NCBI GenBank assembly: GCA_013329045.1
Contig: DUKZ01000038.1
Span: 126,294 to 190,293, forward strand
Source: Candidatus Woesearchaeota archaeon
Lineage (GTDB): Archaea > Nanobdellota > Nanobdellia > Woesearchaeales > UBA9989
Direction: 5' to 3'
DNA: 64,000 nt
In this document: positions 1-64,000 of the stretch, in pieces
How positions within the stretch are numbered: the stretch's first letter is position 1
How the letters are laid out: the number at the start of each line of letters is the position of its first letter
Notes under the pieces: model-generated
Seen by the model: the letters and a program-made list of their open reading frames with translations, nothing else
Told to the model about the DNA's origin: nothing
The model's database searches: none
Position numbers and translations under genes: made by a program

Positions 1-475
1 TATATAATATTATAAATGTATTATAATATATATCTAATAATTTGTATATAAACACACTATAATATATAATGTTGTGCTGCCACGTTTCAACCACAACATA
101 TAACACACAACGCTATTAATACATTATAAACTTGTGCGGTGTACAACATTCTCACCACACTATATGGTGTGGGTGGCATGTTGTTTTATGGAAAACTTTC
201 GGAGGCAACCCAAACCCATATCTTTTGGTGATACAATCTATTACTCTTTGTGATGAATTAATCTTCGTGGTGGACTACTCTTTGTTTGTGGTTTTTTGTC
301 ACCACCCACCCCCACTACCCCCTCAATCTTTTTCCAAATTCTCTACAGGAAATGGGGGGGTGACTCCCAAGTTTTTCATCACTGTACGATAGTTAATCTA
401 TAGAAAGATTTTTAAAGCAAGATGTATTATCACCTCCCGAAACCAGGTTATACTGAGACGAGGGAGGCTATAACG

Positions 476-1279
476 ATGATTGTTCAAAAAGGCTTTTTAA
501 CAAAATTAAAAGATTTTGGTCTCAACAGCTATGAAAGCAAGCTTTGGACCGCTCTTCTTTCGCGAGGCATCTCCACTGCTGGTGAGCTTTCTGATATTGC
601 TAACGTTCCAAGGTCTAGGAGTTATGATGTTCTAGAATCCCTGGAAAAGAAAGGGTTTATTGTCATGAAGTTGGGCAAGCCCATCAAATATATTGCTGTC
701 CCTCCTGAGGAAGTCATCGAGCGCGTCAAGAAAAACGTCCTTGAAGAAGCAAAAACTTCAGCAAAGCTCCTCGAAGAATTAAAAGCATCAGAAGTGCTCT
801 CAGAACTCAATGTCCTTCATAAACAAGGAGTTGATATTGTCAACCCCACAGAAGTTTCAGGATATATCCGATCACGAAGAAACATTCATAACCACATCAG
901 CGCTCTTATCAAAACTGCAAAAGAGAATCTTGTCTTTGCAACGACCGAGGAAGCATTCCTTGAAAAATACAAGGAGATCAAACCACTCATCGAGAAAGCA
1001 AAATCTCGGGGAGTGAATGTACGCGTCGCTCTCAATCTTTCCACTTCTAAAGCTAAAGGATATGCCAAGGAACTGGCAAAAGTTGTCGATGTCAGACAAA
1101 ACAAACACAGCGCACGATTTACTCTTGCTGATAACAAGCAACTGCTCTTCATGGTGCTCAACCATGAAGATGTCAATCCGGGCTTTGATATGGGCATCTG
1201 GGTTCAGGCACCATATTTTGCTGATTATTTCTCAAAGATGTTTGACTCCGAGTGGCAACGAATGAAACCAATCGATTGA
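476..1279 (+). CDS. TrmB-family winged-helix transcriptional regulator (paralog A)
   Basis: ORF 422..1279. The wHTH segment LWTALLSRGISTAGELSDIANVPRSRSYDVLESLEKKGFIV is typical of TrmB. Start moved to ATG 476: GGAGG lies ~9 nt upstream, and the resulting MIV.. N-terminus matches the paralog at 21183..21983. Confidence 0.85.
   Translation: MIVQKGFLTKLKDFGLNSYESKLWTALLSRGISTAGELSDIANVPRSRSYDVLESLEKKGFIVMKLGKPIKYIAVPPEEVIERVKKNVLEEAKTSAKLLEELKASEVLSELNVLHKQGVDIVNPTEVSGYIRSRRNIHNHISALIKTAKENLVFATTEEAFLEKYKEIKPLIEKAKSRGVNVRVALNLSTSKAKGYAKELAKVVDVRQNKHSARFTLADNKQLLFMVLNHEDVNPGFDMGIWVQAPYFADYFSKMFDSEWQRMKPID
578..691 (+). repeat. 114-nt segment 113/114 identical to the reverse complement of 21765..21878 (HTH-coding part of TrmB paralogs)
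   Basis: Direct comparison of both loci shows a single mismatch (pos 637, A vs G). The flanks diverge immediately at both ends. Confidence 0.9.
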
Positions 1280-1411
1280 TCTTTTTTCTTTACCTCCATC
1301 CTTTCTTTGCTGGTGGAGCGGGCATTTCTCCTCGGTGGGCAGTTTCATAAAATCCAAACCTTTTTATAGGAGTGATACTCAGGAATTTAAAAATTCAAAA
1401 GAGGTGGGTGT

Positions 1412-1627
1412 ATGTTAGATGCTATTCAAGTAACTCTTGCTGTGGTTATAGGTATGCTGGCTGCCATCATCTATAGCCTGCGGATCCTGGTGCTTCTTGA
1501 GCGACGTATTGCTAGAATGGATCTTAATATCGAAAAGATAGCAATAAAGATGGTTCAAGAGGAACTCAAGATTGAGCGGTCGCTGCTGAGCAAGAGCGCA
1601 AAAAAGAGTTCAAAAAAGAAGAAATAA
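1412..1627 (+). CDS. small membrane protein (one TM helix, Lys-rich tail), hypothetical
   Basis: 71-aa ORF preceded by a GAGGTG ribosome-binding-like motif. Hydrophobic segment AVVIGMLAAIIYSLRILVLL. No family recognised. Confidence 0.45.
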   Translation: MLDAIQVTLAVVIGMLAAIIYSLRILVLLERRIARMDLNIEKIAIKMVQEELKIERSLLSKSAKKSSKKKK

Positions 1628-2131
1628 TTATTTTTTCATTTGTTTTTTCATTTCTTCAACTTCTTTTTTTATCTTTACTATAGTCTGGGTGTTATCCTCT
1701 TGATCAATGAGTGATCCACACTCCGGGCATTTGAACTCAAAGTCTGTTGCCTTATCAAACTCAAGCCTGCAGCAGTTATTCTTGCAAGCATAGAATTGGC
1801 CTGCCTGTTCTCGGTCGAGGCGTTGCTGCAACCGATCCAATTTTTTCTCGTTGAGCTTCTTTAGCAGGTGGGTGATCCTTTTCCCATTGAATGTCCAGTA
1901 ATAGATATACCATCCCTTCTTCTTGTCTTTTCTCCTGATAAATGACACAAGATTTGCATCATAAAGCCGATAGAGCATATTCCTTGTGGTGTTTACTTCC
2001 TTACCTATCTTCTCGGCAATCTTGAACTCAGAAATGTTTTTTTTATTCTTGAGATACTCAATCAACAGGAGAACATCTGGACCTGCAACCTCAGATACCA
2101 CTTCCTCAATGACCTTGTTTGATACCCTCAT
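1628..2131 (-). CDS. tfe: transcription factor E (TFE, TFIIE-alpha homolog)
   Basis: N-terminal winged helix (ISEFKIAEKIGKEVNTTRNMLYRLYDANLV..KKGWYIYYW) plus a C-terminal zinc ribbon (CKNNCC...CPEC). Confidence 0.85.
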   Translation of the reverse strand: MRVSNKVIEEVVSEVAGPDVLLLIEYLKNKKNISEFKIAEKIGKEVNTTRNMLYRLYDANLVSFIRRKDKKKGWYIYYWTFNGKRITHLLKKLNEKKLDRLQQRLDREQAGQFYACKNNCCRLEFDKATDFEFKCPECGSLIDQEDNTQTIVKIKKEVEEMKKQMKK

Positions 2132-2337
2132 CTGGCAAATGACCCCTAGAATACCACTCCTAGGTCATCACTATGAGCAAGATTAGTATATAAATTTTTT
2201 GCTTTGACATTCCACTATTAACCGGAAATTCCCCTCGATGACAGGAAAAAAGCCAAAATTATCTTATAAACTAATTTAAAGAGGTATATCCTCACTTTAA
2301 TACCTATTTAAACTTATTATATTACCTTGATAGTCTA

Positions 2338-2724
2338 TTAGTCTGAGATAAACTCTTCAAAAACCAAACCTACCATTTTTAGATTCTTTTTATTTGCAAC
2401 GAAGGCCTTATCAGTCCTTTTGAGGTCATCTACTGGTTGAAAAAACCATCCTTCAGAAAAACGGACTGCGACCCACGCCTCAGCTCCAAAGTGGCGTGAA
2501 AAGAGCTGTAATTGTGCGATTTCCTCTTCTGCAAAGTATTGGTTCTCTCCAATACATGTCTTTACTTCTATTGCAACCTTCCGATGACCATTTCCTGCAA
2601 GGATATCAGGACATGGATATCTTGATGATCCCGAACCAGCAGCACGCATCGCACTCCACCCCTCTTTCCAGAACATATGGATCAGCTGCCGCTCGGCATT
2701 TGTGCCTTTGGCTTTGGTATTCAT
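2338..2724 (-). CDS. hjc: Holliday junction resolvase Hjc
   Basis: 128 aa. KAKGTNAERQLIHMFWKEGWSAMRAAGSG...PDILAGNGHRKVAIEVK matches the archaeal Hjc nuclease fold with the E..D..EVK motif. Confidence 0.85.
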   Translation of the reverse strand: MNTKAKGTNAERQLIHMFWKEGWSAMRAAGSGSSRYPCPDILAGNGHRKVAIEVKTCIGENQYFAEEEIAQLQLFSRHFGAEAWVAVRFSEGWFFQPVDDLKRTDKAFVANKKNLKMVGLVFEEFISD

Positions 2725-2831
2725 GGTGATGCAGTATTATTTTGTGTTCTTATACCTTCCTTTTTTGGAAAAGTATAAATACGGGAGAATCTGAGGTTAT
2801 TTTACCAAATGGAGGCAAAATACGAAAAACA

Positions 2832-3041
2832 ATGGGTGTAAAACGATTAATCCCCCTTGCTGCGATGGAAAAACTCATGAAACAAGCCGGAGCAGAGCGC
2901 GTTTCTGAGAAAGCAAAAGATGCATTGAAGGATGTCCTTGAAGATATCGCAGAAGACATTGCGATTCAAGCAGTCAAACTTGCTTCACATGCAGGCCGTA
3001 AAACAGTCAAAGGGCAAGATGTCAAACTTGCTGCAAAATAA
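2832..3041 (+). CDS. archaeal histone (HMf-like histone fold)
   Basis: 69 aa starting at the internal ATG 2832: MGVKRLIPLAAMEKLMKQAGAERVSEKAKDALKDVLEDIAEDIAIQAVKLASHAGRKTVKGQDVKLA. TATAAATA box at ~2774-2781. Confidence 0.85.
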   Translation: MGVKRLIPLAAMEKLMKQAGAERVSEKAKDALKDVLEDIAEDIAIQAVKLASHAGRKTVKGQDVKLAAK

Positions 3042-3049
3042 TCCTCTCT

Positions 3050-3946
3050 TTAGAGCTTAATTCTTAAAAAGTCTCTTGCTGCGATTGTATCTTGGAATTG
3101 GAGCTTGGCTTCTTCTACGAGCAGATCAGTCTCTTTATATCTTCCAGAAAAATGTGTCAAGACAAGCTGACCAACTTTTCCTTGTGATGCAATCATCCCT
3201 GCCTGTTCTGCGGTCAGATGATGATGCTCCTCTGCTTTGTCTTCTAAAGCCTTATCATATGTTGATTCACAGATGAGGATATCTGCTTCTTTTGCTAAGG
3301 TTATACAATTCTTCACCATTGAAGTATCTGCAACGTATGCAACCTTTTTTCCTTTTACAATGTATGACACCTGTTCAGGCAAGATTCTCCTTTTTCCATG
3401 GATGATGGGTGTTCCCCTTTGGATGTCTCCCAACAAAGGGCCGTTTGGGATGCCATAAGCCTTTGCTTTTTCCATATCTATTCTCCTTTTGTCTTTCTCT
3501 ACAAAAACAAAACCAATGGTTGGAACCTTATGATCAAGAGGGAGGGCACTGATCATATAAGAAGGGTTTTCTCTGATTATTCCCCCCTTCTCACACTCAT
3601 GAACCTCAAAACTGATCATTGACTTATCGAAGATGAATGCCTGGAGAAGATGTTCCATATGCTTTTTCGTCCCCCTTGGACCTATGATATGGAGCGTCTT
3701 GTCGTAGTCATGACCGGAGAGGGATTGGAGAAGCCCTGGGAGCCCTAGCACATGATCCCCATGCCAATGAGAAATGAGAATAGTTGAAACTTTTGGGAGG
3801 GGGATATTCGCAATCTTCATCTGCCTTTGGGTGTTCTCCCCACAATCAAACAAGACAGCTTCACCTTCATATACCAAGGCAACTGCTGATTGAGCCCTCT
3901 CTTTAGTTGGCACCATCGCTGAGGTTCCCAAAAAAATGATTTCCAT
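3050..3946 (-). CDS. rnz: ribonuclease Z (tRNA 3' endonuclease)
   Basis: 298 aa metallo-beta-lactamase with the HWHGDH motif. Length and layout fit short-form RNase Z. Confidence 0.9.
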   Translation of the reverse strand: MEIIFLGTSAMVPTKERAQSAVALVYEGEAVLFDCGENTQRQMKIANIPLPKVSTILISHWHGDHVLGLPGLLQSLSGHDYDKTLHIIGPRGTKKHMEHLLQAFIFDKSMISFEVHECEKGGIIRENPSYMISALPLDHKVPTIGFVFVEKDKRRIDMEKAKAYGIPNGPLLGDIQRGTPIIHGKRRILPEQVSYIVKGKKVAYVADTSMVKNCITLAKEADILICESTYDKALEDKAEEHHHLTAEQAGMIASQGKVGQLVLTHFSGRYKETDLLVEEAKLQFQDTIAARDFLRIKL

Positions 3947-4127
3947 GAGCCATAGGTTTTCCTGGATGGTATATAACCCTTTTGGCTATTTTCTTCAGAG
4001 TTTTGGCAATTGGGTTTGTAGAAAATAGTGGCGATCATCATCTTCCGAGGTTCTCTGAAATGCCCAATCAATCTATTTGGGGGTCAAGCAAACAGGAACA
4101 GCAAATCTCGGCTCACCAATAACCAAT

Positions 4128-4158
4128 ACCCTTCCATCTCTGGTGTGTGCGGGAGCGA
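4128..4158 (+). repeat. 31-nt exact direct repeat, copy 1 (rnz/endA intergenic spacer)
   Basis: ACCCTTCCATCTCTGGTGTGTGCGGGAGCGA is identical to 29224..29254. The flanks are unrelated. Confidence 0.9.
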
Positions 4159-4206
4159 GATTTTCTACAACGTGTTGGCAATCACAACCTTTTTAAGCAT
4201 GTGTTC

Positions 4207-4767
4207 ATGAGTTTCTCTGCCATGTCCAAGAAGAAGGAAGAGAAACAAACTGTTAAAGCTGAACTTTATGAAGACCGCGTCTTGACGGAAAACAGCAGTG
4301 GTGCCCAGCAGCTCGCATCAGTATCCTCATATGGTGCACTCCAAAATGATGGGAGAGTTGAACTGACATTCCTTGAATCATGCTACCTTCTTGAGAAAGA
4401 GCGCCTCAGTCTCATCAAGGGAAAGCGGGAACTGGACAGCGAAACGTTCCGACGACATGCCCAGCGAAAAGAGAAAGGATTCTGGATCAAATATGTTGTG
4501 TATCGAGACCTTCGGGAGCGAGGCTATGTCGTCAAGACAGCATTGAAATTTGGGGCGGATTTTCGTGTCTATGATCGGGGCATCAAACCCGGGGAAGATC
4601 ATGCACGATGGGTCGTGTATCCGGTAGCTGAGCAATCAGTCCTCACGTGGCATGAATTTTCTGCAAAGAATAGGGTTGCCCATTCCACAAAAAAGCGATT
4701 ACTCCTTGGCATTGTTGATGGTGAAGGAGATGTCACTTACTATGAAGTTAAGTGGATTCGGCCATAG
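4207..4767 (+). CDS. endA: tRNA-splicing endonuclease
   Basis: Catalytic C-terminal domain YVVYRDLRERGYVVKTALKFGADFRVYDRG...HARWVVYPV. The ORF opens with GTG at 4147. ATG 4207 (or 4222) sits ~20-30 nt downstream of the TATA-like CTTTTTAAG. Confidence 0.85.
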   Translation: MSFSAMSKKKEEKQTVKAELYEDRVLTENSSGAQQLASVSSYGALQNDGRVELTFLESCYLLEKERLSLIKGKRELDSETFRRHAQRKEKGFWIKYVVYRDLRERGYVVKTALKFGADFRVYDRGIKPGEDHARWVVYPVAEQSVLTWHEFSAKNRVAHSTKKRLLLGIVDGEGDVTYYEVKWIRP

Positions 4768-4814
4768 GTTTACATTACCATAATCAATAAAAATCCCCCT
4801 TTGATGATCCACTT

Positions 4815-5843
4815 ATGGCCTCTCAGCAACAATTAGACACTGCAATCATCTCCCTGATGAAAGAATCAGGACCACTCATCCCAGTCAAGGTCGCAAAGAC
4901 TCTCAATACAAGCATCCTCATCGCATCTGCAATGCTCTCTACCCTCACATCCAATGGAAAAGTCAAGACCACATTCCTCAAGATTGATGGCACTCCCCTC
5001 TATTATCTTCCCGGCCAGGAAAGTGATCTTGCACACTATGCAGACAACCTCAATGAGAAAGATAAAAAAACATTTGAGCGACTCTCACATGAACATGTAC
5101 TGCGGGATGGTGGCCTCACCCCCCTCGAACGGGTGTCTATTAGGACCCTGAAAGATTTTGCTGTCCCAATCGAGGTTACCATACATGGAGAAAAAGAGCT
5201 GTTCTGGAGGTGGTACCTTTCGACGAATGAAGAGATCAAGCCACTCATCGGCAGGCTCATGGGCATACCAGAAAAGCCGGTTCCAGTCTCAGTTCCAACA
5301 CCAGAACCGAAGGAGGCTTCCCTTTCCCCTCCACCAAAAGAGGAACCACTTGATGAGAAAATAGAAGAAAGAGAGGAACTTGTTGAAGAACAAGAAGAAA
5401 AAGATGAACAAGAAGATGAATCTTCAAAATCCCTTGAGCAGCCAATCTCGAAGAAGGCCTTTCCCACACCAAAATCCCCCTTTAAACATGCTACAATAAA
5501 AAAAGATGATAAAGGATCATTCTTTGATGATCTCCATTTGTTCTTCGATGAAAGTGATATTGCCATCCAATCAGAGACTATCCTGAAAAAGAACGCAGAA
5601 GCCGAATACATCCTTCATGTTCCTTCCCCCATTGGCTCAATTCTTTTTTATTGCCGGGCAAAAGGGAAAAAGACGCTCACGGAAGGGGATATCAGCACCG
5701 TTTTTCTTGCCGGCCAATCAAAAAAATTACCAATATTATTATTGACAAATGGCAGCGTTTCCAAAAAAGCCCTTGCGATGCTCTCTAATGAGTGCCAGGG
5801 AATGCTTGTCAAAAACATCTACGATGGGAATACAACTAACTGA
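4815..5843 (+). CDS. hypothetical protein: two predicted winged-helix domains, an acidic linker and a C-terminal Mrr-like nuclease-fold segment
   Basis: 342 aa with an E/D/K-rich low-complexity centre. The C-terminus ILFYCRAKGKKTLTEGDISTVFLAG resembles the (D)..(E/Q)xK core of Mrr-type nucleases. The domain calls rest on pattern recognition only. Confidence 0.55.
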   Translation: MASQQQLDTAIISLMKESGPLIPVKVAKTLNTSILIASAMLSTLTSNGKVKTTFLKIDGTPLYYLPGQESDLAHYADNLNEKDKKTFERLSHEHVLRDGGLTPLERVSIRTLKDFAVPIEVTIHGEKELFWRWYLSTNEEIKPLIGRLMGIPEKPVPVSVPTPEPKEASLSPPPKEEPLDEKIEEREELVEEQEEKDEQEDESSKSLEQPISKKAFPTPKSPFKHATIKKDDKGSFFDDLHLFFDESDIAIQSETILKKNAEAEYILHVPSPIGSILFYCRAKGKKTLTEGDISTVFLAGQSKKLPILLLTNGSVSKKALAMLSNECQGMLVKNIYDGNTTN

Positions 5844-6861
5844 GCTTGTCACTACAACACCATTGGAACTGGAGAGCCTTCAGGGAAAGGTCATTGTTAT
5901 CGACAGTAATAATCTTCTCTATCAGTTTCTGGCATCCATCCGGCAACCAGACGGGAGCCTTCTTACCGACAAGAAAGGACAGGTAACCTCCCATCTTGCA
6001 GGATTGCTCTCCCGGACAACAAGGCTGCTTTCATACGGGATGAAACTTGTTTTCGTCTTTGATGGGAAACCACCTGAACTCAAAATGCAGGAACTTGTCA
6101 GAAGAGCATCACTCAAAAAGGAAGCACTCAGCCAATACCATGAAGCGGTCCGGGCAGAAGATATCGAAGAGATGAAGAAATATGCTTCTCGCACTTCGCG
6201 CATCACTCCTGAAATCAAGGCTGAATCTGAACAAATGATGCGCGCTTTTGGGTGCCCGGTTATTCATGCCCCCTCAGAAGGAGAAGCACAAGCGGCTTTC
6301 ATGGTCATTCGGGGGGATGCATATGCGGAAGTTAGCCAGGACTATGATTGCCTGCTTTTTGGGGTGCCACGGATGATCAAGAACCTCACATTTGCTGGAA
6401 AGAAAAAAATGAAAGACAAACTTTCCCTAGTTCCTGTGCAGCCAGAGATGATCACCCTCTCTTCAGTCCTCAACGGCCTTGGGATCAGCCGAGAGCAGCT
6501 CATCGCGCTTGGCATGCTGATTGGGACAGACTTTAATCCTGGCGGAATAAAAGGCATTGGCCCAAAGAATGCACTCAAACTTGTGAAAGAACACGGGGAA
6601 GACTTTGACCGGTTATTTTCATCTGTTCCCTGGGGAGATTATTGCACGGCCCCCTGGCGGGAGGTATTTGACCTCTTCATGCATATGCCGGTGAGAGATG
6701 ATTATGCCCTGAGATTTGGGACCCCTGATTTCTTCGCCCTGAAGAAATTACTTATTGAAGACCATGATTTTTCTGAAGAGCGGGTTGATTCAAGCTTATC
6801 ATCCCTACAGAAAACACTCAAAGAAAAGAAACAACAAGGGCTTGGAGCGTGGATGAAATGA
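5824..6861 (+). CDS. fen: flap endonuclease 1 (FEN-1)
   Basis: MGIQLTELV...VIVIDSNNLLYQFLASIRQPDGSLLTDKKGQVTSHLAGLLSRTTRLL..KLVFVFDGKPPELK is the canonical XPG-N/I signature. Start at internal ATG 5824. Confidence 0.92.
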   Translation: MGIQLTELVTTTPLELESLQGKVIVIDSNNLLYQFLASIRQPDGSLLTDKKGQVTSHLAGLLSRTTRLLSYGMKLVFVFDGKPPELKMQELVRRASLKKEALSQYHEAVRAEDIEEMKKYASRTSRITPEIKAESEQMMRAFGCPVIHAPSEGEAQAAFMVIRGDAYAEVSQDYDCLLFGVPRMIKNLTFAGKKKMKDKLSLVPVQPEMITLSSVLNGLGISREQLIALGMLIGTDFNPGGIKGIGPKNALKLVKEHGEDFDRLFSSVPWGDYCTAPWREVFDLFMHMPVRDDYALRFGTPDFFALKKLLIEDHDFSEERVDSSLSSLQKTLKEKKQQGLGAWMK

Positions 6862-7688
6862 AACCAGCGCCGTTCAAGAAATTGCTAGAAAAGATACTTT
6901 CTTCCAAAGAGATGAACGATGCAAGGTTTAGCTATGATCTTGTCGGGTCCATTGCCATCATTGAGGTTCCTGACATGTTAATGAAGAAGGAAAAGAAGAT
7001 TGGTGAAGCGCTACTCTCTGCGCATCCTCAAATCACCACAGTTGTCAAAAAGAAAGGGGGGCATACCGGGGTATATCGAACACAACAGTACAGGATCCTT
7101 GCTGGAAAACGGACAAAGAAGACAACTGTTCGGGAAAATGGTGTGGTGTTATCGCTACACCTTGAGAAAACATATTATTCAGTCAGGTTTGGGACTGAAC
7201 GGCTTAGGATAGCACGCCTTGTTGTTCCTGGGGAAGATGTGCTGGTGATGTTCTCTGGCATTGCACCATTTCCTTTGGTCATCGCAAAACAGGCACACCC
7301 TGCCTCTGTTTATGGCATTGAGATCAATCGGGCGGCGTTTGAGATGGGCGTTGAGAACCTGATGCTCAACAAAGCTAAGAGCATACATCTGATCCTGGGC
7401 AATGTTCGCCAGGTCATGCCACTCATGGACAAAAAGTTTGACCGCATCATCATGCCTCTCCCTAAAGGAGGTGAAGGATTCCTGGACCTTGCCATTGGTG
7501 CCGTGAAAAAAGATGGGGCGATCCATTTTTATGACTTTCTCCATGATGATGAATTCAGTCTTGCTGGAGAGAAAGTAAAGAATGCATGCAAGACTGCTGG
7601 ACGAAGATGCACCATTCTTGGAATTGTCAAGTGCGGACAACAAAGCCCTCGGGTGTATAGAATCTGTGTGGATGTTAAGGTTTTTTAG
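6858..7688 (+). CDS. trm5: tRNA (guanine37-N1)-methyltransferase Trm5/Taw2-like (Met-10+ family)
   Basis: Class I SAM-methyltransferase fold (VLVMFSGIAPFPL, DRIIMPLPKGG). ATG 6858 overlaps the fen stop as ATGA. Confidence 0.75.
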   Translation: MKPAPFKKLLEKILSSKEMNDARFSYDLVGSIAIIEVPDMLMKKEKKIGEALLSAHPQITTVVKKKGGHTGVYRTQQYRILAGKRTKKTTVRENGVVLSLHLEKTYYSVRFGTERLRIARLVVPGEDVLVMFSGIAPFPLVIAKQAHPASVYGIEINRAAFEMGVENLMLNKAKSIHLILGNVRQVMPLMDKKFDRIIMPLPKGGEGFLDLAIGAVKKDGAIHFYDFLHDDEFSLAGEKVKNACKTAGRRCTILGIVKCGQQSPRVYRICVDVKVF

Positions 7689-7789
7689 AAAGTTTCTTCT
7701 CATAAGAGTATTCCACCAGGTAAAAATCCTGCGGTTACAAGATCTCTGGTTTTGTTGCAGCTGCGAGCGGCGAGTTTTTGTTACTTTTT

Positions 7790-8206
7790 TTAATGTGTTG
7801 ATATTGTGGTGATATTGCCCGATAAATACCCATGCAATGTTGTTTTCTTAATAAGAATAGTTGGCAACTGGAGCAGCAACATATTGACCAAGAAAAGGTC
7901 TAATGGAAAAAAAATCCAAAATAATAAACTAGAAAAACTTAGGGTGTACAACATCACATACAGTACGTGTCGTGACAGAGAATATTCCCGAGCATATCTT
8001 GTTTTCATGAGCATCATTCCCAGGCATACGTTTTCATTGAATACCATACACACTAGGTTGTACACAAAGAATATCCCTATAATCATGAATTTTTTGGTTA
8101 AGCTATCCTTTACAAAAAAATAAACTGGCATGGAAATGACAAGGACAAATAAAACATTTATCACGGAAGCTGCCAACTTTTCAAACACCGTTGTTTCCCT
8201 CATCAT
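7790..8206 (-). CDS. integral membrane protein, hypothetical
   Basis: 138 aa with 3-4 hydrophobic helices. No family recognised. Confidence 0.5.
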   Translation of the reverse strand: MMRETTVFEKLAASVINVLFVLVISMPVYFFVKDSLTKKFMIIGIFFVYNLVCMVFNENVCLGMMLMKTRYAREYSLSRHVLYVMLYTLSFSSLLFWIFFPLDLFLVNMLLLQLPTILIKKTTLHGYLSGNITTISTH

Positions 8207-8584
8207 ACCTCTTTATTTTTTTGATATTATAAATATTCTTATAGGATATTTTATAGAATCACTAAAAGGTATTTTTCTCAACAACACTCTGAATGACTCC
8301 TTACTCCCCTTCCCTCTTTATTTATCATCTACCTCCTGAAAAAACTCCTTTTTCACAATCTTTATAAAGAACTCTCCATTCACCTTTTTCTATGATTACG
8401 AAGACCAAAGCACAATCAGGGTATCTTCTTAGCTTTGGCTTTTATTATTAGTTTACCAACTCTTTTTGGGGTTGTGTCATCGAATGGTTTCTACAAAACT
8501 TTCTGCGGACAGAGAAATTTTCCTTGGTGAGTGTCAAACATTTCTTACTCTTGAGAGGAATATACAATATATGGAGGAAAAACT

Positions 8585-9721
8585 ATGATAATAGAAATAG
8601 ATAGAGGATTGGCAGACGAAGAGACATTAACCACTGTTTATGAGATCCTCGGGGGAGCGGGAATCACCCCTGATGAGGTTGAAGAGATCATTGGAGAACG
8701 AAGGATCATTCTTGGCGTGAAGGTCAACCTAGCAGGCCTCGCGCTTGATGACAACAGGATTGCTGGAGTGCATGGAGTGATGGCTGTTGATAGGATATCC
8801 CCCAAATACAAATTGGCGAGCCTACAATGGGGAGAGCGGACCAATGGGGGGCATTCAAAAGTGATTATCCCTTCACCTCAAGGGGAGATTATTATTGGGG
8901 GGGATGGGCTTGTTGTCATATCAGGACCTTGCTCTTGTGAGGATTATGAATCGATGACAAGAATTGGCGGACTTGTCAATGCTGCTGGCGCGCATTTGAT
9001 GAGAGCTGGCGCTTATAAGCCAAGAACGAGCCCCTATGATTTCCAGGGACTTCGGGCAGAAGCTCGACCGATCATTGAACGGATAATGCAAGAAACAGGT
9101 TTTGGATTTGTCTGTGAAGCAACAGGAATAGAAGCAGCAGAGGACCTTGCCTTGTATGCCAGCATGATACAGATCGGTGCACGAAACGCACAGAACTATG
9201 ACCTTTTGAAAAAGGTAGCGGAACTGACAGCAAACCCTGATGACCCAAAACACTCTCTTCCTGTGCTGTTAAAACATTCAATGTCTCCCACCTTAGATGT
9301 ATTCCTAAACTCAGCAGAATATATACTCGCTGGAGGAAACCCAAATGTAGTCCTTTGTGTTAGGGGGGCACAGACAATTGAAAAAGGGGATGTGCTCCGC
9401 AACACTGCGATGTTAGAGTATATCCCTCTGCTTAAACAGGCAAGCCATTTACCAGTCTGCTATGATCCCAGTCATGTTGGAAGAAGAGACCTTGTCTTTG
9501 ATCTATCCCTTGCTGCTGTGGAGATGGGTGCGGATGCATTGATTGTTGAGTCCCACTATGATCCTGAACGGGCAAAGTCTGATGGTGGACAAACAATATA
9601 TGCCGGGCCGCTTGAAGGACGGAATGTTTCTCCAAAGCAACGGCTTGATGTACTCATCCCAGAAGTGATGGCCACCTACCACCGAAGAAGGGAGTGGGAA
9701 GAACGGCTCCATAACCTTTAA
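8585..9721 (+). CDS. 3-deoxy-7-phosphoheptulonate (DAHP) synthase, type I-beta, with N-terminal ferredoxin-like regulatory domain
   Basis: Motifs GPCSCED, KPRTSPYDFQG, IGARNAQNY, LLKHSMS, DPSH and VESH..SDG align with Thermotoga/Pyrococcus-type DAHPS, and the metal ligands C/H/E/D are present. GGAGG RBS upstream. Confidence 0.8.
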   Translation: MIIEIDRGLADEETLTTVYEILGGAGITPDEVEEIIGERRIILGVKVNLAGLALDDNRIAGVHGVMAVDRISPKYKLASLQWGERTNGGHSKVIIPSPQGEIIIGGDGLVVISGPCSCEDYESMTRIGGLVNAAGAHLMRAGAYKPRTSPYDFQGLRAEARPIIERIMQETGFGFVCEATGIEAAEDLALYASMIQIGARNAQNYDLLKKVAELTANPDDPKHSLPVLLKHSMSPTLDVFLNSAEYILAGGNPNVVLCVRGAQTIEKGDVLRNTAMLEYIPLLKQASHLPVCYDPSHVGRRDLVFDLSLAAVEMGADALIVESHYDPERAKSDGGQTIYAGPLEGRNVSPKQRLDVLIPEVMATYHRRREWEERLHNL

Positions 9722-9745
9722 AAAAACGACGAGGCTCTAGCTATT

Positions 9746-11281
9746 ATGGACATAAAAAACATTGCAGCAAGCCTGCACCATTATGAAAGAAACGTGCTTC
9801 CCCTGCTGCAAGAGTATTCCCTCTTCTCTGACATCGTGAAAGAGACGGGGATGCAAGATGTGCAGGTGATGCGGGCGATCCAATGGCTGACAAACAAAGG
9901 ACTCGTCACAGCCTCTACAACTGAGGAAGAGATATGCGTCCTTGAAAAAAATGGGGAAGCCTATCGGACCTTGGGCCTGCCTGAACGACGATTCCTCCAA
10001 GCCGTCGCTGAAGGTGCCACGTGGCAGGATGCCGTCATCAAAAAAGCAGGCATAGAAAAGGAAGAACTCAACATCAGCATTGGGGAACTTAAAAAAAAGG
10101 CTGCCATCGAAGTTTCCAAGGATCAGGAGGGTATGCGCTTTTCCCTGACCCCTGCCGGGAAAAAGCTTCTGGAGAGACCATCCCTTGAAGAAGCATTCCT
10201 GAAAAAAACGTTCCCTCTTGCGACTCATTCCCTTACCGAAGAGGGGGTGTATGCACTCGGTGAACTCAAAAAACGAAAGGAGATCATCAAAATAGTCAAG
10301 GAGAAAACAATCACTGTTTTTCTGTCTTCCCTTGGAAAAGAGGTTCTTAAAGTCGGGTTGAAAGATGAAGATGTCATTGATCGCGTGACAGCTGAAACCC
10401 TTTCTAGCAGGTCTTGGAAACACAAGACCTTTCGCCGGTATGATGTATGCATCAATGTCCCGAAGATCGCTGGCGGGAAGAGGCATATTGTGAATCAGGC
10501 TGCCCGGTACATCAAAAAAATATGGCTTGAGATGGGTTTCGAAGAGATGGAAGGAAACCTTGTCCAGACAAGCTTTTGGGACCTTGATGCATTATTTGTC
10601 CCTCAAGACCATCCCGCGAGGGCAATGCAGGATACGTTCTACATCAAAGACCCAAAAAATGGAACACTGCCAAAAGAACTCGCAGAGAAGGTCAAAGCGA
10701 CACATGAACGGGGATGGAATACTGGAAGCCGGGGCTGGGGCGGGGCTTGGAGCGCTGCCAAAGCAAAAGAAAATCTGCTTCGGACACATACTACTGTGCT
10801 ATCAGCCCAGACGATTGCAAAACTCAAGGCAGAAGATTTGCCAAAAAAATATTTTTCTGTAGCAAAAGTGTTCAGGAATGAGGCATTGGACTGGAAACAC
10901 CTCTTTGAATTCTACCAGGTTGAAGGCATTGTTGTTGATCCTGACGCGAACCTCAAACACCTTATTGGGTATCTGCGAGAATTCTATCGGAAGATGGGGT
11001 TTAGTGATGTGCGGATCAGGCCAGCGCATTTCCCTTATACTGAGCCCTCACTTGAAGTCGATGTGTACCATCCCGAACGAAAGGTTTGGATCGAGCTTGG
11101 GGGTGCTGGGATATTCAGGCCGGAAGTTGTTGTGCCACTGCTCGGCAAGGATGTGCCGGTACTCGCATGGGGCCAAGGCCTGGAACGAGGCATCATGGAC
11201 TATTACAAACTCACAGACCTTCGGGATCTCTACAAAAATGATATAAAACAATTGCAGGAACTGCCCTGCTGGATGAAATAA
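9746..11281 (+). CDS. pheS: phenylalanyl-tRNA synthetase alpha subunit
   Basis: 511 aa. Class II motifs: FVPQDHPARAMQDTFY, LRTHTT, FRNEALDWKHLFEFYQVEG, GAGIFRPEV. Confidence 0.93.
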   Translation: MDIKNIAASLHHYERNVLPLLQEYSLFSDIVKETGMQDVQVMRAIQWLTNKGLVTASTTEEEICVLEKNGEAYRTLGLPERRFLQAVAEGATWQDAVIKKAGIEKEELNISIGELKKKAAIEVSKDQEGMRFSLTPAGKKLLERPSLEEAFLKKTFPLATHSLTEEGVYALGELKKRKEIIKIVKEKTITVFLSSLGKEVLKVGLKDEDVIDRVTAETLSSRSWKHKTFRRYDVCINVPKIAGGKRHIVNQAARYIKKIWLEMGFEEMEGNLVQTSFWDLDALFVPQDHPARAMQDTFYIKDPKNGTLPKELAEKVKATHERGWNTGSRGWGGAWSAAKAKENLLRTHTTVLSAQTIAKLKAEDLPKKYFSVAKVFRNEALDWKHLFEFYQVEGIVVDPDANLKHLIGYLREFYRKMGFSDVRIRPAHFPYTEPSLEVDVYHPERKVWIELGGAGIFRPEVVVPLLGKDVPVLAWGQGLERGIMDYYKLTDLRDLYKNDIKQLQELPCWMK

Positions 11282-12939
11282 TGCCTACTGTCACCTTAAA
11301 CCGGATCGTGTTTGAAAAGCTTGTCGAAAAAAAGCTTCCCCTCGAAAAGCTCAAGGAAAGGATCAGCTATCTTGGGACTGACCTAGAGAGCGTGACTGAT
11401 ACGGAGATTACTGTCGAGATATTTCCGAACAGGCCAGATCTCTTGTCTGAACAAGGATTTGCAAGGGCGTTTGCACAATTCATCGGGACAAAGCCTGGGC
11501 TTGCCTCTTATACTGCAAAGAAAAGTGATTATCAGGTAATCATCGATAAGTCTGTGAGCGCTGTTCGCCCTTATACGGCATGTGCTGTTATCAAGGGGCT
11601 TTCCTTTGATGATGAAAAGATCAGGGAGGTTGTGCAGATACAAGAAAAACTGCATATCACCTATGGCAGAAACAGGGAAAAAGTAGCTATTGGAATATAC
11701 CCCTTTGAAAAGATAACTCTCCCCATCCATTTTGTCGGAAAAAAACCACAGGATATTGTCTTTCAGGCACTTGAATCTCCTAAAGAAATGGACTCCCTTC
11801 GAATCCTTCGAGACCATAAAGCCGGAAGAGAATACGGGCATCTGCTTGAAGGAAAAGAGAGATTCCCCGTGTTCATCGATGCGAAGGGAAAAGTGTTATC
11901 CTTGCCACCCATCATCAACAGCCATGAGACCGGAAAAATAACTGAAGAGACAAGAGACATCTTCATCGAATGCTCAGGATTCTCTTTTGAAGCATTATCC
12001 ACCTGCCTCAACATCCTTGTTAGCACCCTTGCTGATATGGGCGGACAAATCTATGAAATGGACCTTGTGTACCCTGACAAGACACTCAAGAGCCCAGCGC
12101 TCGAGCCCAGCAGGAAACCCTTAGACCTTCCTTATGTGAACTTGCTTCTTGGGCTTTCTTTGAAGGAGAAGGATGCCAAGATGTATCTTGAACGGATGGG
12201 GTATGGGTATGAGAACGGCGAGGTTCTGGTGCCCTGCTACCGGGCAGATATCCTTCATCAAGTTGACTTTTGCGAAGACATCGCCATCGCGTATGGATAC
12301 GAGAATTTTACCCCTGTGATACCTGCCGTTGCAACTATTGGCAAAGAGAGAGGCATGGCTGTCTTCTCAGACAAGATAGCTGAGATCCTTATTGGTCTTG
12401 GAATCCAGGAATGCAACACGTTCCACCTTGGAACAAAAGAATCCCAAAATGAGAAGATGGGGGCGCATCTTGATATCATCGAGCTTGCGAATCCTTCCAG
12501 CATGGAATACCATGCCCTTCGAGGATGGATGATCCCTTCACTCCTTTCTGTCTTGGAAGCAAACAAGCGCCATGATTACCCCCAATCATTCTTTGACATT
12601 GGGACGGTATTCAAGAGGGGTGATACGGAAACTGGGGTTGTCGAGCATATCCGCCTTGGGGTGGTTCTCTGCGGGAAGGATATTGATTTCACAAAGATCA
12701 AGCAAGTGGCTGATTACCTCCTCCGAATGATCAGCGTATCATACACAATGGTGGAAGCAGAGCATCCAAGCTTCATCCCTGGACGATGCGCCCGGGTGGT
12801 TATTGGCAACGAGAAAATGGCATATATCGGCGAAGTCCATCCAACCGTGCTCGAGCGCTGGGGAATAACATTTCCTGTCGGGGCAATGGAACTGAACTTG
12901 ACGGAGTTACTGCCCCAAATCAATAAGAAGGATAATTAG
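11281..12939 (+). CDS. pheT: phenylalanyl-tRNA synthetase beta subunit
   Basis: 552 aa archaeal-type PheT (B3/4 and B5 domains). TAATG overlap with pheS. Confidence 0.92.
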   Translation: MPTVTLNRIVFEKLVEKKLPLEKLKERISYLGTDLESVTDTEITVEIFPNRPDLLSEQGFARAFAQFIGTKPGLASYTAKKSDYQVIIDKSVSAVRPYTACAVIKGLSFDDEKIREVVQIQEKLHITYGRNREKVAIGIYPFEKITLPIHFVGKKPQDIVFQALESPKEMDSLRILRDHKAGREYGHLLEGKERFPVFIDAKGKVLSLPPIINSHETGKITEETRDIFIECSGFSFEALSTCLNILVSTLADMGGQIYEMDLVYPDKTLKSPALEPSRKPLDLPYVNLLLGLSLKEKDAKMYLERMGYGYENGEVLVPCYRADILHQVDFCEDIAIAYGYENFTPVIPAVATIGKERGMAVFSDKIAEILIGLGIQECNTFHLGTKESQNEKMGAHLDIIELANPSSMEYHALRGWMIPSLLSVLEANKRHDYPQSFFDIGTVFKRGDTETGVVEHIRLGVVLCGKDIDFTKIKQVADYLLRMISVSYTMVEAEHPSFIPGRCARVVIGNEKMAYIGEVHPTVLERWGITFPVGAMELNLTELLPQINKKDN

Positions 12940-13026
12940 ATTAATAATCAGATTATTCTCATCGCGTATTATAATTAAAAATAATTAATAATTCGAAGAA
13001 ACATATTCAGAAATTTGATAAAGACC

Positions 13027-13290
13027 CTAAATAATATCCTCTTCAGCAATGACCAAGAAATCACCCATGGCAATAACTGCTGAGAAAGGGATCAGAATTG
13101 AGCCATCTTTTGCCTTTTCAAGGTTCAACTTGGCAACATACTGGGTCGGGTTGCCAAGGATGACATGGATGAGCTCGCCAGATCTGGCTTCAAAGATGAT
13201 ATCACCTACCTCCCCAAAGCGCTTGCCTGCCTTTGAGACGACAACTTTTCCAATGAGTTCCTTAGAAAACTTTTTTTCGTCGTCAGCCAT
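13027..13290 (-). CDS. PRC-barrel domain protein
   Basis: 87 aa. LIGKVVVSKAGKRFGEVGDIIFEARSGELIHVIL...ILIPFSAVIAMGDFLVI is a typical PRC barrel. Confidence 0.7.
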   Translation of the reverse strand: MADDEKKFSKELIGKVVVSKAGKRFGEVGDIIFEARSGELIHVILGNPTQYVAKLNLEKAKDGSILIPFSAVIAMGDFLVIAEEDII

Positions 13291-13406
13291 GTTCTCCCTC
13301 TGGAGAAATGGACGCCTGTAATATATAAATGTTTCTATGGGGGAAAAGTCACATTATCTCCTTAAAAACCAAAACATTAAAGAAACACACCCTTTTATCT
13401 CTCCCC

Positions 13407-14480
13407 ATGGATGTGCACGAAAAAGTGGACCTTGTCAAGCAAGTAGGTGAAGAGATCCTGACGGAAGAGGAACTCGTGACCTTATTTGAGACAAAAGACC
13501 GTCCTATTGCGTATGACGGATTTGAGCCATCAGGCCAGCTCCATATCGCCCAGGGAATCCTTCGGGCAATAAATGTCAATAAAATGATTTCTGCGAATGT
13601 CCATTTCAAGATGTGGGTTGCCGACTGGTTTGGATGGATGAACAATAAAATGGGAGGCGATCTGGACAAGATCAGGACGGTTGGCGAATACCAGATCGAG
13701 ACATGGAAAGCATGCGGAATGAGCACAGACAAGGTCGAATTCTTATGGTCAAAAGATTCTATGGCAGATGATGAATACTGGAAGAAAGTCGTCCAAATAG
13801 CAAGGCATAACACAGTCACACGGATCGTTCGGTGCTCACAAATCATGGGACGGTCGGAAAAAGACCAGCTTTCTGCTGCCCAGATATTCTATCCTTGCAT
13901 GCAATGCGCTGACATCTTCCATCTTGAAGCTGACATCACCCAGCTTGGGATGGACCAGCGAAAAGTAAATGTCCTTGCAAGGGAGGTTGGCCCAAAACTT
14001 GGGTGGTGGAAACCTATTGTTGTCAATCATCATATGCTCATGGGACTCTCTGCACCCCCCTCTGATGTGAGTGATCCTGTGGAGCGCGCGCTGGCTATGA
14101 AAATGTCAAAATCCAGGCCGGAGACAGCAATCTTCATGACTGATTCTACTGAAGAAGTGACCAGCAAGATCAACAAAGCATACTGCCCTGAAGGGCAGGT
14201 GAATGAGAATCCCCTTCTTGAATACTGGCGATACATCCTGTTTGAGAAATATCCTTCTTTGACAATTGAGCGACCAGAGAAGTTTGGCGGGTCACTTGAG
14301 TTCCATAACTATCCCTCACTTGAGGATGCATTTTCCAAAAAAGATATACATCCTCTTGACCTTAAAAAAGCTACAATCCATTATGTCGATGAACTCCTCG
14401 ACCCGGTCAGAAAGCATTTTTCATCAGGAAAACCCCAACAACTCCTCGAAGAAGTCCAAAGCTTTTCAGTCACTCGATAG
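13407..14480 (+). CDS. tyrS: tyrosyl-tRNA synthetase (archaeal type)
   Basis: GFEPSGQLHIAQG (HIGH-like), KMSKS, NKAYCPEG and TIERPEKFGGSL closely parallel M. jannaschii TyrRS. Start at ATG 13407. Confidence 0.9.
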   Translation: MDVHEKVDLVKQVGEEILTEEELVTLFETKDRPIAYDGFEPSGQLHIAQGILRAINVNKMISANVHFKMWVADWFGWMNNKMGGDLDKIRTVGEYQIETWKACGMSTDKVEFLWSKDSMADDEYWKKVVQIARHNTVTRIVRCSQIMGRSEKDQLSAAQIFYPCMQCADIFHLEADITQLGMDQRKVNVLAREVGPKLGWWKPIVVNHHMLMGLSAPPSDVSDPVERALAMKMSKSRPETAIFMTDSTEEVTSKINKAYCPEGQVNENPLLEYWRYILFEKYPSLTIERPEKFGGSLEFHNYPSLEDAFSKKDIHPLDLKKATIHYVDELLDPVRKHFSSGKPQQLLEEVQSFSVTR

Positions 14481-15678
14481 GCTCAATCAGGCCCATTGCA
14501 TAATTCTCTGAAAATATCTTTCCTGCAACCCGTGCAATATCCTCTTTTGATACCTTCCTTACCTTCTTGATGTACTCATCAATAGATGACCCCGCATGGG
14601 CCAATTGTCCGGCATCATCAGCGCATCTTTTTGTCTCCTCATGATCTACTGACATGCTTCCTTCAATGAACTCCTTTGCATCCTTCAGCTCACCTTCTTC
14701 GATGTCTTGGAGCTTTGCTGTGAGATCATAAAACACTTTGAGAATCTTTGGGATGTTCTTCTTTGGCGAATTTACGTAAATCGAGAAGTATCCAAATGAG
14801 TATTGGTTCTCCTGATGACAGCCGATCTGATAGGCAAGGCCCCTCTTGTTCCTGACCTCCTCAAAGAGCCAACTGGATTGGCCTTTGCCCAGCACTACTT
14901 CTATGACATCAAGGACGATGGTATCTGGATTATTCCTTGGGCTCGCTGGATAACCAAACGCAAGGTACCCCTGTTCGATCTTCCTTTGCTCTTTTATGAC
15001 CGATTTTTTTGTGAGCCTCGGGAGAATTACCTTCCTCTTGATAGCCCCTCTTGGAAGAAGGCTGAATGACCTTTCCAATAACATGCAAATCCTCTTCTCA
15101 TCTACAATGTTGCCACAGACAACAAACACCACATTCTCCGCAGTATATGTCTCTTTGTAATACTCAAGAAGCCTTTCCCTTGAAAAAGATCTAATATCCT
15201 TTGTGTACCCAATGACTGGGTGCTCAAGAGGGGTTTTCCTATAGAGCGCCCTCATGAACAATTCCCATTGGTGATGGACTGGCTGATCGCGATAGAGATC
15301 TATCTCCCTGCAGATCACTTCCTTCTCTTTTTCAATATCCTCTGACTTGAGAAGAGGATTGCAAATCATGTCCGCCAGCACATCTATTGCCAGAGGGAGA
15401 TGCTTTTCCATGATAGAAACATAGAACGCTGTTCGCTCCTGGGAAGTATACGCATTAAGCTCACCTCCCTTTGCTTCGATACACTTTGCTATCTCCCGCG
15501 GCGTTTGCCGCTTCTTTGCGCCTAAAAAGACAGCATGCTCCATGAAATGAGATGCGCCTCTCAACCCTTCCCTTTCGTACAAGGACCCTACATTAAAGAG
15601 CACTTCCACTGTCACTGTCTTTCCTGGTCTTTGAATCAAGAGAACACGCGCTCCACTTGCCAACTTGGTGAGCTTCAT
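14470..15678 (-). CDS. M16-family zinc peptidase (pitrilysin-like)
   Basis: HFMEH (HxxEH) zinc motif near the N-terminus. Start trimmed to MKLTKL (ATG 15678), because the longer ORF overlaps the divergent M24 gene. Confidence 0.85.
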   Translation of the reverse strand: MKLTKLASGARVLLIQRPGKTVTVEVLFNVGSLYEREGLRGASHFMEHAVFLGAKKRQTPREIAKCIEAKGGELNAYTSQERTAFYVSIMEKHLPLAIDVLADMICNPLLKSEDIEKEKEVICREIDLYRDQPVHHQWELFMRALYRKTPLEHPVIGYTKDIRSFSRERLLEYYKETYTAENVVFVVCGNIVDEKRICMLLERSFSLLPRGAIKRKVILPRLTKKSVIKEQRKIEQGYLAFGYPASPRNNPDTIVLDVIEVVLGKGQSSWLFEEVRNKRGLAYQIGCHQENQYSFGYFSIYVNSPKKNIPKILKVFYDLTAKLQDIEEGELKDAKEFIEGSMSVDHEETKRCADDAGQLAHAGSSIDEYIKKVRKVSKEDIARVAGKIFSENYAMGLIEPIE

Positions 15679-15720
15679 ATAATAAACAAAAAGTACATAA
15701 AGGTATAAGAAGTTTGTGTT

Positions 15721-16800
15721 ATGATGAGGATCAAAGATTTTCAGGTTGAACTGAGGAAAAAAGGCGTTGATATTGCACTTTTCATGAATACTTCGCTCTA
15801 TCGGATGGATCCTACACTCTTCTATTTTACCCGGCTCCAGCTGGAATATGCATTCCTTGTCATGCCTGCATCTGGAACGCCCTATCTTGTTGTGCCAGGA
15901 TTTGAGCATGAACGGGCAAAGCAAAGCTCTTCTGTCAAACCAGTCCTTTCTGTACCCAAAGGAAAAAAACCACTCGAAATTATCTCCAAACGAAGCCATG
16001 CGAAGACTATCGGAGTGCACAAAGCCTGGCTTTCCCTCTCTGAGTCCCTTGCCATCAGAAAACACTTTGGCCATGTGAAGCTCCTCGACCTCACTGAAGA
16101 TCTCACCTTGCTACGCCAAGAAAAAACAGCTGAAGAGATACGCCTGATCATGCACGCATGCACATTGACGTGCCGGCTCTATAAGGAGGTATACAAAAAA
16201 TTTTCCCTTTTTACTTCTGAAAAAGATATTGCAAAATATCTCTTTCTTCGCACAACTGAACTTGGATGCAAGCCAGCATTCAATCCGATTGTTGCATCCG
16301 GAAAACATGCCAGCCTTCCCCATGCACTCCCCTCAGACAAGCCATTGGAAAAAGGATTCCTCGTGATTGATTATGGGGTGATGTATAAGGGATATTGCTC
16401 TGATGTGACAAGAACAGTTTTTATTGGAACACCGACACAAAAGGAGAAAGACACTTATGAACAAATCCTGCGGGTGCAGCTTCATGCGATCCACTCCTGC
16501 ACACCTGGCATTTCCTGCAGCACCCTTGATAAACAAGTCCGAGTTGAGCTTGGGAGCCAAAACAAATATTTTACCCATAGCCTTGGCCACGGATTTGGCA
16601 TACACATCCATGAACAGCCAAATATCTCGTCTACCTCAAAAGACATCCTCACTGAAGGCACAGTCTTCACGATCGAACCTGGCATCTATCCAAAAACATT
16701 CGGCATCAGGATCGAAGATGACCTTCTTATGACTCATCGCGGAGGAAAAGTTCTCACTCCCCTGCCAAAAAAATTACGGGTCTTTCCACATCCACGATGA
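15721..16800 (+). CDS. Xaa-Pro aminopeptidase/dipeptidase (M24B)
   Basis: Pita-bread fold motifs: DYGVMYKGYCSDVTRT, HSLGHGFGIHIHE, FTIEPGIY, IRIEDD. Confidence 0.87.
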   Translation: MMRIKDFQVELRKKGVDIALFMNTSLYRMDPTLFYFTRLQLEYAFLVMPASGTPYLVVPGFEHERAKQSSSVKPVLSVPKGKKPLEIISKRSHAKTIGVHKAWLSLSESLAIRKHFGHVKLLDLTEDLTLLRQEKTAEEIRLIMHACTLTCRLYKEVYKKFSLFTSEKDIAKYLFLRTTELGCKPAFNPIVASGKHASLPHALPSDKPLEKGFLVIDYGVMYKGYCSDVTRTVFIGTPTQKEKDTYEQILRVQLHAIHSCTPGISCSTLDKQVRVELGSQNKYFTHSLGHGFGIHIHEQPNISSTSKDILTEGTVFTIEPGIYPKTFGIRIEDDLLMTHRGGKVLTPLPKKLRVFPHPR

Positions 16801-18554
16801 ACTATTCCACATTCTCCCATACTGTTAAACAATATCTCAATGAGTTTTCATCCCTGAAACGAAAAAAAGGAACTGTGCTCGTGTCCTTTGATCATTCTGA
16901 GACTGCGCTCTTTTCAATTGCACCACTCTCCTGCGCTCTAGACACCCTTGGCACCGACCTCCATGTTACCTCCAACAAACAATCTCTCGAGAACCTAAAG
17001 AAGATGTGGGATGCAGCAGAAGAACTGAAACGAGGGGAAAAAACATCAAAAGCTCTTGCGCTCCAAACATTCCTTTCCTTTTGCCCAAAAGAATTCAAAG
17101 ATAGCCTGCAACGACCAATTCTTACCCTTGCCACTTCACCAAAAGGATTTGCCTATGATGGAGGGATATTACCCTACCATACGACATGGGCAAAACCACG
17201 CCTAGAAAAAGCGCTCAAGAAAACTGCCCAAGTAGTCTGGAAAGAAGTCTTTGCCTTGAAGAAATCAGAACATGTCAATATCACTTTTGAACCTGTCCCT
17301 CGCATAAAAGGGCTTGAGCTTCCTTTAGATGATTATCTTGATTCCTACTTTATCACCCAGGCAATGATAGACGCCTGCCCCTCTTCATTTGTCAACCTCC
17401 AAACGCATACAAACAGGGAATCTTCCAGGGACTCCCCTGTCCCCCCAGCAGACCTTTCTGCAACACTTCTTGGCTGTGAGCTTTCCAAAGAGAGCAAAGA
17501 GCCAGTCTTTGCCGCGTATCGGAAGATGTCTGAAACACTCCATCTTCTCCCTCCAATCATCCCTCAAGCTGTCTTTGGCATCTATGCAAAAGGGTACAAT
17601 GGCAAGCATGTCTTTGGTGAACAGATAGGCTATCCAACCCCCAATGGCAAGACTCGGTGGCAAACTCCAAGCAATATCCTGTTTAAGTTTGACTTCTTGC
17701 CACAATCTCTCGAGGACTCCCGACCCCCACAGAGCAGAATAGGGTTTACTGAGACACTCCCCATCGATGTCTTCATCCAGAGTGTTCATGTTGATTATCG
17801 ACGCATGACCATCCTGAGCAAACGGATCAAAAAAATCCTAGATGATTCAGTCAGGGTCCATGTGGTGGGAAAACCACAAGGAAAATACCAGACAAAGCTG
17901 GTTGTGCATCTCGAGAAGGAAGGAAAAAGGTATCTTAACCGGGTCAGCGTATCAAATGTTAAGCACATCATCAATCCATTCATCAAAAAAGAACGAGGGG
18001 TGGAGACTGGGATGATGGGAAATATTCCCAGCGGAGAAACATTTACGACTCCTGTATCCATGGATGGCACATTCATTGGGGATGTGGTTATTGCCATCGA
18101 CCAAAGTTATCTGCTCTCACCCAAAAAACCAATCATTGTCTCTGTAAAAGACGGATTTTACACCGTTATCTCAGGGGATAAGAGAATCCTTTCCAAGCTT
18201 GAGAAAAAAAAGAAAGATTCATGGGCACACATCATGGAACTCTCGAAGAACCCTGCTGTATCAAAAGAACTCATAGAACAAAAAAAGGCCAATTTTAACA
18301 GGATTGGGGAGTTTGCCATCAACACCAACCCAAAGGCAAAGCTGTGCGATTACCTGATTGTCAATGAGAAAATTGCGAACATGATCCATATCGCGCTTGG
18401 CTCTGGATATGAAACGGACAGGGACACAGAGTATCATGTAGACATCGTGATCAACAGCCCCCGCCAACAGCTTGATTTGTATGGAGAAGACGCCTCTGGA
18501 CGCATCTTTCCGATACATAAAAATGGACATTTTATCCCTTCACTCGTGCGGTAG
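16797..18554 (+). CDS. M29 (aminopeptidase T/AmpS)-like aminopeptidase with long N-terminal extension
   Basis: The C-terminal half carries GNIPSGETFTTP, EFAINTNP, IHIALGSGYE and EYHVDIV, resembling thermophilic-metalloprotease M29 motifs. At 585 aa it is ~180 aa longer than typical members. Confidence 0.6.
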   Translation: MNYSTFSHTVKQYLNEFSSLKRKKGTVLVSFDHSETALFSIAPLSCALDTLGTDLHVTSNKQSLENLKKMWDAAEELKRGEKTSKALALQTFLSFCPKEFKDSLQRPILTLATSPKGFAYDGGILPYHTTWAKPRLEKALKKTAQVVWKEVFALKKSEHVNITFEPVPRIKGLELPLDDYLDSYFITQAMIDACPSSFVNLQTHTNRESSRDSPVPPADLSATLLGCELSKESKEPVFAAYRKMSETLHLLPPIIPQAVFGIYAKGYNGKHVFGEQIGYPTPNGKTRWQTPSNILFKFDFLPQSLEDSRPPQSRIGFTETLPIDVFIQSVHVDYRRMTILSKRIKKILDDSVRVHVVGKPQGKYQTKLVVHLEKEGKRYLNRVSVSNVKHIINPFIKKERGVETGMMGNIPSGETFTTPVSMDGTFIGDVVIAIDQSYLLSPKKPIIVSVKDGFYTVISGDKRILSKLEKKKKDSWAHIMELSKNPAVSKELIEQKKANFNRIGEFAINTNPKAKLCDYLIVNEKIANMIHIALGSGYETDRDTEYHVDIVINSPRQQLDLYGEDASGRIFPIHKNGHFIPSLVR

Positions 18555-18564
18555 AGTCAAACCA

Positions 18565-18576
18565 AATATTTATAAA
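18565..18576 (+). promoter_or_regulatory. TATA-box candidate for pan
   Basis: AATATTTATAAA ends 22 nt before ATG 18598. Confidence 0.45.
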
Positions 18577-18597
18577 CCCACAAACGTTCTTTCTCTG

Positions 18598-19752
18598 ATG
18601 ACCGGCAAAGGACAAGAAGAAAAACCGCAGTCATATGAACACGTGTTCTATTCCTACACTGCAAATCTCTCACAACTTGAGGATGAGAATAGGATCCTTC
18701 GGGAGACCCTTGCCACCATGAAAGATGAGCTAGACCGGCTCAGAAGGCCTCCTCTTATGGTCTGTGACGTCAAGGATATCTATGGCAAGCATGCTATTGT
18801 CAGAATACCTAATGGGAACCTCTTCTATGTCAATATCTCCTCTGAATGCGAGCCACTTGTCCCTGGAGATTCTGTCCTTGCCGAGCAAAAAAACCTCACA
18901 GTCCTCAAAAAGATTGACAGCTCAAAAACATTCGATGTCGAACGGTTTGTCATCATCGAAAAGCCACAAGTGGGCTGGGAACAAGTAGGCGGCCTTGGCA
19001 ACCAGATACGGGAGATCCAGGAAGTAATTGAACTACCCCTGAAAAAGCCTCAACTCTTCAAGGATATTGGCATTTCCCCGCCAAAAGGAGTCCTCTTGTA
19101 TGGGCCGCCTGGAACGGGCAAGACGCTCCTTGCAAAAGCAGTTGCCGCTTCCACCCAATCAACATTCATCCAGGTTGTGGGCTCTGAACTTGTCCAAAAG
19201 TTCATCGGTGAAGGCTCAAAACTAGTAAAAGAAATATTTGACCTTGCCCGTGAACGAGCTCCTACCATCATCTTTATTGATGAACTAGACGCCATTGCCG
19301 CAACACGTGTTGATGTTGGCACTTCCGGCGAGCGAGAAGTACAGCGGACGTTTATGCAGCTCCTCGCCGAAATAGACGGGTTTAAGCCCCTTGACAATGT
19401 GAAGATCATCGGCTGCACGAACAGGAAGGAAATCCTTGACCAGGCTGTTGTCCGGCCAGGAAGACTCGATCGGCTCATCAAGGTTGAGCTGCCTGATGCT
19501 GTTGCAAGGAAAGAGATCCTCAAGATCCATGCTGGTGGGATGAGATCAAAGAATCTCGACCTTGATGCTCTTACCAAAAAAACTGAACATTTCTCTGGTG
19601 CAGAACTTCGGGCGGTGTGCACAGAGGCTGGGTACTTTGCCATCAGGCAGAACAAGAAATATGTTGTCCAACAGGATTTCTTAGATGCTATCATAAAGGT
19701 CAAAAAGGAAGAAGCGCTTGGAGGAAAAGATTACCTGAACATGTTCGGATGA
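18598..19752 (+). CDS. pan: proteasome-activating nucleotidase (PAN, AAA+ ATPase)
   Basis: Coiled-coil N-terminus and OB domain. Walker A GPPGTGKT, Walker B IIFIDELD. Start at ATG 18598, 22 nt after a TTTATAAA box. Confidence 0.92.
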   Translation: MTGKGQEEKPQSYEHVFYSYTANLSQLEDENRILRETLATMKDELDRLRRPPLMVCDVKDIYGKHAIVRIPNGNLFYVNISSECEPLVPGDSVLAEQKNLTVLKKIDSSKTFDVERFVIIEKPQVGWEQVGGLGNQIREIQEVIELPLKKPQLFKDIGISPPKGVLLYGPPGTGKTLLAKAVAASTQSTFIQVVGSELVQKFIGEGSKLVKEIFDLARERAPTIIFIDELDAIAATRVDVGTSGEREVQRTFMQLLAEIDGFKPLDNVKIIGCTNRKEILDQAVVRPGRLDRLIKVELPDAVARKEILKIHAGGMRSKNLDLDALTKKTEHFSGAELRAVCTEAGYFAIRQNKKYVVQQDFLDAIIKVKKEEALGGKDYLNMFG

Positions 19753-19969
19753 TCATCATCTTTTTATCTTCTTCATCTTTTTATATTCTTTCTTTGCTCA
19801 TATCATCATCTCATATTATCATCTTTTGAAAAGAAAGCGTGCTCATCAGTTACTCCTTCAAGCATAAGCTTCTGGTGTTCACATAATCATCGCACGCAAT
19901 GACCAGAAAACAACGTTTCTTTATTAATATAGCGTCAATGCTTAAAAAGATGAAGCGATTATTGCCCTT

Positions 19970-21163
19970 ATGGGGATTAGCCTGTGCATGATTGCACGAA
20001 ATGAGGAACAGCTCCTTGCTGATTGTCTTGACAGTGTGAAGGATCTTGTTGAGGAGATCATCTTTGTCGACACTGGCAGCGAGGACCAGACCGTAGCGAT
20101 AGCCTCAATATATACAAACCGAATCTTTCATAATCCATGGAAAGACAATGCAGATGAGCTGAGGAATTTTTCTCTTGGCCTTGCAACACAGGAATGGATC
20201 CTTGTCCTTGATGCTGATGAGGAACTGCCAAAACAAAGCTGTGATGCCATCCATGCATTGCTCAAGGATCCAACAGCTGATGGATATCTTCTTCTCCAAC
20301 GAAATTATACAAACTCATCGAGCGTCCCTGGATTTGCCCACCTTTCCTCGTTTTCTTCACCTAAACAACAGGGATTTCTCGGCTACTATGATAACCCCCT
20401 TTGCAGGCTGTTCAAACGGAAAAAAGAATTTCGCTTCACGACAAAAGTCCATGAAACGATAGAGCCTGCGATCCAGGCTCATGGGGTTCTTGCTCCAACA
20501 TCAATCATTATTGACCATTACCGTGAACTCAAGAACCAGGAAAAAGAAAAAGGGCACGCATACTATGAACGGCTGGGGAAGCATGTCCTGGATGCTCCAA
20601 CCGATGCAAAAAGCCTTGAGCGTCTTGGCATTGCCGCACACAACTTTCTTGGTGATCTGGACAAGGCAGAAGCTGCCTATAGGAAAGCTCTTGGCTTATC
20701 ACCACATCTTTACCGTGCACGGCTCAACCTGAGCGAGCTGTTCATCCAAAAGGGGGACATGCAAGAAGCGCTTTTGATAGTCAATGAAGGGCTTGCCCAT
20801 TTTCCGGATGATCCCTGGCTGCTCACGAATAAATCAACCATCCTCATCAACCTTAAACAGATTGCACCGGCAGAAGAAATCATCAACATTGTGCTTGGCA
20901 ATCATCCAACCCTTACCCCCGCCCTCCTCAACAAAGCAATCTGCCATGTGCTCAGGAAAGAGTATGCACCAGCATTGTCATGTTACCACTCTATCCTTTC
21001 GAGGGAGCCATGCAACCTGCAAACGCTCTACAACATGGCTTTGGTTTACATCCGGCTGGGCAGCATTGACAATGCAGAACTCTCCTTGGAGAAGGCACTC
21101 TCCTGCGACCCATCATTCTCTCAAGCAAAAAAATTAAAAGAAAAAATAAAAAAGAAGAACTAA
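19970..21163 (+). CDS. family-2 glycosyltransferase fused to TPR repeats
   Basis: The N-terminus ISLCMIARNEEQLLADCLDSV...VDTGSEDQT...VLDADE is a GT2 signature. The C-terminal ~200 aa form TPR-like helical repeats. Confidence 0.8.
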   Translation: MGISLCMIARNEEQLLADCLDSVKDLVEEIIFVDTGSEDQTVAIASIYTNRIFHNPWKDNADELRNFSLGLATQEWILVLDADEELPKQSCDAIHALLKDPTADGYLLLQRNYTNSSSVPGFAHLSSFSSPKQQGFLGYYDNPLCRLFKRKKEFRFTTKVHETIEPAIQAHGVLAPTSIIIDHYRELKNQEKEKGHAYYERLGKHVLDAPTDAKSLERLGIAAHNFLGDLDKAEAAYRKALGLSPHLYRARLNLSELFIQKGDMQEALLIVNEGLAHFPDDPWLLTNKSTILINLKQIAPAEEIINIVLGNHPTLTPALLNKAICHVLRKEYAPALSCYHSILSREPCNLQTLYNMALVYIRLGSIDNAELSLEKALSCDPSFSQAKKLKEKIKKKN

Positions 21164-21182
21164 GAAAGGAAAAAGATACAAC

Positions 21183-21983
21183 TTAAACCTGCTTCATCCC
21201 TTTCCAAGCGAGGTCAAACAAAGCATCCATCGCAGATGCAAAGAATGGGGTGTTCACCCAGATGCCCACATCATATGTCGGGTGGACATCCTTATCATCC
21301 ATCACCATAAAAATGATCTCCTTCCCATCAACAACCAAGAACCTCGCTTTCTGATCAGTATGCCTAATCTCTGCAACATTCTTCATGTCCTTGACTGCAG
21401 CCTTGCACTCCTTTGTGATCGGCGCTGCGATCCTGATCCTTACACCACGCTTCTTGAGCTTTTCCATCGTCGGCTTGAGTCCTTCAATCTTCCTCATCAA
21501 TCCTTCGGAGGTGGTCATAATACTGACTGTTTTCTCTGCACCCCTAATGGTCAATTCAAGATGATTGTAGAGGTTGTGCCTTCCCTTCAATGAACCTGAA
21601 AGGTCTGAGGGCTCTACGAGCTCGACTCCCTGGTCATGAAGCGAGTTGAGTTCACCGAGAATCTCTGTGTTCTTGAGGTTGTCTAGGCGCTTGAGCTTCT
21701 CATCAGCATCAACACGCATATTCTTCTTTACGCGCTCTACAACCTCATTTGGCGTTATTGCGACATATTTGATGGGCTTGCCCAACTTCATGACAATAAA
21801 CCCTTTCTTTTCCAGGGACTCTAGAACATCATAACTCCTAGACCTTGGAACGTTAGCAATATCAGAAAGCTCACCAGCCGTAGAAACCCCCCTGGACAGC
21901 AATGCAGTCCACACCTTTACTTCATAGAGGTTCAGGCCAAAATACCTTCTTAGCTTACTCAAAAATTCTTCTTTGACAATCAT
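21183..21983 (-). CDS. TrmB-family winged-helix transcriptional regulator (paralog B)
   Basis: 266 aa with the same wHTH as paralog A. Divergently oriented from pta-ackA. Confidence 0.87.
   Translation of the reverse strand: MIVKEEFLSKLRRYFGLNLYEVKVWTALLSRGVSTAGELSDIANVPRSRSYDVLESLEKKGFIVMKLGKPIKYVAITPNEVVERVKKNMRVDADEKLKRLDNLKNTEILGELNSLHDQGVELVEPSDLSGSLKGRHNLYNHLELTIRGAEKTVSIMTTSEGLMRKIEGLKPTMEKLKKRGVRIRIAAPITKECKAAVKDMKNVAEIRHTDQKARFLVVDGKEIIFMVMDDKDVHPTYDVGIWVNTPFFASAMDALFDLAWKGMKQV
21765..21878 (-). repeat. partner copy of the 114-nt TrmB HTH segment
   Basis: See 578..691. Confidence 0.9.
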
Positions 21984-22139
21984 GGAATCACACCCCCTTT
22001 GTTAGATGTTGTCACATCCAAGGGGTTTATTTTATACCTACTATATATATGTTACTTTTTTGTTATTTTTTCACCCTGTCGCAATAGTTTCATTCATTGC
22101 CCTAAGGTTTTTACTTTGGAGTTAATAATAAACTTAATA

Positions 22140-22158
22140 ACTCTTTGCATTAAAGAGT
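22140..22158. promoter_or_regulatory. 7-5-7 palindrome ACTCTTT-GCATT-AAAGAGT, candidate operator just upstream of the pta-ackA TATA box
   Basis: Perfect inverted repeat 4 nt upstream of ATATTTAA (22163-22170), in the spacer shared with the divergent TrmB gene. Confidence 0.3.
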
Positions 22159-22162
22159 CCTG

Positions 22163-22170
22163 ATATTTAA
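22163..22170 (+). promoter_or_regulatory. TATA-box candidate for pta-ackA
   Basis: ATATTTAA ~31 nt upstream of ATG 22201. Confidence 0.4.
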
Positions 22171-22200
22171 GGATTTAGGTGGTTTAATTATTGCAAAAAA

Positions 22201-23187
22201 ATGGGCTTATTACAATCATTACAACGGCGTGCGCGGGCAAATCCTCAAAGAATCGTATTTCCAGAGGGTGAAGAAGAGCGTATCCTCAAAGTTGCAGAAA
22301 AATGCGTGAAAACAAAAACAGCTGTTCCGTATCTTCTGGGTGACGAAAAAAAAATTATTCAGTTAAAACGAAAGTATAAGATAACAACAGATTTTGACAT
22401 TATCAATCCCCTAACAAGCCCTCTTCGCCAAAAACTTGCCGACGCATTCTTTGAACTGAGAAAAGAGAAAGGAGTTACTCCTGATGCAGCCCTCTTACAG
22501 ATGAATGATGCGATGTATTTTGGGACACTGCTCACCTACCTTTGCCTTGCTGATGGCGTTGTCTCTGGCTGTGTCCATACCACTGCAGATACGGTGAGGC
22601 CTGCATTGCAGATCATCAAAACCCGAGAACCATTTCATAAGGTCTCCGGGCTGTTTGTTTTGCTCTGGAAAAAGAAAGTATATTTTTTTGCAGACTGTGC
22701 GGTGATCATCGAACCAACACCAGAGGAGCTAGCTGACATCGCCTTGGACACTGCACATAATGCCCGGTGGCTTGGCATCACCCCCCGTGTTGTTTTCCTC
22801 TCTTTTTCTACCCATGATAACTATAACACTCCCCATCACCAAAATATCAAGAAAGCATTAGAGCTAGTCAAGACAAGGGATCCCAAGCTACTTGTTGATG
22901 GAGAAATGCAGCTTGATGCTGCCATTGTCCCAGAAGTTGGAAGGGTCAAATGCCCCAACAGTCCAATAAAAGGAGATGCGAATGTGCTCATCTTTCCAAA
23001 CCTCGAGTCGGCAAATATTGGATATAAACTTGTGGAGCGCTTTGGAAAAGCCATCGCTATTGGGCCAATCCTCCAGGGGCTCAGAAAGCCAGTCAATGAT
23101 GTTTCCAGGGGGTCTACTGTCGAGGATATCTTTGATACAACAATACTCACTTGCATCGAGGCCCAACAATGCTCATCCTTACACTAA
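22201..23187 (+). CDS. pta: phosphate acetyltransferase (PTA_PTB domain only)
   Basis: 328 aa. Motifs: IVFPEGEEERIL, DGVVSG, FADCAV, VVFLSFSTH, ANVLIFPNLESANIGYKL. Confidence 0.88.
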   Translation: MGLLQSLQRRARANPQRIVFPEGEEERILKVAEKCVKTKTAVPYLLGDEKKIIQLKRKYKITTDFDIINPLTSPLRQKLADAFFELRKEKGVTPDAALLQMNDAMYFGTLLTYLCLADGVVSGCVHTTADTVRPALQIIKTREPFHKVSGLFVLLWKKKVYFFADCAVIIEPTPEELADIALDTAHNARWLGITPRVVFLSFSTHDNYNTPHHQNIKKALELVKTRDPKLLVDGEMQLDAAIVPEVGRVKCPNSPIKGDANVLIFPNLESANIGYKLVERFGKAIAIGPILQGLRKPVNDVSRGSTVEDIFDTTILTCIEAQQCSSLH

Positions 23188-24266
23188 ACTGCGGGAGTTC
23201 TTCTATCAAATTTGCAGTGTATCAAAGTAAAGGTCAAAAGCAACTCACGACGGGTTATCAGGAGAATATTCTCTCTATCACCTCTTATCGTTCTTCTCTT
23301 AAACAGATCATCAATGAAACATCGCCTGATGCTATTGGGCATCGCGTCGTCCATGGCGGAATGCTCACCACCTCTTCTCTCATCACACCTTTTGTGATGA
23401 ACGAAATTAAAAGATATTCACACTATGCCCCCCTCCACAATCCTCCGGAGCTGCTTGGCATCACCATATGCAAAAAACACTTTGGTCATCTCCCACAAGT
23501 GGCAGTGTTTGATACAGCATACCATACAACAATCCCTTCCCCCGTTCGTACGTATGGGATCCCATATAAATATACAAAAAAAGGATATATGAAATATGGC
23601 TTCCATGGGACAAGCCATCATTACTGTGCAACGGAAGCTGCAAAGCTCCTTGGCAAGCCACTCTCTTCATGCAATCTTATCACCTGCCACCTTGGGAACG
23701 GATCATCTGTTTGCGCCATAAAAGGCGGAAAATCAGTTGATACCTCCATGGGGATGACCCCTCTTGATGGCGTCCTGATGGGGACGAGGTGCGGGATGCT
23801 TGATCCTGGCATCGTCCTAGCATTCCTCGAACAAGAAAAACTCTCTGTGAAACAGGTTGACCATCTTCTTAATCATTCGTCAGGCATGAAAGGGGTGTCT
23901 GGGATATCCCATGATTATCGGGCGTTGAAATACAACAAGCATCCGCGAGCCAAGCTCGTCCGTGAGATGCTTGCAATCAGCCTGCAAAAGATTATCGCAA
24001 GCTACCTTCCCGCCCTCCAGCGGGTTGATGCTATCATCTTTACCGCGGGGATTGGGGAGCATGTCCCAGAACTTCGGAAAGATATTGCTTTGGGGCTGGG
24101 GTTTTTAGGCGTAAAACTTGATGATCGGAAGAATAAGCGCAATGCTCCAATCATCAGCAAGGCAACATCCCCCATCAAGGTTTTTGTCATCAAAACAGAT
24201 GAACAACACCTCATCGCCCATGAAGTAGAAAGAGTCCTCAAACAACATACCGCAAAGAGGCGATAA
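23169..24266 (+). CDS. ackA: acetate kinase
   Basis: LTLNCGSSSIKFAVY, GHRVVHGG, AVFDTAYH, YGFHGTSH, HLGNGSS and FTAGIGE are canonical AckA motifs. At 365 aa the N-terminal lobe is somewhat shortened. Confidence 0.9.
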   Translation: MLILTLNCGSSSIKFAVYQSKGQKQLTTGYQENILSITSYRSSLKQIINETSPDAIGHRVVHGGMLTTSSLITPFVMNEIKRYSHYAPLHNPPELLGITICKKHFGHLPQVAVFDTAYHTTIPSPVRTYGIPYKYTKKGYMKYGFHGTSHHYCATEAAKLLGKPLSSCNLITCHLGNGSSVCAIKGGKSVDTSMGMTPLDGVLMGTRCGMLDPGIVLAFLEQEKLSVKQVDHLLNHSSGMKGVSGISHDYRALKYNKHPRAKLVREMLAISLQKIIASYLPALQRVDAIIFTAGIGEHVPELRKDIALGLGFLGVKLDDRKNKRNAPIISKATSPIKVFVIKTDEQHLIAHEVERVLKQHTAKRR

Positions 24267-25287
24267 TTCCCCCGAGTCCATCAGCCTGCATCCCCGCATC
24301 ACTATCACCATGGATGATCAACACTTTCCCATTCATCGATTCAACAGTCTTCATCATCCTTATGAGATCATCGATTGATGCATCTTGCCTAGCCTGAAGT
24401 ATCTTGCTATCAGTGATGATCAACATCTCAACAGCACCACTCTTACATGCCTTATCTACTTCATCCTTCCCATAAATTCCTTTCCCACCTTTACTAATCT
24501 CCCCTAAAATCCTTGCCACCTCATGCGCTTCCTTTGTGAGCATATCCTCCTTTAGCACCCCCTGCACTTCCTGGCGCCTGAGCAGCTCTGTTAGCGCCTG
24601 CTTTGTTACTGAAGAGACTGTCGCTAGCACCAAGCCTTTCCTCTCTTTTTCAGGGATTGCCTTCATGACTTCTTCCTTGAAGAAAGCCGGGCTTGCCAGG
24701 ATGATCCCCCCTGGCTTATATCTCTCCTTATAGGTCTGCATCTGCTGAGCGATCTCCTGGTAGAACGATCCTGCTTTTGTCTGGAAACTTTTCTTCTCAA
24801 CATCCCCCTGCATATCGCTGAGCATTTGTATTCCTTGCTGCTTGATGAGTGCAAACAAAGCCTGTTCCCTATCATGGACTGCAACCAGAATTGTTGGCAG
24901 TGGCCTTGTTGCTTCCTCAATCTTTTTCCTTTGATACTCCTGCCATTGCCCTTTGATAAGGGTAAAGATTGTGCCTTCCTCCACTGTCAATGTATGATAA
25001 CTTCCTTTTGGGATGTCCTCGATCTCTGAAATGACCTTTCCGCTAATCCGGAGCTCGGTTGCGAACTGGGCAAATTCTATCCTCTCAACAATGATCTCCA
25101 GATTGACCGGTCGCTTGATAACACTCGACTTCCTCTCTTCATCTGATCCTACCTTGATCTTTCTTAGTGTCCTACCCTGGACATGGTCTCCTGGCTCGAT
25201 GATCGCCTGCAGAAACCACAAGTCATCTGGCGATTCTACCTGAAGGGTCATTAACCCTTTTTTGGGAAAATTGCTCTTTATTTGCAT
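24238..25287 (-). CDS. pelA: Pelota (aRF1-like mRNA surveillance/ribosome rescue factor)
   Basis: 349 aa with a three-domain Pelota layout (LQVESPDDLWFLQAIIEPGD...). The 3' end overlaps the ackA 3' end convergently by 29 nt. Confidence 0.88.
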   Translation of the reverse strand: MQIKSNFPKKGLMTLQVESPDDLWFLQAIIEPGDHVQGRTLRKIKVGSDEERKSSVIKRPVNLEIIVERIEFAQFATELRISGKVISEIEDIPKGSYHTLTVEEGTIFTLIKGQWQEYQRKKIEEATRPLPTILVAVHDREQALFALIKQQGIQMLSDMQGDVEKKSFQTKAGSFYQEIAQQMQTYKERYKPGGIILASPAFFKEEVMKAIPEKERKGLVLATVSSVTKQALTELLRRQEVQGVLKEDMLTKEAHEVARILGEISKGGKGIYGKDEVDKACKSGAVEMLIITDSKILQARQDASIDDLIRMMKTVESMNGKVLIIHGDSDAGMQADGLGGIIASLRYVV

Positions 25288-25306
25288 CCCTCGATAAAGA
25301 GAAATC

Positions 25307-25319
25307 TTTATATATATAG
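25307..25319. promoter_or_regulatory. palindromic TATA element (TTTATATATATAG) shared by divergent pelota and the surface operon
   Basis: It lies ~20-32 nt from both start codons (25287 on minus, 25341 on plus), implying short or absent leaders. Confidence 0.45.
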
Positions 25320-25340
25320 GTTTTCATTTCTGAGAAGAAG

Positions 25341-26531
25341 ATGAGAGGGCGTTCAAAAAGAGGTCAAGGAGCTGGCGCTGGGCAAGCTGCAACATTCATT
25401 GCACTCATCGCTTTCTTCATCGTACTCTATATCCTTTTCCTCCCCCCAGCAGACCGTGAAGCCCTCCTGAATGATGATACCAGCAGCACCTGCACTGGCA
25501 CTTTTTGCACCCATGAAGGAGAAATACTCCTCGAAGAAACCCCTGGGAAGCTCGATACCCTCGGGTTTTCCTCTTTTGAGCACCATATTGCAAGCTTCAC
25601 CATCTTTCAAAAAGAGGATGCAACCGAATTCCTCAAACTTCAAACAATTTCTGTAAAGAGCGACTGGTTCAAGAAAAACAGCGCTAATGCAACATTCTCC
25701 ATCCAAGATCCCACAAAAGTTTCCAGTGCCCTGCTTGCCTTTAGCACTCCCATCCGAAAAGGATTGCTTACGATCCAACTAAATAGAAAAACAATTTTCT
25801 CTGGTGATATTCACACAGAAAATATTGATCCAATCATGCTTCCCCCTGCTCTCCTCAACCAAGAAAATGTCCTTACATTCACCGTAGACAACCCTGGTTT
25901 TGCATTCTGGACGAGCAATGCGTACCGGCTGGAAAATCTCCAAGTCATTGGCACGGTAGTCGACAATACCCGTCAATCTGCCACACAATCATTCTTTATC
26001 ACCCAAAAAGAAAAGGAGAACCTCGAGCGTGTCAATCTCAAACTCTTCCCTGACTGCAATCCCTCTGCCAGCGGGATCCTCACCCTCCACATCAATGATC
26101 GGGCCATCTTCTCAGGCATTCCTGACTGCGGCATCCTTAACCGGTACGAGTTTGACCCTGCAACGCTCACCCCTGGAGAGAACACCTTCTCTGTCAAAGC
26201 TGACACGGGAAGCTATCTCCTCGACCAGATTGTTATTGTCACCGAACTTACCGCACCAGATTACCCCACCTATTACTTCCTCGTTGATCCCGAAGCCTAT
26301 GATGCAATCAGGGCCTTTGGGGTTGATGCAAACCTTGACATAGAATTCGTCGAACAGGAGGACTTGAACTCAATTGTCCTTAACTTAAATGGCGTAAAAA
26401 AACAGGTGAGAACCAGAGATATGTTCGCTTCATTGCTTGTCAATGATTTCATCCTGAAAGGAAACAATTACCTGCAGATTGTCCCGCAAAGCGATGTGAA
26501 CATAGCAAAGGTTCGTCTCACCCTCTCATAA
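25341..26531 (+). CDS. exported repeat protein with class-III (prepilin-like) signal peptide candidate; first gene of the surface operon
   Basis: The N-terminus MRGRSKRGQGAGAGQAATFIALIAFFIVLYILF has a basic head, a KRG/Q motif and a ~22-aa hydrophobic helix. It is followed by three ~100-aa internal repeats (LLTIQLNRKTIFSGD.. / ILTLHINDRAIFSGI.. / IVLNLNGVKKQVRTR..). Confidence 0.75.
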   Translation: MRGRSKRGQGAGAGQAATFIALIAFFIVLYILFLPPADREALLNDDTSSTCTGTFCTHEGEILLEETPGKLDTLGFSSFEHHIASFTIFQKEDATEFLKLQTISVKSDWFKKNSANATFSIQDPTKVSSALLAFSTPIRKGLLTIQLNRKTIFSGDIHTENIDPIMLPPALLNQENVLTFTVDNPGFAFWTSNAYRLENLQVIGTVVDNTRQSATQSFFITQKEKENLERVNLKLFPDCNPSASGILTLHINDRAIFSGIPDCGILNRYEFDPATLTPGENTFSVKADTGSYLLDQIVIVTELTAPDYPTYYFLVDPEAYDAIRAFGVDANLDIEFVEQEDLNSIVLNLNGVKKQVRTRDMFASLLVNDFILKGNNYLQIVPQSDVNIAKVRLTLS

Positions 26532-26558
26532 TGTTCTTAAAAAAAGAGGTATGGTGCT

Positions 26559-29500
26559 ATGCCCAGTGATGATGAAGTCCTGCGGGAAAAAGTCGATCAG
26601 GATATGGAAGATTTGAAGAAACGTGTTCGCAACGGAGAACGCTCCACTCAAGCTTTTGATGAGGAATCGTTTGCCCGAGAAATCCAGGAGAGCAAAGTAC
26701 GCGAACGAGCAGCCCGCCGGGAGCTGGTAGCAAATGAACAAATCCGGCGAACTAACCTTCAGGCAGCACAGCAAACAACAGGAAAACTTCCTTCACAGCT
26801 AGACAGGTTTGGGCAAGAGGCATTGTCACAAGACCAACGCCTTGCTGCGCAGGAAAGCGGACAAGAAGAAGCTTCTTGGAAACGAGCACAAAACGCTGTT
26901 CGCACCCAGACACAAATGGCTGCTTCTGGAATTCGGCAGATGGGCAGGGCAACTACACAGGCAGGCTTTGCATTTGCGCAAAAAACCGGGGAAGCTGCCC
27001 AACGAACGGGCGCTGCGACAGTACGAGGGGTTGGAACTGTTGGCAGGGCTGTGAGGCAGACACCATCTCGGGCATGGAACGGCGTCATCAAAATAAAGAG
27101 TGCTGTTGGAAATGTTGGCAATTTTGTCAGCCGCCAGATGCAGATGGACAATTTTGCGTATTGGAGCATTCTTCTCCTTTATCTGATTGATCTTGTTTCC
27201 GGCTTCAATTATATGATGAGGATAGTGATCTATATCCCAGCAGCGGCCATAGCCGCTGTTGCGTGGGGTGGAGGGGGTGACCTAAAGAGCACTGCCTCAA
27301 AATATTTTGGGTTCTACCTGCTTGTTGTCCTGCCACCATTCATGAAATTTTTTTCTATAGTCTACTCCCCTGCGACATCCATCTTTATTGATTACTTTGC
27401 TGTCTATGGAAACCTGTTTGTGTATATGGCATTGGTGCGTGCACCAGATCCTGGAAAACTCATCTACAAATTACCAAAGGTCGCTTATTTTACATTCATT
27501 GTGTTCACTCTCATAGGCTCGTCTATCAGCTTTGCGATGTTCTCTTCCGGGTATACCAGTAATATCAATGTGAACCTTGTGATGAAAGGAAGCTGGGATG
27601 CATTCAAGGCAGGATATGAGAACACAAAAATCGCGATTGTCCGGGGGCTTCGTGGCGCAAAAAACATTGTTCCCAACTATCTTGATATCGCGACGAATGG
27701 AGCGTATACTGGCAATGCAGATACGTCGAAGACGAGATATTGGGCTCTTGAGCCATCAGCCACCAGGCTCTTTAATCCTCCAAAAGGACTCAAGCCAAAC
27801 ACGGCCTTCCATGTCATCTCCACGTTCGATGGCTTTCGAGAAGTGCAAATCGAGGGCGAGGTCGTCAGGAAATTCGAGGATCTCTCGAGCAAAACACAGG
27901 TAAATTATGGGTGCAGAGCATATAAACTTCTTGATAAGGAGAGAACTTCCCTTGGTGATGGAACTGTTGATAAATCATCAGATATCCTTTTCAACATGTT
28001 AGGATGGAATTCTGCCGAGCCGGTTTCCAGCGATGTTCGCTGCAGCTTTACAAATGGCCTTTCAGAATCCGGAAAAATTGAGGTATATGCTGGCTTTTCG
28101 TTTGCTGCAGAAGCAGTGCACACCTTTTCCTATATAGACCAAGAAGAAGCATTATCACTCATGAGCACTTCACGGATGACTGGAAATGCGATCTTTGATT
28201 CAAGCACTGCGTCTTCTAGAGAGAACACCATCAAGGGAAAATTGAAAGCATTGGAAGAGAATACCATCACTACCACAACACCTGGGCCTGTGGTCATCGC
28301 AACAGAGTGGCGGACAGCATACCCATTACGCATAGACACAGAAAATCCTTCACAGCTTGATTTGCTCATCAGTATCCACAATACTCATGCATCAGGGCAA
28401 ATAGCCGGACTTTCTGATTTCACTGTTTCCCTTCCCAAAGGATTCACCCTCAGCGAATGCAGCGTTGGGAGGCGGCAGGAAAATGAAGGGACAATGAGCT
28501 TTTCCAAGACTGGAGGGGATGAATTCTATTCTACTTTCACCGCGAATTTTCCAGACACATTGTTTCCTGTGACAACCTCACTTTCCATGTGGTGCCCTGT
28601 CACATATACTACTGAAGTGCTTCGCGGTGGAGCAATCAAAGAAAGACAAGAACTTAGGCTTGCGACAAATTATAATTATGAAGTCGTGGATAAATATGAT
28701 ATTGTTGTTGCAAAATTGCCCGCGCTCAATACTGGCGGTTCCGGGGGCTTTGGCGGGGGGGCGTGCAGCGCGGCTGCTCACTGCAGCGGGTATAATGAAG
28801 AGTCATTGAAGAATGGAGTGTTTGCTGGATGCGCCCGCGACCACCAAGATATTTTCAAACGAGAGATGCAAGATCAAGGACTCGGGCTTGATCTAGTGAC
28901 CGTGTATGCGTTTGCCTATACAGAAAGCTCTTGCAACCCTGATGTCAATGATGGGGGGATACTCCAAGTAGACCAAGCATGCCTTTATGAAAAAAAATGC
29001 AGCGCTGTTGAAGACCAGATTCATTATGGCATCCAAGAACTCAAGGAGAAATATGAAGCAGCACGGGCTCTTGGCGTGTCAGATGATGATGCAGCAACAC
29101 TCATGTTTTTTGGCTATAATCGAGGGGTTGGTGCGATGAGAAAAGCTGCGGAATTCCTCAAGGCTGACCCGTCAGCCGGCATCCAGGATGCAATGGTGAA
29201 AGGATGCAAGGCATATTTTCCAAACCCTTCCATCTCTGGTGTGTGCGGGAGCGATGGGGAGAGATGCTGCAATTCCCCTGGCCTTGGAGCTGGCTATCCT
29301 GAGCGAGTGAAGAGCTTCATGCAGCAGGGATGCCAGCAGGCAGGGGGAAGCATTGCGTTGGCCGGTGGGACATGCAACAGCGCCGAAGGGAATTCTCCTA
29401 CAGGGGGATTTGGACAGACTGTTGATATGTCTGATTATATCTCACGGGAGCAAGTGAATATTGTTTCTACAAGGTACAAGCAGCGATCTGGCACTGTCGA

Positions 29501-29930
29501 CATGATCGTGATGCATCATACAGCAGGACGAACAGTTAAAGATGCGCTTTTGTCCTGGGTAAACAGGAAAGCTAGTGCACACTATATTGTTGATAAGGAT
29601 GGCACTATAGTGACAGTCATACCTGAGAATCAAGCAGCATGGCACGCCACATGCGTCAATGGTCATTCTATTGGGATCGAGATTGTGAACCTTGGGGAAG
29701 GCAATGATCCATATCCTCCCGCGCAAGTTCAAGCGGTCGATTCTCTCGTCAAATATCTTGCAGACAAATACCATATCCAAGATGGCAACATCATCGGGCA
29801 TGGGTGTGTCACCTCAAATAAGATGGCAAGTGAGCCAACAGACCTTCCCCGAGACCTTGGGAACGGGTTAAAATTATATACTCGCGAAAGCAATGCACCA
29901 TATCCATGCACCTTCCTTGGGTGTTCATAA
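26559..29930 (+). CDS. giant multi-pass membrane protein with two-module beta-rich ectodomain, SLT lytic transglycosylase domain and Amidase_2 (N-acetylmuramoyl-L-alanine amidase) domain
   Basis: 1123 aa. From N to C: a Q/A/R-rich cytoplasmic N-terminus; hydrophobic helices at ~27150-27560; SLT motifs AYTESSCNP..GGILQVDQ..FFGYNRGVG (Glu codon 28923-28925); and Amidase_2 motifs VDMIVMHHTAG..SAHYIVDKDGTIV..AWHA..NGHSIGIEIVN..IIGHG..EPTD (~29490-29860). Confidence 0.88.
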   Translation: MPSDDEVLREKVDQDMEDLKKRVRNGERSTQAFDEESFAREIQESKVRERAARRELVANEQIRRTNLQAAQQTTGKLPSQLDRFGQEALSQDQRLAAQESGQEEASWKRAQNAVRTQTQMAASGIRQMGRATTQAGFAFAQKTGEAAQRTGAATVRGVGTVGRAVRQTPSRAWNGVIKIKSAVGNVGNFVSRQMQMDNFAYWSILLLYLIDLVSGFNYMMRIVIYIPAAAIAAVAWGGGGDLKSTASKYFGFYLLVVLPPFMKFFSIVYSPATSIFIDYFAVYGNLFVYMALVRAPDPGKLIYKLPKVAYFTFIVFTLIGSSISFAMFSSGYTSNINVNLVMKGSWDAFKAGYENTKIAIVRGLRGAKNIVPNYLDIATNGAYTGNADTSKTRYWALEPSATRLFNPPKGLKPNTAFHVISTFDGFREVQIEGEVVRKFEDLSSKTQVNYGCRAYKLLDKERTSLGDGTVDKSSDILFNMLGWNSAEPVSSDVRCSFTNGLSESGKIEVYAGFSFAAEAVHTFSYIDQEEALSLMSTSRMTGNAIFDSSTASSRENTIKGKLKALEENTITTTTPGPVVIATEWRTAYPLRIDTENPSQLDLLISIHNTHASGQIAGLSDFTVSLPKGFTLSECSVGRRQENEGTMSFSKTGGDEFYSTFTANFPDTLFPVTTSLSMWCPVTYTTEVLRGGAIKERQELRLATNYNYEVVDKYDIVVAKLPALNTGGSGGFGGGACSAAAHCSGYNEESLKNGVFAGCARDHQDIFKREMQDQGLGLDLVTVYAFAYTESSCNPDVNDGGILQVDQACLYEKKCSAVEDQIHYGIQELKEKYEAARALGVSDDDAATLMFFGYNRGVGAMRKAAEFLKADPSAGIQDAMVKGCKAYFPNPSISGVCGSDGERCCNSPGLGAGYPERVKSFMQQGCQQAGGSIALAGGTCNSAEGNSPTGGFGQTVDMSDYISREQVNIVSTRYKQRSGTVDMIVMHHTAGRTVKDALLSWVNRKASAHYIVDKDGTIVTVIPENQAAWHATCVNGHSIGIEIVNLGEGNDPYPPAQVQAVDSLVKYLADKYHIQDGNIIGHGCVTSNKMASEPTDLPRDLGNGLKLYTRESNAPYPCTFLGCS
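29224..29254 (+). repeat. 31-nt exact direct repeat, copy 2 (inside the giant hydrolase gene, Cys-rich linker between SLT and amidase domains)
   Basis: Same 31-mer. It encodes ..NPSISGVCGSD.. Confidence 0.9.
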
Positions 29931-30988
29931 TGAAAAAAACATCACAAATATTCCATATTGCTTTTCTCTGCACCATCCTTCTTTTCCTTTCAGCTTGCAA
30001 TAAAGGAAGCTCCATCAAAGACTTCAATTTCCAGCAAGGCACGAAAGGGGTGAGCATGAGCACAATCAAAAATGCGCCTCCCCGAGAAATCATAGAAAAA
30101 GTGCAATTTAAGGTAGGCATCGAGCTGCACAATGAAGGAGCATATGATATCAAAGATGGCGAAGGATACTACCGAATTGTGCTTGATAAAGATCTCAACT
30201 GGTTTACCCAGCCACCTTATCAAACACTCCAGCCAGACAATCAAGGCATGGCAGCACCAGTCCTTGTAGACTTTTCCCTTAGAGGCAGGCAGGCAGCGCT
30301 TCCTCCAGGGGAGATTAGAGCCACGTTTGTTGATGTTGTGTCCAAGGAAGTTACTGGAGGACGAAAAGTTGATTCGAAAATCCGGGTAAACGGGTGCTAT
30401 TATTATGAGACAAAAGCGTTTACTGATATCTGTGTCAATCCTAATATTTATCAAGTCGGAAAGACGGACTATGTGTGTGAAACAAAACCGGTGAGCCTCT
30501 CTGGCGGTCAGGGCGGGCCGATCGATGTGACAAAAGTTGAGCCGACTATAATACCACTACAAAACGGCAATTATAAAATTAGGTTCAAGATTACTGCCCA
30601 TAATAGGGGAAAAGGAACTGCTTATAAGCCTACCACCAGCGGAGGGGTAACCGAAATTAGATCCGCATGTGTTGGAGAAAAACTTGGAGACCGATGGAAC
30701 AAAATAAAACTCTATGCAAAACTCTCTGAAGTACAGCTCAACTGCGCATTTGAGACACAAAACACCGGTGACTTTGCGAATACTGAAGGGGTTGGAATAC
30801 TCTTCAACAATGACCTTGAAGCGGTGTGCGAAACCCCTGAGATGACAGAAAAAACCCCTTATTTTACCCCCCTCTATGTCCATATGCAGTATGGGTATAC
30901 CTTTGATGAGGCTATCACCATCTCCATCGTCAACCAAAATTATGAATATGAACAAGCGCATCAGAAAGAAGGAAGTTCAGGACAGTAA
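29930..30988 (+). CDS. lipobox surface protein, paralog 1 (twin CARDB-like modules, Cys-rich)
   Basis: The signal peptide ends in the lipobox LFLSAC. Family motifs: FQQGTKG, VGIELHNEG, NGCYYYETKAFTDICVNP, VCETKPVSLSGGQGGPIDV, FKITAHNRGKG, MQYGYT. ATG 29930 overlaps the upstream stop (TAATG). Confidence 0.85.
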   Translation: MKKTSQIFHIAFLCTILLFLSACNKGSSIKDFNFQQGTKGVSMSTIKNAPPREIIEKVQFKVGIELHNEGAYDIKDGEGYYRIVLDKDLNWFTQPPYQTLQPDNQGMAAPVLVDFSLRGRQAALPPGEIRATFVDVVSKEVTGGRKVDSKIRVNGCYYYETKAFTDICVNPNIYQVGKTDYVCETKPVSLSGGQGGPIDVTKVEPTIIPLQNGNYKIRFKITAHNRGKGTAYKPTTSGGVTEIRSACVGEKLGDRWNKIKLYAKLSEVQLNCAFETQNTGDFANTEGVGILFNNDLEAVCETPEMTEKTPYFTPLYVHMQYGYTFDEAITISIVNQNYEYEQAHQKEGSSGQ

Positions 30989-31045
30989 TTGCGCTGTTTA
31001 AATAGAAAACATTATAAACACAATTTGCCAGGAAGACATGCAATA

Positions 31046-32089
31046 ATGGAAAAAAAGAGACATCTTATAAGGGTTCTTGTCCTGCTAATAGTATTCTTGC
31101 TTGTCGGCTGCAAAGGGAAGAAGCAAGAAGATTCAGGACCGTCTGCCACCATCAGCGGCAGTGATGGCATCAGCATGTCTTTCATGAAGATCGTGAGCGA
31201 TAAGGTCTATAGCAATGCGCAGATGCGGGTTGGCGTCGAAGTAGAGAATGAAGGGACTTGTGACATGGGGCGCTATGCTGATGGGACGTATGATTGTGTC
31301 GGACACATCAAGATGCTCGGTCTTGATCCTACTATCTTTCACATCCCCGATTGGGATAATGGGGGACGAGTGGCAACTCAGGTAGAACTTGGGCGAAGCG
31401 TCTTTTTGCCCGGGAAGAGCAATAATATCCCCACAGGAGGAAAAGAGATCATCACGTATCCTGGCATTACCGTCCAGCTGAATCCAGAATCTGCAGGGCA
31501 CAAAACGAATCTTGCCCTCCATGCCTGCTATCTCTATAAAACCAGAGCCACCATTCCTGTCTGCATTGATCCCCTAGCATATGGCGATTTCCTTGGAGAA
31601 AAAGTATGCGATGTCAAGCCAATCACCCTCAAGGACCAGGGAGCCCCTGTTGCCGTCGTTAAAGTTGATCCTGAAGTATTCCTTGGCAGCGGGAACCAAT
31701 ACCAGATGCAATTTCGCATCTACTTCAAGAATGTTGGCCCAGGCATGCTGTTCCAGGCGGACCGTGATGGAGCTGAAAATGAAAACCTTGAAGCATGCCC
31801 TGCAATTGACTATGATTACCAGAATAAAGTTAAAGTTGACAGAATCGTCCTTGGCTCGGTTGTCAATCCTGAACTTAGCATCCCTCTTATCTGCCAACCT
31901 GGGATTAGTGACCAGATAACCCTCTATGACAATCAAGGGCTTATCATCTGCCAAACAAACGGCGATCTTGGGCAAGATACCTATCAAACGACATTATTTG
32001 TCGAATTATCCTATGGTTACACCCAATCAATCAAGAAGCAAATAACTGTCGTTAATACTCCAACACTCCAGAGGGCAAACCTGAACTAA
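31046..32089 (+). CDS. lipobox surface protein, paralog 2
   Basis: Lipobox FLLVGC. Family motifs: VGVEVENEG, HACYLYKTRATIPVCIDP, VCDVKPITLKDQGAPVAVV, FRIYFKNVGPG, LSYGYT. Confidence 0.85.
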   Translation: MEKKRHLIRVLVLLIVFLLVGCKGKKQEDSGPSATISGSDGISMSFMKIVSDKVYSNAQMRVGVEVENEGTCDMGRYADGTYDCVGHIKMLGLDPTIFHIPDWDNGGRVATQVELGRSVFLPGKSNNIPTGGKEIITYPGITVQLNPESAGHKTNLALHACYLYKTRATIPVCIDPLAYGDFLGEKVCDVKPITLKDQGAPVAVVKVDPEVFLGSGNQYQMQFRIYFKNVGPGMLFQADRDGAENENLEACPAIDYDYQNKVKVDRIVLGSVVNPELSIPLICQPGISDQITLYDNQGLIICQTNGDLGQDTYQTTLFVELSYGYTQSIKKQITVVNTPTLQRANLN

Positions 32090-32090
32090 A

Positions 32091-33437
32091 ATGGAATCAG
32101 ACAAAAAAATATCAAAAACATCAAAAATATTCACTGCACTCCTTTTAGTATTCCTGCTTTTCCTGGCTGGATGCGGGGGAGGAGCTGCCAAAAAGACTCC
32201 TGAAGGGGGCTCTGACTTTCGCCGGGGGACTCAGGGTCTTGAGCTAGACTTTGTCCGGGGAACGCCCCCAGAAAAAATCATCGCTATCCCCTCCAATAAT
32301 CCACAATACAACTGGTTTACAAATATGTTTGGAGAAGGAGGGTTCTCTATTAATGTAGAAGTGATCAATAAAGGCGCTGAGAGCACCCCTCCAGTATTCT
32401 CTGAAGATGCCGATACGCTTTTTCCTAGTTATTTTCTTGGGACATATGGCTATTCCAGCCTTGGCGGCCTTGTCAACTATGATGCTGCATATTCTGCGTA
32501 CCCAGAACTCCATTCCATTTTTCCTCCACCAAATATCCATCTCTCAGGGTTTGACCAGTCAATCGTGCAGACGACAAATAGCATCGGGACGAGCGCTACG
32601 TATGGGTATGTGAACACCCCGGACTGGCTTCGCACCATGGAATGCGCATTCTTCTATGGAAGCATTGTCCAGTGCGTTGGCGGCGGCGGAGGGGCGCTTG
32701 GAGCACAATCAGGGCTCTATCCACAAATCAATACCATCGTTCCAATGCTTGGGACAGAAGAGACACGAGGAAGAGTGGGAATCAGAGACATCGTGAGCTT
32801 TACTGTTAACAATATTGCCATCTCCTCTGATATTGATAAGTATCCTGTCCGCTGGAAGGCCACCGCCTGCTATTACTATAAGACGGTTGCTTCACCTACC
32901 ATCTGCGTTGATCCAGACCAGTACTCTGTCGATGAGAAAGTATGCAAGGTGCAAGAGCATCAAGCCGTTTCTGGGGGCCAGGGAGCCCCTGTGGCAGTCA
33001 TTGGGGTTGACCAACAAATGAGCTATAACCGTGCATATTTTAAAATTACCATAAAAAATGTTGGCAGGGGAAAAGTATATGACCCCACAAACATTGATAT
33101 CCATTCCCGATGCATCATCGACAAGCTTCGTCCAGGCGATGTGAACAAGGTGTTCTATGATGTTGCTCTTGGCTCGTTCAACCAGAATTATGCCACTGGT
33201 GCCAGGAACATCAGATGCGACACAAATCCTCTCTTCCCCTATCCTTATTCTGGCGTTGCATACCTTGACCCTGATACTGGTGAGGGAGAAATCTTCTGCA
33301 CTCTTGAACTCACCGACTTCCAGGCCCACATTGGTTCCTCGACCTCAGCATTTTCATCTCCCCTTGCCATCCAACTCATCTATGGATATACAGAGTCAGA
33401 CTATGCTGATACAGAGATCATAACCCAGCCACGATAG
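32091..33437 (+). CDS. lipobox surface protein, paralog 3
   Basis: Lipobox LFLAGC. Family motifs: FRRGTQG, INVEVINKG, TACYYYKTVASPTICVDP, VCKVQEHQAVSGGQGAPVAVI, FKITIKNVGRG, LIYGYT. Confidence 0.85.
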   Translation: MESDKKISKTSKIFTALLLVFLLFLAGCGGGAAKKTPEGGSDFRRGTQGLELDFVRGTPPEKIIAIPSNNPQYNWFTNMFGEGGFSINVEVINKGAESTPPVFSEDADTLFPSYFLGTYGYSSLGGLVNYDAAYSAYPELHSIFPPPNIHLSGFDQSIVQTTNSIGTSATYGYVNTPDWLRTMECAFFYGSIVQCVGGGGGALGAQSGLYPQINTIVPMLGTEETRGRVGIRDIVSFTVNNIAISSDIDKYPVRWKATACYYYKTVASPTICVDPDQYSVDEKVCKVQEHQAVSGGQGAPVAVIGVDQQMSYNRAYFKITIKNVGRGKVYDPTNIDIHSRCIIDKLRPGDVNKVFYDVALGSFNQNYATGARNIRCDTNPLFPYPYSGVAYLDPDTGEGEIFCTLELTDFQAHIGSSTSAFSSPLAIQLIYGYTESDYADTEIITQPR

Positions 33438-33512
33438 AGACACGATAGCGCCCCATAATCAAAAACTTTAAATAACTGAAATCTGATGTTCAGAGAATAA
33501 AAGGAGGATACC

Positions 33513-34712
33513 ATGAAAAAGATCACTATTTTTCTCGTAGCAGTATTGCTTGTTCTCAGCGCCTGTGGCTCTTCGAAAGAGAATAGCGCCAGACCTGATG
33601 CAACAGAACCATTCATTGGAGGCAACGATGCCCTCAAATTTGGCTTTGCACAGGGAACACCACCAGACTTTGTCTTTGACAATAACCAGAACCCTTTTGC
33701 CATCGTAAACCAGATCGAGAACCTTGGCGAAGCAGACGTTCCTGCCAATAATCTTGTCATCAAGGTTGTCGGCGTCAATCCTATGGACTTTGGTATCGAT
33801 ACTGAAGCAGACCGGGCTGCCTATCGCTATCCTGGCCTTGACCCTAATGCGCTAGACATTGTTGATGCAAATAGGCAGTTTATCACTGGCGCCAGAAAAA
33901 ATTTTGATGGCACACAACTGCCAGGAGACAAGGACTATGTCGAATTCCCTGATCTTGTGTACCTGCCAGACCTCAATGGGAATACTGGGGTTATCATCCG
34001 GGCAGAGGCATGCTATAACTATATGACAAAAACATCAACACTCCTTTGCATCAAGAAAGACCTGCTTGCCGATTCAAACAGCGAAATTCGTGTCTGCAAA
34101 CTTTCAGAGGAAAAAGACGCAAAGAATTCCGGCGGCCCTGTCCAGGTCACTGCACTCAAACAAGTGCCCCAGGGAAGGAACAAAATCCAAGTCACTTTCA
34201 TGGTAGAACATGTTGGCCATAAGTCTGCCCGGCTCTATGAGATCGAACCAGCATATGCCGAAGGATATGAACACAGCGTCTCTACCGGCATTGACTTTAA
34301 AGGAGTTCCCATCAATGCACCAATCATCCAACAAAACACAGGACTTCCACCCGAGAGCTCATGCCTTGATGACGTGACAAACAGGAGAATGAACCGGGTG
34401 CTCATCGATGTGACATCGCTCCATAGCGGTCAGCCAGTCATCTGTTCTGGCTTTGATGCGACAGGCGTTGGAGGGGAGGCAATCCCAGCACCTCTTGGCG
34501 GCGTTCGGCAGGTTGGCAAATCACGAGGATATGTGACACTCTGGAAAGATGCCCAGGGAGGAACACTCCAACCAAGAGCAATCACGTGCACGATTGATAC
34601 GACAAACATCGGGCCTGATGAGGTATATGAAGAACTCCTGACCATGGATCTTTATTACACCTACCAGCAGAGCATCGAGAAACCGATGGAAATCAGAGAT
34701 GTGAAGACGTAA
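33513..34712 (+). CDS. lipobox surface protein, paralog 4 (most divergent)
   Basis: AGGAGG RBS. Lipobox LVLSAC. Family motifs: FAQGTPP, VNQIENLG, EACYNYMTKTSTLLCIKK, VCKLSEEKDAKNSGGPVQV, FMVEHVGH, LYYTYQ. Confidence 0.85.
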   Translation: MKKITIFLVAVLLVLSACGSSKENSARPDATEPFIGGNDALKFGFAQGTPPDFVFDNNQNPFAIVNQIENLGEADVPANNLVIKVVGVNPMDFGIDTEADRAAYRYPGLDPNALDIVDANRQFITGARKNFDGTQLPGDKDYVEFPDLVYLPDLNGNTGVIIRAEACYNYMTKTSTLLCIKKDLLADSNSEIRVCKLSEEKDAKNSGGPVQVTALKQVPQGRNKIQVTFMVEHVGHKSARLYEIEPAYAEGYEHSVSTGIDFKGVPINAPIIQQNTGLPPESSCLDDVTNRRMNRVLIDVTSLHSGQPVICSGFDATGVGGEAIPAPLGGVRQVGKSRGYVTLWKDAQGGTLQPRAITCTIDTTNIGPDEVYEELLTMDLYYTYQQSIEKPMEIRDVKT

Positions 34713-34723
34713 GAGTCTTCAAT

Positions 34724-34750
34724 TTATTTTTAACTTTTTTTTATTCTATT
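34724..34750. terminator. oligo-T/oligo-A tract between the convergent surface operon and rfcS
   Basis: TTATTTTTAACTTTTTTTTATTCTATTTT. Archaeal termination commonly uses T-runs. Confidence 0.35.
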
Positions 34751-34760
34751 TTCAAGAGTT

Positions 34761-35711
34761 TTATTCCTTCACCACAAAATTTGCCAGCAACGCCTGGACT
34801 TGCAAGAACTCATCACTCCCTTCTGTTATCCTAAACTCAATCTCGCCGCATTTGTCGATGAGATGGACTTTTCTTCTCTCCGGGATATCAAGATCCCAAA
34901 TGACTCGCTCAATTTGCTTGACAACATCAAGGCCGGAAAGGCCGTACTTGAGCATAACATCGAGAAGAGCTGATCTTGCCTCGAGGAATTTTCCCTGCAT
35001 GGCAAGAGAAAGAGCTTCGCCAATTTCCTTTGGCCTGGCAACAGCAGCAATCGAGTAAATGTCGTTCTCATCAATATTCTTCTTTAAAGCAGCGCAGGAC
35101 TGAAGGATATTTTCCATCTTCCTGCAGTCTCCCTCACTGACGATGAATAAGGCTTCTTTTGCCTGCCTATCTGCGCTGAGCCCCTCTTTTGCGATGATCT
35201 CATCTAGTATCTCAAATATCTCAGACTTTTCCAGCGGCTTGAAGCGAAAAACAGCGCATCTGCTCTGAATCGGATCTATGATCTTGGAAGAATAATTACA
35301 AGAGAGCACAAAACGAGTTGTCTGGGTGTAGTTCTCCATCGTCCTCCTGAGAGCTTGCTGGGCTTCTCTTGTCAAGGCGTCACATTCATCCAGAAAGATA
35401 ATCTTGAAAGGGACATTCTCCATCGCCCTTGTTCTCGCAAAATCCTTTACCTTATTCCTGATCACATCAATGCCGCGCTCATCTGACGCGTTGAGCTCAA
35501 GAAAACTCTGGTGCCAAATCTCCCCATAGAGCTGCTTTGCGATGACTAACGCCAGAGATGACTTTCCAACGCCAGCTGGCCCTGCAAAGAGGACATGAGG
35601 CATATTCTTTTCCCGGACAAAAGCCTTGCAGCGCTTGACGATCTCCTTTTGACCCTTTATCCCGCTAAAATCAACAGGACGATACTTTTCCGTCCAGATC
35701 GTGCTCGCCAT
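34761..35711 (-). CDS. rfcS: replication factor C small subunit
   Basis: WTEKYRP, GPAGVGKS (Walker A), FLDECD, SRC motif (IQSRCAVFRF). Confidence 0.93.
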   Translation of the reverse strand: MASTIWTEKYRPVDFSGIKGQKEIVKRCKAFVREKNMPHVLFAGPAGVGKSSLALVIAKQLYGEIWHQSFLELNASDERGIDVIRNKVKDFARTRAMENVPFKIIFLDECDALTREAQQALRRTMENYTQTTRFVLSCNYSSKIIDPIQSRCAVFRFKPLEKSEIFEILDEIIAKEGLSADRQAKEALFIVSEGDCRKMENILQSCAALKKNIDENDIYSIAAVARPKEIGEALSLAMQGKFLEARSALLDVMLKYGLSGLDVVKQIERVIWDLDIPERRKVHLIDKCGEIEFRITEGSDEFLQVQALLANFVVKE

Positions 35712-35751
35712 ATACTAAAGAAATCAACAGCTCTTAAAAGCTTTTTGCAAA

Positions 35752-36099
35752 TCACTTCTTTGCTTTTGGCTTTTTTGCAGGGGCTGGCTTTTCATCCTTT
35801 TTCTTCACTGTCTGGATCTTCTTTGGCTTGACCTTTTCTTTTGTGCCTTTTTCTTTCTTCTTCTTTTCTTCGACAATAAATCCTGCCTTCTTTAATTCCG
35901 CCACTACTTTTTCATGAGAAGCATCCTTATCAATCGCTGCCTTCTTGTTCACCGGCTCGAGATGGCGCTTATTGCACTTCTTCCTTCTCGTGCCTCCATC
36001 AATCATGACGAAGATATCATCAACCTTCTGGATTATGATACAGAACTTGCCAGCGTCCCTCCCTGCCGTCTTCACACAAATATCACCCACTTCAAACAT
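35752..36099 (-). CDS. rpl14e: 50S ribosomal protein L14e with Lys-rich C-terminal tail
   Basis: KOW-like MFEVGDICVKTAGRDAGKFCIIIQKVDDIFVMIDGG..RKKCNKRHLEP. Confidence 0.85.
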   Translation of the reverse strand: MFEVGDICVKTAGRDAGKFCIIIQKVDDIFVMIDGGTRRKKCNKRHLEPVNKKAAIDKDASHEKVVAELKKAGFIVEEKKKKEKGTKEKVKPKKIQTVKKKDEKPAPAKKPKAKK

Positions 36100-36364
36100 C
36101 CTTCCTCACCTTCCTGACTATCTCTTTTTTTAAGCATGCCGCGCAGAGGACACCACCATAGGGGCGCTCTGGCCTTTTGAGCGTCTTTGGAAGCCTTCTC
36201 ATCTCAACTGCCCTCCTGTTTGGGACTCCCCCAAGGGTATTCCCACAGACTCCACAGAGAGCCTTTCCTGGCTTTTTCTTCTTGAACGTGATTATGGTTT
36301 TTCCACCAGGCATCCTTTTTGCCACCTTTTTTACTGAGGTTGAACGATTATGTCTTTGTACCAT
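36092..36364 (-). CDS. rpl34e: 50S ribosomal protein L34e
   Basis: RHNRSTSVKKVAKRMPGGKTIITFKKKKPGKALCGVCGNTLGGVP. Confidence 0.88.
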   Translation of the reverse strand: MVQRHNRSTSVKKVAKRMPGGKTIITFKKKKPGKALCGVCGNTLGGVPNRRAVEMRRLPKTLKRPERPYGGVLCAACLKKEIVRKVRKDV

Positions 36365-36484
36365 TCTCTTTGCAAATGCTGAGTTGTTTAAAAAGGTTAC
36401 TGTATTATCATTGGTGTGTTACTACCCCCTAAAGAGGGGAATTATGTGACTTTGCAACAATATACCTAGCTGGCATTAGTGTGA

Positions 36485-37219
36485 TTATGCCAAATTGAGG
36501 ATCTTCCTTAGCGCCATGCTGAAGACCAATGAGAAGATGATATACGTACCAAGCCAGCCAAATGTCTTTTTTCCGATCATAAACATGACCGTATTCTTAT
36601 TGTTGATTGTGATTGTCTGCACGGTCTTATCCTTCACTATCTCTGAGGGCTTTGCATACTCTTTTCCCTGCGTGATAATAAGGTCGTGGCTATAAGTCTT
36701 ATCCGCGATACCAAAATCCAGAATATACTCTCCCTCTTTTCCCTTTCCCTTCATGACTGCATTCTTCCCTTCTTCTGTAAAATTCTGGATAACGTCTATT
36801 CCTGGCGGCGGGTTGAATTCTACTGGAAGCACCTGGTCCTTGAATGCGATCGTCACTGAGAATTCCTGATCTGGAAGTATCGGTTCATAGGCGAGATGGC
36901 CGCCGAGCCAGGCAAAAATGAGAATGATCGGGATGAATGTCACAAATGTGGGCTTCATGGAGTGAGACATGTACTTCATGTTTGCTTCCATAGCACTCTT
37001 TTGAATCTCCATGAGCTTTTTTGGATTATCACGATGCTCTCTCATGCGTTTCTGGTCATCTTTCATTTTATCCCGAAGCTCCTTCATGAGCTTTTGGTCA
37101 GTCATCCACTTGTACACATACGTGATCAGCACAGAAACAAGAAAAGAGACGAGGATAATAGCAAGAATAGGGGAGATCTTGAGCAATGGACTAAATAACC
37201 AGTCAATAATCACAACCAT
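36485..37219 (-). CDS. DUF106/EMC3-like (archaeal YidC/Oxa1-type) membrane insertase with ~100-aa extracytoplasmic insert
   Basis: TM1, then a basic coiled coil (KLMKELRDKMKDDQKRMREHRDNPKKLMEIQK), then TM2, as in the Mj0480 family. It occupies the conserved position downstream of secY. An extra soluble block sits between TM2 and the last TM. Confidence 0.72.
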   Translation of the reverse strand: MVVIIDWLFSPLLKISPILAIILVSFLVSVLITYVYKWMTDQKLMKELRDKMKDDQKRMREHRDNPKKLMEIQKSAMEANMKYMSHSMKPTFVTFIPIILIFAWLGGHLAYEPILPDQEFSVTIAFKDQVLPVEFNPPPGIDVIQNFTEEGKNAVMKGKGKEGEYILDFGIADKTYSHDLIITQGKEYAKPSEIVKDKTVQTITINNKNTVMFMIGKKTFGWLGTYIIFSLVFSMALRKILNLA

Positions 37220-37243
37220 CTTTTTTTCACTTCACCTTTTCTC

Positions 37244-38674
37244 TCAATGCTCCATAAATTTCCTGAGCATTGGATTCATGTCCATCATGTGCTGCTGAGC
37301 GATCTCCTCATACAGCTTGTACACAATCATCACTGCCAAGAGAATACCAGTTCCCCTCGATAATGCTCCACTGAGATCAGCTACTCCTGCGAGGAATCCA
37401 ACAGCTAACCCCCCCATCACCGTCAAAGGCCAGATGTAGCGCTCAAGAAGCCTCTCCAAGACACGCTGATCCCTTCTAAACCCTGGAATCTGCAAGCCAG
37501 AAGACATCATCTGCTTTGCCTGGGACTCCGCATCCATCCCAGATGTCTGCACCCAAAAAATAGAAAAAATAACTGAGCCAACCATCATGATGAGCAAGTA
37601 GATGAGAGCATTTGTGATAATGAGTGAATTCAAGCTTCCTTTTATTATCGCTCCAACAATATCCTGCCCTTGAATGACTGCAACAAGCCCTCCTGTCGGA
37701 GAGCCAGCAGAAGTGAACTGCCCAAGGAAATGAACGGAGAGCCAATACAAGAACCCAGCGGTCTTTCCTGCAACTGCATTTTGCAATAGCCTTGCCCACA
37801 ACTGAATATTTGCCAAAAGGGCTGCAACAAGAATGACTGGAATATTTGATGTGTACATAAAAGAAAGGGGCCATCTGATGCCATGCCCCCTGATCCTTCC
37901 AAAAGAGAGCGGGATTTCAACCTTCATTGCCTGGGCATAGACTGCCATCATGAACACGAGGATTGTTGCCACGAGTGATGCGATCATCAAGAGAGCATTT
38001 TGCACATTTCCCTGACTGAGGCTCACGAATAATGCAGGAATTGCCCCAGCCGGCATCCCTGGATTTGCGGGTGATGCAAGCCAGCTGAATGACCTGACGA
38101 ACAACTCTTCACCCACACCTGCGGCGATGAACAAAGAGATACCTGAACCAAAGCCCCATTTTGAGATGATCTCATCCATAAACATGATGAGAACACCACC
38201 CACAAACAACTGCAAGATCAGCAGTATCTGAAGCTGGACAAACAAAGATGTTCCTCTCAGTTCTGGTATTGGGGAGAGGCCTCCCATGAGCACGTAGATT
38301 GTCCCTTCAAAAAGAATAAAAAAGAATGACAATAATTTCTGGATCCCCTGGAAGCGCTTTTTGCCTTCTGTAGAGGTGAGATCAAACTTCACGATCCCCG
38401 AGCCATTGAGCAGCTGCAACACGATCGATGATGTCACCAACGGACCAATACCAAGAGAAATGAGGCTACCAAATTTTGCCCCAAGAATAATTGAGAGAAA
38501 CTCAAACTGCTCCAAAGCGTTTTGGCCAAGACCAAAGAGCGGGATTAAGCCCAATGCAAAAAAGAACAATAACGTGATGAGAGTCCACTTTAGCTTCTCC
38601 TTAAATGAGAGCCGCTTTTGTGTCGGACCAGCGACTTCTGGCAGGTTTGTTAGTATGGTATCAAAAAAACTCAT
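37244..38674 (-). CDS. secY: preprotein translocase subunit SecY
   Basis: 10-TM SecY/Sec61-alpha pattern. Start at MSFFDTILTNLPEV (ATG 38674), overlapping the L15 stop as ATGA. Confidence 0.94.
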   Translation of the reverse strand: MSFFDTILTNLPEVAGPTQKRLSFKEKLKWTLITLLFFFALGLIPLFGLGQNALEQFEFLSIILGAKFGSLISLGIGPLVTSSIVLQLLNGSGIVKFDLTSTEGKKRFQGIQKLLSFFFILFEGTIYVLMGGLSPIPELRGTSLFVQLQILLILQLFVGGVLIMFMDEIISKWGFGSGISLFIAAGVGEELFVRSFSWLASPANPGMPAGAIPALFVSLSQGNVQNALLMIASLVATILVFMMAVYAQAMKVEIPLSFGRIRGHGIRWPLSFMYTSNIPVILVAALLANIQLWARLLQNAVAGKTAGFLYWLSVHFLGQFTSAGSPTGGLVAVIQGQDIVGAIIKGSLNSLIITNALIYLLIMMVGSVIFSIFWVQTSGMDAESQAKQMMSSGLQIPGFRRDQRVLERLLERYIWPLTVMGGLAVGFLAGVADLSGALSRGTGILLAVMIVYKLYEEIAQQHMMDMNPMLRKFMEH

Positions 38675-39093
38675 TGTGTTTCTTCTATTTGTGCAATGAC
38701 ATTGACGCTGCATCCAGCATTCTTAAGCTTTTCGACAGCTTTTTTTGATGCATTGTACACCGTCACACTCACCTTTTTCGTTACCTGGCCTCTGCCGAGG
38801 AGCTTATCAACCTTGAGCTTTGAGAGGTCGATGGCATCCTTCACCCCCGCTTTCTCACAATATTTCATGAGATCATCAATATTCCATGAAACAAGCACTG
38901 CTTTTTGCCTGTTTACGAATCCGGACTTGCCAAGAGGCTTTTTCAGGTGCCAGATGCTTGGCCTTTTTGTGGAAGCACGCTTTCCCGTCCCGGCATTGCC
39001 AGATCCTCCCTTGTTTCCTTTTCCCCGGTGCTTCTTCATCGAACCCCAGCCGTGGGTCGTGGAGCCTCTCTTACGGTTGGACTTTTTTTTCAT
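38671..39093 (-). CDS. rpl15: 50S ribosomal protein L15 (uL15)
   Basis: RKRGSTTHGWGSMKKHRGKGNKGGSGNAG; conserved position upstream of secY. Confidence 0.93.
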   Translation of the reverse strand: MKKKSNRKRGSTTHGWGSMKKHRGKGNKGGSGNAGTGKRASTKRPSIWHLKKPLGKSGFVNRQKAVLVSWNIDDLMKYCEKAGVKDAIDLSKLKVDKLLGRGQVTKKVSVTVYNASKKAVEKLKNAGCSVNVIAQIEETQ

Positions 39094-39094
39094 C

Positions 39095-39529
39095 TTACAT
39101 CATTACCTTGATTAGCGAATCCATCTCTTCCCTTCTTCCAAGCGCCCCGCCCTGGTTTACTCCCCTCTTGATCCTCCCAAAACCGCCTTTTGGGTTATTC
39201 AGGTGGAAGTAGGGCTTGATCTTTTTCCCATCAATCTCCTTGAACTTATTATAGGCAATCTTACCTCTGCTGTCAGTTGTGCGATCATTAAATGGCTGGG
39301 CCCGCTTCTTTATGAGCTCCGCATACATCTCTTTTGTGATAGGTCCAAACGTGATGACGTGCTGGACTTTTCTCATCATCCCAAGCGTTGATGGAGTTGC
39401 CTCATAGACCACGCAGGTGTTTTTCTTATCCATCCTCAGCATGTGCAATGTATCCTTCACTTCCTTTGGCAGATTGATCATGCCCCGAATGAGGATTGCC
39501 GCAACAAGCGGCTTTTCTTCTTTACCCAT
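39095..39529 (-). CDS. rpl30: 50S ribosomal protein L30 (uL30)
   Basis: LVAAILIRGMINLPKEVKDTLHMLRM; operon position. Confidence 0.92.
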   Translation of the reverse strand: MGKEEKPLVAAILIRGMINLPKEVKDTLHMLRMDKKNTCVVYEATPSTLGMMRKVQHVITFGPITKEMYAELIKKRAQPFNDRTTDSRGKIAYNKFKEIDGKKIKPYFHLNNPKGGFGRIKRGVNQGGALGRREEMDSLIKVMM

Positions 39530-40427
39530 TTTTCACCTGCTCGATGAATGCCTGGTCCTGCGCTGCGGAAAGAGGTCCCTCAGTAATACTCAACTGAGTG
39601 ATATGCACTGACTTGATCTTCACCTTCATGAGCTTCTTTAATGCATCCTCACATGCTTTTATGAGATTGAGCTTTGTCTTTGTGCTGCCTTTTGTCTTTG
39701 ACCATATATCCTTTATGCCTGAGAGGGCAAGCATCTTTGCGCATTCCTTCTCAACACAAAGGCCAGTTCCTTGAGGAGCTGGCATGAGCGTGATCTCTAC
39801 TGAGCCACACTTGCCTTTGACCTTAAATGGGATTGAATGAGACTCTGTAGATGCATCTTCCCATGAACCAGCACCTCTCCTGATCTTGAAAATGTTGAGC
39901 TTTGCATTCCTGATTGCCTTTTCTCTTGCAGGAACAGTCTCTTTTGCTTTTCCATATCCTATTCCTATATGACCGTTCCTGTCACCAACGACACATACCG
40001 TCGCAAAGTGGGGCTTGTTGCCCTCCGCAGTCTTTTTTTGCGTCTGCTTAAAGACACGCCTCTGACCACCGCCAAATTTTCCTTTTGCCTGGCCAATTGC
40101 CAGCAGCTCAGATTCCAATGACGGCATGAGCATGTCAATAATCTGCGCCTCCATGATCGGTTTTCCCTGATCAAGGATCTCGTCAACATTCTTGATTGCC
40201 CCTTCGAGAACCAAACGACCAAGCGATGTCTTTGGCTTCCAGGTAACAACATCTTCTTTTGGTGCAATGTCCCTTGCTTCAGCAGAATCCTCAGTGACAA
40301 CTTTCTTGAGGTCTTCTTCTTCCTTTCTTGCCTCTTCTTTTGGCACCTCAACATCTATCTTAATGTCTTCTTCTGTCTCTTCTGCTTCAACTTTCTCTTC
40401 TTCTATTTTTTTCTTAGCCATTTTCAA
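39522..40427 (-). CDS. rps5: 30S ribosomal protein S5 (uS5) with ~70-aa acidic/Lys N-terminal extension
   Basis: S5 dsRBD and C-terminal domain (GQRRVFKQTQKKTAEGNKPHFATVCVVGDRNGHIGIGYGKA). Confidence 0.93.
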   Translation of the reverse strand: MKMAKKKIEEEKVEAEETEEDIKIDVEVPKEEARKEEEDLKKVVTEDSAEARDIAPKEDVVTWKPKTSLGRLVLEGAIKNVDEILDQGKPIMEAQIIDMLMPSLESELLAIGQAKGKFGGGQRRVFKQTQKKTAEGNKPHFATVCVVGDRNGHIGIGYGKAKETVPAREKAIRNAKLNIFKIRRGAGSWEDASTESHSIPFKVKGKCGSVEITLMPAPQGTGLCVEKECAKMLALSGIKDIWSKTKGSTKTKLNLIKACEDALKKLMKVKIKSVHITQLSITEGPLSAAQDQAFIEQVKNG

Positions 40428-40968
40428 GTATCTTCTTCTTCAATGCTTCAACCTGCTTTGGGAGGTCATCTGCCTTGAGGTTTTCTTTGTTGTATCGTGA
40501 AAAATTGTTCGGGTTCTTTTTTGCAATGGCAGCAATATGCTTTCCTTCAAGCCTCTCTTGTCTTGGAAACATAACATCCTTCGCATTCACTTCTATGCCC
40601 GCATCAATGATCCCCTTGATCGTCCCGTAGAGCCGTGAGCCTTTCGTGGATGGATAAAACCAGATGTCCACGACACCATCCTCCTGTTTTGCCTGCTTCA
40701 TCTTTTTTCCGAACAAGATACCAATCAGATAACACGCTGGAATACTGTTGCTGCGGTATTTCCAGCCCATCTTCTCAATATCATGCGATGATGCACACAA
40801 GAGGACCTTGTCACCTTTCTCTGTATACTGAACAAGCTGAACATTCATGCTCTTGAGCGATTTCCTGATGACTATCCTTGGTTTCTTGGAGAGAACAAGC
40901 TTGAGCCTTTTCTTATAGTCTGTCCTTCCTTTCTGCTTTCTCTTATAGGGAACGAATACTCTTGCCAT
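40414..40968 (-). CDS. rpl18: 50S ribosomal protein L18 (uL18)
   Basis: RKQKGRTDYKKRLKLVLSKKPRIVIRKSLKSMNVQLV. Confidence 0.93.
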   Translation of the reverse strand: MARVFVPYKRKQKGRTDYKKRLKLVLSKKPRIVIRKSLKSMNVQLVQYTEKGDKVLLCASSHDIEKMGWKYRSNSIPACYLIGILFGKKMKQAKQEDGVVDIWFYPSTKGSRLYGTIKGIIDAGIEVNAKDVMFPRQERLEGKHIAAIAKKNPNNFSRYNKENLKADDLPKQVEALKKKILENG

Positions 40969-40970
40969 GC

Positions 40971-41408
40971 CTACTTCCTCTCCTTTAAGTACAGTTGAAT
41001 GTGCCTTTTGCTCCTGAAAAATCCGCCTTTGACCTTCAGATACAACTCTTTATACAGTTTAGCATCAATCTCCTTTTTTTCCTTGAGCTCTTTTAGAAGG
41101 GTCCTTTGCGCCCTTACTGCATTCATCCAGCGCTCTTTTCTTGGGAGCCGGGCATATTTTGCACCCTGCCGGTTGCCATACCCTTTTCCTCTTCCCTTCC
41201 TCTTTTGCACCTTTGCCTTTTTTGCACGGTGCTTGGATACCCCTCTCTTTTGCACCTTCTTGATAGCTTTATCCCTGATTAATCCTGACACATCAGCCTT
41301 TGTAATGGACTCCTTAATCTCCTCTAGCCTTGCCGGATCAAACTTGATCCTTTTTCCTGAGCTCTTCAATATTGATGCTGCGAGCCTTCGCTGATGTTTG
41401 AGTTCCAT
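40971..41408 (-). CDS. rpl19e: 50S ribosomal protein L19e
   Basis: QRRLAASILKSSGKRIKFDP...RAKKAKVQKRKGRGKGYGNRQGAK. Confidence 0.93.
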   Translation of the reverse strand: MELKHQRRLAASILKSSGKRIKFDPARLEEIKESITKADVSGLIRDKAIKKVQKRGVSKHRAKKAKVQKRKGRGKGYGNRQGAKYARLPRKERWMNAVRAQRTLLKELKEKKEIDAKLYKELYLKVKGGFFRSKRHIQLYLKERK

Positions 41409-41425
41409 TGCCTATTACCTTCTGA

Positions 41426-42031
41426 TTATACCTTCTTTATGAGGAATTTATCCTTCTCTTTCTTTTCCTCTTCTTTCTTCTCTTCTGGTGAGGGTTCTTC
41501 TTGCTTTGCTTCCTCTTTCTTCTTCTCTTCGACAGCTTTCTTCTTTGACTCCTGCTCTTTCTTCTTCTCTTCTTCCTTTTTCTTTTCTTCCACTGCCTTT
41601 TTCTTTTGCTGTCTTGCTGCCAGGCCCTCTTTTACCTTTTGCAGGAATCCTGCCGGATTTTTGATATTGACAATCGCGATATTCTTCTTGATGAGCTCCT
41701 CAATCAACACTACCTTGTTCTTTTGACCCACCTTGCCAATAATGGCCGCGTGTTTTTCTGCATCAAGGAACCTTATTTGTGAGAGCGATTCGACCTTTAT
41801 GAGCTCTGCATCTTTTGCTGTCCTATTCCTTGTTGCTTTTGGGGTCCTATACCCTGTCTTGACAACCTTCCCATATCCTTTCTTCTCCAATCGTATCTTG
41901 GAGTCCATCCCTCTTGGCTTTCTCCAGCTCTCCTTCAGTCGAACCTTCTTATGAGCATCCTGTCTTTTGAACTTTGGATTCTTTCGAACCTTCTGCTTCT
42001 TTACTTCCCACTGTTTTTGGTACTCGCTCAT
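41426..42031 (-). CDS. rpl32e: 50S ribosomal protein L32e with K/E-repeat C-terminal tail
   Basis: KFKRQDAHKKVRLKESWRKPRGMDSKIR. The tail contains a duplicated KKKAVEEKKKEE unit. Confidence 0.92.
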   Translation of the reverse strand: MSEYQKQWEVKKQKVRKNPKFKRQDAHKKVRLKESWRKPRGMDSKIRLEKKGYGKVVKTGYRTPKATRNRTAKDAELIKVESLSQIRFLDAEKHAAIIGKVGQKNKVVLIEELIKKNIAIVNIKNPAGFLQKVKEGLAARQQKKKAVEEKKKEEEKKKEQESKKKAVEEKKKEEAKQEEPSPEEKKEEEKKEKDKFLIKKV

Positions 42032-42603
42032 CTGGTCTCCCTGCCCGGTTTTTGTGTGATAAATATGCCATCCTGGAATATCCTTCTGTCCCTGTTGGTG
42101 ATCCTGCAGGTCTGCTCGATTAGCGCTGCTGTCTGGCCGACAACATCGCGCTCGATGCCCGTTACCGTAATATCATTTGCATCAATCTTTACTTCAACGC
42201 CTTTTGGAACAGAGCATGTCCTTGGCTTCTTTTCACCAAGGAAGTTCTTTATGACAACCATATTATTCTGGAGTGCGATATTCATCGGGAAATGAGCTGC
42301 TACAGCTTTCATCTTGTACTCATACCCATCAGTTACCCCACGGAACATATTCTTGATTAAGGCTTTGTATGTTCCCGCGATCGCCTTATTTTTCCTTCCT
42401 GTCTTGTCTGAACTGATAATCACCTTGCCATCAGCGATGCTGAGCGTTGCCAGCGGGTGGGAGAGGAGCTTTTTTACTTCTCCTTTCTTTCCTTTGACTG
42501 TCATGACGCCATCCTGGAACGATGCTGTTATACCTTCAGGTATGACAACCTCACTTCTGATCCCTTTTGGCTTTTCTTTCTTCATCTTAGTAGCAATAGG
42601 CAA
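42028..42603 (-). CDS. rpl6: 50S ribosomal protein L6 (uL6)
   Basis: Two-domain L6 pattern (VVIPEGITASFQDGVMTVKGKKGEV...); operon position. Confidence 0.93.
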   Translation of the reverse strand: MPIATKMKKEKPKGIRSEVVIPEGITASFQDGVMTVKGKKGEVKKLLSHPLATLSIADGKVIISSDKTGRKNKAIAGTYKALIKNMFRGVTDGYEYKMKAVAAHFPMNIALQNNMVVIKNFLGEKKPRTCSVPKGVEVKIDANDITVTGIERDVVGQTAALIEQTCRITNRDRRIFQDGIFITQKPGRETR

Positions 42604-42979
42604 TCAAACGTCCGCCAATCCCCTTCTCTTTTGCCTGCTGATGCGTCATCAACCCATTGGTAGTAGAGAGGATAAGGATGCCAAAACTCTTTGCTGGCAG
42701 GTATCTTTTCTCGAACTTCTCGAAGTCCTCCTTCTTTATCGCATACCTTGGCTTTATAGCACCGCAATTATTGATCTTCCCCAGGAGGCTGAGAGTCAAT
42801 CTTATTCCCTGGCTTGCCTGCACTTCCTGTGCATCACCAGTGTAGTCATTATCCTTGAGCAGTTTTAGCACTTTCTTGATCAGCACTGAGACAGGGCTGA
42901 TCTCTACTGCCTGCTTGTTTGCCCTTTCTGCATTGAGCATCTTTGACATACAGTTTGCGAGTGAGTCGTTCATTACCAT
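42587..42979 (-). CDS. rps8: 30S ribosomal protein S8 (uS8)
   Basis: MVMNDSLANCMSKMLNAERANKQAVEI... Start trimmed to ATG 42979, just after the S14 stop. Confidence 0.92.
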   Translation of the reverse strand: MVMNDSLANCMSKMLNAERANKQAVEISPVSVLIKKVLKLLKDNDYTGDAQEVQASQGIRLTLSLLGKINNCGAIKPRYAIKKEDFEKFEKRYLPAKSFGILILSTTNGLMTHQQAKEKGIGGRLIAYCY

Positions 42980-42980
42980 T

Positions 42981-43211
42981 TTAGTTGTATTTTTTGAATC
43001 CGAGTTTTGTTGCGATTTCCCTGAAGCACTGCCTGCACAAGTGGAGGCCATACTGCTTAATGTGAGCGCCAGTCCTTCCACACCTGCCGCACTTGAACTT
43101 ATTAATGCCGCAGCTTCGATCCTTTGGCTCATTGTGTTTCAGGTATTTCTTCATCACAGCCGGCTTTGCCTTGAGCTGCTTGAGCATCTTCTTGTGATCA
43201 CTTGTGGTCAT
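42981..43211 (-). CDS. rps14: 30S ribosomal protein S14 (uS14, zinc-ribbon type)
   Basis: [25 protein letters not shown]. Confidence 0.9.
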
Positions 43212-43720
43212 TATACATCCACCTTCACGCCAAATTGAGCGGTCATGAACTCAATGGCTTCTTGTTTTGTAATCTTGTGGCCTTTTCCAAGAGGCCTTCT
43301 CAAATTCCTTCTTGACTTGACCCTATACCCTGGCCTTGTCAGGGTGACACTGACCTCAAAGCCCATGATGCCAAGATCAGGATCATATCTTACGTTTGGA
43401 ATATCAATATATTCCGGGATGCCAAAAGAGAGGTTGCCCATCGTATCAAACTGCCTTTCCTTGAGAATCTTTTCTTTTGATTCGAGCAATTGTCCGAGAA
43501 CCTCGATTGCTCTTGGCCCCCTCAAAGTGAGCTTGCACCCAATTGGCAAACCTGGCCTGAGCCCCCATTCCTGAATTCTTTTCTGCGTAATTGTCTTTAC
43601 CGGCGAGATGCCAGTGACGTGTTTTATGAGCTTGACACCCTTCTCGAGCAGCGCCTGGTCTTTTCCTGCGCCAAAATTCAGGGTTACTTTTTCCACACGG
43701 ATAGTCTTCATCTTATTCAT
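43211..43720 (-). CDS. rpl5: 50S ribosomal protein L5 (uL5)
   Basis: [14 protein letters not shown]...[12 protein letters not shown]...FGIPEYIDI. Confidence 0.93.
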
Positions 43721-44409
43721 TGTACCTTTATGACTGCCTTGTCTTTCCCAATGACAAATGCGTGCCCTCGCGCTGTCTGGAACTTTTTGTTTTCAGCATT
43801 CTTATACACAAGGATGCCCTCTTTTATCTCCTCTATCGTGCCCATATCCCCCATGTGCTTGCCTCCTGTCAGGAGGATCAATGACCCTTTTTCTAGAGGA
43901 AGATTCTGAGCCATCTTTTGGGAGGGAATGTCAATGACCACACTACTGCCTACCTTCACATCATTCTTCTGAACCATGATATTCCTCCCATCAGAGAGGT
44001 TGAGCTGCAGCATGCCTTTTTTCAAGACACTTTTTCCCGTGACCTTGCATACCTTCTTTCCTGCCTCCTTTTCTGGGATTTCAATGATGGCGAGTTTTCC
44101 TTTCTTATCCAGCACCAATCGGTATACCTTTCCGATCAAGGGGAGTGCTAGGACATCCATCAACCCAATGTTGTGGCGATGGTCATCCCTTATTACCTGG
44201 TCGACGAGCACCTGCTTTTGCGAAATAACATATTTCACTTCCTTGAGATTCTGGCAGATGCCAAGGTGCTCTTTGAGCACAACTGCGAGCGCGATTCCCT
44301 GATCATATGAATGAGCGCCGGGGTTTGGACGGGTGATGAACCTTGTTGTCTTTCTTGCAATGTTCCATGTCCTTGGGCTGGCGATCCTCTTCATCACTTG
44401 CTTTGTCAT
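43717..44409 (-). CDS. rps4e: 30S ribosomal protein S4e
   Basis: MKRIASPRTWNIARKTTRFITRPNPGAHS, followed by a KOW domain. Confidence 0.93.
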   Translation of the reverse strand: MTKQVMKRIASPRTWNIARKTTRFITRPNPGAHSYDQGIALAVVLKEHLGICQNLKEVKYVISQKQVLVDQVIRDDHRHNIGLMDVLALPLIGKVYRLVLDKKGKLAIIEIPEKEAGKKVCKVTGKSVLKKGMLQLNLSDGRNIMVQKNDVKVGSSVVIDIPSQKMAQNLPLEKGSLILLTGGKHMGDMGTIEEIKEGILVYKNAENKKFQTARGHAFVIGKDKAVIKVQ

Positions 44410-44762
44410 TTTCTTTTTATCCTCAATTTGTCATCAAGCTTGATGTCAATAATCTGGAGGTTTGATGGGTGCAATGGGATCAAGGCCCGAGAACCATCTT
44501 TCTTTCCCCTATCAATGCCTTCAATGAGCACTTTTTGATCTTTTACCTTAACTGTCCTCACAACACCGCTCTTGCCTTTCATCGAGCCTCTCATAACCTT
44601 TACCTTATCTCCGACGATGAGGCGGATGTTCCTCCTCTTGTGCCTGGAACGAAGCTCCTTGCTGAGAGGTGAGACAATCGCTTCACTCCTCTTGTGGGCT
44701 GGTGCCTGACTTTGCGCCTTCCTTTGCTTTTTTGGTTTTATTGACATAGTATCATACAACAA
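44406..44762 (-). CDS. rpl24: 50S ribosomal protein L24 (uL24)
   Basis: KOW motif VGDKVKVMRGSMKGKSGVV. Confidence 0.92.
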   Translation of the reverse strand: MLYDTMSIKPKKQRKAQSQAPAHKRSEAIVSPLSKELRSRHKRRNIRLIVGDKVKVMRGSMKGKSGVVRTVKVKDQKVLIEGIDRGKKDGSRALIPLHPSNLQIIDIKLDDKLRIKRK

Positions 44763-45153
44763 TCTTTGCTACTTTTGCGATTGGCGGCCACCTCACGCAT
44801 GCTTCTTTTGCGAATGGCCCCTTGAAAATGGTTCCCTTCGGGTTTCCTTTCTCATCCTTCAAGACAATTGCTGCATTATCTTCGAACGATATCCTTGTCC
44901 CATCAGCGCGCCGGTATTCCTTTTTTTGCCTGACAATAATTGCCGGGACAACTTTTTTCCTCATTCCAGGCTGGCCTTTTACCACTGATGCCATGATCAG
45001 TGCACCAACGCCTCCGGAGGGCTTTCTTCCTTTCACCGTTTTTGAGCCCTTGAATGAGATGATCCTTAATGCCTTTGCTCCAGAGTTATCACAGGCAACA
45101 ATAACACTGCCATGATTCAGTCCATTTGTGATCCTTGCTTTGATTGCCTGCAT
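44752..45153 (-). CDS. rpl14: 50S ribosomal protein L14 (uL14)
   Basis: MQAIKARITNGLNHGSVIVACDNSGAK... Start trimmed to ATG 45153. Confidence 0.93.
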   Translation of the reverse strand: MQAIKARITNGLNHGSVIVACDNSGAKALRIISFKGSKTVKGRKPSGGVGALIMASVVKGQPGMRKKVVPAIIVRQKKEYRRADGTRISFEDNAAIVLKDEKGNPKGTIFKGPFAKEACVRWPPIAKVAKIVV

Positions 45154-45157
45154 CTTC

Positions 45158-45508
45158 TTATTCCTCTTTCTTCTTTCCTGTCTTTTGCTCTGCCTTTTCT
45201 TCCTTCTCCTGGTGCTTTCCCTCTTCAAGGGACTCTTTTAGCTGCCCATAGCCTTTCATTGTGCCCAGGTTCTCGATGATGGTGAAATGCTTTGTCTTGG
45301 ACAGGGGCTTTGTCTCCATGATCCTTACCATGTCGCCTTCCTTTGCCTTGATGTCATTATGGGCTGCGACCTGAACCCTTTGCTGGATGTAGCGTTCAAA
45401 CTTCTTGAGGTATTTTCTGATCTGCCACTGCACAATCACTGTCTTTTGCATCTTGTCTGATATGACAACTCCAGTGAATGTCCTTCCGTGCGTTCTTATT
45501 TTTTCCAT
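45158..45508 (-). CDS. rps17: 30S ribosomal protein S17 (uS17)
   Basis: GRTFTGVVISDKMQKTVIVQW..VAAHNDIKAKEGDMVRIMETKPLSKTKHF. Confidence 0.93.
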   Translation of the reverse strand: MEKIRTHGRTFTGVVISDKMQKTVIVQWQIRKYLKKFERYIQQRVQVAAHNDIKAKEGDMVRIMETKPLSKTKHFTIIENLGTMKGYGQLKESLEEGKHQEKEEKAEQKTGKKKEE

Positions 45509-45511
45509 TTT

Positions 45512-45817
45512 TTATCCTTGGATTGTCTCTGGTGAAAAACCAAGCTCCACAAGGTACTGTTTTGCCTGGTTTTTGTGGTTTCCCTGCAACTCGATCTGCT
45601 TGTCCTTGATCGTCCCGCCACAGGCAAACTTGCTCTTGAGTTTCTTGTTGAGATCCTTAAGATCAATTCTTTTGCCGTCGAGCCCGTCAATAATGGTGTA
45701 CTCCTTGCCAAATTTTTTCTTGACAATCTTTATTGTTATATCCTGCCCTTCCTTGGCGATATCTTCCCAGATCCCTAATTCCTTGGGAAGGCCTGTGATG
45801 GGATCGATGTCTTCCAT
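45512..45817 (-). CDS. sui1: translation initiation factor aIF1 / SUI1
   Basis: ITIKIVKKKFGKEYTIIDGL...LKSKFACGGTIKDKQIELQGNHK. Confidence 0.9.
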   Translation of the reverse strand: MEDIDPITGLPKELGIWEDIAKEGQDITIKIVKKKFGKEYTIIDGLDGKRIDLKDLNKKLKSKFACGGTIKDKQIELQGNHKNQAKQYLVELGFSPETIQG

Positions 45818-46014
45818 TATTGTCCGCTTACCTCCTTGTCAGTCAGACTCTTGATCCTGGCTATTGTCTTCTTCAAATTCCTGATCTGGCCAGGGTTCTT
45901 AATCTGCGTCCCCGTTGCTACTTGAACATTGATTTTGATGAGCTCTATCTCTGCCTGTTTCAATTTTGCTGCGAGATCCTCTTTGCCCAGCTGGGCGAGC
46001 TCTTTTGATTTCAT
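45817..46014 (-). CDS. rpl29: 50S ribosomal protein L29 (uL29)
   Basis: 65 aa: MKSKELAQLGKEDLAAKLKQAEIELIKINVQ..; operon position. Confidence 0.9.
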   Translation of the reverse strand: MKSKELAQLGKEDLAAKLKQAEIELIKINVQVATGTQIKNPGQIRNLKKTIARIKSLTDKEVSGQ

Positions 46015-46673
46015 TTCTTGCTCCTTGCCTTCTTCTTCTCTTCTTTTACTTCCTGGACTACTGGTTCTTCCACTTTTTCTGTGATGAGCGAAATCCTATC
46101 TGGCAGCCTGACATCAGGGGGCATGATACGCACCTGGATTCCCACCGTGCCTGATCGCAAATGAGCCTGCGTGTATGCCTGCTTGACTCCCTCAATGCTG
46201 ACATCTCCGCATTTCTTGAGGTACCCTTGGTAAAACCGCCAGACACGTGCCCTTGCGCTTGGCACCTTTCCAGAGATGAGGATCTCTACGCCAATAGCGC
46301 CAGCATTCATGATCTCTGCCATCATCTTATGGCCGATTGCCTTGAATTTGCTTGAATCAAAGCGTTCCATGCCATCAGCGATCCTTTCTGCCACAATCTG
46401 GGCATCAAGGTAATACTGCTCTACCTCGCTGATCTCTATCTGAGGGTTCTTCAGGTTGAATTCCTTCTTGAGCGCTTTTGTGAGCTTCTTAATATTCTCT
46501 CCTTTTCTTCCGACGATGAGTCCTGGGCGTGAAGTGAAAATCACGATCTTTTCCCCGAGAGGAGTCCTGATCATCTTTGTATGGGAATGGCCAACCCTCT
46601 TGAGCGAACGTGAAACAAACTCTTCGACGCTGTGCTCTTTCAGGTTCTGCTTAATGAATTCTCGTTCAATCAT
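46011..46673 (-). CDS. rps3: 30S ribosomal protein S3 (uS3)
   Basis: KH domain (IVIFTSRPGLIVGRKGENIKKL) plus the S3 C-terminal domain. Confidence 0.93.
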   Translation of the reverse strand: MIEREFIKQNLKEHSVEEFVSRSLKRVGHSHTKMIRTPLGEKIVIFTSRPGLIVGRKGENIKKLTKALKKEFNLKNPQIEISEVEQYYLDAQIVAERIADGMERFDSSKFKAIGHKMMAEIMNAGAIGVEILISGKVPSARARVWRFYQGYLKKCGDVSIEGVKQAYTQAHLRSGTVGIQVRIMPPDVRLPDRISLITEKVEEPVVQEVKEEKKKARSKK

Positions 46674-47205
46674 TTTTCTCCTCTTCCTTCTTTACAGGAG
46701 CGTTCTTTACTACCCTTGCCTTCTTTGGCTGTGCTTTTTGAACAGGAGCCTTTTCTTCCTTAGCAGGCCTTTTTTCCGGGGTACTTTCAGCAACAAATAC
46801 TTCAATATGTGTTCTCTTTGACTGCCTTCTCCTGTGGCGGCCATACTTCATTGGTGTTGCTGCCTTATGAGCGCACATGTGGGTGATCACGAGATTCTTC
46901 CCAAGGCCCTTGACACTCGCATTTGCCTGGACACTCTTGAGGATTATCTTTATCTCAGTACATGCATTTACAATATACCTTCCAGGACCCATCCCTGGCT
47001 TATGGCCAACATCACCAGTGAATCTTCTATGGGGGATTGGACGCTTCATTTTGATGCTCTCATCAAGAATCCGGATTGCGTCACTGAGCTTCTTGCCCCT
47101 GAGCAAAGAACAAATCTCCACGGAATGCTTTGTTGAGATGGAAAGATTCCTGCCACAGGCCTTTGCGATGTGTTCCCCATTTGCCTTTGCTGCATACTTG
47201 ATCAT
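46666..47205 (-). CDS. rpl22: 50S ribosomal protein L22 (uL22) with Lys/Glu-rich C-terminal tail
   Basis: AKACGRNLSISTKHSVEICSLLRGKKLSDAIRIL. Confidence 0.92.
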   Translation of the reverse strand: MIKYAAKANGEHIAKACGRNLSISTKHSVEICSLLRGKKLSDAIRILDESIKMKRPIPHRRFTGDVGHKPGMGPGRYIVNACTEIKIILKSVQANASVKGLGKNLVITHMCAHKAATPMKYGRHRRRQSKRTHIEVFVAESTPEKRPAKEEKAPVQKAQPKKARVVKNAPVKKEEEKND

Positions 47206-47585
47206 CCTTTACTCGACCCCGATGAGCTTTTTGTCGCTCCAACACCTGGAGCGCTGTGCGATGTCTTCTTTCGTGACAATGCAAATTCGCCAAGGCGGTG
47301 ACCTATCATGTCTTCAGCAATCAGGATCTGCTCAAATGAGTTTCCGCGGTGGATGCGAATGGTCCTGCCGATCATGACCGGGAGAATTGGCATGTCACGG
47401 CAGTGGGTCTTGACAATACCTTTATTGACTTCCAAACTTTTCAAGAGCCTTTTTTGCTCTACAGTAAAGCCTTTCTTGATCCTTCTTCGGATGTCACATG
47501 GAGCAATCTCTGCAAACTCTGCAGGACTAAGATTCTTGATCTCTTGAGTCGACTTTCCACGATAGGTAAATTCTTTTTTTGCCAT
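47202..47585 (-). CDS. rps19: 30S ribosomal protein S19 (uS19)
   Basis: TIRIHRGNSFEQILIAEDMIGHRLGEFALSRK. Confidence 0.93.
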   Translation of the reverse strand: MAKKEFTYRGKSTQEIKNLSPAEFAEIAPCDIRRRIKKGFTVEQKRLLKSLEVNKGIVKTHCRDMPILPVMIGRTIRIHRGNSFEQILIAEDMIGHRLGEFALSRKKTSHSAPGVGATKSSSGSSKG

Positions 47586-47586
47586 G

Positions 47587-48297
47587 TTACTTCTTCCTTC
47601 GGCCAGTCCTTCTTGGCTTTAACATTCCAACCTTTCTTCCAGGCGGCGCATATTTTGGCGCAATCGTTGGCCTTCCTTTTCTTGAAGATCTCTTGCCACC
47701 AAAAGGATGATCAATAGCATTCATTGCAGCACCTGAAACAACCGGCCAGATCTTGTTCTTTTGCTTCATCTTGAGCTTCTTTGTTCCTGCCCTCAAGAAT
47801 GGCTTTTCCGGCCTGCCAGCCCCTGCAACAATGCCGATTGTTGCCCTACATTGATTCAAAAATGTCTTCTTCTTTTTTGATGGAAGAAGGACAACTGTCT
47901 CTTTCCCACTTTGCGCCAGCACTTTTGCATTTGTGCCAGATGCCCTGACAAATTTTCCACCGTCACCTGGTTTTGATTCAATATTGAATATGAGCGTTCC
48001 TTCCGGGATGTCTTTTAAATGCAACACATTTCCTGGCTGGATTGGCGCGCTCGCTCCTATATGCACCTCTTGGCCTAGGTAAATGCCTTCCGGGGCAGCA
48101 TTGACTGCACATTCTCCATTATCATATTTTACCAGTATTAGGGGTGATGTATGGGCTGGGCAGGTAGCAATATCAATGATTGTTCCTTTCTGATCATTTG
48201 CTCTTGGATACTGGATTGCGGCGGTGAATGTATGCTTTGGGGTCCTGTATCTTTGCGACCCTTTCCCTCTCCTCTGCTGAATGAGCGGCTTTCCCAT
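47587..48297 (-). CDS. rpl2: 50S ribosomal protein L2 (uL2)
   Basis: GKPLIQQRRGKGSQRYRTP...MNAIDHPFGG. Confidence 0.94.
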   Translation of the reverse strand: MGKPLIQQRRGKGSQRYRTPKHTFTAAIQYPRANDQKGTIIDIATCPAHTSPLILVKYDNGECAVNAAPEGIYLGQEVHIGASAPIQPGNVLHLKDIPEGTLIFNIESKPGDGGKFVRASGTNAKVLAQSGKETVVLLPSKKKKTFLNQCRATIGIVAGAGRPEKPFLRAGTKKLKMKQKNKIWPVVSGAAMNAIDHPFGGKRSSRKGRPTIAPKYAPPGRKVGMLKPRRTGRRKK

Positions 48298-48298
48298 C

Positions 48299-48550
48299 TT
48301 ACATCAACCCTAAATTTGTCGCAATATCAATTGCTGGCGTCTCTTCGCTGAACCTGATATATGCGCGTTTTTTCCCATCACGGTCGATCAAGGTGTTGAC
48401 CTTTACTACCTTGACTGCGAACTGCTCCTCAATGGCCTTCTTTACCTCTGCAGCAGATGCTTTCCTGTCGACTACAAAGATAAGCTTGTTCTCTGATTCC
48501 ATGAGCCTGATCGACTTTTCAGTTGCCAGCGCGAATTTGATGATTCCCAT
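48299..48550 (-). CDS. rpl23: 50S ribosomal protein L23 (uL23)
   Basis: ATEKSIRLMESENKLIFVVDRKASAAEVKKAIEEQF. Start trimmed to ATG 48550. Confidence 0.92.
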   Translation of the reverse strand: MGIIKFALATEKSIRLMESENKLIFVVDRKASAAEVKKAIEEQFAVKVVKVNTLIDRDGKKRAYIRFSEETPAIDIATNLGLM

Positions 48551-48551
48551 T

Positions 48552-49355
48552 TTATATGAATAATTTCTCCTTCTCAACCCTATTGATTGACTCCTCTGTG
48601 AATAAGGTGAGCCTGCCTGGGGTAGTTCCCGGGGCTAATACCTCGACACTGAGCGTATTTACCACCCGTGCCTCAACACCTGGGATATTTCTAAAAGCCC
48701 TCAGCGCATCACACTTCTGACTGACGACGATCAGGATGCCCCGGACTTTCTTGTACTTTCTTCCTCTCATTTTCCCAACACCTGCCCTGATGGACTTTTC
48801 CTGGATCCTTCCCAGCTCCTTTTCAAGGCCAATTGTGATGAGGAATTGCCTTGCTTCCTTTGCCGTCTTGATCGTCTCGATATCTGTTGCGATAATGAAT
48901 GGGTACTTATCTGGGATCAGGTGGCCTTTCTTTTCCACGAGATCCTTGTTCATGGCAGCTGCCATCGCGGACCTGATAGCCTTCCTTTTCTCCTTGATAT
49001 TGATCTTTTGTGACCATATCTTCTCTGCCTTTGGGGGATGAGCCCTTCTTCCACCAACTGTCCCTGGAGCAAATGCGCCAATCCAATTAAACCTTGTACC
49101 AGACCTGGAGACCACTTTTCTTGGGACCCTAGAAATACCATGCCCATACGATCCCCTATAATCCCTTCTTCTCCTGGAAACTTTTGCGCTCGGGCGCTTT
49201 CCTGCCTCTGGCTTTGCACCATACGGCTGGCGCTTGTTTGCGAGCTGCGCTACTACAACCTTCTTGATAATGTCAGGACGGATTATCTCATCGAATTGTG
49301 CTGGCAACTTCTTCTTGCCCATTTCTTTCTCCTTCCCTTTAATGATGACTTCCAT
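48552..49355 (-). CDS. rpl4: 50S ribosomal protein L4 (uL4)
   Basis: RQPYGAKPEAGKRPSAKVSRRRRDYRGSYGHGISRVPRK. Start trimmed to ATG 49355. Confidence 0.93.
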   Translation of the reverse strand: MEVIIKGKEKEMGKKKLPAQFDEIIRPDIIKKVVVAQLANKRQPYGAKPEAGKRPSAKVSRRRRDYRGSYGHGISRVPRKVVSRSGTRFNWIGAFAPGTVGGRRAHPPKAEKIWSQKINIKEKRKAIRSAMAAAMNKDLVEKKGHLIPDKYPFIIATDIETIKTAKEARQFLITIGLEKELGRIQEKSIRAGVGKMRGRKYKKVRGILIVVSQKCDALRAFRNIPGVEARVVNTLSVEVLAPGTTPGRLTLFTEESINRVEKEKLFI

Positions 49356-49356
49356 T

Positions 49357-50325
49357 TTATTTGATGATTGTAACAATCGCTGGAGCTTCCTTAAACAGCT
49401 TGTCTTTTGGCCTCAATGCCTTGATGAGCTTGATCATTCTTTTCCGAGCACCGCTCACTGAACCCTTGATGAGAATGAACTGCGATCGGACCAAACCATA
49501 ACTCACAAATCCTCCCTTTGGATTTATCTCCTCTGGATTTGTCCCGACTTTGATGATCTGCTTATTATATTCTGTCCTTGTGTGATAGCCCATCTGTCCT
49601 GCATGGGCAACCCGATACATGACCTTTCCCTGGCCAGACCAGCCGCCAAGTGATCCTGGACCCCTGATAGTCTTTTCAGATTTATGCCTCCTTCTTGAGA
49701 CGCCAAAACGCTTGACTGGTCCTTGAAACCCCTTGCCTTTTGTGACGGCATGTGTGTCAATGACGCTTGCATCCTGGAACACATCAGAAACCTTGATTTC
49801 TTTGTTCATATGATCCTTGATGAACTGGAGCTGTTCTGTTATGGTGCCCCCAATTGCCATCTCAAAAAATTCAGGGGTCTTCTTGAGCTCGATTGCTTTT
49901 GGCTGGGTCTCTACCAACGCCCTAGCCTCAACATATGATGCTAACTCTTTTTCAATATCTTCTAACTTTTTTTGCTGCTCTTTCTTTGGCTTTTTAAGGG
50001 TTCTTTGGAGCTCCTTATCAATCTGGCCGTATATTGTTGCAGCTTTCCTGATGCCAGCTACGGTCTTTTTGTAAAAAACTGCACCCACAATCTTTATTGG
50101 GGGACACTCGAGAACGGTTAATGGAATAGAAATCTCCTCGCCCTTTGTTTTGGTGTTTGGGCGATTATCAATGATGATTGCATGGGTCATGCCAACCTTA
50201 TAGCCAGCAAAGCCAAGCAAGCCTTTTCCCTTGGGGACGGACCTGACTCTAGCCACTTGTGTCTTGGCCCGTTTCCGAGGCCAATACTGCATACTTCCTC
50301 TACGTGGATATCTGATGTTTGGCAT
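49357..50325 (-). CDS. rpl3: 50S ribosomal protein L3 (uL3)
   Basis: RRGSMQYWPRKRAK...GYKVGMTH...FQGPVKRFGV. First gene of the cluster. Confidence 0.94.
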   Translation of the reverse strand: MPNIRYPRRGSMQYWPRKRAKTQVARVRSVPKGKGLLGFAGYKVGMTHAIIIDNRPNTKTKGEEISIPLTVLECPPIKIVGAVFYKKTVAGIRKAATIYGQIDKELQRTLKKPKKEQQKKLEDIEKELASYVEARALVETQPKAIELKKTPEFFEMAIGGTITEQLQFIKDHMNKEIKVSDVFQDASVIDTHAVTKGKGFQGPVKRFGVSRRRHKSEKTIRGPGSLGGWSGQGKVMYRVAHAGQMGYHTRTEYNKQIIKVGTNPEEINPKGGFVSYGLVRSQFILIKGSVSGARKRMIKLIKALRPKDKLFKEAPAIVTIIK

Positions 50326-50477
50326 AAAGCAAGTGCCTCTGAAAAACGCCTCTTTCTGGGGTCTTCCCCTTCGAGAACTTGTTCCTTATTGGGAATTGCC
50401 CTTTGCAGGCGGGTTTTTCTTCGTGTCTAAACGCTTTGTTTACACACTCTTGGAGAATAGAAGGGAATTGGGGGGGG

Positions 50478-50485
50478 TTTATAAA
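50478..50485 (-). promoter_or_regulatory. TATA-box candidate for the rpl3...secY operon (long leader)
   Basis: TTTATAAA flanked by a G8 run, ~150 nt upstream of the rpl3 start. It is the only strong TATA in the spacer. Confidence 0.3.
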
Positions 50486-50522
50486 GGTTGTTGTTTGAGG
50501 TTTAGTGGGCTTTTAGTGGATA

Positions 50523-50565
50523 TTTTGCCATTGATCTGCCTTGCAACAACAATAATGGCGACAAA
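50523..50565. repeat. partial third copy of the E2 arm motif (TTTTGCCATTG ... AACAACAATAATGGCGACAAA)
   Basis: 50545-50565 matches the E2 5' arm (58178-58198, AACAACAAAAATGGCAACAAA) at 19/21 positions. GCCATT/AATGGC form a 6-bp inverted repeat. It lies in the primase-rpl3 spacer. Confidence 0.55.
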
Positions 50566-50630
50566 CTGCTTCCAAATAGACATCTTACCCCAGCGCCTCT
50601 CGAACACCTTTAGTTTTCCGAGTAGAAAAT

Positions 50631-51977
50631 CTAAGCATTCTCTTGCTTTGGTGTTTGCGTTGTTGTGCCCCTGGATGAACTCTTAGTCTTTCCCGGCTTC
50701 TTTTGCTTTCCAGCTTTCCTTAGGGTGTAGTGGACAGGATTCTTTATCTTTGCACAGAGGTTGTCTGGCTTGCACACACCAATGTCAATATAATACATCT
50801 GATTGTCGCAGTTTGGGGGGAGCATGGATTTCTTGTTTTGTTTATGATACCTAATCTGGCCTAAAAGAATTGTTTCTCTCAATGGTTCTGGGTTCTTCTT
50901 GTTCCATTCCAGCAACCGCTGCTCTATCATATCATAACTCCAGCCAATACTCTGGAGGAAGTTGACGAGGGCGAAGACTGCGCGTTTTTTACCGTCATTG
51001 ATGCCCTTGAAGATGAGGTGCATGCAGGGGGGAAATGCCTCTTCTGGGAGAGCTACTTCCGGGATGATGAACTCTTTTTGCTCATTCTTTTCTTTTGTCT
51101 CTTCGAGCTTTGCTGTTGCGTCGAGTGCCTGAATGATGAGTGAGCGTGCTTCTTCACTCCTTGCCTGCTGCTTGTCTAAAAAGCGGTGGTTTGGAACAAC
51201 GATATTTTCCGGATTTGCCAAACCCTTGTCAAAATCCATAACCTGCTCTAGGAGGATTGGGAGTGATGCCAAGCCTGATTTCTCGTGCAGGGAGTAAGGC
51301 ATCCGAAAAAGATGGCGCTGGGAGATGAGGATCGTGTCAATACCTACTATCTTATAAGGGTCAAATGCGTTGTTGATGATAAACTCTTTTGGGTTCATGC
51401 CGCTTTTTTTTGCTATTGTTTCGATGTTGTCTGTCTTCAGGATAGCCTTGCTGAGATGAGACCTTGTCATTTCTTGGAGATATGCGGCTATTGCTCTTGG
51501 TGCATCGGGAAACAATGATTCGATTGGTTGATTGTTGATGGTCTTTGGAAATGATTCAAACGGCACACCGATATGAAAGCCTTTGTTGCCGGAGAATTTT
51601 ATCGAAACAGCCTGGATGCCATGGTACTTCAATGCCTGAATGAGCATGACCGCTGATAATTTTGTGTAGTCCCACACATTACAGTCAATGTCTATTATCA
51701 GGTCCCATCCAATCCGGAGCTCTTCAACCTCCCTTTTGTTCATCGAGGTGGTGAGGGAAAGGGGATTGTCCCAGTGCTCTTCTGATGCATGAAAACTCGT
51801 TGCGCCTTTCTTTACAAACTCAAGAATTTCTGCCTCATAGTTGAGGATGTCTGGCCTCTTGCCAAAACCTTTCTCTCCATATTTGACAGCAATTTCCCTG
51901 CCCTTTGCGTTCTCAGCCATCTCCTTTTGGATGTCCTGGCGCTTATAGTATTTCAATAGGGTGCTGATATGGATCAT
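50631..51977 (-). CDS. priS: DNA primase: PriS catalytic subunit fused to a PriL-type C-terminal Fe-S domain
   Basis: AEP motifs WDLIIDIDCN, FSGNKGFHIGVPF and RMPYSLHEKSG. A C-terminal ~130 aa carries FPPCMHLIF...FALVNFLQSIGWSYDMIEQRL...PPNC..GVC..NLC (four Cys). Confidence 0.85.
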   Translation of the reverse strand: MIHISTLLKYYKRQDIQKEMAENAKGREIAVKYGEKGFGKRPDILNYEAEILEFVKKGATSFHASEEHWDNPLSLTTSMNKREVEELRIGWDLIIDIDCNVWDYTKLSAVMLIQALKYHGIQAVSIKFSGNKGFHIGVPFESFPKTINNQPIESLFPDAPRAIAAYLQEMTRSHLSKAILKTDNIETIAKKSGMNPKEFIINNAFDPYKIVGIDTILISQRHLFRMPYSLHEKSGLASLPILLEQVMDFDKGLANPENIVVPNHRFLDKQQARSEEARSLIIQALDATAKLEETKEKNEQKEFIIPEVALPEEAFPPCMHLIFKGINDGKKRAVFALVNFLQSIGWSYDMIEQRLLEWNKKNPEPLRETILLGQIRYHKQNKKSMLPPNCDNQMYYIDIGVCKPDNLCAKIKNPVHYTLRKAGKQKKPGKTKSSSRGTTTQTPKQENA

Positions 51978-52030
51978 GACCTCATGGAGGATAGGAATCT
52001 ATATAATGATTATGCTCTTTTGGTTTCTTT

Positions 52031-52369
52031 ATGGAGCTAGAGACTGTTGAAGAATGGGCACTATCCCTTGCTGCATCAAAGCTTCCTGTGATTGTTGAAG
52101 GGAAGAGAGATGTGAGTAGCTTAAAGGAGCTTGGGGTTGAACATGTGTTTTGCCTGAATAAAGAGCCGTTGTACAAGGTTATTGAAACGATGGCTTCCCA
52201 TTCCAAAAAGGTTGTTTTGCTGACAGATTTTGACAAGGAAGGAAAGAAACTGTATGGGGTGCTGTCTTCTGGATTATCGCGGCATGGGGTTGTTGTTGAT
52301 CGGTTCTATAGAGAGTGGCTGCAGAAGAACACGGAAGCATCGACGATTGAAGGGTTGAAGGCAACGTGA
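52031..52369 (+). CDS. small stand-alone Toprim-domain protein
   Basis: 112 aa. VIVEGKRDVSSL (catalytic Glu) and LLTDFDKEGKKL (DxD). Divergent from the primase gene. Confidence 0.8.
   Translation: MELETVEEWALSLAASKLPVIVEGKRDVSSLKELGVEHVFCLNKEPLYKVIETMASHSKKVVLLTDFDKEGKKLYGVLSSGLSRHGVVVDRFYREWLQKNTEASTIEGLKAT
52321..52356 (+). repeat. 36-nt direct repeat, copy A (3' end of Toprim CDS)
   Basis: GCAGAAGAACACGGAAGCATCGACGATTGAAGGGTT is 35/36 identical to 53555..53590. Confidence 0.88.
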
Positions 52370-52374
52370 CGATT

Positions 52375-52854
52375 TTATCTTCTTATAATCTTATTAATGT
52401 TCTTGAAGAAGAATGAAGCGTTGTTACATGATTCCTGAGCAGGGTCACGATTTGCCTGAGGAAGTTTTTGGTAGGTAAATGCACCCCGCTTTCCTTTTTC
52501 TTTTGAAAAGATTTCTAAGAGTTCCTCTGCCCTTACTATCATCTTTTGGTATATCCTCAGGAGTTCGACATCTAGCTTTCCGGTTTTTACAAGGCTATCA
52601 TCAAATGCAATAATGGTTTTCTTGTGCACTTCAGGGGCATTTGTCTTTATCCCATTGTTTATCAGCATTGCCTTGGCAGAATAAAAAATGCAGTAATATG
52701 AGTGGCTGATCACAACATTGTAAAACGTGAACTCTTTTTCCAGCTTAAACTGTTCCTTCTGGAGCACTGGATTGCTTGACACCTCAAGAAATATTTGTGC
52801 AGCTACCAACTCATTTTCTGCCCTTTGAAGATACAGGATTGTTTCGTTACTCAT
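52375..52854 (-). CDS. HEPN-domain protein (partner of the upstream nucleotidyltransferase)
   Basis: AENELVAAQIFLE...SHSYYCIFYSAKAMLINNGIKTNAPEVHKKTI is the typical HEPN helix pair. ATG 52854 overlaps the MNT stop by 8 nt. No clear Rx4-6H motif. Confidence 0.78.
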   Translation of the reverse strand: MSNETILYLQRAENELVAAQIFLEVSSNPVLQKEQFKLEKEFTFYNVVISHSYYCIFYSAKAMLINNGIKTNAPEVHKKTIIAFDDSLVKTGKLDVELLRIYQKMIVRAEELLEIFSKEKGKRGAFTYQKLPQANRDPAQESCNNASFFFKNINKIIRR

Positions 52855-60005: not shown

Positions 60006-60641
60006 TTAATGTTCCCTGCTTCTCACCTCTTTTCTGTATTCCTTCCCCACCCTTGTCCCTTCAGGCAAGATGAGAATCTCTCTCCAGAACCTTTCCTTTG
60101 ACACTTTTGGCAAAGGTTTCTCTGGGAGATCCACCTTAAAATGCCTGACCGTGTCTAGGTATTGTTCGAGTTTGATGGTCTCTTTTGGATCAGACAACCA
60201 CGGCCCGCCTTTCTTTAATCGGATTGGCACGGAGAATTCTCTGAGGCTGAGCTCCCCAAAGAAATTGAAATAATGCTCAAAATAACTCATCACAAGATCC
60301 CTTCCTGTTTTGTACACTGGGCTTCTGAATCTGAGATGGAGAAATTTGCTTTGCGCAACAGCGCCGAGATGGCTGCCACTCTTGTACGCACAAAGGATAT
60401 GGTCCTCGTCATGGACAGCGCGAAGATCTATTAGGAAACTGTCAATCCCATGGAACTGAAAAACGGCATGGGCAAAGACGGCAGCCTCCAGGCAATCAGC
60501 TCTCCTTTGCTCTAGCACCTGGACAGGAGAGAGCCTCTTTCCCTGATTGAATGACAATGACCCAATAAGCTCCTGAACTTTTATTGGCGTTGTCAGTTTC
60601 GACATGACTCCCAAGTTAGCAGGTGAAAACGCATCCTTCAT
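60006..60641 (-). CDS. transglutaminase-like (papain-fold Cys-His-Asp) protein
   Basis: RRADCLEAAVFAHAVFQFHGIDSFLIDLRAVHDEDHILCAY fits the G/D-C...H...D transglutaminase-core spacing. Called from the pattern only. Confidence 0.55.
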   Translation of the reverse strand: MKDAFSPANLGVMSKLTTPIKVQELIGSLSFNQGKRLSPVQVLEQRRADCLEAAVFAHAVFQFHGIDSFLIDLRAVHDEDHILCAYKSGSHLGAVAQSKFLHLRFRSPVYKTGRDLVMSYFEHYFNFFGELSLREFSVPIRLKKGGPWLSDPKETIKLEQYLDTVRHFKVDLPEKPLPKVSKERFWREILILPEGTRVGKEYRKEVRSREH

Positions 60642-60713
60642 GATCTCTCTTCTCTTGTCACCTTTTTGATCCGATGCAATACTTATTTAAATGTGCTCCT
60701 TCCTGCCCCCCCT

Positions 60714-63512
60714 ATGGGGGAAGAAAACGAAGAATCATTAGACCTTTCGGGAATAAAAGATATCGGAAAACGCCTCAAGAAGGCAGCGCCGCTCCTCCTT
60801 CCACTCCTCCTCCTTCTCATCCCCCTTGCCATCACGATCCATGTGCGCTTGCAGCCACAAGATCTTGTCCCCCTTGACAGGCAGGCAGAATCCAGCATCA
60901 TGAATTATGTCAAGATGCAGGCAACTGCTCAGGTAGATAAAGAGTATCCAAACATTCCTGCAGAGAGAAAAACAGACCTGATCAACAAGAAAACACAGGA
61001 GATTATCTCTCAAAATGAAGCTGCCATCCATCAACAAATAGACCTTGGAGCAGCATCGCTAAAATCACGGCTCCAATACGAATCAGGTTCACATACCTAT
61101 GCCTATCTTGGGGATATTGATTCTTATTACTGGCTTCGCATGGCGCGAAACATTGTCGAAACAGGAAACCAGTGCGACCAGGTCATCAATGATCGGTGCT
61201 ATGATACATATACCCTTGCCCCAACTCTCAAGCCAAAGGCATATGATTATTATCCTATCATCATTGTGTGGAACTACAAATTCCTCCATCTCTTCAACCC
61301 TGACATGACACTCATGCAGGCATCATTTCTCACCCCTCTTATCTTGTCTCTCCTCTTTACCATCCCTCTCTTCCTCCTTCTCTACAAGATCAGTGGCCCT
61401 ATTGCAGCAGTCATTGGAACTGTGCTTGTGAATGTGAACGTGAATTTTCTTGCCAGAAGCCTTGGATCGGATAATGACATCGTGAATGTCTTCTTTCAAG
61501 TGCTCTTCCTCTGGATCGCTGTCGAATGCTTCTATGCCAAGGACCAAAAAGCAAAATACATCTGGGCAGGCCTAGCTGGCGCGTGCCTTTCCTTCTACGC
61601 AAAATTCTGGACAGGGTGGTGGTACCTTGCCGACCTGTTCATCCTCTCCATTGCTGTTGGCATGGCCTATATCATCCTCCAGCAACTCTTCATGAAAAAA
61701 GAGCTCTCTGAGATCAAGAAGCAAATCATCACCTTCCTCCTGACAGGGCTTATCTTCATGCTCGCTATCTTTGTCCTGTATGGACTTATATTTACCACCC
61801 CAAAAGGCTTCATCCACGTGTTTCTTGCCCAGCTTCAGGTACTCCACTTCAAATCAGCAGCAAATGCCGACTACTGGCCAAATGTCCTGCCTACAGTTGC
61901 AGAATTCAATGGCATGAGCCTTCCAGATGTCCTCTCAAACAATGGGGCTATCCTGCACATACCAGTATTCCTCATCGCTTCCCTTGGTATGCTCCTCCTC
62001 ATTTTCCCCACCATTAGACTCATCAAGAAATATTTCTGGCAGCTCCTAGGACTTGTCCTCTTTGACATCCTTCTTTATCGCCTCCTTACCACCTCTCAGC
62101 GGGGGATACTCATCTTTTCCCTCCTCATTCCAGTCATTTATGGGATCTCACTTCATCTCAAGAAAAAAGAAGAGGAATTCCATCCGGAGGGAATATTCAT
62201 CCTTGCCATGATCGTGTGCCTTGTTACCTATTTCAGCATGGTGGGCGTGCGTTTCCTCTTCCTCATGGCTGTGCCCCTGGCAATCTTCATTGCCATCTTC
62301 TTTGACCGGCTTATCACCATTCTCCATGCGTCTTTGCTCAAACCCTTTAAACCAACAGCGCTTGTCTCTGGCCTTTTTATCGGATTCTTGGTGTTTCTCA
62401 TTCTTATCCAACCTGTTCGCGGCGGGATTTCCATCGCCCAAAACTACGTGCCAAACATCAATGATGAATGGGTGGCAACGCTCGAAAACATCAAGGACCA
62501 TTCCGAACCGGATGCCATTATCAATTCCTGGTGGGACTATGGCCATTGGTTCAAGTATTGGGCCAACCGACGGGTGAGCCTTGATGGAAGCTCTCAAAAC
62601 AATCCCCCGCTTCATTGGCTTGGCAAACTCCTCCTCACCAAGGATGAGGATGAGGCAAGGGGCATTTTGAGAATGCTTGATTGCGGGAGCAATGGAGGAT
62701 TTGAACATATCAACAAGCGCATCAATGATACTCCCCACTCCATAAACATCATCAATGAACTCATCCTCAAAAACGAAAGCGCTGCCATGGAACTTCTCAC
62801 TTCCCATGAATTCACTGCTAGTGAGATTACCTCAATCCTTAATACGACTCATTGCGACCCTCCAGAAAATTACCTGATCACCTCCCAGGACATGATCGGC
62901 AAGGGGGCTGTATGGGCGCATTTTGGGAACTGGGATTTTAGGAAAGCATACCTTGCAGCAAATGTAAAAATAGTGAGCGAAGAAGAGCTTGTTGCCAGAT
63001 TTGCGGATGTTTATGATGTGCCGGCAGAAACAACACGTGCATGGATCAAGGAAGTATCGACGAAAAAGGATGAGGGGTCACTCAATGCATGGATCTCACC
63101 CTGGCCAGGATACCTGTCTGGAATGGTTGCGTGCAAAGAACAAAACAACATCACCTTATGCCCGTTTTCCCAAGAAGGAAACGTTGTATTGGTAACAGTT
63201 GACTTTCCTGCTCAAGAAGTAACTGTTGCTCTGCCAGATGGGAGCATCAAACATCCCCTTGCAGCCAGCTTCATCACCCAAGAAGCCGCCATACATCGGA
63301 CATTTGAAACAGACACTCTCCCGCTTGGGGCAACATTCCTCCAGCTCGATGAAGGGGTCTTTGTGGTCTTTACCTCTCCAGAACTGGCCGGAAGCATGTT
63401 CACGAGGCTGTTCTTTTTTGATGGAACGGGAATAAAAGATTTCCAGAAAGTTTATGATACCACCAGTGTGTTCGGGGAAAAAATCACTACCTGGAAAGTC
63501 GCTTGGTCTTAG
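60714..63512 (+). CDS. aglB: oligosaccharyltransferase AglB (STT3 homolog)
   Basis: 13-TM-type N-terminal half and the diagnostic WWDYGHW motif (INSWWDYGHWFKYW). Start at ATG 60714. Confidence 0.9.
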   Translation: MGEENEESLDLSGIKDIGKRLKKAAPLLLPLLLLLIPLAITIHVRLQPQDLVPLDRQAESSIMNYVKMQATAQVDKEYPNIPAERKTDLINKKTQEIISQNEAAIHQQIDLGAASLKSRLQYESGSHTYAYLGDIDSYYWLRMARNIVETGNQCDQVINDRCYDTYTLAPTLKPKAYDYYPIIIVWNYKFLHLFNPDMTLMQASFLTPLILSLLFTIPLFLLLYKISGPIAAVIGTVLVNVNVNFLARSLGSDNDIVNVFFQVLFLWIAVECFYAKDQKAKYIWAGLAGACLSFYAKFWTGWWYLADLFILSIAVGMAYIILQQLFMKKELSEIKKQIITFLLTGLIFMLAIFVLYGLIFTTPKGFIHVFLAQLQVLHFKSAANADYWPNVLPTVAEFNGMSLPDVLSNNGAILHIPVFLIASLGMLLLIFPTIRLIKKYFWQLLGLVLFDILLYRLLTTSQRGILIFSLLIPVIYGISLHLKKKEEEFHPEGIFILAMIVCLVTYFSMVGVRFLFLMAVPLAIFIAIFFDRLITILHASLLKPFKPTALVSGLFIGFLVFLILIQPVRGGISIAQNYVPNINDEWVATLENIKDHSEPDAIINSWWDYGHWFKYWANRRVSLDGSSQNNPPLHWLGKLLLTKDEDEARGILRMLDCGSNGGFEHINKRINDTPHSINIINELILKNESAAMELLTSHEFTASEITSILNTTHCDPPENYLITSQDMIGKGAVWAHFGNWDFRKAYLAANVKIVSEEELVARFADVYDVPAETTRAWIKEVSTKKDEGSLNAWISPWPGYLSGMVACKEQNNITLCPFSQEGNVVLVTVDFPAQEVTVALPDGSIKHPLAASFITQEAAIHRTFETDTLPLGATFLQLDEGVFVVFTSPELAGSMFTRLFFFDGTGIKDFQKVYDTTSVFGEKITTWKVAWS

Positions 63513-63700
63513 CGTCTTTCTTTTTCCCGGGCGACCTGATTCTATAACATTAGTCATAACTGTTTAATAACAATTTGTTATGGCCTCTGAATATAACCTC
63601 TGCGGACTATTGAGAACTAAGGATTCATAGCATCTTTTTGCGAGAATTACCTATTTAATGACCCTAATGAAAATTACTGTACTCTCCCCTAATCCCTGTT

Positions 63701-64000
63701 TTAGTGTTTTTGTTCATTCTTGATTTTGATGATCTCAATTATCAAAGGTATAAAGGACACAAGAATGATGATCCCTATCACCAAATACAAGTACCTGTCG
63801 ATATCAGGAATCAATGATCCGAGGAAGAACCCGCCAAGGATAGTTGCAAAGACCCAGACAATCCCCCCGACAATGTTGTATGTCACGAATGTCTTATAGT
63901 CCATAGAAGCAGTGCCTGCCACCGCCGGCGCAAATGTTCTCACCAGCGGGATGAACCTTGCCAGGACAATGGTCTTTGGGCCGTGTTTGTCGTAGAAATC
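63701..64000 (-). CDS. DedA/SNARE-associated family membrane protein (5' end outside the window)
   Basis: The frame stays open to the window edge. ...KHGPKTIVLARFIPLVRTFAPAVAGTASMDYKTFVTYNIVGGIVW is the DedA core motif. Confidence 0.8.
   Translation of the reverse strand, partial: DFYDKHGPKTIVLARFIPLVRTFAPAVAGTASMDYKTFVTYNIVGGIVWVFATILGGFFLGSLIPDIDRYLYLVIGIIILVSFIPLIIEIIKIKNEQKH

Follow-up and report, generated by a model that had tools for sequence, protein, structure and literature searches.

What would an archaeon, of a group in which we know of no murein synthesis, do with a membrane protein that appears to bear two enzymes for cutting the bacterial wall? The question is raised by a locus in the 64-kb window (the whole stretch of 64,000 nucleotides that we analyzed) from a member of the Woesearchaeota. 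Our reading, drawn from sequence comparison and structure models, is that the locus is an old and conserved six-gene surface operon, whose membrane subunit has acquired two enzymes with predicted activity against the wall of bacteria.

Gene layout and chromosomal setting

Six plus-strand open reading frames, g1 to g6, were present in the ORF listing of the window at the coordinates given in the original prediction, and so were the TAATG stop/start overlap of g2 and g3 at 29928–29932 and the 1-nt gap between g4 and g5 (32089/32091); a gap of 75 nt separates g5 from g6. The ATG at 29930 is the best start for g3, and the start of g4, which ends at 32089, is ambiguous (TTG at 30989 or ATG at 31046). 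The AT-rich element tttatatatata lies about 22 nt 5' of the start of g1. The features of the locus are as follows.

24238..25287, minus strand: pelota, divergent from the operon (Pfam eRF1_1/2/3)
25308..25319, plus strand: TATA-box-like AT-rich element tttatatatata, candidate archaeal operon promoter (read in the sequence)
25341..26531, plus strand: g1, 396-aa N-terminally anchored surface protein (ORF)
26559–29930, plus strand: g2, whole ORF, 1123-aa protein
26559..27149, plus strand: g2 aa 1–197, charged, low-complexity, predicted cytoplasmic (sequence, ortholog alignment)
27150..27545, plus strand: g2 aa 198–329, about five transmembrane helices (hydropathy scan; conserved in orthologs)
27546..28733, plus strand: g2 aa 330–725, conserved β-rich ectodomain with conserved Cys and a C-terminal Y-x-Y strand (HMM, alignment)
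28773..29366, plus strand: g2 aa 739–936, divergent SLT-type (lysozyme-like, GH23-like) lytic transglycosylase domain (relatives, motifs, model)
29490..29804, plus strand: g2 aa 978–1082, Amidase_2, N-acetylmuramoyl-L-alanine amidase domain (Pfam PF01510)
29930..30988, plus strand: g3, lipobox LSAC, paralog 1, two tandem Ig-like β-sandwiches (TAATG overlap, lipobox, AF2)
31046..32089, plus strand: g4, lipobox LVGC, paralog 2 (ORF; BLASTP to g3 1e-23)
32091..33437, plus strand: g5, lipobox LAGC, paralog 3, with an insertion of about 100 aa (ORF, BLASTP)
33513..34712, plus strand: g6, lipobox LSAC, paralog 4, the most divergent (ORF, BLASTP)
34722..34745, plus strand: T-rich tract past the g6 stop, candidate archaeal oligo-T terminator (read in the sequence)
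34761..35711, minus strand: RFC small subunit (rfcS), downstream neighbor (Pfam Rep_fac_C and AAA)

The identity of the minus-strand flanks as pelota and rfcS was borne out by Pfam. The genes pta and ackA are located upstream of the operon (Pfam); they had been taken as a sign of contact with bacteria, but such neighbors carry no information of that kind. The locus belongs to an archaeal (Woesearchaeota-type) chromosome: the window bears the markers pelota, RFC-S, SecY, FEN1, PheRS, AglB, a fused primase and TFE, a scan of its remaining genes revealed archaeal housekeeping functions, and relatives carry the titles Woesearchaeota or Nanoarchaeota.

As both hydrolase domains resemble those of bacteria or phages, one might suspect that a bacterial or viral fragment was misassembled into an archaeal contig. 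The GC content of the block is uniform, however, at 0.456–0.475 (typically about 0.45 in the window, with a range of 0.39–0.48), and no relatives of the g2 ectodomain were found in IMG/VR. Searches with phage families (PHROGs) matched the amidase domain only (endolysin amidase, 3e-24), and anti-phage defense families (PADLOC) matched none of the products of the locus, in keeping with the earlier view that the block is free of mobile and viral genes. Above all, because the synteny of pelota, operon and rfcS is repeated in many independent assemblies, an assembly artifact is effectively refuted. A prophage, a virion-associated lysin and a defense island were each considered and rejected on the results of these same searches and on the housekeeping nature of the flanks.

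The surface proteins g1 to g6

Every product carries an export or anchoring signal, as had been proposed: a hydrophobic helix after KRGQ in g1, about five transmembrane helices in g2, and lipoboxes in g3 to g6. The single helix of g1 (aa 16–34 in a hydropathy scan) is preceded by a [KR][KR][GA]Q motif that is kept in most of about 45 orthologs, with six to nine small residues between the motif and the hydrophobic core; the KRGQGAG of the window presumably falls outside the strict FlaFind pattern. Further features of the protein are an LPPxxRxxLL motif and three homologous β modules in tandem (hhalign E = 2.9e-9 for modules 1 and 2 and 6.3e-7 for modules 2 and 3). Its description as pilin-like is unproven: the motif is conserved, but g1 had no match in Pfam (a pilin profile included), NCBIfam or PDB sequence searches, and no gene for a type IV filament ATPase, a platform protein or a prepilin peptidase was seen beside the operon, whether in the loci with called genes or among the scanned genes of the window.

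The claim that g3 to g6 are four lipobox paralogs held up, and their folds are β-sandwiches. The paralogy is significant in BLASTP (1e-23 to 8e-5), and a lipobox, defined as a signal sequence ending in [LVI][ASTVI][GAS]C, was present in 34 of the 34 orthologs and paralogs inspected, in one case as judged by eye (LMGC, at 14210–15181 of locus L006), from which the four proteins are predicted to be lipid-anchored. In related operons the last gene is orthologous to g6 (for example, in P0004 and at 8767–9816 of L001) and the one before it to g5, with g6-type matches ranging from 4e-51 to 3e-23. A Foldseek search with the AF2 model of g3 (pLDDT 82.5, pTM 0.75) retrieved integrin calf/thigh, complement MG and AgI/II domains, which suggests a generic, adhesin-like fold of tandem Ig sandwiches. 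The CARDB-like modules that had been proposed were not recovered, as none of the six proteins matched PF07705 at E ≤ 1. Like the archaeal lipobox lipoproteins of the AliA/AliB pathway, of which AliA has been reported in DPANN (PMC12462473), g3 to g6 and all the orthologs examined have a signal sequence followed by a canonical lipobox; the family has no Pfam domain and no annotated function.

The N-terminal region of g2 (aa 1–197) contains 32 Lys and Arg and 25 Asp and Glu residues, has no signal peptide and differs in length between orthologs. Given this charged N terminus and the roughly five helices that follow, for which no PDB sequence relatives were found, the predicted topology is N-in, C-out, with the C terminus outside the cell. 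The β-rich ectodomain is what typifies the g2 family; an HMM built from aa 385–725 matched 55 ORFs in the fetched loci, and C452, C495, C634 and Y705 are invariant. The original prediction had paired motifs of this ectodomain with motifs of the lipoproteins. Those pairs stood, in that hhalign aligned exactly them (161 colinear columns), but the kinship that they implied fared less well (P = 1.1e-3, probability 20%), and a distant relationship of the ectodomain to the lipoprotein domain is possible.

Two predicted hydrolases at the C terminus of g2

Beyond the ectodomain, Gly-rich linkers join both hydrolases, one of them preceding the SLT-type domain. The Amidase_2 domain scored far above the Pfam cutoff, as expected from the original prediction (PF01510, E = 6.9e-30, 104.5 bits versus a cutoff of 26). 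Its best relatives of solved structure are the Gram-negative, periplasmic or membrane-associated Amidase_2 enzymes AmpDh2 (4bj4, 2.6e-10), AmpDh3 and AmiD (2bh7, 1.4e-8), although only 113 residues align, at about 35% identity, and the context is wholly different, the g2 amidase being found as a module at the C terminus of a membrane protein from an archaeon. His986, Glu1041 and His1081 align with the corresponding residues of AmpDh2; the alignment ends before the third zinc ligand, for which inspection by eye offers K1088 with E1092 or D1095 as candidates.

The SLT-type domain, which had also been claimed, has no direct match to Pfam SLT (PF01464, in one clan with PF13702); the one profile to appear was Lysozyme_like (E = 0.064, 13.2 bits versus a cutoff of 25). 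A phmmer search of the PDB returned nothing at E ≤ 10, and a phage sequence search gave no match. The identity of the domain was instead confirmed indirectly, by transitive homology, motifs and a model that all point to a divergent SLT-type enzyme. Thus, phmmer against 1.84 billion representatives found 92 relatives (50 at E ≤ 1e-10), and among the best 48 of these 92, 23 pass Pfam SLT (best 1.4e-12) and six pass Lysozyme_like. The SLT motifs are E789-S790, GGILQV (799–804) and GYNRG (852–856); in the 36–48 aligned relatives Glu789, the G of GILQ and N-R-G are invariant, and Ser790 is kept in at least 90%. Finally, the AF2 model of aa 739–936 (pLDDT about 96) has the all-α, lysozyme-like fold and resembles MltC and MltF, and its six best Foldseek matches in the PDB are wall hydrolases (among them MltC 4c5f, 4hpe, 4fdy, LtgA 6h5f and MltF 4oxv), with probabilities of 0.97–1.0 but modest E-values of 0.015–0.14; among the top matches are SAV0400, an NLP/P60-family lipoprotein of S. 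aureus, and CD630_03720 of C. difficile.

From its catalytic motifs, g2 is predicted to be a membrane-anchored double murein hydrolase. Could both domains nevertheless have lost catalysis and do no more than bind peptidoglycan, as adhesion modules of the surface complex? The SLT domain is indeed very divergent, and the amidase alignment stops short of the third zinc ligand, but the Glu-Ser catalytic pair is conserved across the subfamily, the His, Glu and His of the amidase align with those of AmpDh2, and other lineages bear canonical SLT, M23 or Amidase_3 domains in the same position (see below). We consider dead domains quite improbable.

Conservation, exchange of hydrolases and candidate roles

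The order g1, g2 and then one to four lipoproteins is held in more than 50 related loci, and its recurrence in so many independent loci takes the grouping beyond chance. A match to pelota was found in 38 related loci, mostly just 5' of g1 and on the opposite strand, and 15 related loci, as well as L057 and L058, have the RFC small subunit downstream of the operon. The operon core is conserved beside pelota across the Woesearchaeota.

Its hydrolases are not. In about 85% of its orthologs, g2 ends with no hydrolase at all. Elsewhere the C terminus of g2 bears Peptidase_M23 (L015), SLT (L017, L049–L052 and L055), the SLT subfamily of the window (P0032 and P0058) or SLT plus Amidase_3 (P0099, whose locus is identical, with TrmB-pelota, operon and rfcS). 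The SLT, M23 (with HxxxD and HxH motifs) and Amidase_3 domains of these other lineages pass the Pfam cutoffs. The hydrolases are an exchangeable C-terminal add-on to a conserved surface complex. Since the core is conserved beside pelota and most orthologs lack a hydrolase, the hydrolases represent an accessory module, the core complex has another function, and the link to bacteria is limited to a minority of lineages; the proposal that the whole operon is a wall-breaching apparatus must accordingly be abandoned.

The same distribution bears on the idea that the hydrolases are autolysins that remodel a murein- or pseudomurein-like wall of the archaeon itself, in which case the operon would be a wall-assembly or remodeling complex. 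Its housekeeping-like conservation would suit such a role, but an essential autolysin would be conserved, whereas most orthologous operons are hydrolase-free, and there are zero mur-type genes within the 64-kb window. Pseudomurein, moreover, is without MurNAc and has β-1,3 linkages. Bacterial SLT and amidase pairs do work in cell separation (PMC13174416), but producers of pseudomurein are almost without archaeal peptidoglycan hydrolases (PMC12352652), and we regard an autolysin as highly improbable.

We favor, at what we judge to be about an even chance, a surface adhesin-like operon with a murein-hydrolase add-on that acts on the wall of a bacterial partner or prey. The locus would be a vertically inherited cell-envelope operon of the Woesearchaeota (DPANN). 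We infer that the N-terminally anchored g1 with its three tandem β modules, the polytopic g2 scaffold (cytoplasmic tail, about five transmembrane helices and β-rich ectodomain), and one to four lipid-anchored paralogs of tandem Ig-like sandwiches most likely assemble into an adhesin-like complex that faces outward from the single membrane of the archaeon. The lineage of the window has added two predicted murein hydrolases, on Gly-rich linkers, at the far C-terminal end of its scaffold; the SLT-type enzyme would cut MurNAc-GlcNAc bonds and Amidase_2 would strip the stem peptide. Because the protein would be tethered to the membrane of an archaeon not known to make murein, only bacterial peptidoglycan delivered to the surface would be left as substrate. 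The most likely role would be to open, locally and upon contact, the sacculus of a bacterium that is partner or prey, for attachment, access or lysis; a short archaeal tether would miss the sacculus of a diderm unless the outer membrane were breached.

Tethering on short linkers suits diffusing substrates as well as contact, and it is possible, though unlikely, that the two enzymes digest free peptidoglycan fragments or necromass at the archaeal surface, with g1 and the lipoproteins holding the polymer and a metabolically reduced cell gaining amino sugars and peptides. The window also codes for M16, M24 and M50-type peptidases, which, with the fermentative pta-ackA, are consistent with such a lifestyle, and the recycling of cell components through a DPANN "shunt" has been proposed (PMC9723730). 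Nevertheless, profile searches of the inspected loci found no transporter or substrate-binding-protein families, either in the operon or in the conserved genes around it, and no solute-binding fold was present among the structure matches of the lipoproteins. Furthermore, fusion to a scaffold and the swapping of SLT, M23 and amidase domains are closer to machine-associated wall punchers than to nutritional glycosidases. Hydrolases attached to machines or virions include VirB1, FlgJ, the SLT plus CHAP or NlpC/P60 proteins of Gram-positive conjugation, and tail-associated lysins. As in these, the wall-cutting module of g2 is carried by a structural component, where it would act locally, and the likeness extends to the way in which SLT, M23, amidase and NlpC/P60 modules replace one another. 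Bacterial machines, however, cut the wall of their producer; the archaeon is not known to have such a wall, and the target would therefore have to be foreign. Also unlike the bacterial machines, the archaeal operon has no secretion ATPase, tube or tail genes beside it.

A contact-dependent weapon against bacteria, for competition or defense as opposed to symbiosis or feeding, would be a membrane-bound counterpart of the secreted archaeal hydrolases; we hold this reading to be improbable. A variable C-terminal catalytic module on a constant N-terminal body recalls the architecture of polymorphic toxins, and the amidase domain has its nearest relatives among phage endolysin amidases, but no immunity-like small gene follows g2, and the polytopic protein cannot be released. 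Archaeal peptidoglycan hydrolases have been shown experimentally to kill bacteria, namely the secreted Woldo and Danwoldo of Halogranum salarium (PMC12352652). Like them, g2 combines an archaeal origin with peptidoglycan hydrolase domains of bacterial type and a predicted bacterial target. Woldo and Danwoldo are soluble, Tat-secreted, equipped with peptidoglycan-binding domains and biased to plasmids or small contigs (PMC12352652), whereas g2 is polytopic, membrane-tethered and without a recognized peptidoglycan-binding domain, and belongs to a stable chromosomal core locus beside pelota, not to one that is plasmid-biased or patchy like the published weapons.

The favored role on the wall of a partner or prey fits published ideas of tiny archaea that attack or feed on bacteria, to which the operon would add a defined gene platform. 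The original prediction knew of no described system of this kind. Murein hydrolases of Woesearchaeota have in fact been published, as membrane-bound or large extracellular murein transglycosylases that were read as an attack on bacteria (PMC8204110, PMC9723730, PMC10936187, PMC12352652), but we found no description in the literature of the scaffold operon or of the swapping of its hydrolase modules. Large murein-like lytic transglycosylases of Woesearchaeota and Pacearchaeota constitute fam00969 (Castelle et al. 2021, PMC8204110), and the same enzyme type occurs in the AR20 genome and in Lake A MAGs (Vigneron et al. 2022, PMC9723730). With these g2 shares the archaeal group, an SLT/GH23 domain, a predicted extracellular site and a proposed bacterial-wall target. 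The reports concern single large proteins, whereas the SLT domain of g2 is paired with Amidase_2 and fused to a five-helix scaffold whose orthologs are mostly hydrolase-free, and g2 comes second in a conserved operon that is linked to pelota and also encodes lipoprotein paralogs. The SLT subfamily of the window also terminates a 2631-aa protein of a Diapherotrites archaeon, and its partner domains elsewhere are all peptidoglycan hydrolases or binders.

A surface operon between pelota and rfcS

The original prediction described six plus-strand open reading frames, and all six were recovered in the window, wedged between minus-strand genes for pelota and the small subunit of replication factor C (rfcS), with pta and ackA upstream. 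The predicted TAATG stop/start overlap at 29928-29932 is present in the sequence; because of it, ATG 29930 is the most likely start of g3, and this start agrees with a 352-aa database entry (P0002). A T-rich tract was read downstream of the g6 stop codon; together with a TATA-like element upstream of g1 it is consistent with transcription of the genes as one archaeal unit.

Operon genes and neighboring features in the window
22201-24266, plus strand, pta-ackA, directly upstream of pelota
24238-25287, minus strand, pelota, operon neighbor
25308-25319, AT-rich TATA-like element tttatatatata, read in the sequence ~22 nt upstream of the g1 start
25341-26531, plus strand, g1, 396 aa
26559-29930, plus strand, g2, 1123 aa
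29930 (ATG, most likely start) to 30988, plus strand, g3
30989 (TTG) or 31046 (ATG), start ambiguous, to 32089, plus strand, g4
32091-33437, plus strand, g5, 448 aa
33513-34712, plus strand, g6, 399 aa
34761-35711, minus strand, rfcS, operon neighbor

The pta-ackA genes had been taken as a sign of bacterial contact, a reading that we reject. They also lie directly upstream of pelota (positions 3-2121) in L055, a related locus from a different lineage whose scaffold bears an SLT domain; thus, the pta-ackA neighborhood is itself conserved, and the genes are merely neighbors. The remaining genes of the window are archaeal housekeeping genes, encoding SecY, an EMC3/YidC-like insertase, FEN1, both the alpha and beta subunits of PheRS, AglB/STT3, a tRNA-splicing endonuclease, TFE-alpha, Hef, and a fused PriS-PriL primase. 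The last is a 448-aa open reading frame (50631-51977, minus strand) that matches the small-subunit as well as the large-subunit family of DNA primase; such a fusion is a feature of Nanoarchaeum-type genomes. A gene that adjoins a TrmB regulator, ~4 kb upstream from the operon (19970-21163, plus strand), encodes a GT2 glycosyltransferase fused to TPR repeats, which may be envelope-related. No tRNA genes or Rfam elements were found in the sequence scanned. A viral, defence, or contaminant origin of the operon was rejected on the basis of the even GC content over the block, the pelota/rfcS synteny, and searches of phage, defence, and IMG/VR collections.

The operon recurs widely. A search with the lipoprotein family returned 11 relatives, whose contigs display the same layout: pelota (minus strand), genes for a 400-aa protein, a ~600-aa protein, and three lipoproteins (plus strand), and rfcS (minus strand). 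Scanning one genome per GTDB species for the g1 family yielded 15 loci, nearly all titled Woesearchaeota or Nanoarchaeota and a few with evidently wrong bin labels, and a scan of metagenomes for the g2 ectodomain added 37 more. Every locus long enough to show gene order has g1, g2, and then one to four lipoprotein genes. Pelota adjoins the operon in most loci (a match was found in 38), mostly divergently and directly upstream of g1, and rfcS lies downstream in 15. That the operon is an assembly artefact is a prospect we rate as virtually nil. It is instead an ancient locus on the chromosomes of this group, passed on vertically, and not an island. Across a whole archaeal order, this surface operon has kept an unusually stable association with two housekeeping genes. 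Loci L007, L009, L010, L014, L016, and L017 come from records labeled "uncultured Methanosarcinales archaeon" or as "Alphaproteobacteria bacterium" metagenome-assembled genomes; these contigs, which carry a Woesearchaeota-type operon, are probably mis-binned or mislabeled.

The operon products and the two hydrolase domains of g2

The g1 protein has a single N-terminal hydrophobic helix. Some 45 orthologs retain the motif [KR][KR][GA]Q, separated by small residues from the hydrophobic helix, and the sequence LPPxxRxxLL. In the g1 ectodomain, three homologous modules follow one another in tandem (hhalign E = 2.9e-9 and 6.3e-7). Searches of g1 against Pfam, NCBIfam, and PDB sequences gave no match, and a profile of the g1 family found nothing significant among PDB sequences, the best hit, to a segment close to the N-terminal end of a GH26 mannanase (E = 0.37), being a lead only.

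The products of g3 through g6 proved to be true paralogs (BLASTP 1e-23 to 8e-5), and each of the four has the canonical lipobox that had been predicted, as do 34 orthologs and paralogs that we inspected. A structural model of g3 (pLDDT 82.5, pTM 0.75) contains two Ig-like beta-sandwiches in tandem and resembles integrin calf/thigh, complement MG, transglutaminase C-terminal, and streptococcal AgI/II domains, as well as, in a viral structure library, DUF11 and clumping-factor-like repeats. The modeled fold is of an adhesin-like class with no specific family; membership in the CARDB family, proposed earlier, was rejected, there being no match to the CARDB profile. In some related loci a very long open reading frame of the lipoprotein family (761-1173 aa) replaces several lipoprotein genes (L043, 6897-10418, 1173 aa; L048; L042, 2043-4328; L056, 1234-3132), possibly by fusion of paralogs. 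Pfam scans of the unusually large lipoproteins (those of L043 [1173 aa], L042, L056, L014, and others) found no domains. The first lipoprotein of a marine-sediment operon (L001, 6119-7393) ends in ~90 Cys-rich residues (CTYC...CSDW...CTCSQEEC...CCVPQR), a tail absent from the window's paralogs.

The g2 protein, the membrane scaffold, begins with a charged region of ~197 aa, followed by roughly five transmembrane helices (residues 198-329) and ~800 aa predicted to lie outside the cell, the predicted topology being N-in/C-out. Residues 1 to ~725 can be aligned with the 500-660-aa products of the genes that take the place of g2 in related operons. The rest of the protein (residues 726-1123) is an addition: a Gly-rich linker leads into an all-alpha domain, and a further linker joins this to an Amidase_2 domain. 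In protein homolog searches full-length g2 returned itself alone and an alignment of its core returned nothing, probably as a result of a word prefilter swamped by transmembrane and low-complexity words, and orthologs were recovered instead through synteny and a pattern scan of metagenomes. A profile of the core had no significant match among PDB sequences. The g2 ectodomain had been said to repeat the two-module signature of the lipoproteins. Indeed, hhalign aligned exactly the proposed motif pairs, colinearly over 161 columns, but with weak support (P = 1.1e-3, probability 20%); distant homology is plausible on this alignment.

The original prediction also called g2 a double murein hydrolase, and we accept this label on the combined evidence for its two domains, drawn from profiles, relatives, motifs, and a model. 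The Amidase_2 domain is unambiguous (Pfam E = 6.9e-30): its best solved relatives are AmpDh2 and AmiD, with which H986, E1041, and H1081 align, and among PHROGs it matches an endolysin amidase (3e-24). A second structure model was unreliable for the amidase half, which had no alignment depth and a pLDDT below 50. A direct Pfam search with the all-alpha domain failed, giving just a sub-cutoff Lysozyme_like match (E = 0.064), and this region had no match among PDB sequences (phmmer) or in phages and plasmids (tblastn). When 1.84 billion representatives were searched exhaustively with phmmer, however, 92 relatives were found, and 23 of the 48 top ones pass the Pfam SLT profile (best, 1.4e-12). 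Every partner domain in these SLT relatives belongs to a wall-hydrolyzing or wall-binding family (M23, NlpC/P60, Amidase_2, Amidase_3, VanY, CHAP, glucosaminidase, and LysM). Based on an alignment of the relatives, AlphaFold2 modeled residues 739-936 with a pLDDT of ~96, and the six best PDB matches of the model comprise MltC, two Gram-positive wall hydrolases, LtgA, and MltF. The subfamily is invariant at the Glu of its E-S motif (residue E789 of g2) and in the sequence GYNRG, and at least 90% of members keep the adjacent Ser. That the hydrolase domains are dead and serve in binding only is, we believe, highly unlikely.

Exchangeable hydrolase cassettes

Most g2 orthologs end directly after the ectodomain. 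A minority have a C-terminal extension, and every recognizable extension is a peptidoglycan hydrolase.

Hydrolase domains at the C-termini of g2 orthologs and relatives
L015, Peptidase_M23 (E = 4.9e-20)
L017, SLT
L049-L052 and L055, SLT of subfamilies other than that of the window
P0032, P0058, and P0074, SLT of the window's subfamily
P0099 (L057, 8001-11054), SLT and Amidase_3

Neither BLASTP nor hhalign matched the window's SLT region to the SLT extensions of other g2 orthologs, and these domains are therefore assigned to different subfamilies. The locus of P0099 (L057 and L058) has the order TrmB-pelota, operon, rfcS, identical to that of the window. Thus, a glycan cutter and a stem-peptide amidase have been brought together twice at the same locus, with amidases from non-homologous families. 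In two unbiased samples a recognizable hydrolase was borne by ~15% of scaffolds (2/14 and 5/~33), and a crude neighbor-joining tree divides the bearers among two or more separate regions of the family. Such domains were never found on the lipoproteins in Pfam scans. Extensions that match nothing in Pfam, 100-250 aa long, occur in L006 (9555-12215), L010 (11307-13775), L045 (5179-7242), and, as the last ~250 aa, L017 (11805-15032); scans of the first three found no domains, and such extensions may be undetected binding or catalytic modules.

The operon had been proposed to be a wall-breaching apparatus, a reading that is supported in part. Because most scaffold orthologs have no cassette, the core operon clearly has a function unrelated to murein.

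A proposed function and its relation to published work

What is established here is the identity of the domains, the lipobox anchors, the conservation of gene order, and the repeated acquisition, at a single position, of murein hydrolases of different kinds; the topology is predicted. We propose that the six products form an adhesin-like complex outside the single archaeal membrane and that, in this lineage, the distal end of the scaffold displays an SLT enzyme, which would cut the glycan strands of bacterial peptidoglycan, and an amidase, which would remove its stem peptides. Since the enzymes would stay tethered, they would reach only wall material at the archaeal surface, most likely that of a bacterium serving as partner or prey, and the purpose would be to attach to it, gain access to it, or lyse it. 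Whether the complex acts on a partner or prey in this way we consider about an even call. Surface scavenging of wall debris, which tethered enzymes could also reach, seems to us unlikely. Secreted peptidoglycan hydrolases of haloarchaea have been demonstrated to kill bacteria (PMC12352652); that the tethered enzymes are a contact-dependent antibacterial weapon is, in our estimation, decidedly unlikely.

The nearest functional analogs of a complex acting on a partner or prey are the specialized wall hydrolases attached to bacterial trans-envelope machines and phage tails; unlike in those systems, the wall being cut here would have to be another organism's, and an autolysin acting on a self-made wall is an extremely improbable alternative. 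More broadly, it is conceivable, though we doubt it, that the g1-g2-lipoprotein operon encodes a Woesearchaeota-wide organelle of cell-cell contact tuned to the envelope of the partner by its exchangeable cassette (none, SLT, SLT+Amidase_2, SLT+Amidase_3, or M23); lineages with archaeal or wall-less partners would lack a cassette, and those with murein-walled bacterial partners would have one. In that case, DPANN archaea that dwell on bacteria would have their first attachment and penetration apparatus to be defined genetically. To our knowledge most Woesearchaeota have no known host, and we know of no DPANN lineage for which residence on bacteria rather than archaea has been settled; cassette type could serve as a marker predicting which lineages touch murein-walled bacteria. 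Should only the ordinary reading hold, the locus would still be a well-characterized case of horizontally acquired bacterial wall hydrolases built into an archaeal envelope protein.

It had been held that no system of this kind was described. Murein-type lytic transglycosylases in Woesearchaeota and Pacearchaeota have, however, already been published with the same interpretation of bacterial contact (PMC8204110, which cites Rinke 2013 and Castelle 2015; PMC9723730, on "vampiristic" Woesearchaeota; and PMC10936187), and lipobox lipoproteins and the biogenesis enzyme AliA have been reported in DPANN (PMC12462473). The literature searched contained no description of the pelota-linked operon, the five-transmembrane scaffold family, the three-module g1 family, the lipoprotein paralog family, or the exchange of SLT, SLT+Amidase_2, SLT+Amidase_3, and M23 at the scaffold C-terminus. 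New relative to that literature, then, are the conserved platform and its cassette swapping. The published hints are isolated transglycosylase genes; this locus sets such enzymes in a conserved chromosomal surface operon, inherited throughout the group, in which the scaffold bears, at one and the same position, wall-cutting cassettes that differ between lineages, two non-homologous amidases among them.

Finally, we note that domains of the window's SLT subfamily also stand at the very C-terminal end of two giant proteins, P0079 (2631 aa; NCBI MEW6295803.1, from a Candidatus Diapherotrites archaeon, another DPANN lineage) and P0081 (2723 aa), which may belong to the family of "up to 3000 aa" of PMC8204110.

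Follow-up and report, generated by a model that had tools for sequence, protein, structure and literature searches.

A membrane-anchored carrier protein with exchangeable putative murein hydrolase domains in a DPANN archaeal lineage

Gene content and organization of the locus

The window analyzed here, a 64-kb stretch of DNA whose gene content is archaeal, contains a gene encoding a protein of 1123 aa, hereafter designated as the target (Table 1). This ORF, claimed as a protein-coding gene by an earlier sequence-only reading, was confirmed as real, with an ATG start. It is the second gene of a predicted operon of six, which opens with the membrane protein up396 and ends with a series of lipobox proteins facing the convergent RFC gene. 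Signals read from the sequence include a TATA-like box, SD-like motifs and a stop codon overlapping the next start (TAATG). In every relative with a long enough contig, the genes are again arranged as Pelota(-), up396, carrier (the target and its relatives, see below), lipoproteins, RFC(-); the flanking genes are orthologous between loci, and three to four paralogous lipobox proteins lie downstream of the carrier. Orthologues of up396 (ca. 395 aa, 33-48% identity) were identified directly upstream of the carrier in L002 and L004-L009, which are all the loci whose contigs reach that far. From this recurrent organization, the carrier locus is predicted to be a conserved chromosomal operon. Their synteny alone suggests that up396, the carrier and the lipoproteins probably form a surface assembly, as informative homologues were found neither for the operon accessory proteins (no match of up396 in Pfam, NCBIfam, PHROG or PDB) nor, using Foldseek, for the carrier ectodomain.

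The window also encodes a fused PriS-PriL primase. Since Undinarchaeota and DPANN Cluster 2 share a fused priS-priL gene as a synapomorphy (Dombrowski et al. 2020, PMC7414124), this gene marks the host, an uncultured small archaeon, as a member of Undinarchaeota or DPANN Cluster 2.

Table 1. Features of the locus, with positions in the window and residues (aa) of the encoded proteins.
Feature	Position	Strand	Description and basis
TATA-like box (TTTATATATATA)	25307..25318	+	Candidate promoter of the operon, read from the sequence; lies between the divergent Pelota and up396 genes, 23-34 nt before the up396 ATG
up396	25341..26531	+	396 aa, membrane-anchored; first gene of the operon; N-terminal K-R-G-Q, polar spacer, one hydrophobic helix ending LYILFLPP
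Target gene	26559..29930	+	ORF of 1123 aa, ATG start
Head (target aa 1-196)	26559..27146	+	Hydrophilic, A/R/Q/G-rich, signal peptide absent, predicted cytoplasmic
Five-helix TM block (target aa 197-329)	27147..27545	+	Hydropathy, loop charges, alignment
Ectodomain (target aa 330-725)	27546..28733	+	Predicted helical stalk and two beta-sandwich domains; alignments, AlphaFold model
Gly-rich junction (target aa 726-745)	28734..28793	+	GGSGGFGGGAC...; point where the C-terminal cassettes of the family diverge (alignment)
SLT-like (GH23-type) lytic transglycosylase segment (target aa 758-870)	28830..29168	+	Candidate catalytic E789; sub-threshold Pfam
Cys/Gly-rich inter-domain linker (target aa 883-960)	29205..29438	+	Composition, Cys positions
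Amidase_2, N-acetylmuramoyl-L-alanine amidase (target aa 978-1096)	29490..29846	+	Pfam, PHROG, PDB, invariant columns
lp360	29930..30988	+	Lipobox protein (…LFLSAC), paralogue group A; start overlaps the target stop (TAATG)
lp366	31046..32089	+	Lipobox protein (…LLVGC), paralogue group B
lp448	32091..33437	+	Lipobox protein (…FLAGC), extra paralogue closest to group B
lp399	33513..34712	+	Lipobox protein (…VLSAC), paralogue group C; closes the cluster, followed by convergent RFC
Fused PriS-PriL primase	50631..51977	-	448 aa; PriS aa 101-241, PriL aa 273-412

Domain architecture of the target

The target starts with a charged, hydrophilic head of ca. 195 aa in which no signal peptide was found. 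Its composition (13% A, 12% R, 12% Q and zero Cys in aa 1-195) agrees with the Q/A/R-rich region described in the sequence-only reading. Hydropathy then reveals five TM helices (aa 199-217, 219-237, 250-268, 275-293 and 308-326). That reading had counted "at least four" and listed four; the helix IFIDYFAVYGNLFVYMALV had been missed, and it sets the odd parity of the block. The number of TM helices in the family is either five or seven, odd in every member, and F216, R221 and Y225 of the target are invariant across the alignment. Predicted inside loops of the target carry two and four K/R residues versus none to one in the outside loops, and all 20 Cys residues are positioned after residue 452. 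Because the head has no signal peptide, the number of TM helices is odd and K/R residues occur in the predicted inside loops, hydropathy and charge rules would place the region beyond the TM block outside the cell.

The predicted ectodomain displays several residues that are invariant in family alignments, namely C452, C495, C634, C679 and a G576-P-V motif. An AlphaFold model built from a 7-sequence alignment comprises two beta-sandwich domains with a mean pLDDT of 63, reaching 70-88 in their cores, and Foldseek searches with this model returned only generic beta-sandwich matches (TM about 0.2). The Cys/Gly-rich linker expected after the first enzyme domain is indeed present, with 20% Gly and four Cys in aa 901-960.

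The SLT core proposed around a catalytic E789 stood at the level of motifs, with a sub-threshold score for the Pfam profile. All three motifs occur in order and with the usual spacing: T-E789-S-S, G800-I-L-Q803 found 11 residues on, and G852-Y-N-R-G856 ca. 50 residues further. The isolated segment did not reach the curated cut-off of Pfam SLT (PF01464; E=2.9e-3, 17.6 bits vs 21.3) or that of Lysozyme_like (E=2.2e-3, 18 bits vs 25), and single-sequence searches gave no PDB match. When the SLT segments of three relatives (P0004, P0005 and P0006) are aligned with the target, E789 does not vary, and neither does G800-I801 in the comparison with P0004 and P0006, both of which pass Pfam. A family SLT profile identified only MltC in the PDB, with a weak score (E=0.037), its Glu column falling on the Glu of the MltC T-E-S-S. 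The AlphaFold model of this segment is all-helical and places E789 at the C-terminal end of a helix, with a mean pLDDT of 58 and values <50 in the catalytic region; Foldseek found nothing significant with this low-pLDDT model (MltF, TMq 0.47-0.52, E>5). Based on these motifs and alignments, aa 758-870 are only probably an SLT-type lytic transglycosylase domain.

For the second enzyme, Pfam Amidase_2 (PF01510) matched aa 978-1082 with E=6.9e-30 (104.5 bits vs a cut-off of 26), and the domain resembles 17 PHROG amidase or endolysin families, as well as AmpDh2, AmiD, AmpD and T7 lysozyme in the PDB. In this fold, zinc is bound by two His (H17/H122 in T7 lysozyme, H34/H154 in AmpD) and by a third ligand located 8-10 residues after the second His, an Asp in AmpD and a Cys in T7 lysozyme and PGRPs; in AmpD, E116 of the S-I-G-I-E motif is the catalytic Glu. 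In the target, H986, E1041 and H1081 fall in invariant columns against five bacterial or phage amidases and also align with AmpDh2. The sequence-only reading had named H, H and D as zinc ligands; the domain and the two His were retained, while the third, D1095, is ambiguous. MAFFT places E1092 opposite the Asp of the D-P-G seen in homologues, following a four-residue insertion. This placement is ambiguous, with D1095 (three residues past E1092) and C1083 as alternative candidates, and the Pfam match ends at aa 1082. The Lys equivalent to AmpD K162 has no clean alignment in the target. Thus, aa 978-1096 belong to the same family as AmpD, AmiD, AmpDh2 and T7 lysozyme, with two His ligands and a catalytic Glu, but differ from them by E-P-T-D and its insertion instead of K-x-D-P-G and by being fused into an archaeal membrane carrier protein. 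Only the catalytic domains of the target had Pfam matches, and no recognised cell-wall-binding domain was found.

A small family sharing one carrier

An exhaustive search of 1.84 billion (1.84e9) representatives returned seven hits only, including six relatives. The family is very small and lineage-specific. Given this rarity, its biological importance may be narrow.

All six relatives have in common the head, TM block and ectodomain, which together are designated as the carrier. Their heads are likewise A/G/K/R-rich, with repeated T-G-R-G-A-like units. Their C-terminal cassettes are M23, NlpC/P60+SLT, NlpC/P60, SLT+VanY, glucosaminidase+NlpC/P60 or none, and the catalytic motifs of these cassettes are visible in the sequences. 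The member with no cassette, P0008, is a carrier alone and ends just before the Gly-rich junction. Alignments thus indicate that a murein-hydrolase cassette has apparently been exchanged repeatedly at this fixed point. Identity between loci reaches 75-78% for RFC and TrmB versus 19-29% for the carrier, a pattern consistent with a vertically inherited locus and a fast-evolving carrier.

Bacterial murein is the sole substrate common to lytic transglycosylases, amidases, M23, NlpC/P60, VanY and glucosaminidases. As these six enzyme types occur on the family carrier, the outward reading of the target would also be a murein-directed one. The best-supported interpretation of its sequence is therefore that the hydrolase domains, held by the archaeal membrane, are extracellular and directed at a bacterial sacculus, in line with the earlier suggestion of an enzyme acting outward on a foreign sacculus; the distribution of Cys residues adds to the arguments from the signal peptide, TM parity, loop charges and relatives.

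Proposed role and competing explanations

We consider, with moderate confidence, that the target is a bifunctional murein hydrolase with exchangeable heads, which is tethered to the membrane, faces outward and serves against bacterial walls. The N-terminal head, having no signal peptide, would stay cytoplasmic, with the five TM helices anchoring the protein. A stalk of ca. 400 aa, made of two putatively disulfide-stabilised beta-sandwich domains and continued by flexible Gly-rich linkers, would hold out the two enzyme domains, of which the SLT-like domain (candidate E789) would cut the MurNAc-GlcNAc glycan and the zinc Amidase_2 (H986, H1081, E1092 or D1095; catalytic E1041) the MurNAc-L-Ala bond. 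The carrier would be co-expressed with its operon partners, one single-pass membrane protein and the three to four paralogous lipoproteins. Because the archaeon itself lacks murein, the enzymes would act only on bacterial peptidoglycan touching the archaeal surface, and their likely purpose is a local breach in the sacculus of a partner or prey bacterium when the archaeon attaches or feeds. To our knowledge, all cultured DPANN archaea have archaeal hosts and none a bacterial one, which counts against a bacterial target. The occurrence of different wall-cutting enzymes on the same anchor and in the same neighbourhood suggests a physical attack on bacteria, or feeding on them, by these archaea. 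More tentatively, the six-gene operon could represent a previously undescribed surface apparatus for contact-dependent breaching of bacterial walls, in which the carrier is a chassis whose murein-cutting head is swapped to suit the wall chemistry of different bacterial hosts. If true, this would provide direct genomic evidence for an episymbiotic or predatory life on bacteria in a DPANN lineage, whose host range would be predicted by the cassette type.

The earlier view that such proteins are not typical of archaea needs qualifying, since DPANN murein hydrolases have been reported (PMC8204110, PMC9723730, PMC12352652); what is new here is the conserved carrier with exchangeable wall-cutting enzymes. 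For DPANN lytic transglycosylases, an action on the walls of bacteria has been proposed (PMC8204110; Vigneron et al. 2022, PMC9723730, for GH23 genes). Like the target, they are large surface or extracellular proteins of DPANN hosts with a proposed role in wall binding or degradation during episymbiosis or predation; in contrast to the target, the transglycosylase is the only domain described in those reports, and the proteins reach 3000 aa. The target adds a defined carrier (head, 5-7 TM, two-beta-sandwich stalk), an Amidase_2 domain, cassette exchange and a conserved six-gene operon. With fam00969 (Castelle et al. 2021), compared by description, the likeness is by host type and domain only. 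Other archaeal peptidoglycan hydrolases were shown to kill bacteria (Strock et al. 2025, PMC12352652). They have bacterial-type catalytic domains and undergo domain shuffling, are prominent in Nanoarchaeota and have an inferred or demonstrated use against bacteria but, unlike the target, they are soluble and secreted (Sec/Tat, or injection-system cargo). To be included in that survey, proteins needed a known domain for binding the cell wall (LysM, SH3, PG_binding, etc.), and many of them have a Sec/Tat signal peptide. As a polytopic membrane protein with neither feature, the target falls outside it, and the criteria applied there would not have captured it.

An unlikely alternative is nutrient scavenging, the tethered enzymes digesting free peptidoglycan fragments or the sacculi of dead cells in groundwater to supply a metabolically reduced archaeon with amino sugars and amino acids, with no attachment to live bacteria. 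The enzyme set would be identical, a surface tether keeps products near the cell, and DPANN archaea were predicted to scavenge cell debris (PMC9723730). Against this, genes for uptake or catabolism of muropeptides or amino sugars were not found in the operon or the window, although they may lie elsewhere in the genome, and repeated cassette swaps on a carrier evolving much faster than its neighbours better fit an arms race or host-range adaptation than bulk digestion.

We regard it as improbable that cleavage at the Gly-rich junction sheds a soluble two-domain lysin killing competitors at a distance, as for haloarchaeal hydrolases. Secreted bacteria-killing archaeal peptidoglycan hydrolases are documented (PMC12352652), and a protease could plausibly cut within the flexible Gly-rich linkers (aa 726-745 and 883-960). 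However, the operon contains no dedicated protease, no cell-wall-binding domain was found that would hold the free enzyme on its target, and the elaborate conserved carrier (head, 5-7 TM, two-domain stalk), together with the carrier-only P0008, argues for a function beyond export.

It is very improbable that the enzyme remodels a murein-like or other glycan-peptide polymer of the archaeon's own envelope. The locus is chromosomal, apparently vertically inherited and flanked by housekeeping genes, and the window encodes the AglB glycosylation enzyme, but no mur, pseudomurein or other wall-synthesis genes were found in it. Pseudomurein has neither MurNAc nor D-amino acids, and the bonds cut by the enzyme classes that replace one another (lytic transglycosylase, MurNAc-L-Ala amidase, M23, NlpC/P60, VanY, glucosaminidase) are specific to bacterial murein; nor would a housekeeping autolysin be expected to swap bond specificity among close relatives.

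Hardly any weight is left for a mobile-element hydrolase integrated in the chromosome, whether part or remnant of machinery for conjugation or secretion, or else a tail lysin or tape-measure protein from a phage, and this reading is already largely refuted. An anchor followed by a glycosidase and a peptidase or amidase does recall PrgK, CwlT, TraG-type T4SS hydrolases and lytic tape-measure proteins, and the best PHROG and phage matches of the amidase are endolysins, yet phage and plasmid matches are just 25-36% identical. The kinship with conjugation, secretion and phage-tail lysins raised by the sequence-only reading was not borne out: ATPase, relaxase, integrase, capsid and tail genes are absent from the window and all relatives' contigs, VirB4/VirD4, relaxase and phage genes were not found in the window or eight related contigs, GC content is not anomalous, and the chromosomal position is identical across organisms with RFC and TrmB about 75% identical. 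The class of T4SS or conjugation hydrolases (VirB1, PrgK, CwlT, TraG-pIP501) was ruled out by the absence of a T4SS cluster at this chromosomal, syntenic locus. PrgK of pCF10, CwlT of ICEBs1, TraG of pIP501 and the VirB1 class share with the target an N-terminal anchor and an outward glycosidase and peptidase/amidase pair for local sacculus opening, but they act on the producer's own wall from within T4SS clusters, whereas the producer of the target has no murein and no nearby T4SS genes, and anchor, head and stalk are unrelated. Phage tail lysins and tape-measure proteins were likewise ruled out, as residues 1-750 matched zero PHROG families, the carrier was not found in IMG/VR contigs and no phage genes lie nearby. 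Polymorphic toxins and these phage proteins similarly combine an N-terminal module for delivery or anchoring, which is conserved, with C-terminal effectors swapped at a fixed junction; in contrast, the target loci have no immunity genes, secretion markers or phage structural genes, are chromosomal and syntenic, and encode effectors that all belong to murein hydrolase classes.

A family of carrier proteins with exchangeable murein hydrolases

The 1123-aa target protein belongs to a family in which a common carrier, made of a head, a transmembrane (TM) block and an ectodomain, is followed by a variable C-terminal cassette of murein-hydrolase domains. When residues 1-750 of the target were searched exhaustively with HMMER in 1.84 billion cluster representatives, seven matches were returned in all, one of which was part of the query itself. 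The other six, the relatives P0002 and P0004-P0008, have in common a head rich in A/G/K/R, the TM block and the ectodomain, with an identity of 19-29%. The family came to light through this search and not through word-index searches, in which the full-length target recovered the query alone and a TM-containing profile had no match, probably because low-complexity or TM words saturated the search; an ectodomain-only profile recovered P0008 alone. Scans of GTDB species representatives, JGI metagenome contigs and IMG/VR with back-translated patterns revealed no further members; since they also missed the source genome and the JGI contigs carrying P0007, absence from these collections is weak evidence. 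The carrier family is clearly rare.

Cassettes vary in enzyme class and in domain order, with the peptidase placed first in P0004. Catalytic motifs were seen in the relatives for M23 (H-x-x-x-D and H-x-H), NlpC/P60 (Cys and His) and VanY (H-x6-D and W-H-x-E). By established enzymology, these enzyme classes all share just one substrate, bacterial murein, which provides the strongest argument that the task of the family would be to cut the bacterial wall. In P0002, the closest relative, head and body are encoded by separate ORFs, because the gene is truly split or because the assembly contains a frameshift.

Features of the target protein, its relatives and their loci (aa, target residues; L002-L008, contigs bearing the relatives' loci; other positions, nucleotides of the window)
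Feature	Position	Strand	Description
Target ORF	26559-29930	+	1123 codons, ATG start; cassette SLT-like + Amidase_2
TM-length helices	aa 199-217, 219-237, 250-268, 275-293, 308-326		five, by hydropathy
Gly-rich junction	aa 726-745		between ectodomain and cassette
Cys/Gly-rich linker	aa ~883-960		after SLT-like segment; Gly 20% over aa 901-960
Amidase_2	aa 978-1082		Pfam E=6.9e-30
P0002 main ORF	L004:3255-5399		TM + ectodomain; cassette Peptidase_M23; start TTG
P0002 head	L004:2711-3202		163-aa ORF, 52 nt upstream of main ORF
P0004			cassette NlpC/P60 + SLT
P0005			cassette SLT-like stretch + NlpC/P60
P0006			cassette SLT + VanY
P0007			cassette glucosaminidase + NlpC/P60
P0008			no cassette; sequence stops just short of Gly-rich junction
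up396	25341-26531	+	membrane protein gene, first of cluster
up396 orthologues, K-R-G-Q start	25341-25450; L002:1266; L004:1484; L005:4319; L006:8761; L008:373		
Group A lipoproteins with Cys-rich extension	L003:3225-4376; L005:8727-9896; L008:4475-5632		
RFC small subunit, window	34761-35711	-	no intein
RFC small subunit, L006 (GCA_053532215.1)	L006:18375-21404	-	1009 aa; intein with LAGLIDADG endonuclease
Phosphotransacetylase + acetate kinase	22201-24266	+	bacterial-type pair adjoining TrmB regulator
Glycosyltransferase-TPR fusion	19970-21163	+	397 aa
PriS-PriL	50631-51977	-	448 aa
Nucleotidyltransferase 1	52375-53458	-	
Nucleotidyltransferase 2	58922-59940	+	
AglB/STT3	60666-63512		948 aa

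The target gene is the second of a tight same-strand cluster ending at 34712, in which it is preceded by up396, encoding a 396-aa membrane protein, and followed by four genes for lipobox proteins, lp360, lp366, lp448 and lp399, with a Pelota gene on one side and the RFC small subunit on the other, both on the minus strand. Its GC content (0.475) is the same as that of the surroundings. Signals of an operon are present: up396 is preceded by a TATA-like box, GAGG motifs resemble SD sequences, and the stop codon of the target overlaps the start of lp360 (TAATG). The same gene order was found in the relatives' contigs, the longer of which also keep the outer flanks (TrmB, acetate-metabolism genes, Pelota, the cluster, RFC, L34e, an EMC3-like gene and SecY). 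Orthologues of up396 are 33-48% identical. The genes downstream of the target are paralogues within a single lipobox family, which falls into three orthologous groups, the window having one copy more; searches of Pfam, NCBIfam, PHROG and PDB identified no relatives of up396 or the lipoproteins beyond signal-peptide-like matches. Between the same locus pairs, identity reaches 75-78% for RFC and TrmB and 44-48% for Pelota, versus 19-29% for the carrier module. Conserved synteny and this difference in identity indicate a vertically inherited locus of which the carrier is the fastest-evolving part.

Topology and catalytic domains of the target

The first 195 residues of the target are hydrophilic and Cys-free, with 13% A, 12% R and 12% Q, a composition that bears out the Q/A/R-rich N-terminal stretch of ~190 aa described in the sequence-only reading. 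No signal-peptide-like start was seen, and this head is expected to be cytoplasmic. At least four helices, four of them listed, had been noted in the hydrophobic block that follows; the block was recovered with five helices, the overlooked one being IFIDYFAVYGNLFVYMALV. Counting this helix makes the TM number odd. The relatives have 5 or 7 helices, including a weakly hydrophobic but conserved R-x-x-x-Y helix, with which TM parity is odd in every family member. A cytoplasmic head followed by five helices would leave the C-terminus outside, and the hydropathy profile together with loop charges (2 and 4 K/R in the predicted inside loops, 0 to 1 in the outside loops) points to an N-in/C-out topology. 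The 20 cysteines of the target are all found from residue 452 onwards, and C452, C495, C634 and C679 are invariant throughout the family, a distribution that fits extracytoplasmic disulfides.

The ectodomain (~330-725) was modelled by AlphaFold from a 7-sequence alignment; in the model, a helical stalk leads into two beta-sandwich domains (mean pLDDT 63, pTM 0.63, cores 70-88). Fold searches returned just generic beta-sandwich matches (TM about 0.2), including the AglB C-terminal domain, integrins, and the MSCRAMM and AgI/II adhesins, and no specific homologue is claimed. Kinship with the downstream lipoproteins, with which the ectodomain has 'GPV...' and a terminal 'Y-x-Y' in common, was rejected (hhalign E=0.58, no BLASTP match).

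The next segment of the target is a probable SLT lytic transglycosylase. The family-1 motifs T-E789-S-S, G800-I-L-Q803 and Y853-N-R-G856 occur in order and with typical spacing, confirming the core and the Glu 789 first read from the sequence; the domain assignment itself is rated as probable, the Pfam SLT match being below the cut-off (17.6 vs 21.3 bits; E=2.9e-3; model positions 10-105 of 117). Lysozyme_like was likewise below threshold (E=2.2e-3), and a PDB search with the single sequence had no match. E789 and G800-I801 are invariant when the target is aligned in register with SLT segments from three relatives, of which two pass Pfam. The profile built from this alignment retrieved MltC as its sole PDB match, at a marginal E=0.037, with the Glu column of the profile falling on the Glu of the MltC T-E-S-S; a second MltC entry has Q at this position, which looks like an engineered substitution. 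The AlphaFold model from a shallow 4-sequence alignment consists of helices only and places E789 at the end of one (low pLDDT of 58, fold search non-significant). In a comparison of the target with the P0004/P0006 SLT profile by hhalign, the motifs were aligned with a non-significant score.

The Amidase_2 domain is unambiguous, matching 17 PHROG amidase or endolysin families and, in PDB, AmpDh2, AmiD, AmpD and T7 lysozyme. Three residues are invariant in alignments against AmpDh2 and five amidases of bacteria or phages: H986, which opens the His pair of M-H-H-T-A-G, E1041 in S-I-G-I-E and H1081 in I-I-G-H-G. In the known fold, H986 and H1081 correspond to the two His zinc ligands and E1041 to the catalytic Glu. 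The predicted core and His ligands were thus recovered, whereas the proposed third ligand, an Asp, is uncertain: the Pfam match stops at 1082, the residue aligned past a 4-residue insertion with the Asp of the homologues' K-x-D-P-G is E1092, and D1095 lies three residues further. By tblastn against phages and plasmids, the amidase has no relatives closer than 25-36% identity and nothing matched the SLT part, so that a donor cannot be named.

A putative role at the archaeal surface

The most plausible role of the target is the breaching of a bacterial partner's sacculus. Inserted N-in/C-out in the archaeal membrane, the protein would expose a lytic transglycosylase and a MurNAc-L-Ala amidase, borne on a stalk of ~400 aa with flexible linkers. 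As the enzymes would be tethered and the producer has no murein, they could act only on peptidoglycan reaching the archaeal surface, and such a design implies cell-cell contact. Breaching would be local and serve attachment or feeding, with up396 and the lipoproteins forming the surrounding surface assembly. The outward action on a foreign sacculus initially proposed is partly supported by the odd TM parity, loop charges, Cys distribution and murein-only cassette classes.

Two rival explanations also involve bacterial murein, namely the scavenging of wall debris and a soluble lysin shed from the carrier. Genes for T4SS, phage, integrase, wall-synthesis or muropeptide-salvage functions were not detected within the 64-kb window. 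Remodelling of the archaeon's own wall is poorly supported, murein being the common substrate of the cassettes. The same applies to an origin from a mobile element, for which the phage relatives of the amidase speak: the carrier has no match in PHROG and no relative in a pattern scan of IMG/VR. Functionally, the target resembles T4SS hydrolases (PrgK, CwlT) and polymorphic-effector architectures, but its genomic context does not match theirs, and the kinship with conjugation or secretion hydrolases and phage lysins suggested by the sequence-only reading was not borne out.

Castelle et al. (2021, PMC8204110) reported large extracellular transglycosylase proteins in Pacearchaeota and Woesearchaeota with small genomes, Vigneron et al. 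(2022, PMC9723730) 'vampiristic' Woesearchaeota with GH23 genes, and Strock et al. (2025, PMC12352652) modular, secreted archaeal hydrolases that kill bacteria. The concept of archaeal, especially DPANN, murein hydrolases directed against bacteria is therefore not new. We did not find a description of a polytopic carrier, of a hydrolase devoid of any wall-binding domain or signal peptide, of cassette swaps at a constant junction in a single orthologous locus of the chromosome, or of a conserved partnership with up396 and lipoprotein paralogues. The survey criteria of PMC12352652 would leave out membrane-anchored enzymes of this type, which, lacking a wall-binding domain, extend the catalogue of archaeal antibacterial enzymes. 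DPANN parasitism or predation on bacteria has so far been argued from isolated transglycosylase annotations, and the locus offers a sharper, testable handle: a vertically inherited chromosomal operon with a constant membrane and stalk chassis, on which enzymes with bacterial murein as their sole commonality are swapped. From the cassette type, it could be possible to predict which wall chemistry the partner bacterium has (Gly-bridge for M23, D-Ala-D-Ala for VanY, gamma-D-Glu-DAP for NlpC/P60, besides amidase/glycosidase). The finding would matter more if the operon were indeed a dedicated apparatus for engaging bacteria.

Host and other genes of the loci

The source contig derives from a groundwater metagenome, and the gene content of the window is archaeal (TFE-alpha, tRNA-splicing endonuclease, FEN1, Hef, AglB, PAN, Pelota, RFC and SecY). 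PriS and PriL domains occur in one protein; fused priS-priL is reported as a synapomorphy of Undinarchaeota plus DPANN Cluster 2 (PMC7414124), and the putative placement of the host in this group rests on the fused primase. No Rfam family, tRNA and rRNA included, reached the gathering score across positions 1-64000.

Several other features were observed in these loci. The up396 orthologues open with a basic K-R-G-Q, followed by a polar spacer of 5-15 residues and a hydrophobic helix terminating in L-Y-I-L-F-L-P-P. This recalls the R-G|Q context in which certain archaeal pilin-like signal peptides are cleaved, but with an atypical spacer; the motif may mark a processing site or be no more than a signal anchor. 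Group A lipoproteins of three relatives are extended at the C-terminus by a Cys-rich stretch (...C-x-x-D-Y/F-P-x-G-S-K-C-N-D...D-C-x-W/F-G-C-C...) that is missing from lp360 and the L006 copy. An ADP-forming acetyl-CoA synthetase-like pair occupies, in L006, the position of the acetate pair of the window, indicating that the acetate module was replaced at this syntenic position. One of the two nucleotidyltransferase genes is paired with a HEPN gene, resembling a HEPN-MNT toxin-antitoxin module, and next to the other comes a small ORF that has no Pfam match; GC is low (0.386) at 52-54 kb, where the first pair is found. Upstream of TrmB and the acetate genes lies a fusion of a family-2 glycosyltransferase with a long TPR array; this protein and AglB/STT3 may both play a part in glycosylating the ectodomain and lipoproteins at the surface.

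Follow-up and report, generated by a model that had tools for sequence, protein, structure and literature searches.

Among uncultured archaea, Woesearchaeota and related lineages are some of the most widespread. We know of no cultured woesearchaeon with a confirmed bacterial host. From genomes, the main hint that some of these archaea live on bacteria comes from large murein hydrolases. Passages in three reports propose that such enzymes of Woese- and Pacearchaeota act on bacterial hosts (PMC8204110, PMC9723730, PMC12352652), among them fam00969, a family of large extracellular murein hydrolases (Castelle et al. 2021, PMC8204110; also Vigneron et al. 2022, PMC9723730). The relevant passages of PMC8204110 and PMC9723730 describe the hydrolase alone and list a co-distributed "module 98" of 51 families as function unknown; lipoproteins are not mentioned in the keyword-searched passages of either paper, and the term "gene cluster" does not occur in the one of the two that was searched for it. 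As for archaeal lipidation, AliA and AliB were identified in Haloferax volcanii in 2025, AliA occurs in DPANN, and lipoproteins are predicted to be prevalent in this group (PMC12462473), which makes outdated the view, taken in an earlier reading of this locus from its letters alone (the sequence-only reading), that the lipidation machinery is not defined. Here we describe a woesearchaeal locus in which four predicted lipoprotein genes follow a giant hydrolase gene in a conserved operon.

A tightly coupled operon

The window (the whole 64,000-nucleotide stretch of DNA analysed) carries the gene order A396-G1123-L-L-L-L (Table 1). This arrangement contains the co-oriented operon A-G-L1-L2-L3, with par1, par3 and par4 representing L1, L2 and L3 and par2 being ambiguous. 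The stop of G and the start of par1 overlap (TAATG) and par2 and par3 are spaced by 1 nt, so the genes appear to be tightly coupled. A TATA-like TTTATATATATA is found upstream of gene A and a TTTAAATA box ~43 nt upstream of par2, and par4 is preceded by an AAGGAGG and a TTTAAATA of its own and followed by a poly-T tract. Public gene calls yield the same par1 and par2 products (352 and 347 aa).

Table 1 Genes of the operon and its boundary in the window.
Feature	Coordinates	Strand	Description
gene A	25341..26531	+	396 aa; N-terminal membrane helix, linker, predicted tandem galactose-binding-like jelly-roll domains; first operon gene
gene G	26559..29930	+	1123 aa; membrane protein with ectodomain and hydrolase C-terminus
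par1	29930..30988	+	352 aa predicted lipoprotein, subfamily L1; lipobox LSAC, Cys23
par2	31046..32089	+	347 aa, extra predicted lipoprotein of the L1/L2 clade; lipobox LVGC, Cys22
par3	32091..33437	+	448 aa predicted lipoprotein, subfamily L2; lipobox LAGC, Cys28
par4	33513..34712	+	399 aa predicted lipoprotein, subfamily L3; lipobox LSAC, Cys18; last operon gene
RFC small subunit	34761..35711	-	convergent; syntenic boundary marker of the operon, outside the system

A large unnamed family of predicted surface lipoproteins

All four par products start with a K/R-rich n-region, and the hydrophobic stretch behind it terminates in a lipobox (Table 1), in agreement with the SPII-type pattern [LVI][ASTVI][GAS]C after a charged n-region and an h-region. 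Their mutual identity is 22-30%, and a common series of motifs aligns across them: GTxG, PP, an xVxVxNxG strand, ACYxYxT...C(I/V)D, VC...QG(A/G)PV, a second N-x-G-x-G strand and a terminal YGYT. Scored against HMMs of the subfamilies, which were built from other genomes, each of the four reaches 218-243 bits, and par1 matches the profile of the family, which we call L, at E = 1.5e-97, a profile likeness far above chance. The family comprises 3,614 representatives at 50% identity with E<=1e-3, 1,808 of them with E<=1e-30. Neither Pfam nor NCBIfam has a model for it, and a PDB sequence search with L proteins returned no relative, only signal-peptide matches at E>=0.29. A lipobox-like motif in its strict pattern is present in 214 of 243 locus ORFs, the remainder having mostly variant boxes. 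L is a large unnamed family of proteins predicted to be lipid-anchored at the surface of tiny DPANN archaea.

Seven cysteines (C23, C156, C168, C183, C247, C272 and C300, in par1 numbering) are invariant in 136 L sequences, together with N68, G70, G127, P197 and Y321, and all seven are kept in 342 of 376 homologues. C156 and C247 are lost jointly in 25 of the 376, spanning L1-type and L3-type proteins; C247 is lost alone once and C156 alone never. This co-loss in two subfamilies points to a C156-C247 disulfide. AlphaFold2 modelled par1 as two beta-sandwich domains (pLDDT 90.4, pTM 0.84), and one loop in each domain is an insertion hot spot of the family; a par3 insertion of ~100 aa falls in the variable loop of domain 1, the D1 hot spot. 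Foldseek with the par1 model gave no specific PDB match, only integrin-leg and complement-MG types (TM<=0.25, rmsd >20 Å); the fold is generic, so these matches tell nothing specific about function. A solute-binding lipoprotein of a transporter was rejected as a candidate, the model being all-beta and not of the alpha/beta periplasmic-binding-protein fold; no ABC permease or ATPase genes were found in the operon.

Much of the sequence-only reading is borne out by these data: the four tandem plus-strand paralogs with their lipobox signals and ordered motifs, the twin beta-sandwich modules, an unrecognised family, Cys and Gly motifs that survive deeper alignment, and a probable disulfide. Its description of a CARDB-like strand stands as a resemblance, in that the N-x-G strand is there, but not as family membership, since none of par1-par4 matches CARDB (PF07705) at E<=1 and the matches in 5 of the 136 L members are all sub-threshold (best E = 0.0059). 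At the sequence level, CARDB likeness of the L family is a resemblance only.

Three ancient subfamilies in fixed order

The fixed operon A-G-L1-L2-L3 was found in ~57 of 88 genomic stretches, all from Woesearchaeota/Nanoarchaeota MAGs, and the one-strand order A-G-L-L-L holds in every locus with enough flank, covering 80 GTDB species genomes and metagenome contigs. The order L1-L2-L3 is fixed in 47 training loci as well as in independent loci with 4-5 L genes, which read L1-L2-L3-L3 or L1-L2-L2-L3. In a check on the same sequences that were used to build the position HMMs, the own-position HMM scored best for 140 of 141 training members, with median margins >100 bits.

Three of the four window proteins are placed clearly by these HMMs: par1 (L1 243, L2 163, L3 114 bits), par3 (L2 218, L1 173, L3 103) and par4 (L3 243, L2 108, L1 92), the last being a FIGGNDG / SGxPV variant with 1:1 orthologues in other clusters (171, 119 and 56 bits). 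With 222 bits for L1 vs 218 for L2 (L3 118), the assignment of par2 is ambiguous between the first two; its closest relative within the window is par1 (90 bits). By profile comparison, L1, L2 and L3 are three ancient subfamilies, and their fixed order fits non-redundant subunits.

The RFC gene lies in the same stretch as the cluster in 70 of the 88 sources, downstream and on the opposite strand according to the gene tables. Median pairwise identity is 20-34% for the operon components vs 67% for this neighbour, a sequence divergence indicating that all operon components evolve fast, like exposed proteins.

A conserved membrane protein with an optional hydrolase

G has a charged N-terminus, predicted to be cytoplasmic, followed by ~4-5 TM helices at residues ~218-331 (from hydropathy) that carry conserved motifs. 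Its beta-rich ectodomain (~385-722) has a YxY strand at its end and leads through a Gly linker to a lysozyme/SLT-like region (~761-856) and an Amidase_2 domain (978-1082). The amidase is a strong Pfam match (E=6.9e-30, 104.5 bits vs a cut-off of 26); the Lysozyme_like match is sub-threshold (E=0.064, 13.2 bits vs 25), with an ES...GILQVDQ motif visible in the sequence. Across 72 ORFs the N-terminal module is conserved, and the length of the C-terminal extension ranges between 0 and 434 aa, other G proteins ending in SLT, GH73 glucosaminidase, muramidase PF11860, Amidase_2 or fn3 domains. In 35 of 67 G proteins the extension is <=16 aa, without a hydrolase domain, and the L trio is still present. 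With about half of the G proteins lacking a hydrolase, the core function of A, G and the three L proteins cannot be peptidoglycan degradation itself, and the hydrolase could simply use G as a convenient membrane anchor.

The sequence-only reading had also linked the lipoproteins to the giant hydrolase gene, which our data support, and had seen them as diversifying in tandem to offer alternative target-binding subunits, which they do not support. That the paralogues are interchangeable adhesins or adaptors giving the hydrolase alternative target specificities is very improbable: three ancient order-fixed subfamilies are kept, one of each per genome, and the trio occurs in clusters whose G has no hydrolase extension, which argues that L proteins are obligate parts of an envelope complex and not alternative hydrolase adaptors. 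The extra copies that would speak for diversification (par2 in the window, 4-5 L genes at other loci) are occasional single duplications, not arrays; the position of the L genes next to the hydrolase gene in the same orientation, their fast evolution and the variable loop in each domain would suit such adaptors.

Residues ~440-740 of the giant protein had been grouped with the L family as well. This failed with hhalign on single-sequence targets, which gave no match between L and the G ectodomain; when a 67-sequence ectodomain profile was set against the L profile, P was 7e-4 in local and 4e-5 in global mode, with 163-250 columns in colinear alignment, controls at P >= 0.03 and an hhalign probability of 26-42%. 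The profiles suggest a weak likeness of the G ectodomain to the L family.

Archaeal S-layer proteins are typically chains of Ig-like/beta-sandwich domains anchored by a TM helix or lipid, and the L proteins, with a modelled domain of this type and a predicted membrane anchor, would be compatible with such a role. L, A and the G ectodomain might form an S-layer or other general envelope lattice, anchored by lipid and by the membrane domain of G, to which hydrolases are opportunistic additions; the operon behaves as a core gene set of these lineages, lies among housekeeping genes, evolves fast like envelope proteins and is retained where the hydrolase is missing. We nevertheless consider a lattice unlikely, because at least five different order-fixed subunits, including a polytopic G with a long cytoplasmic N-terminus, are unlike the known one- or two-component S-layers, and some MAGs carry two complete clusters (L067, L071); lattice formation is itself not readable from sequence.

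A predicted jelly-roll protein upstream of G

In all loci with sufficient flank, gene A precedes G. Its 196 homologues (E<=1e-10), none of which contains a Pfam domain, are all hypothetical proteins of Woesearchaeota/Nanoarchaeota. The family consensus of the N-terminal helix is KKGQ..A..AA.LI..I..LIILYILFLPP; compared with class III signal peptides of type IV pilin-like proteins, which have a [KR]-G/A cleavage site for a PibD/EppA peptidase and then a hydrophobic helix, the consensus begins with KKGQ and the helix follows. In the AF2 model (pLDDT 90.7) the helix is short and is followed by PP and a disordered linker. Foldseek matched the model to GH35 C-terminal domains, BcsB, reelin and PNGase F (prob 1.0, TM<=0.24), and A is modelled as tandem carbohydrate-binding-type jelly rolls.

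The resemblance of A to BcsB and other glycan-binding jelly rolls, and the analogy with BcsB-type partners of polytopic membrane proteins, bring up a complex for uptake or exchange of partner-cell material (lipids, cell-wall fragments or other metabolites), with G as conduit and L and A binding or guiding. We regard it as distinctly unlikely. G has TM helices with conserved motifs, but they match no transporter family in Pfam; archaeal lipoproteins are mostly transporter binding proteins (PMC12462473), but the L fold is all-beta; and although DPANN archaea are described in passages of PMC8204110 as relying on partners for many building blocks, the operon encodes neither an ATPase nor a permease family nor another energising component.

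A proposed platform at the bacterial cell wall

We put at roughly 45% the probability that the four genes encode lipid-anchored subunits of a conserved envelope complex specific to Woesearchaeota/Nanoarchaeota-type DPANN, specified by the operon A-G-L1-L2-L3 plus one extra L. Each L protein would be exported by Sec, and an AliA-type enzyme would presumably lipidate the invariant Cys of its lipobox. It would fold as two beta-sandwich domains stapled by the inter-domain disulfide C156-C247, with two further disulfides, probably C168-C183 and C272-C300. The non-redundant L1, L2 and L3 would most likely assemble with A around the L-like ectodomain of G, so that the cell surface carries a heteromeric platform of fixed make-up. 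Since in about half of the lineages G ends in a peptidoglycan hydrolase that can be swapped (lysozyme/SLT-like plus amidase in the window), the platform is best read as a structure that may keep the archaeon held to the wall of a bacterium and position the lytic domains there. Because G often carries wall-cutting enzymes, the L proteins become candidate parts of a machine for contact with host or prey, in which one variable loop per L domain would provide lineage-specific contacts. We infer that L proteins function in a platform on the cell surface, where the archaeon meets bacterial cell walls.

A stronger version is possible but doubtful, namely that A-G-L1-L2-L3 is an undescribed, lineage-defining contact organelle on the surface of Woesearchaeales-type DPANN, heteromeric and anchored by lipid and TM segments, that docks on bacteria and breaches their wall via swappable peptidoglycan-hydrolase heads of G; if true, archaeon-on-bacterium episymbiosis or predation would have its first molecular apparatus.

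Our analysis shows the hydrolase to be no more than an optional head; what is conserved is a predicted envelope module of five components, whose gene order is fixed and whose subunit families are defined. The field thereby gains a contact-apparatus candidate that is concrete and testable. Models for annotation could be built from three new protein families, namely A, the N-terminal module of G, and L, divided into three subfamilies, and the L proteins provide a set of predicted Sec-type archaeal lipoproteins outside haloarchaea in which the AliA pathway could be examined.

Comparison with known systems

The L proteins share the n-region, h-region and lipobox with invariant Cys of AliA/AliB-dependent archaeal lipoproteins. 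Characterised members of that group are mostly solute-binding, whereas L is predicted to be a twin sandwich of beta strands only, conserves six Cys in the mature protein and has no known ligand. With CARDB/Ig-like domains (PF07705; integrin alpha leg, complement MG) L shares an alternating hydrophobic strand ending in N-x-G and a two-sandwich architecture, but its Cys pattern and its ACYxYxT and QGAPV motifs are family-specific. Like BcsB of bacterial cellulose synthase, A is a single-anchor protein with tandem carbohydrate-binding-type jelly rolls encoded beside a polytopic partner; unlike BcsB (TM-score <=0.24), it is without flavodoxin-like domains, its anchor is N-terminal and not C-terminal, and its operon is without a glycosyltransferase. 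G recalls the polymorphic C-terminal effectors of bacterial polymorphic toxins in its constant N-terminal module and swappable or missing C-terminus. In contrast to these toxins, no secretion ATPase, immunity gene or cleavage/release motif was seen, and the variable domains are cell-wall hydrolases that would stay tethered to a polytopic membrane protein. As a large archaeal protein with peptidoglycan-degrading domains, G belongs with the murein hydrolases of the fam00969 type as described in the passages cited above, to which our analysis adds the G N-terminal membrane module, the hydrolase-less half of its homologues and the fixed operon A-G-L1-L2-L3.

Three position-fixed lipoprotein subfamilies and one extra copy

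The four tandem genes par1 to par4 are lipobox ORFs whose products begin with a basic n-region followed by a hydrophobic stretch closing on the lipobox, and all motifs listed in an earlier, sequence-only reading are common to them; its sequence-level description is correct. Public gene calls on identical contigs carry the same par1 and par2 products, and antisense ORFs across the region are short and unsupported. The start of par1 overlaps the stop of the giant membrane protein gene G (TAATG), 1 nt separates par2 from par3, TATA-like boxes lie upstream of par2, par4 and the jelly-roll protein gene A, and a poly-T tract lies 3' of par4.

Pairwise identity among the four proteins is 22–30%. They belong to one lipoprotein family, L, and had been read as adhesins that diversified in tandem. 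Using 47 three-L loci, we trained a separate HMM for each L position, first to third; 140 of the 141 members scored best with the HMM of their own position (L1, L2 or L3), with median margins above 100 bits on these same training sequences. In independent loci that have four or five L genes, the order is L1-L2-L3-L3 or L1-L2-L2-L3. By the same HMMs, par1 is L1, par3 is L2 and par4, which has clear 1:1 orthologues elsewhere, is L3; par2 scores equally as L1 and L2 and is the extra copy. Tandem diversification thus gives way to three ancient, order-fixed subfamilies plus one extra copy. On these sequence comparisons, the fixed order is the signature of what would be non-redundant subunits kept together, not of tandemly diversifying alternatives.

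A large lipoprotein family with conserved cysteines

Neither Pfam nor NCBIfam holds a model of L, and PDB sequences hold no relative, whether searched with single proteins or with profiles; the earlier designation as an unrecognised family therefore stands. CARDB matches occur in only 5 of 136 members, all sub-threshold. A word-indexed search returned only 11 relatives, all Woesearchaeota hypothetical proteins, and an exhaustive HMMER search returned 3,614 cluster representatives at E<=1e-3 (1,808 at E<=1e-30), which makes L a large family, though an unnamed one.

In the 136-sequence alignment, the lipobox Cys, six further Cys and N68, G70, G127, P197 and Y321 (par1 numbering) are invariant, and 342 of 376 sequences retain all seven Cys. 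C156 and C247 are jointly missing in 25 of the 376, both L1-type and L3-type, and C156 is never lost alone; this co-loss, rather than bond geometry, is evidence for a putative C156–C247 disulfide. The remaining pairs are likely C168/C183 and C272/C300. Since conservation holds at depth, in the 136- and 376-sequence sets alike, the Cys and Gly motifs did not vanish with more homologues, an outcome that the sequence-only reading had named as counting against it. In some lipoproteins of L1/L2 type the C-terminus is extended by a Cys-rich tail (15–17 Cys in total, no Pfam match), so L proteins are able to gain add-on modules.

The AlphaFold2 model of L, from the 136-sequence alignment (pLDDT 90.4, pTM 0.84), comprises a signal helix and two beta-sandwich domains, each finishing in a long strand pair, in agreement with the twin beta-sandwich proposed before; a C-terminal helix is par1-specific. 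Foldseek against PDB returned generic tandem Ig-like matches only (TM<=0.25): integrin alpha legs, complement MG domains and bacterial adhesins. BFVD yielded no specific match. As modelled, the fold class is a common one, and L corresponds to no characterised family. Insertions concentrate at two hot spots, one loop per domain, which match pLDDT dips. The one near par1 residue 107 bears an insert of at least 8 aa in 23% of members (up to 134 aa), including the ~100-aa insert of par3; the second lies near residue 289. A solute-binding/ABC role was rejected on fold and gene context.

The A-G-L1-L2-L3 operon across loci

The survey comprised 80 loci of GTDB species genomes, all from MAGs of Woesearchaeota, Nanoarchaeota or Nanoarchaeia; the set is biased towards L members with QGAPVAV because it came from a sub-alignment sharing this motif. 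Locus ORFs were searched with HMMs of L, A and the N-terminal ~720 residues of G. Wherever a locus had sufficient flank, its genes ran A-G-L-L-L on a single strand, in some cases with a total of four or five L, and other contigs with L homologues share the window's neighbourhood. In 70 sources the fetched stretch also contains an RFC gene, which the gene tables place downstream and convergent. Median pairwise identity is 34% for A, 20% for G and 29–34% for L1–L3, against 67% for the adjacent RFC; all A-G-L components evolve quickly relative to RFC. Fast evolution is usual for surface-exposed proteins.

A mobile-element or viral origin was rejected given the conserved housekeeping synteny (Pelota, RFC, aminoacyl-tRNA synthetases, proteasome ATPase) and the lack of integrase or capsid genes. 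Zod_Metabat.833 is a single MAG with two complete clusters whose A proteins differ in length: ~400 aa in one and, in a long form, 560 aa in the other. The long form of A recurs in the clusters of L001, L006 and L035, a distribution suggestive of two ancient cluster types. Many TPA/binchicken MAG records (L008, L009, L013, L014 and many more) are titled 'uncultured Methanosarcinales archaeon'; as they bear a Woesearchaeota/Nanoarchaeota-specific operon and synteny, these labels are probably placeholders or wrong.

The A model, predicted with database homologues (AF2 pLDDT 90.7), shows tandem galactose-binding-type jelly rolls after an N-terminal helix, with Foldseek matches to GH35 C-terminal domains, BcsB, reelin and PNGase F. 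The family consensus over residues 1–45 is KKGQ..A..AA.LI..I..LIILYILFLPP, where the window's A reads SKRGQGAGAGQAATFIALIAFFIVLYILFLPP; this helix recalls the archaeal class III (type IV pilin-like) signal peptide.

Elsewhere in the window, an STT3/AglB homologue makes N-glycosylation of the surface proteins described above possible. One ORF matches the families of both DNA primase subunits and thus resembles a PriS-PriL fusion. The Pta-AckA pair is of bacterial type, in an archaeon, and also adjoins the cluster in L004. The window contains no tRNA gene or Rfam RNA.

Features of the window and of homologous loci (locus coordinates where a locus is named)
Feature	Location	Strand	Description
Pta, AckA	22201-24266	+	adjacent phosphate acetyltransferase (PTA_PTB, E=2e-112) and acetate kinase (E=2.4e-114), just 5' of Pelota and the operon
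A	25341-26531		396 aa
G	26559-29930		1123 aa, polymorphic C-terminus
par1	29930-30988	+	352 aa, LSAC
par2	31046-32089	+	347 aa, LVGC
par3	32091-33437	+	448 aa, LAGC
par4	33513-34712	+	399 aa, LSAC
Primase ORF	50631-51977	-	447 aa; small (PF01896) and large (PF04104) subunit families
STT3/AglB homologue	60666-63512	+	948 aa; PF02516, PF21436
L with Cys-rich tail	L001 6119-7393		P0002
L with Cys-rich tail	L004 10001-11179		P0009
L with Cys-rich tail	L006 10001-11326		P0011
Complete cluster L067	JAFGRO010000006.1		Zod_Metabat.833
Complete cluster L071	JAFGRO010000005.1		Zod_Metabat.833

Protein G carries variable C-terminal modules

G has a charged N-terminus, 4–5 TM helices and a beta-rich ectodomain closing on a conserved YxY strand. 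By hhalign, the L profile matched neither the single giant protein nor A. A 67-sequence G-ectodomain profile is colinear with the L profile, motif by motif to the terminal YxY strand (P = 7e-4 local, 4e-5 global; controls P at least 0.03), and alignments of A with L and with G stayed at control level. The earlier suggestion that residues ~440–740 of the giant protein are L-like thus keeps a weak but specific profile–profile signal, but finds none with a single sequence.

The C-terminal part that follows the YxY strand is polymorphic: of 67 G proteins, 35 stop within 16 residues and the rest add 47–434, with modules including SLT, GH73 glucosaminidase, muramidase PF11860, Amidase_2, fn3 or unassigned Cys-rich regions. 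Such variation is seen in the window and in L004, L006, L010, L013, L026, L028, L029, L064 and others. The window's extension has a solid Pfam Amidase_2 domain; its lysozyme/SLT-like region is sub-threshold in Pfam, with an ES...GILQVDQ motif present.

The core is retained even where G lacks a hydrolase, so the L proteins are not there to assist the enzyme; if one serves the other, it is the hydrolase that is accessory to the platform. That par1–par4 are interchangeable adaptors for the hydrolase, as first proposed, is very unlikely, given G proteins that end without one and L subfamilies fixed in position.

A candidate envelope platform

The four genes par1–par4 are better read as three ancient subunits, together with an extra copy, of an envelope module that is conserved and undescribed and whose function we infer. 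At roughly 45%, we favour lipid-anchored, disulfide-stapled subunits of one conserved heteromeric A-G-L1-L2-L3 platform. In many lineages this platform would bear swappable peptidoglycan hydrolases, which make engagement of bacterial cell walls its most plausible role; an S-layer-like lattice appears unlikely and an uptake or exchange conduit slightly more so. The favoured wall-engaging platform would be the structure by which these archaea engage bacterial walls.

Large murein hydrolases of Woese- and Pacearchaeota are known, with bacterial hosts as proposed target, and families co-distributed with them were left as unknown; the searched passages of these papers mention neither the lipoproteins nor this operon (PMC8204110, PMC9723730, PMC12352652). 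Our literature search found no description of the A-G-L1-L2-L3 operon, and it is doubtful, though conceivable, that this module represents a truly new machine for host contact. Predictions show lipoproteins to be prevalent in DPANN, and AliA/AliB are now known as lipidation enzymes (PMC12462473), so the earlier statement that the machinery is not defined is outdated. With its conserved membrane and ectodomain module and variable C-terminus, G has a layout that resembles the swappable heads of polymorphic effectors.
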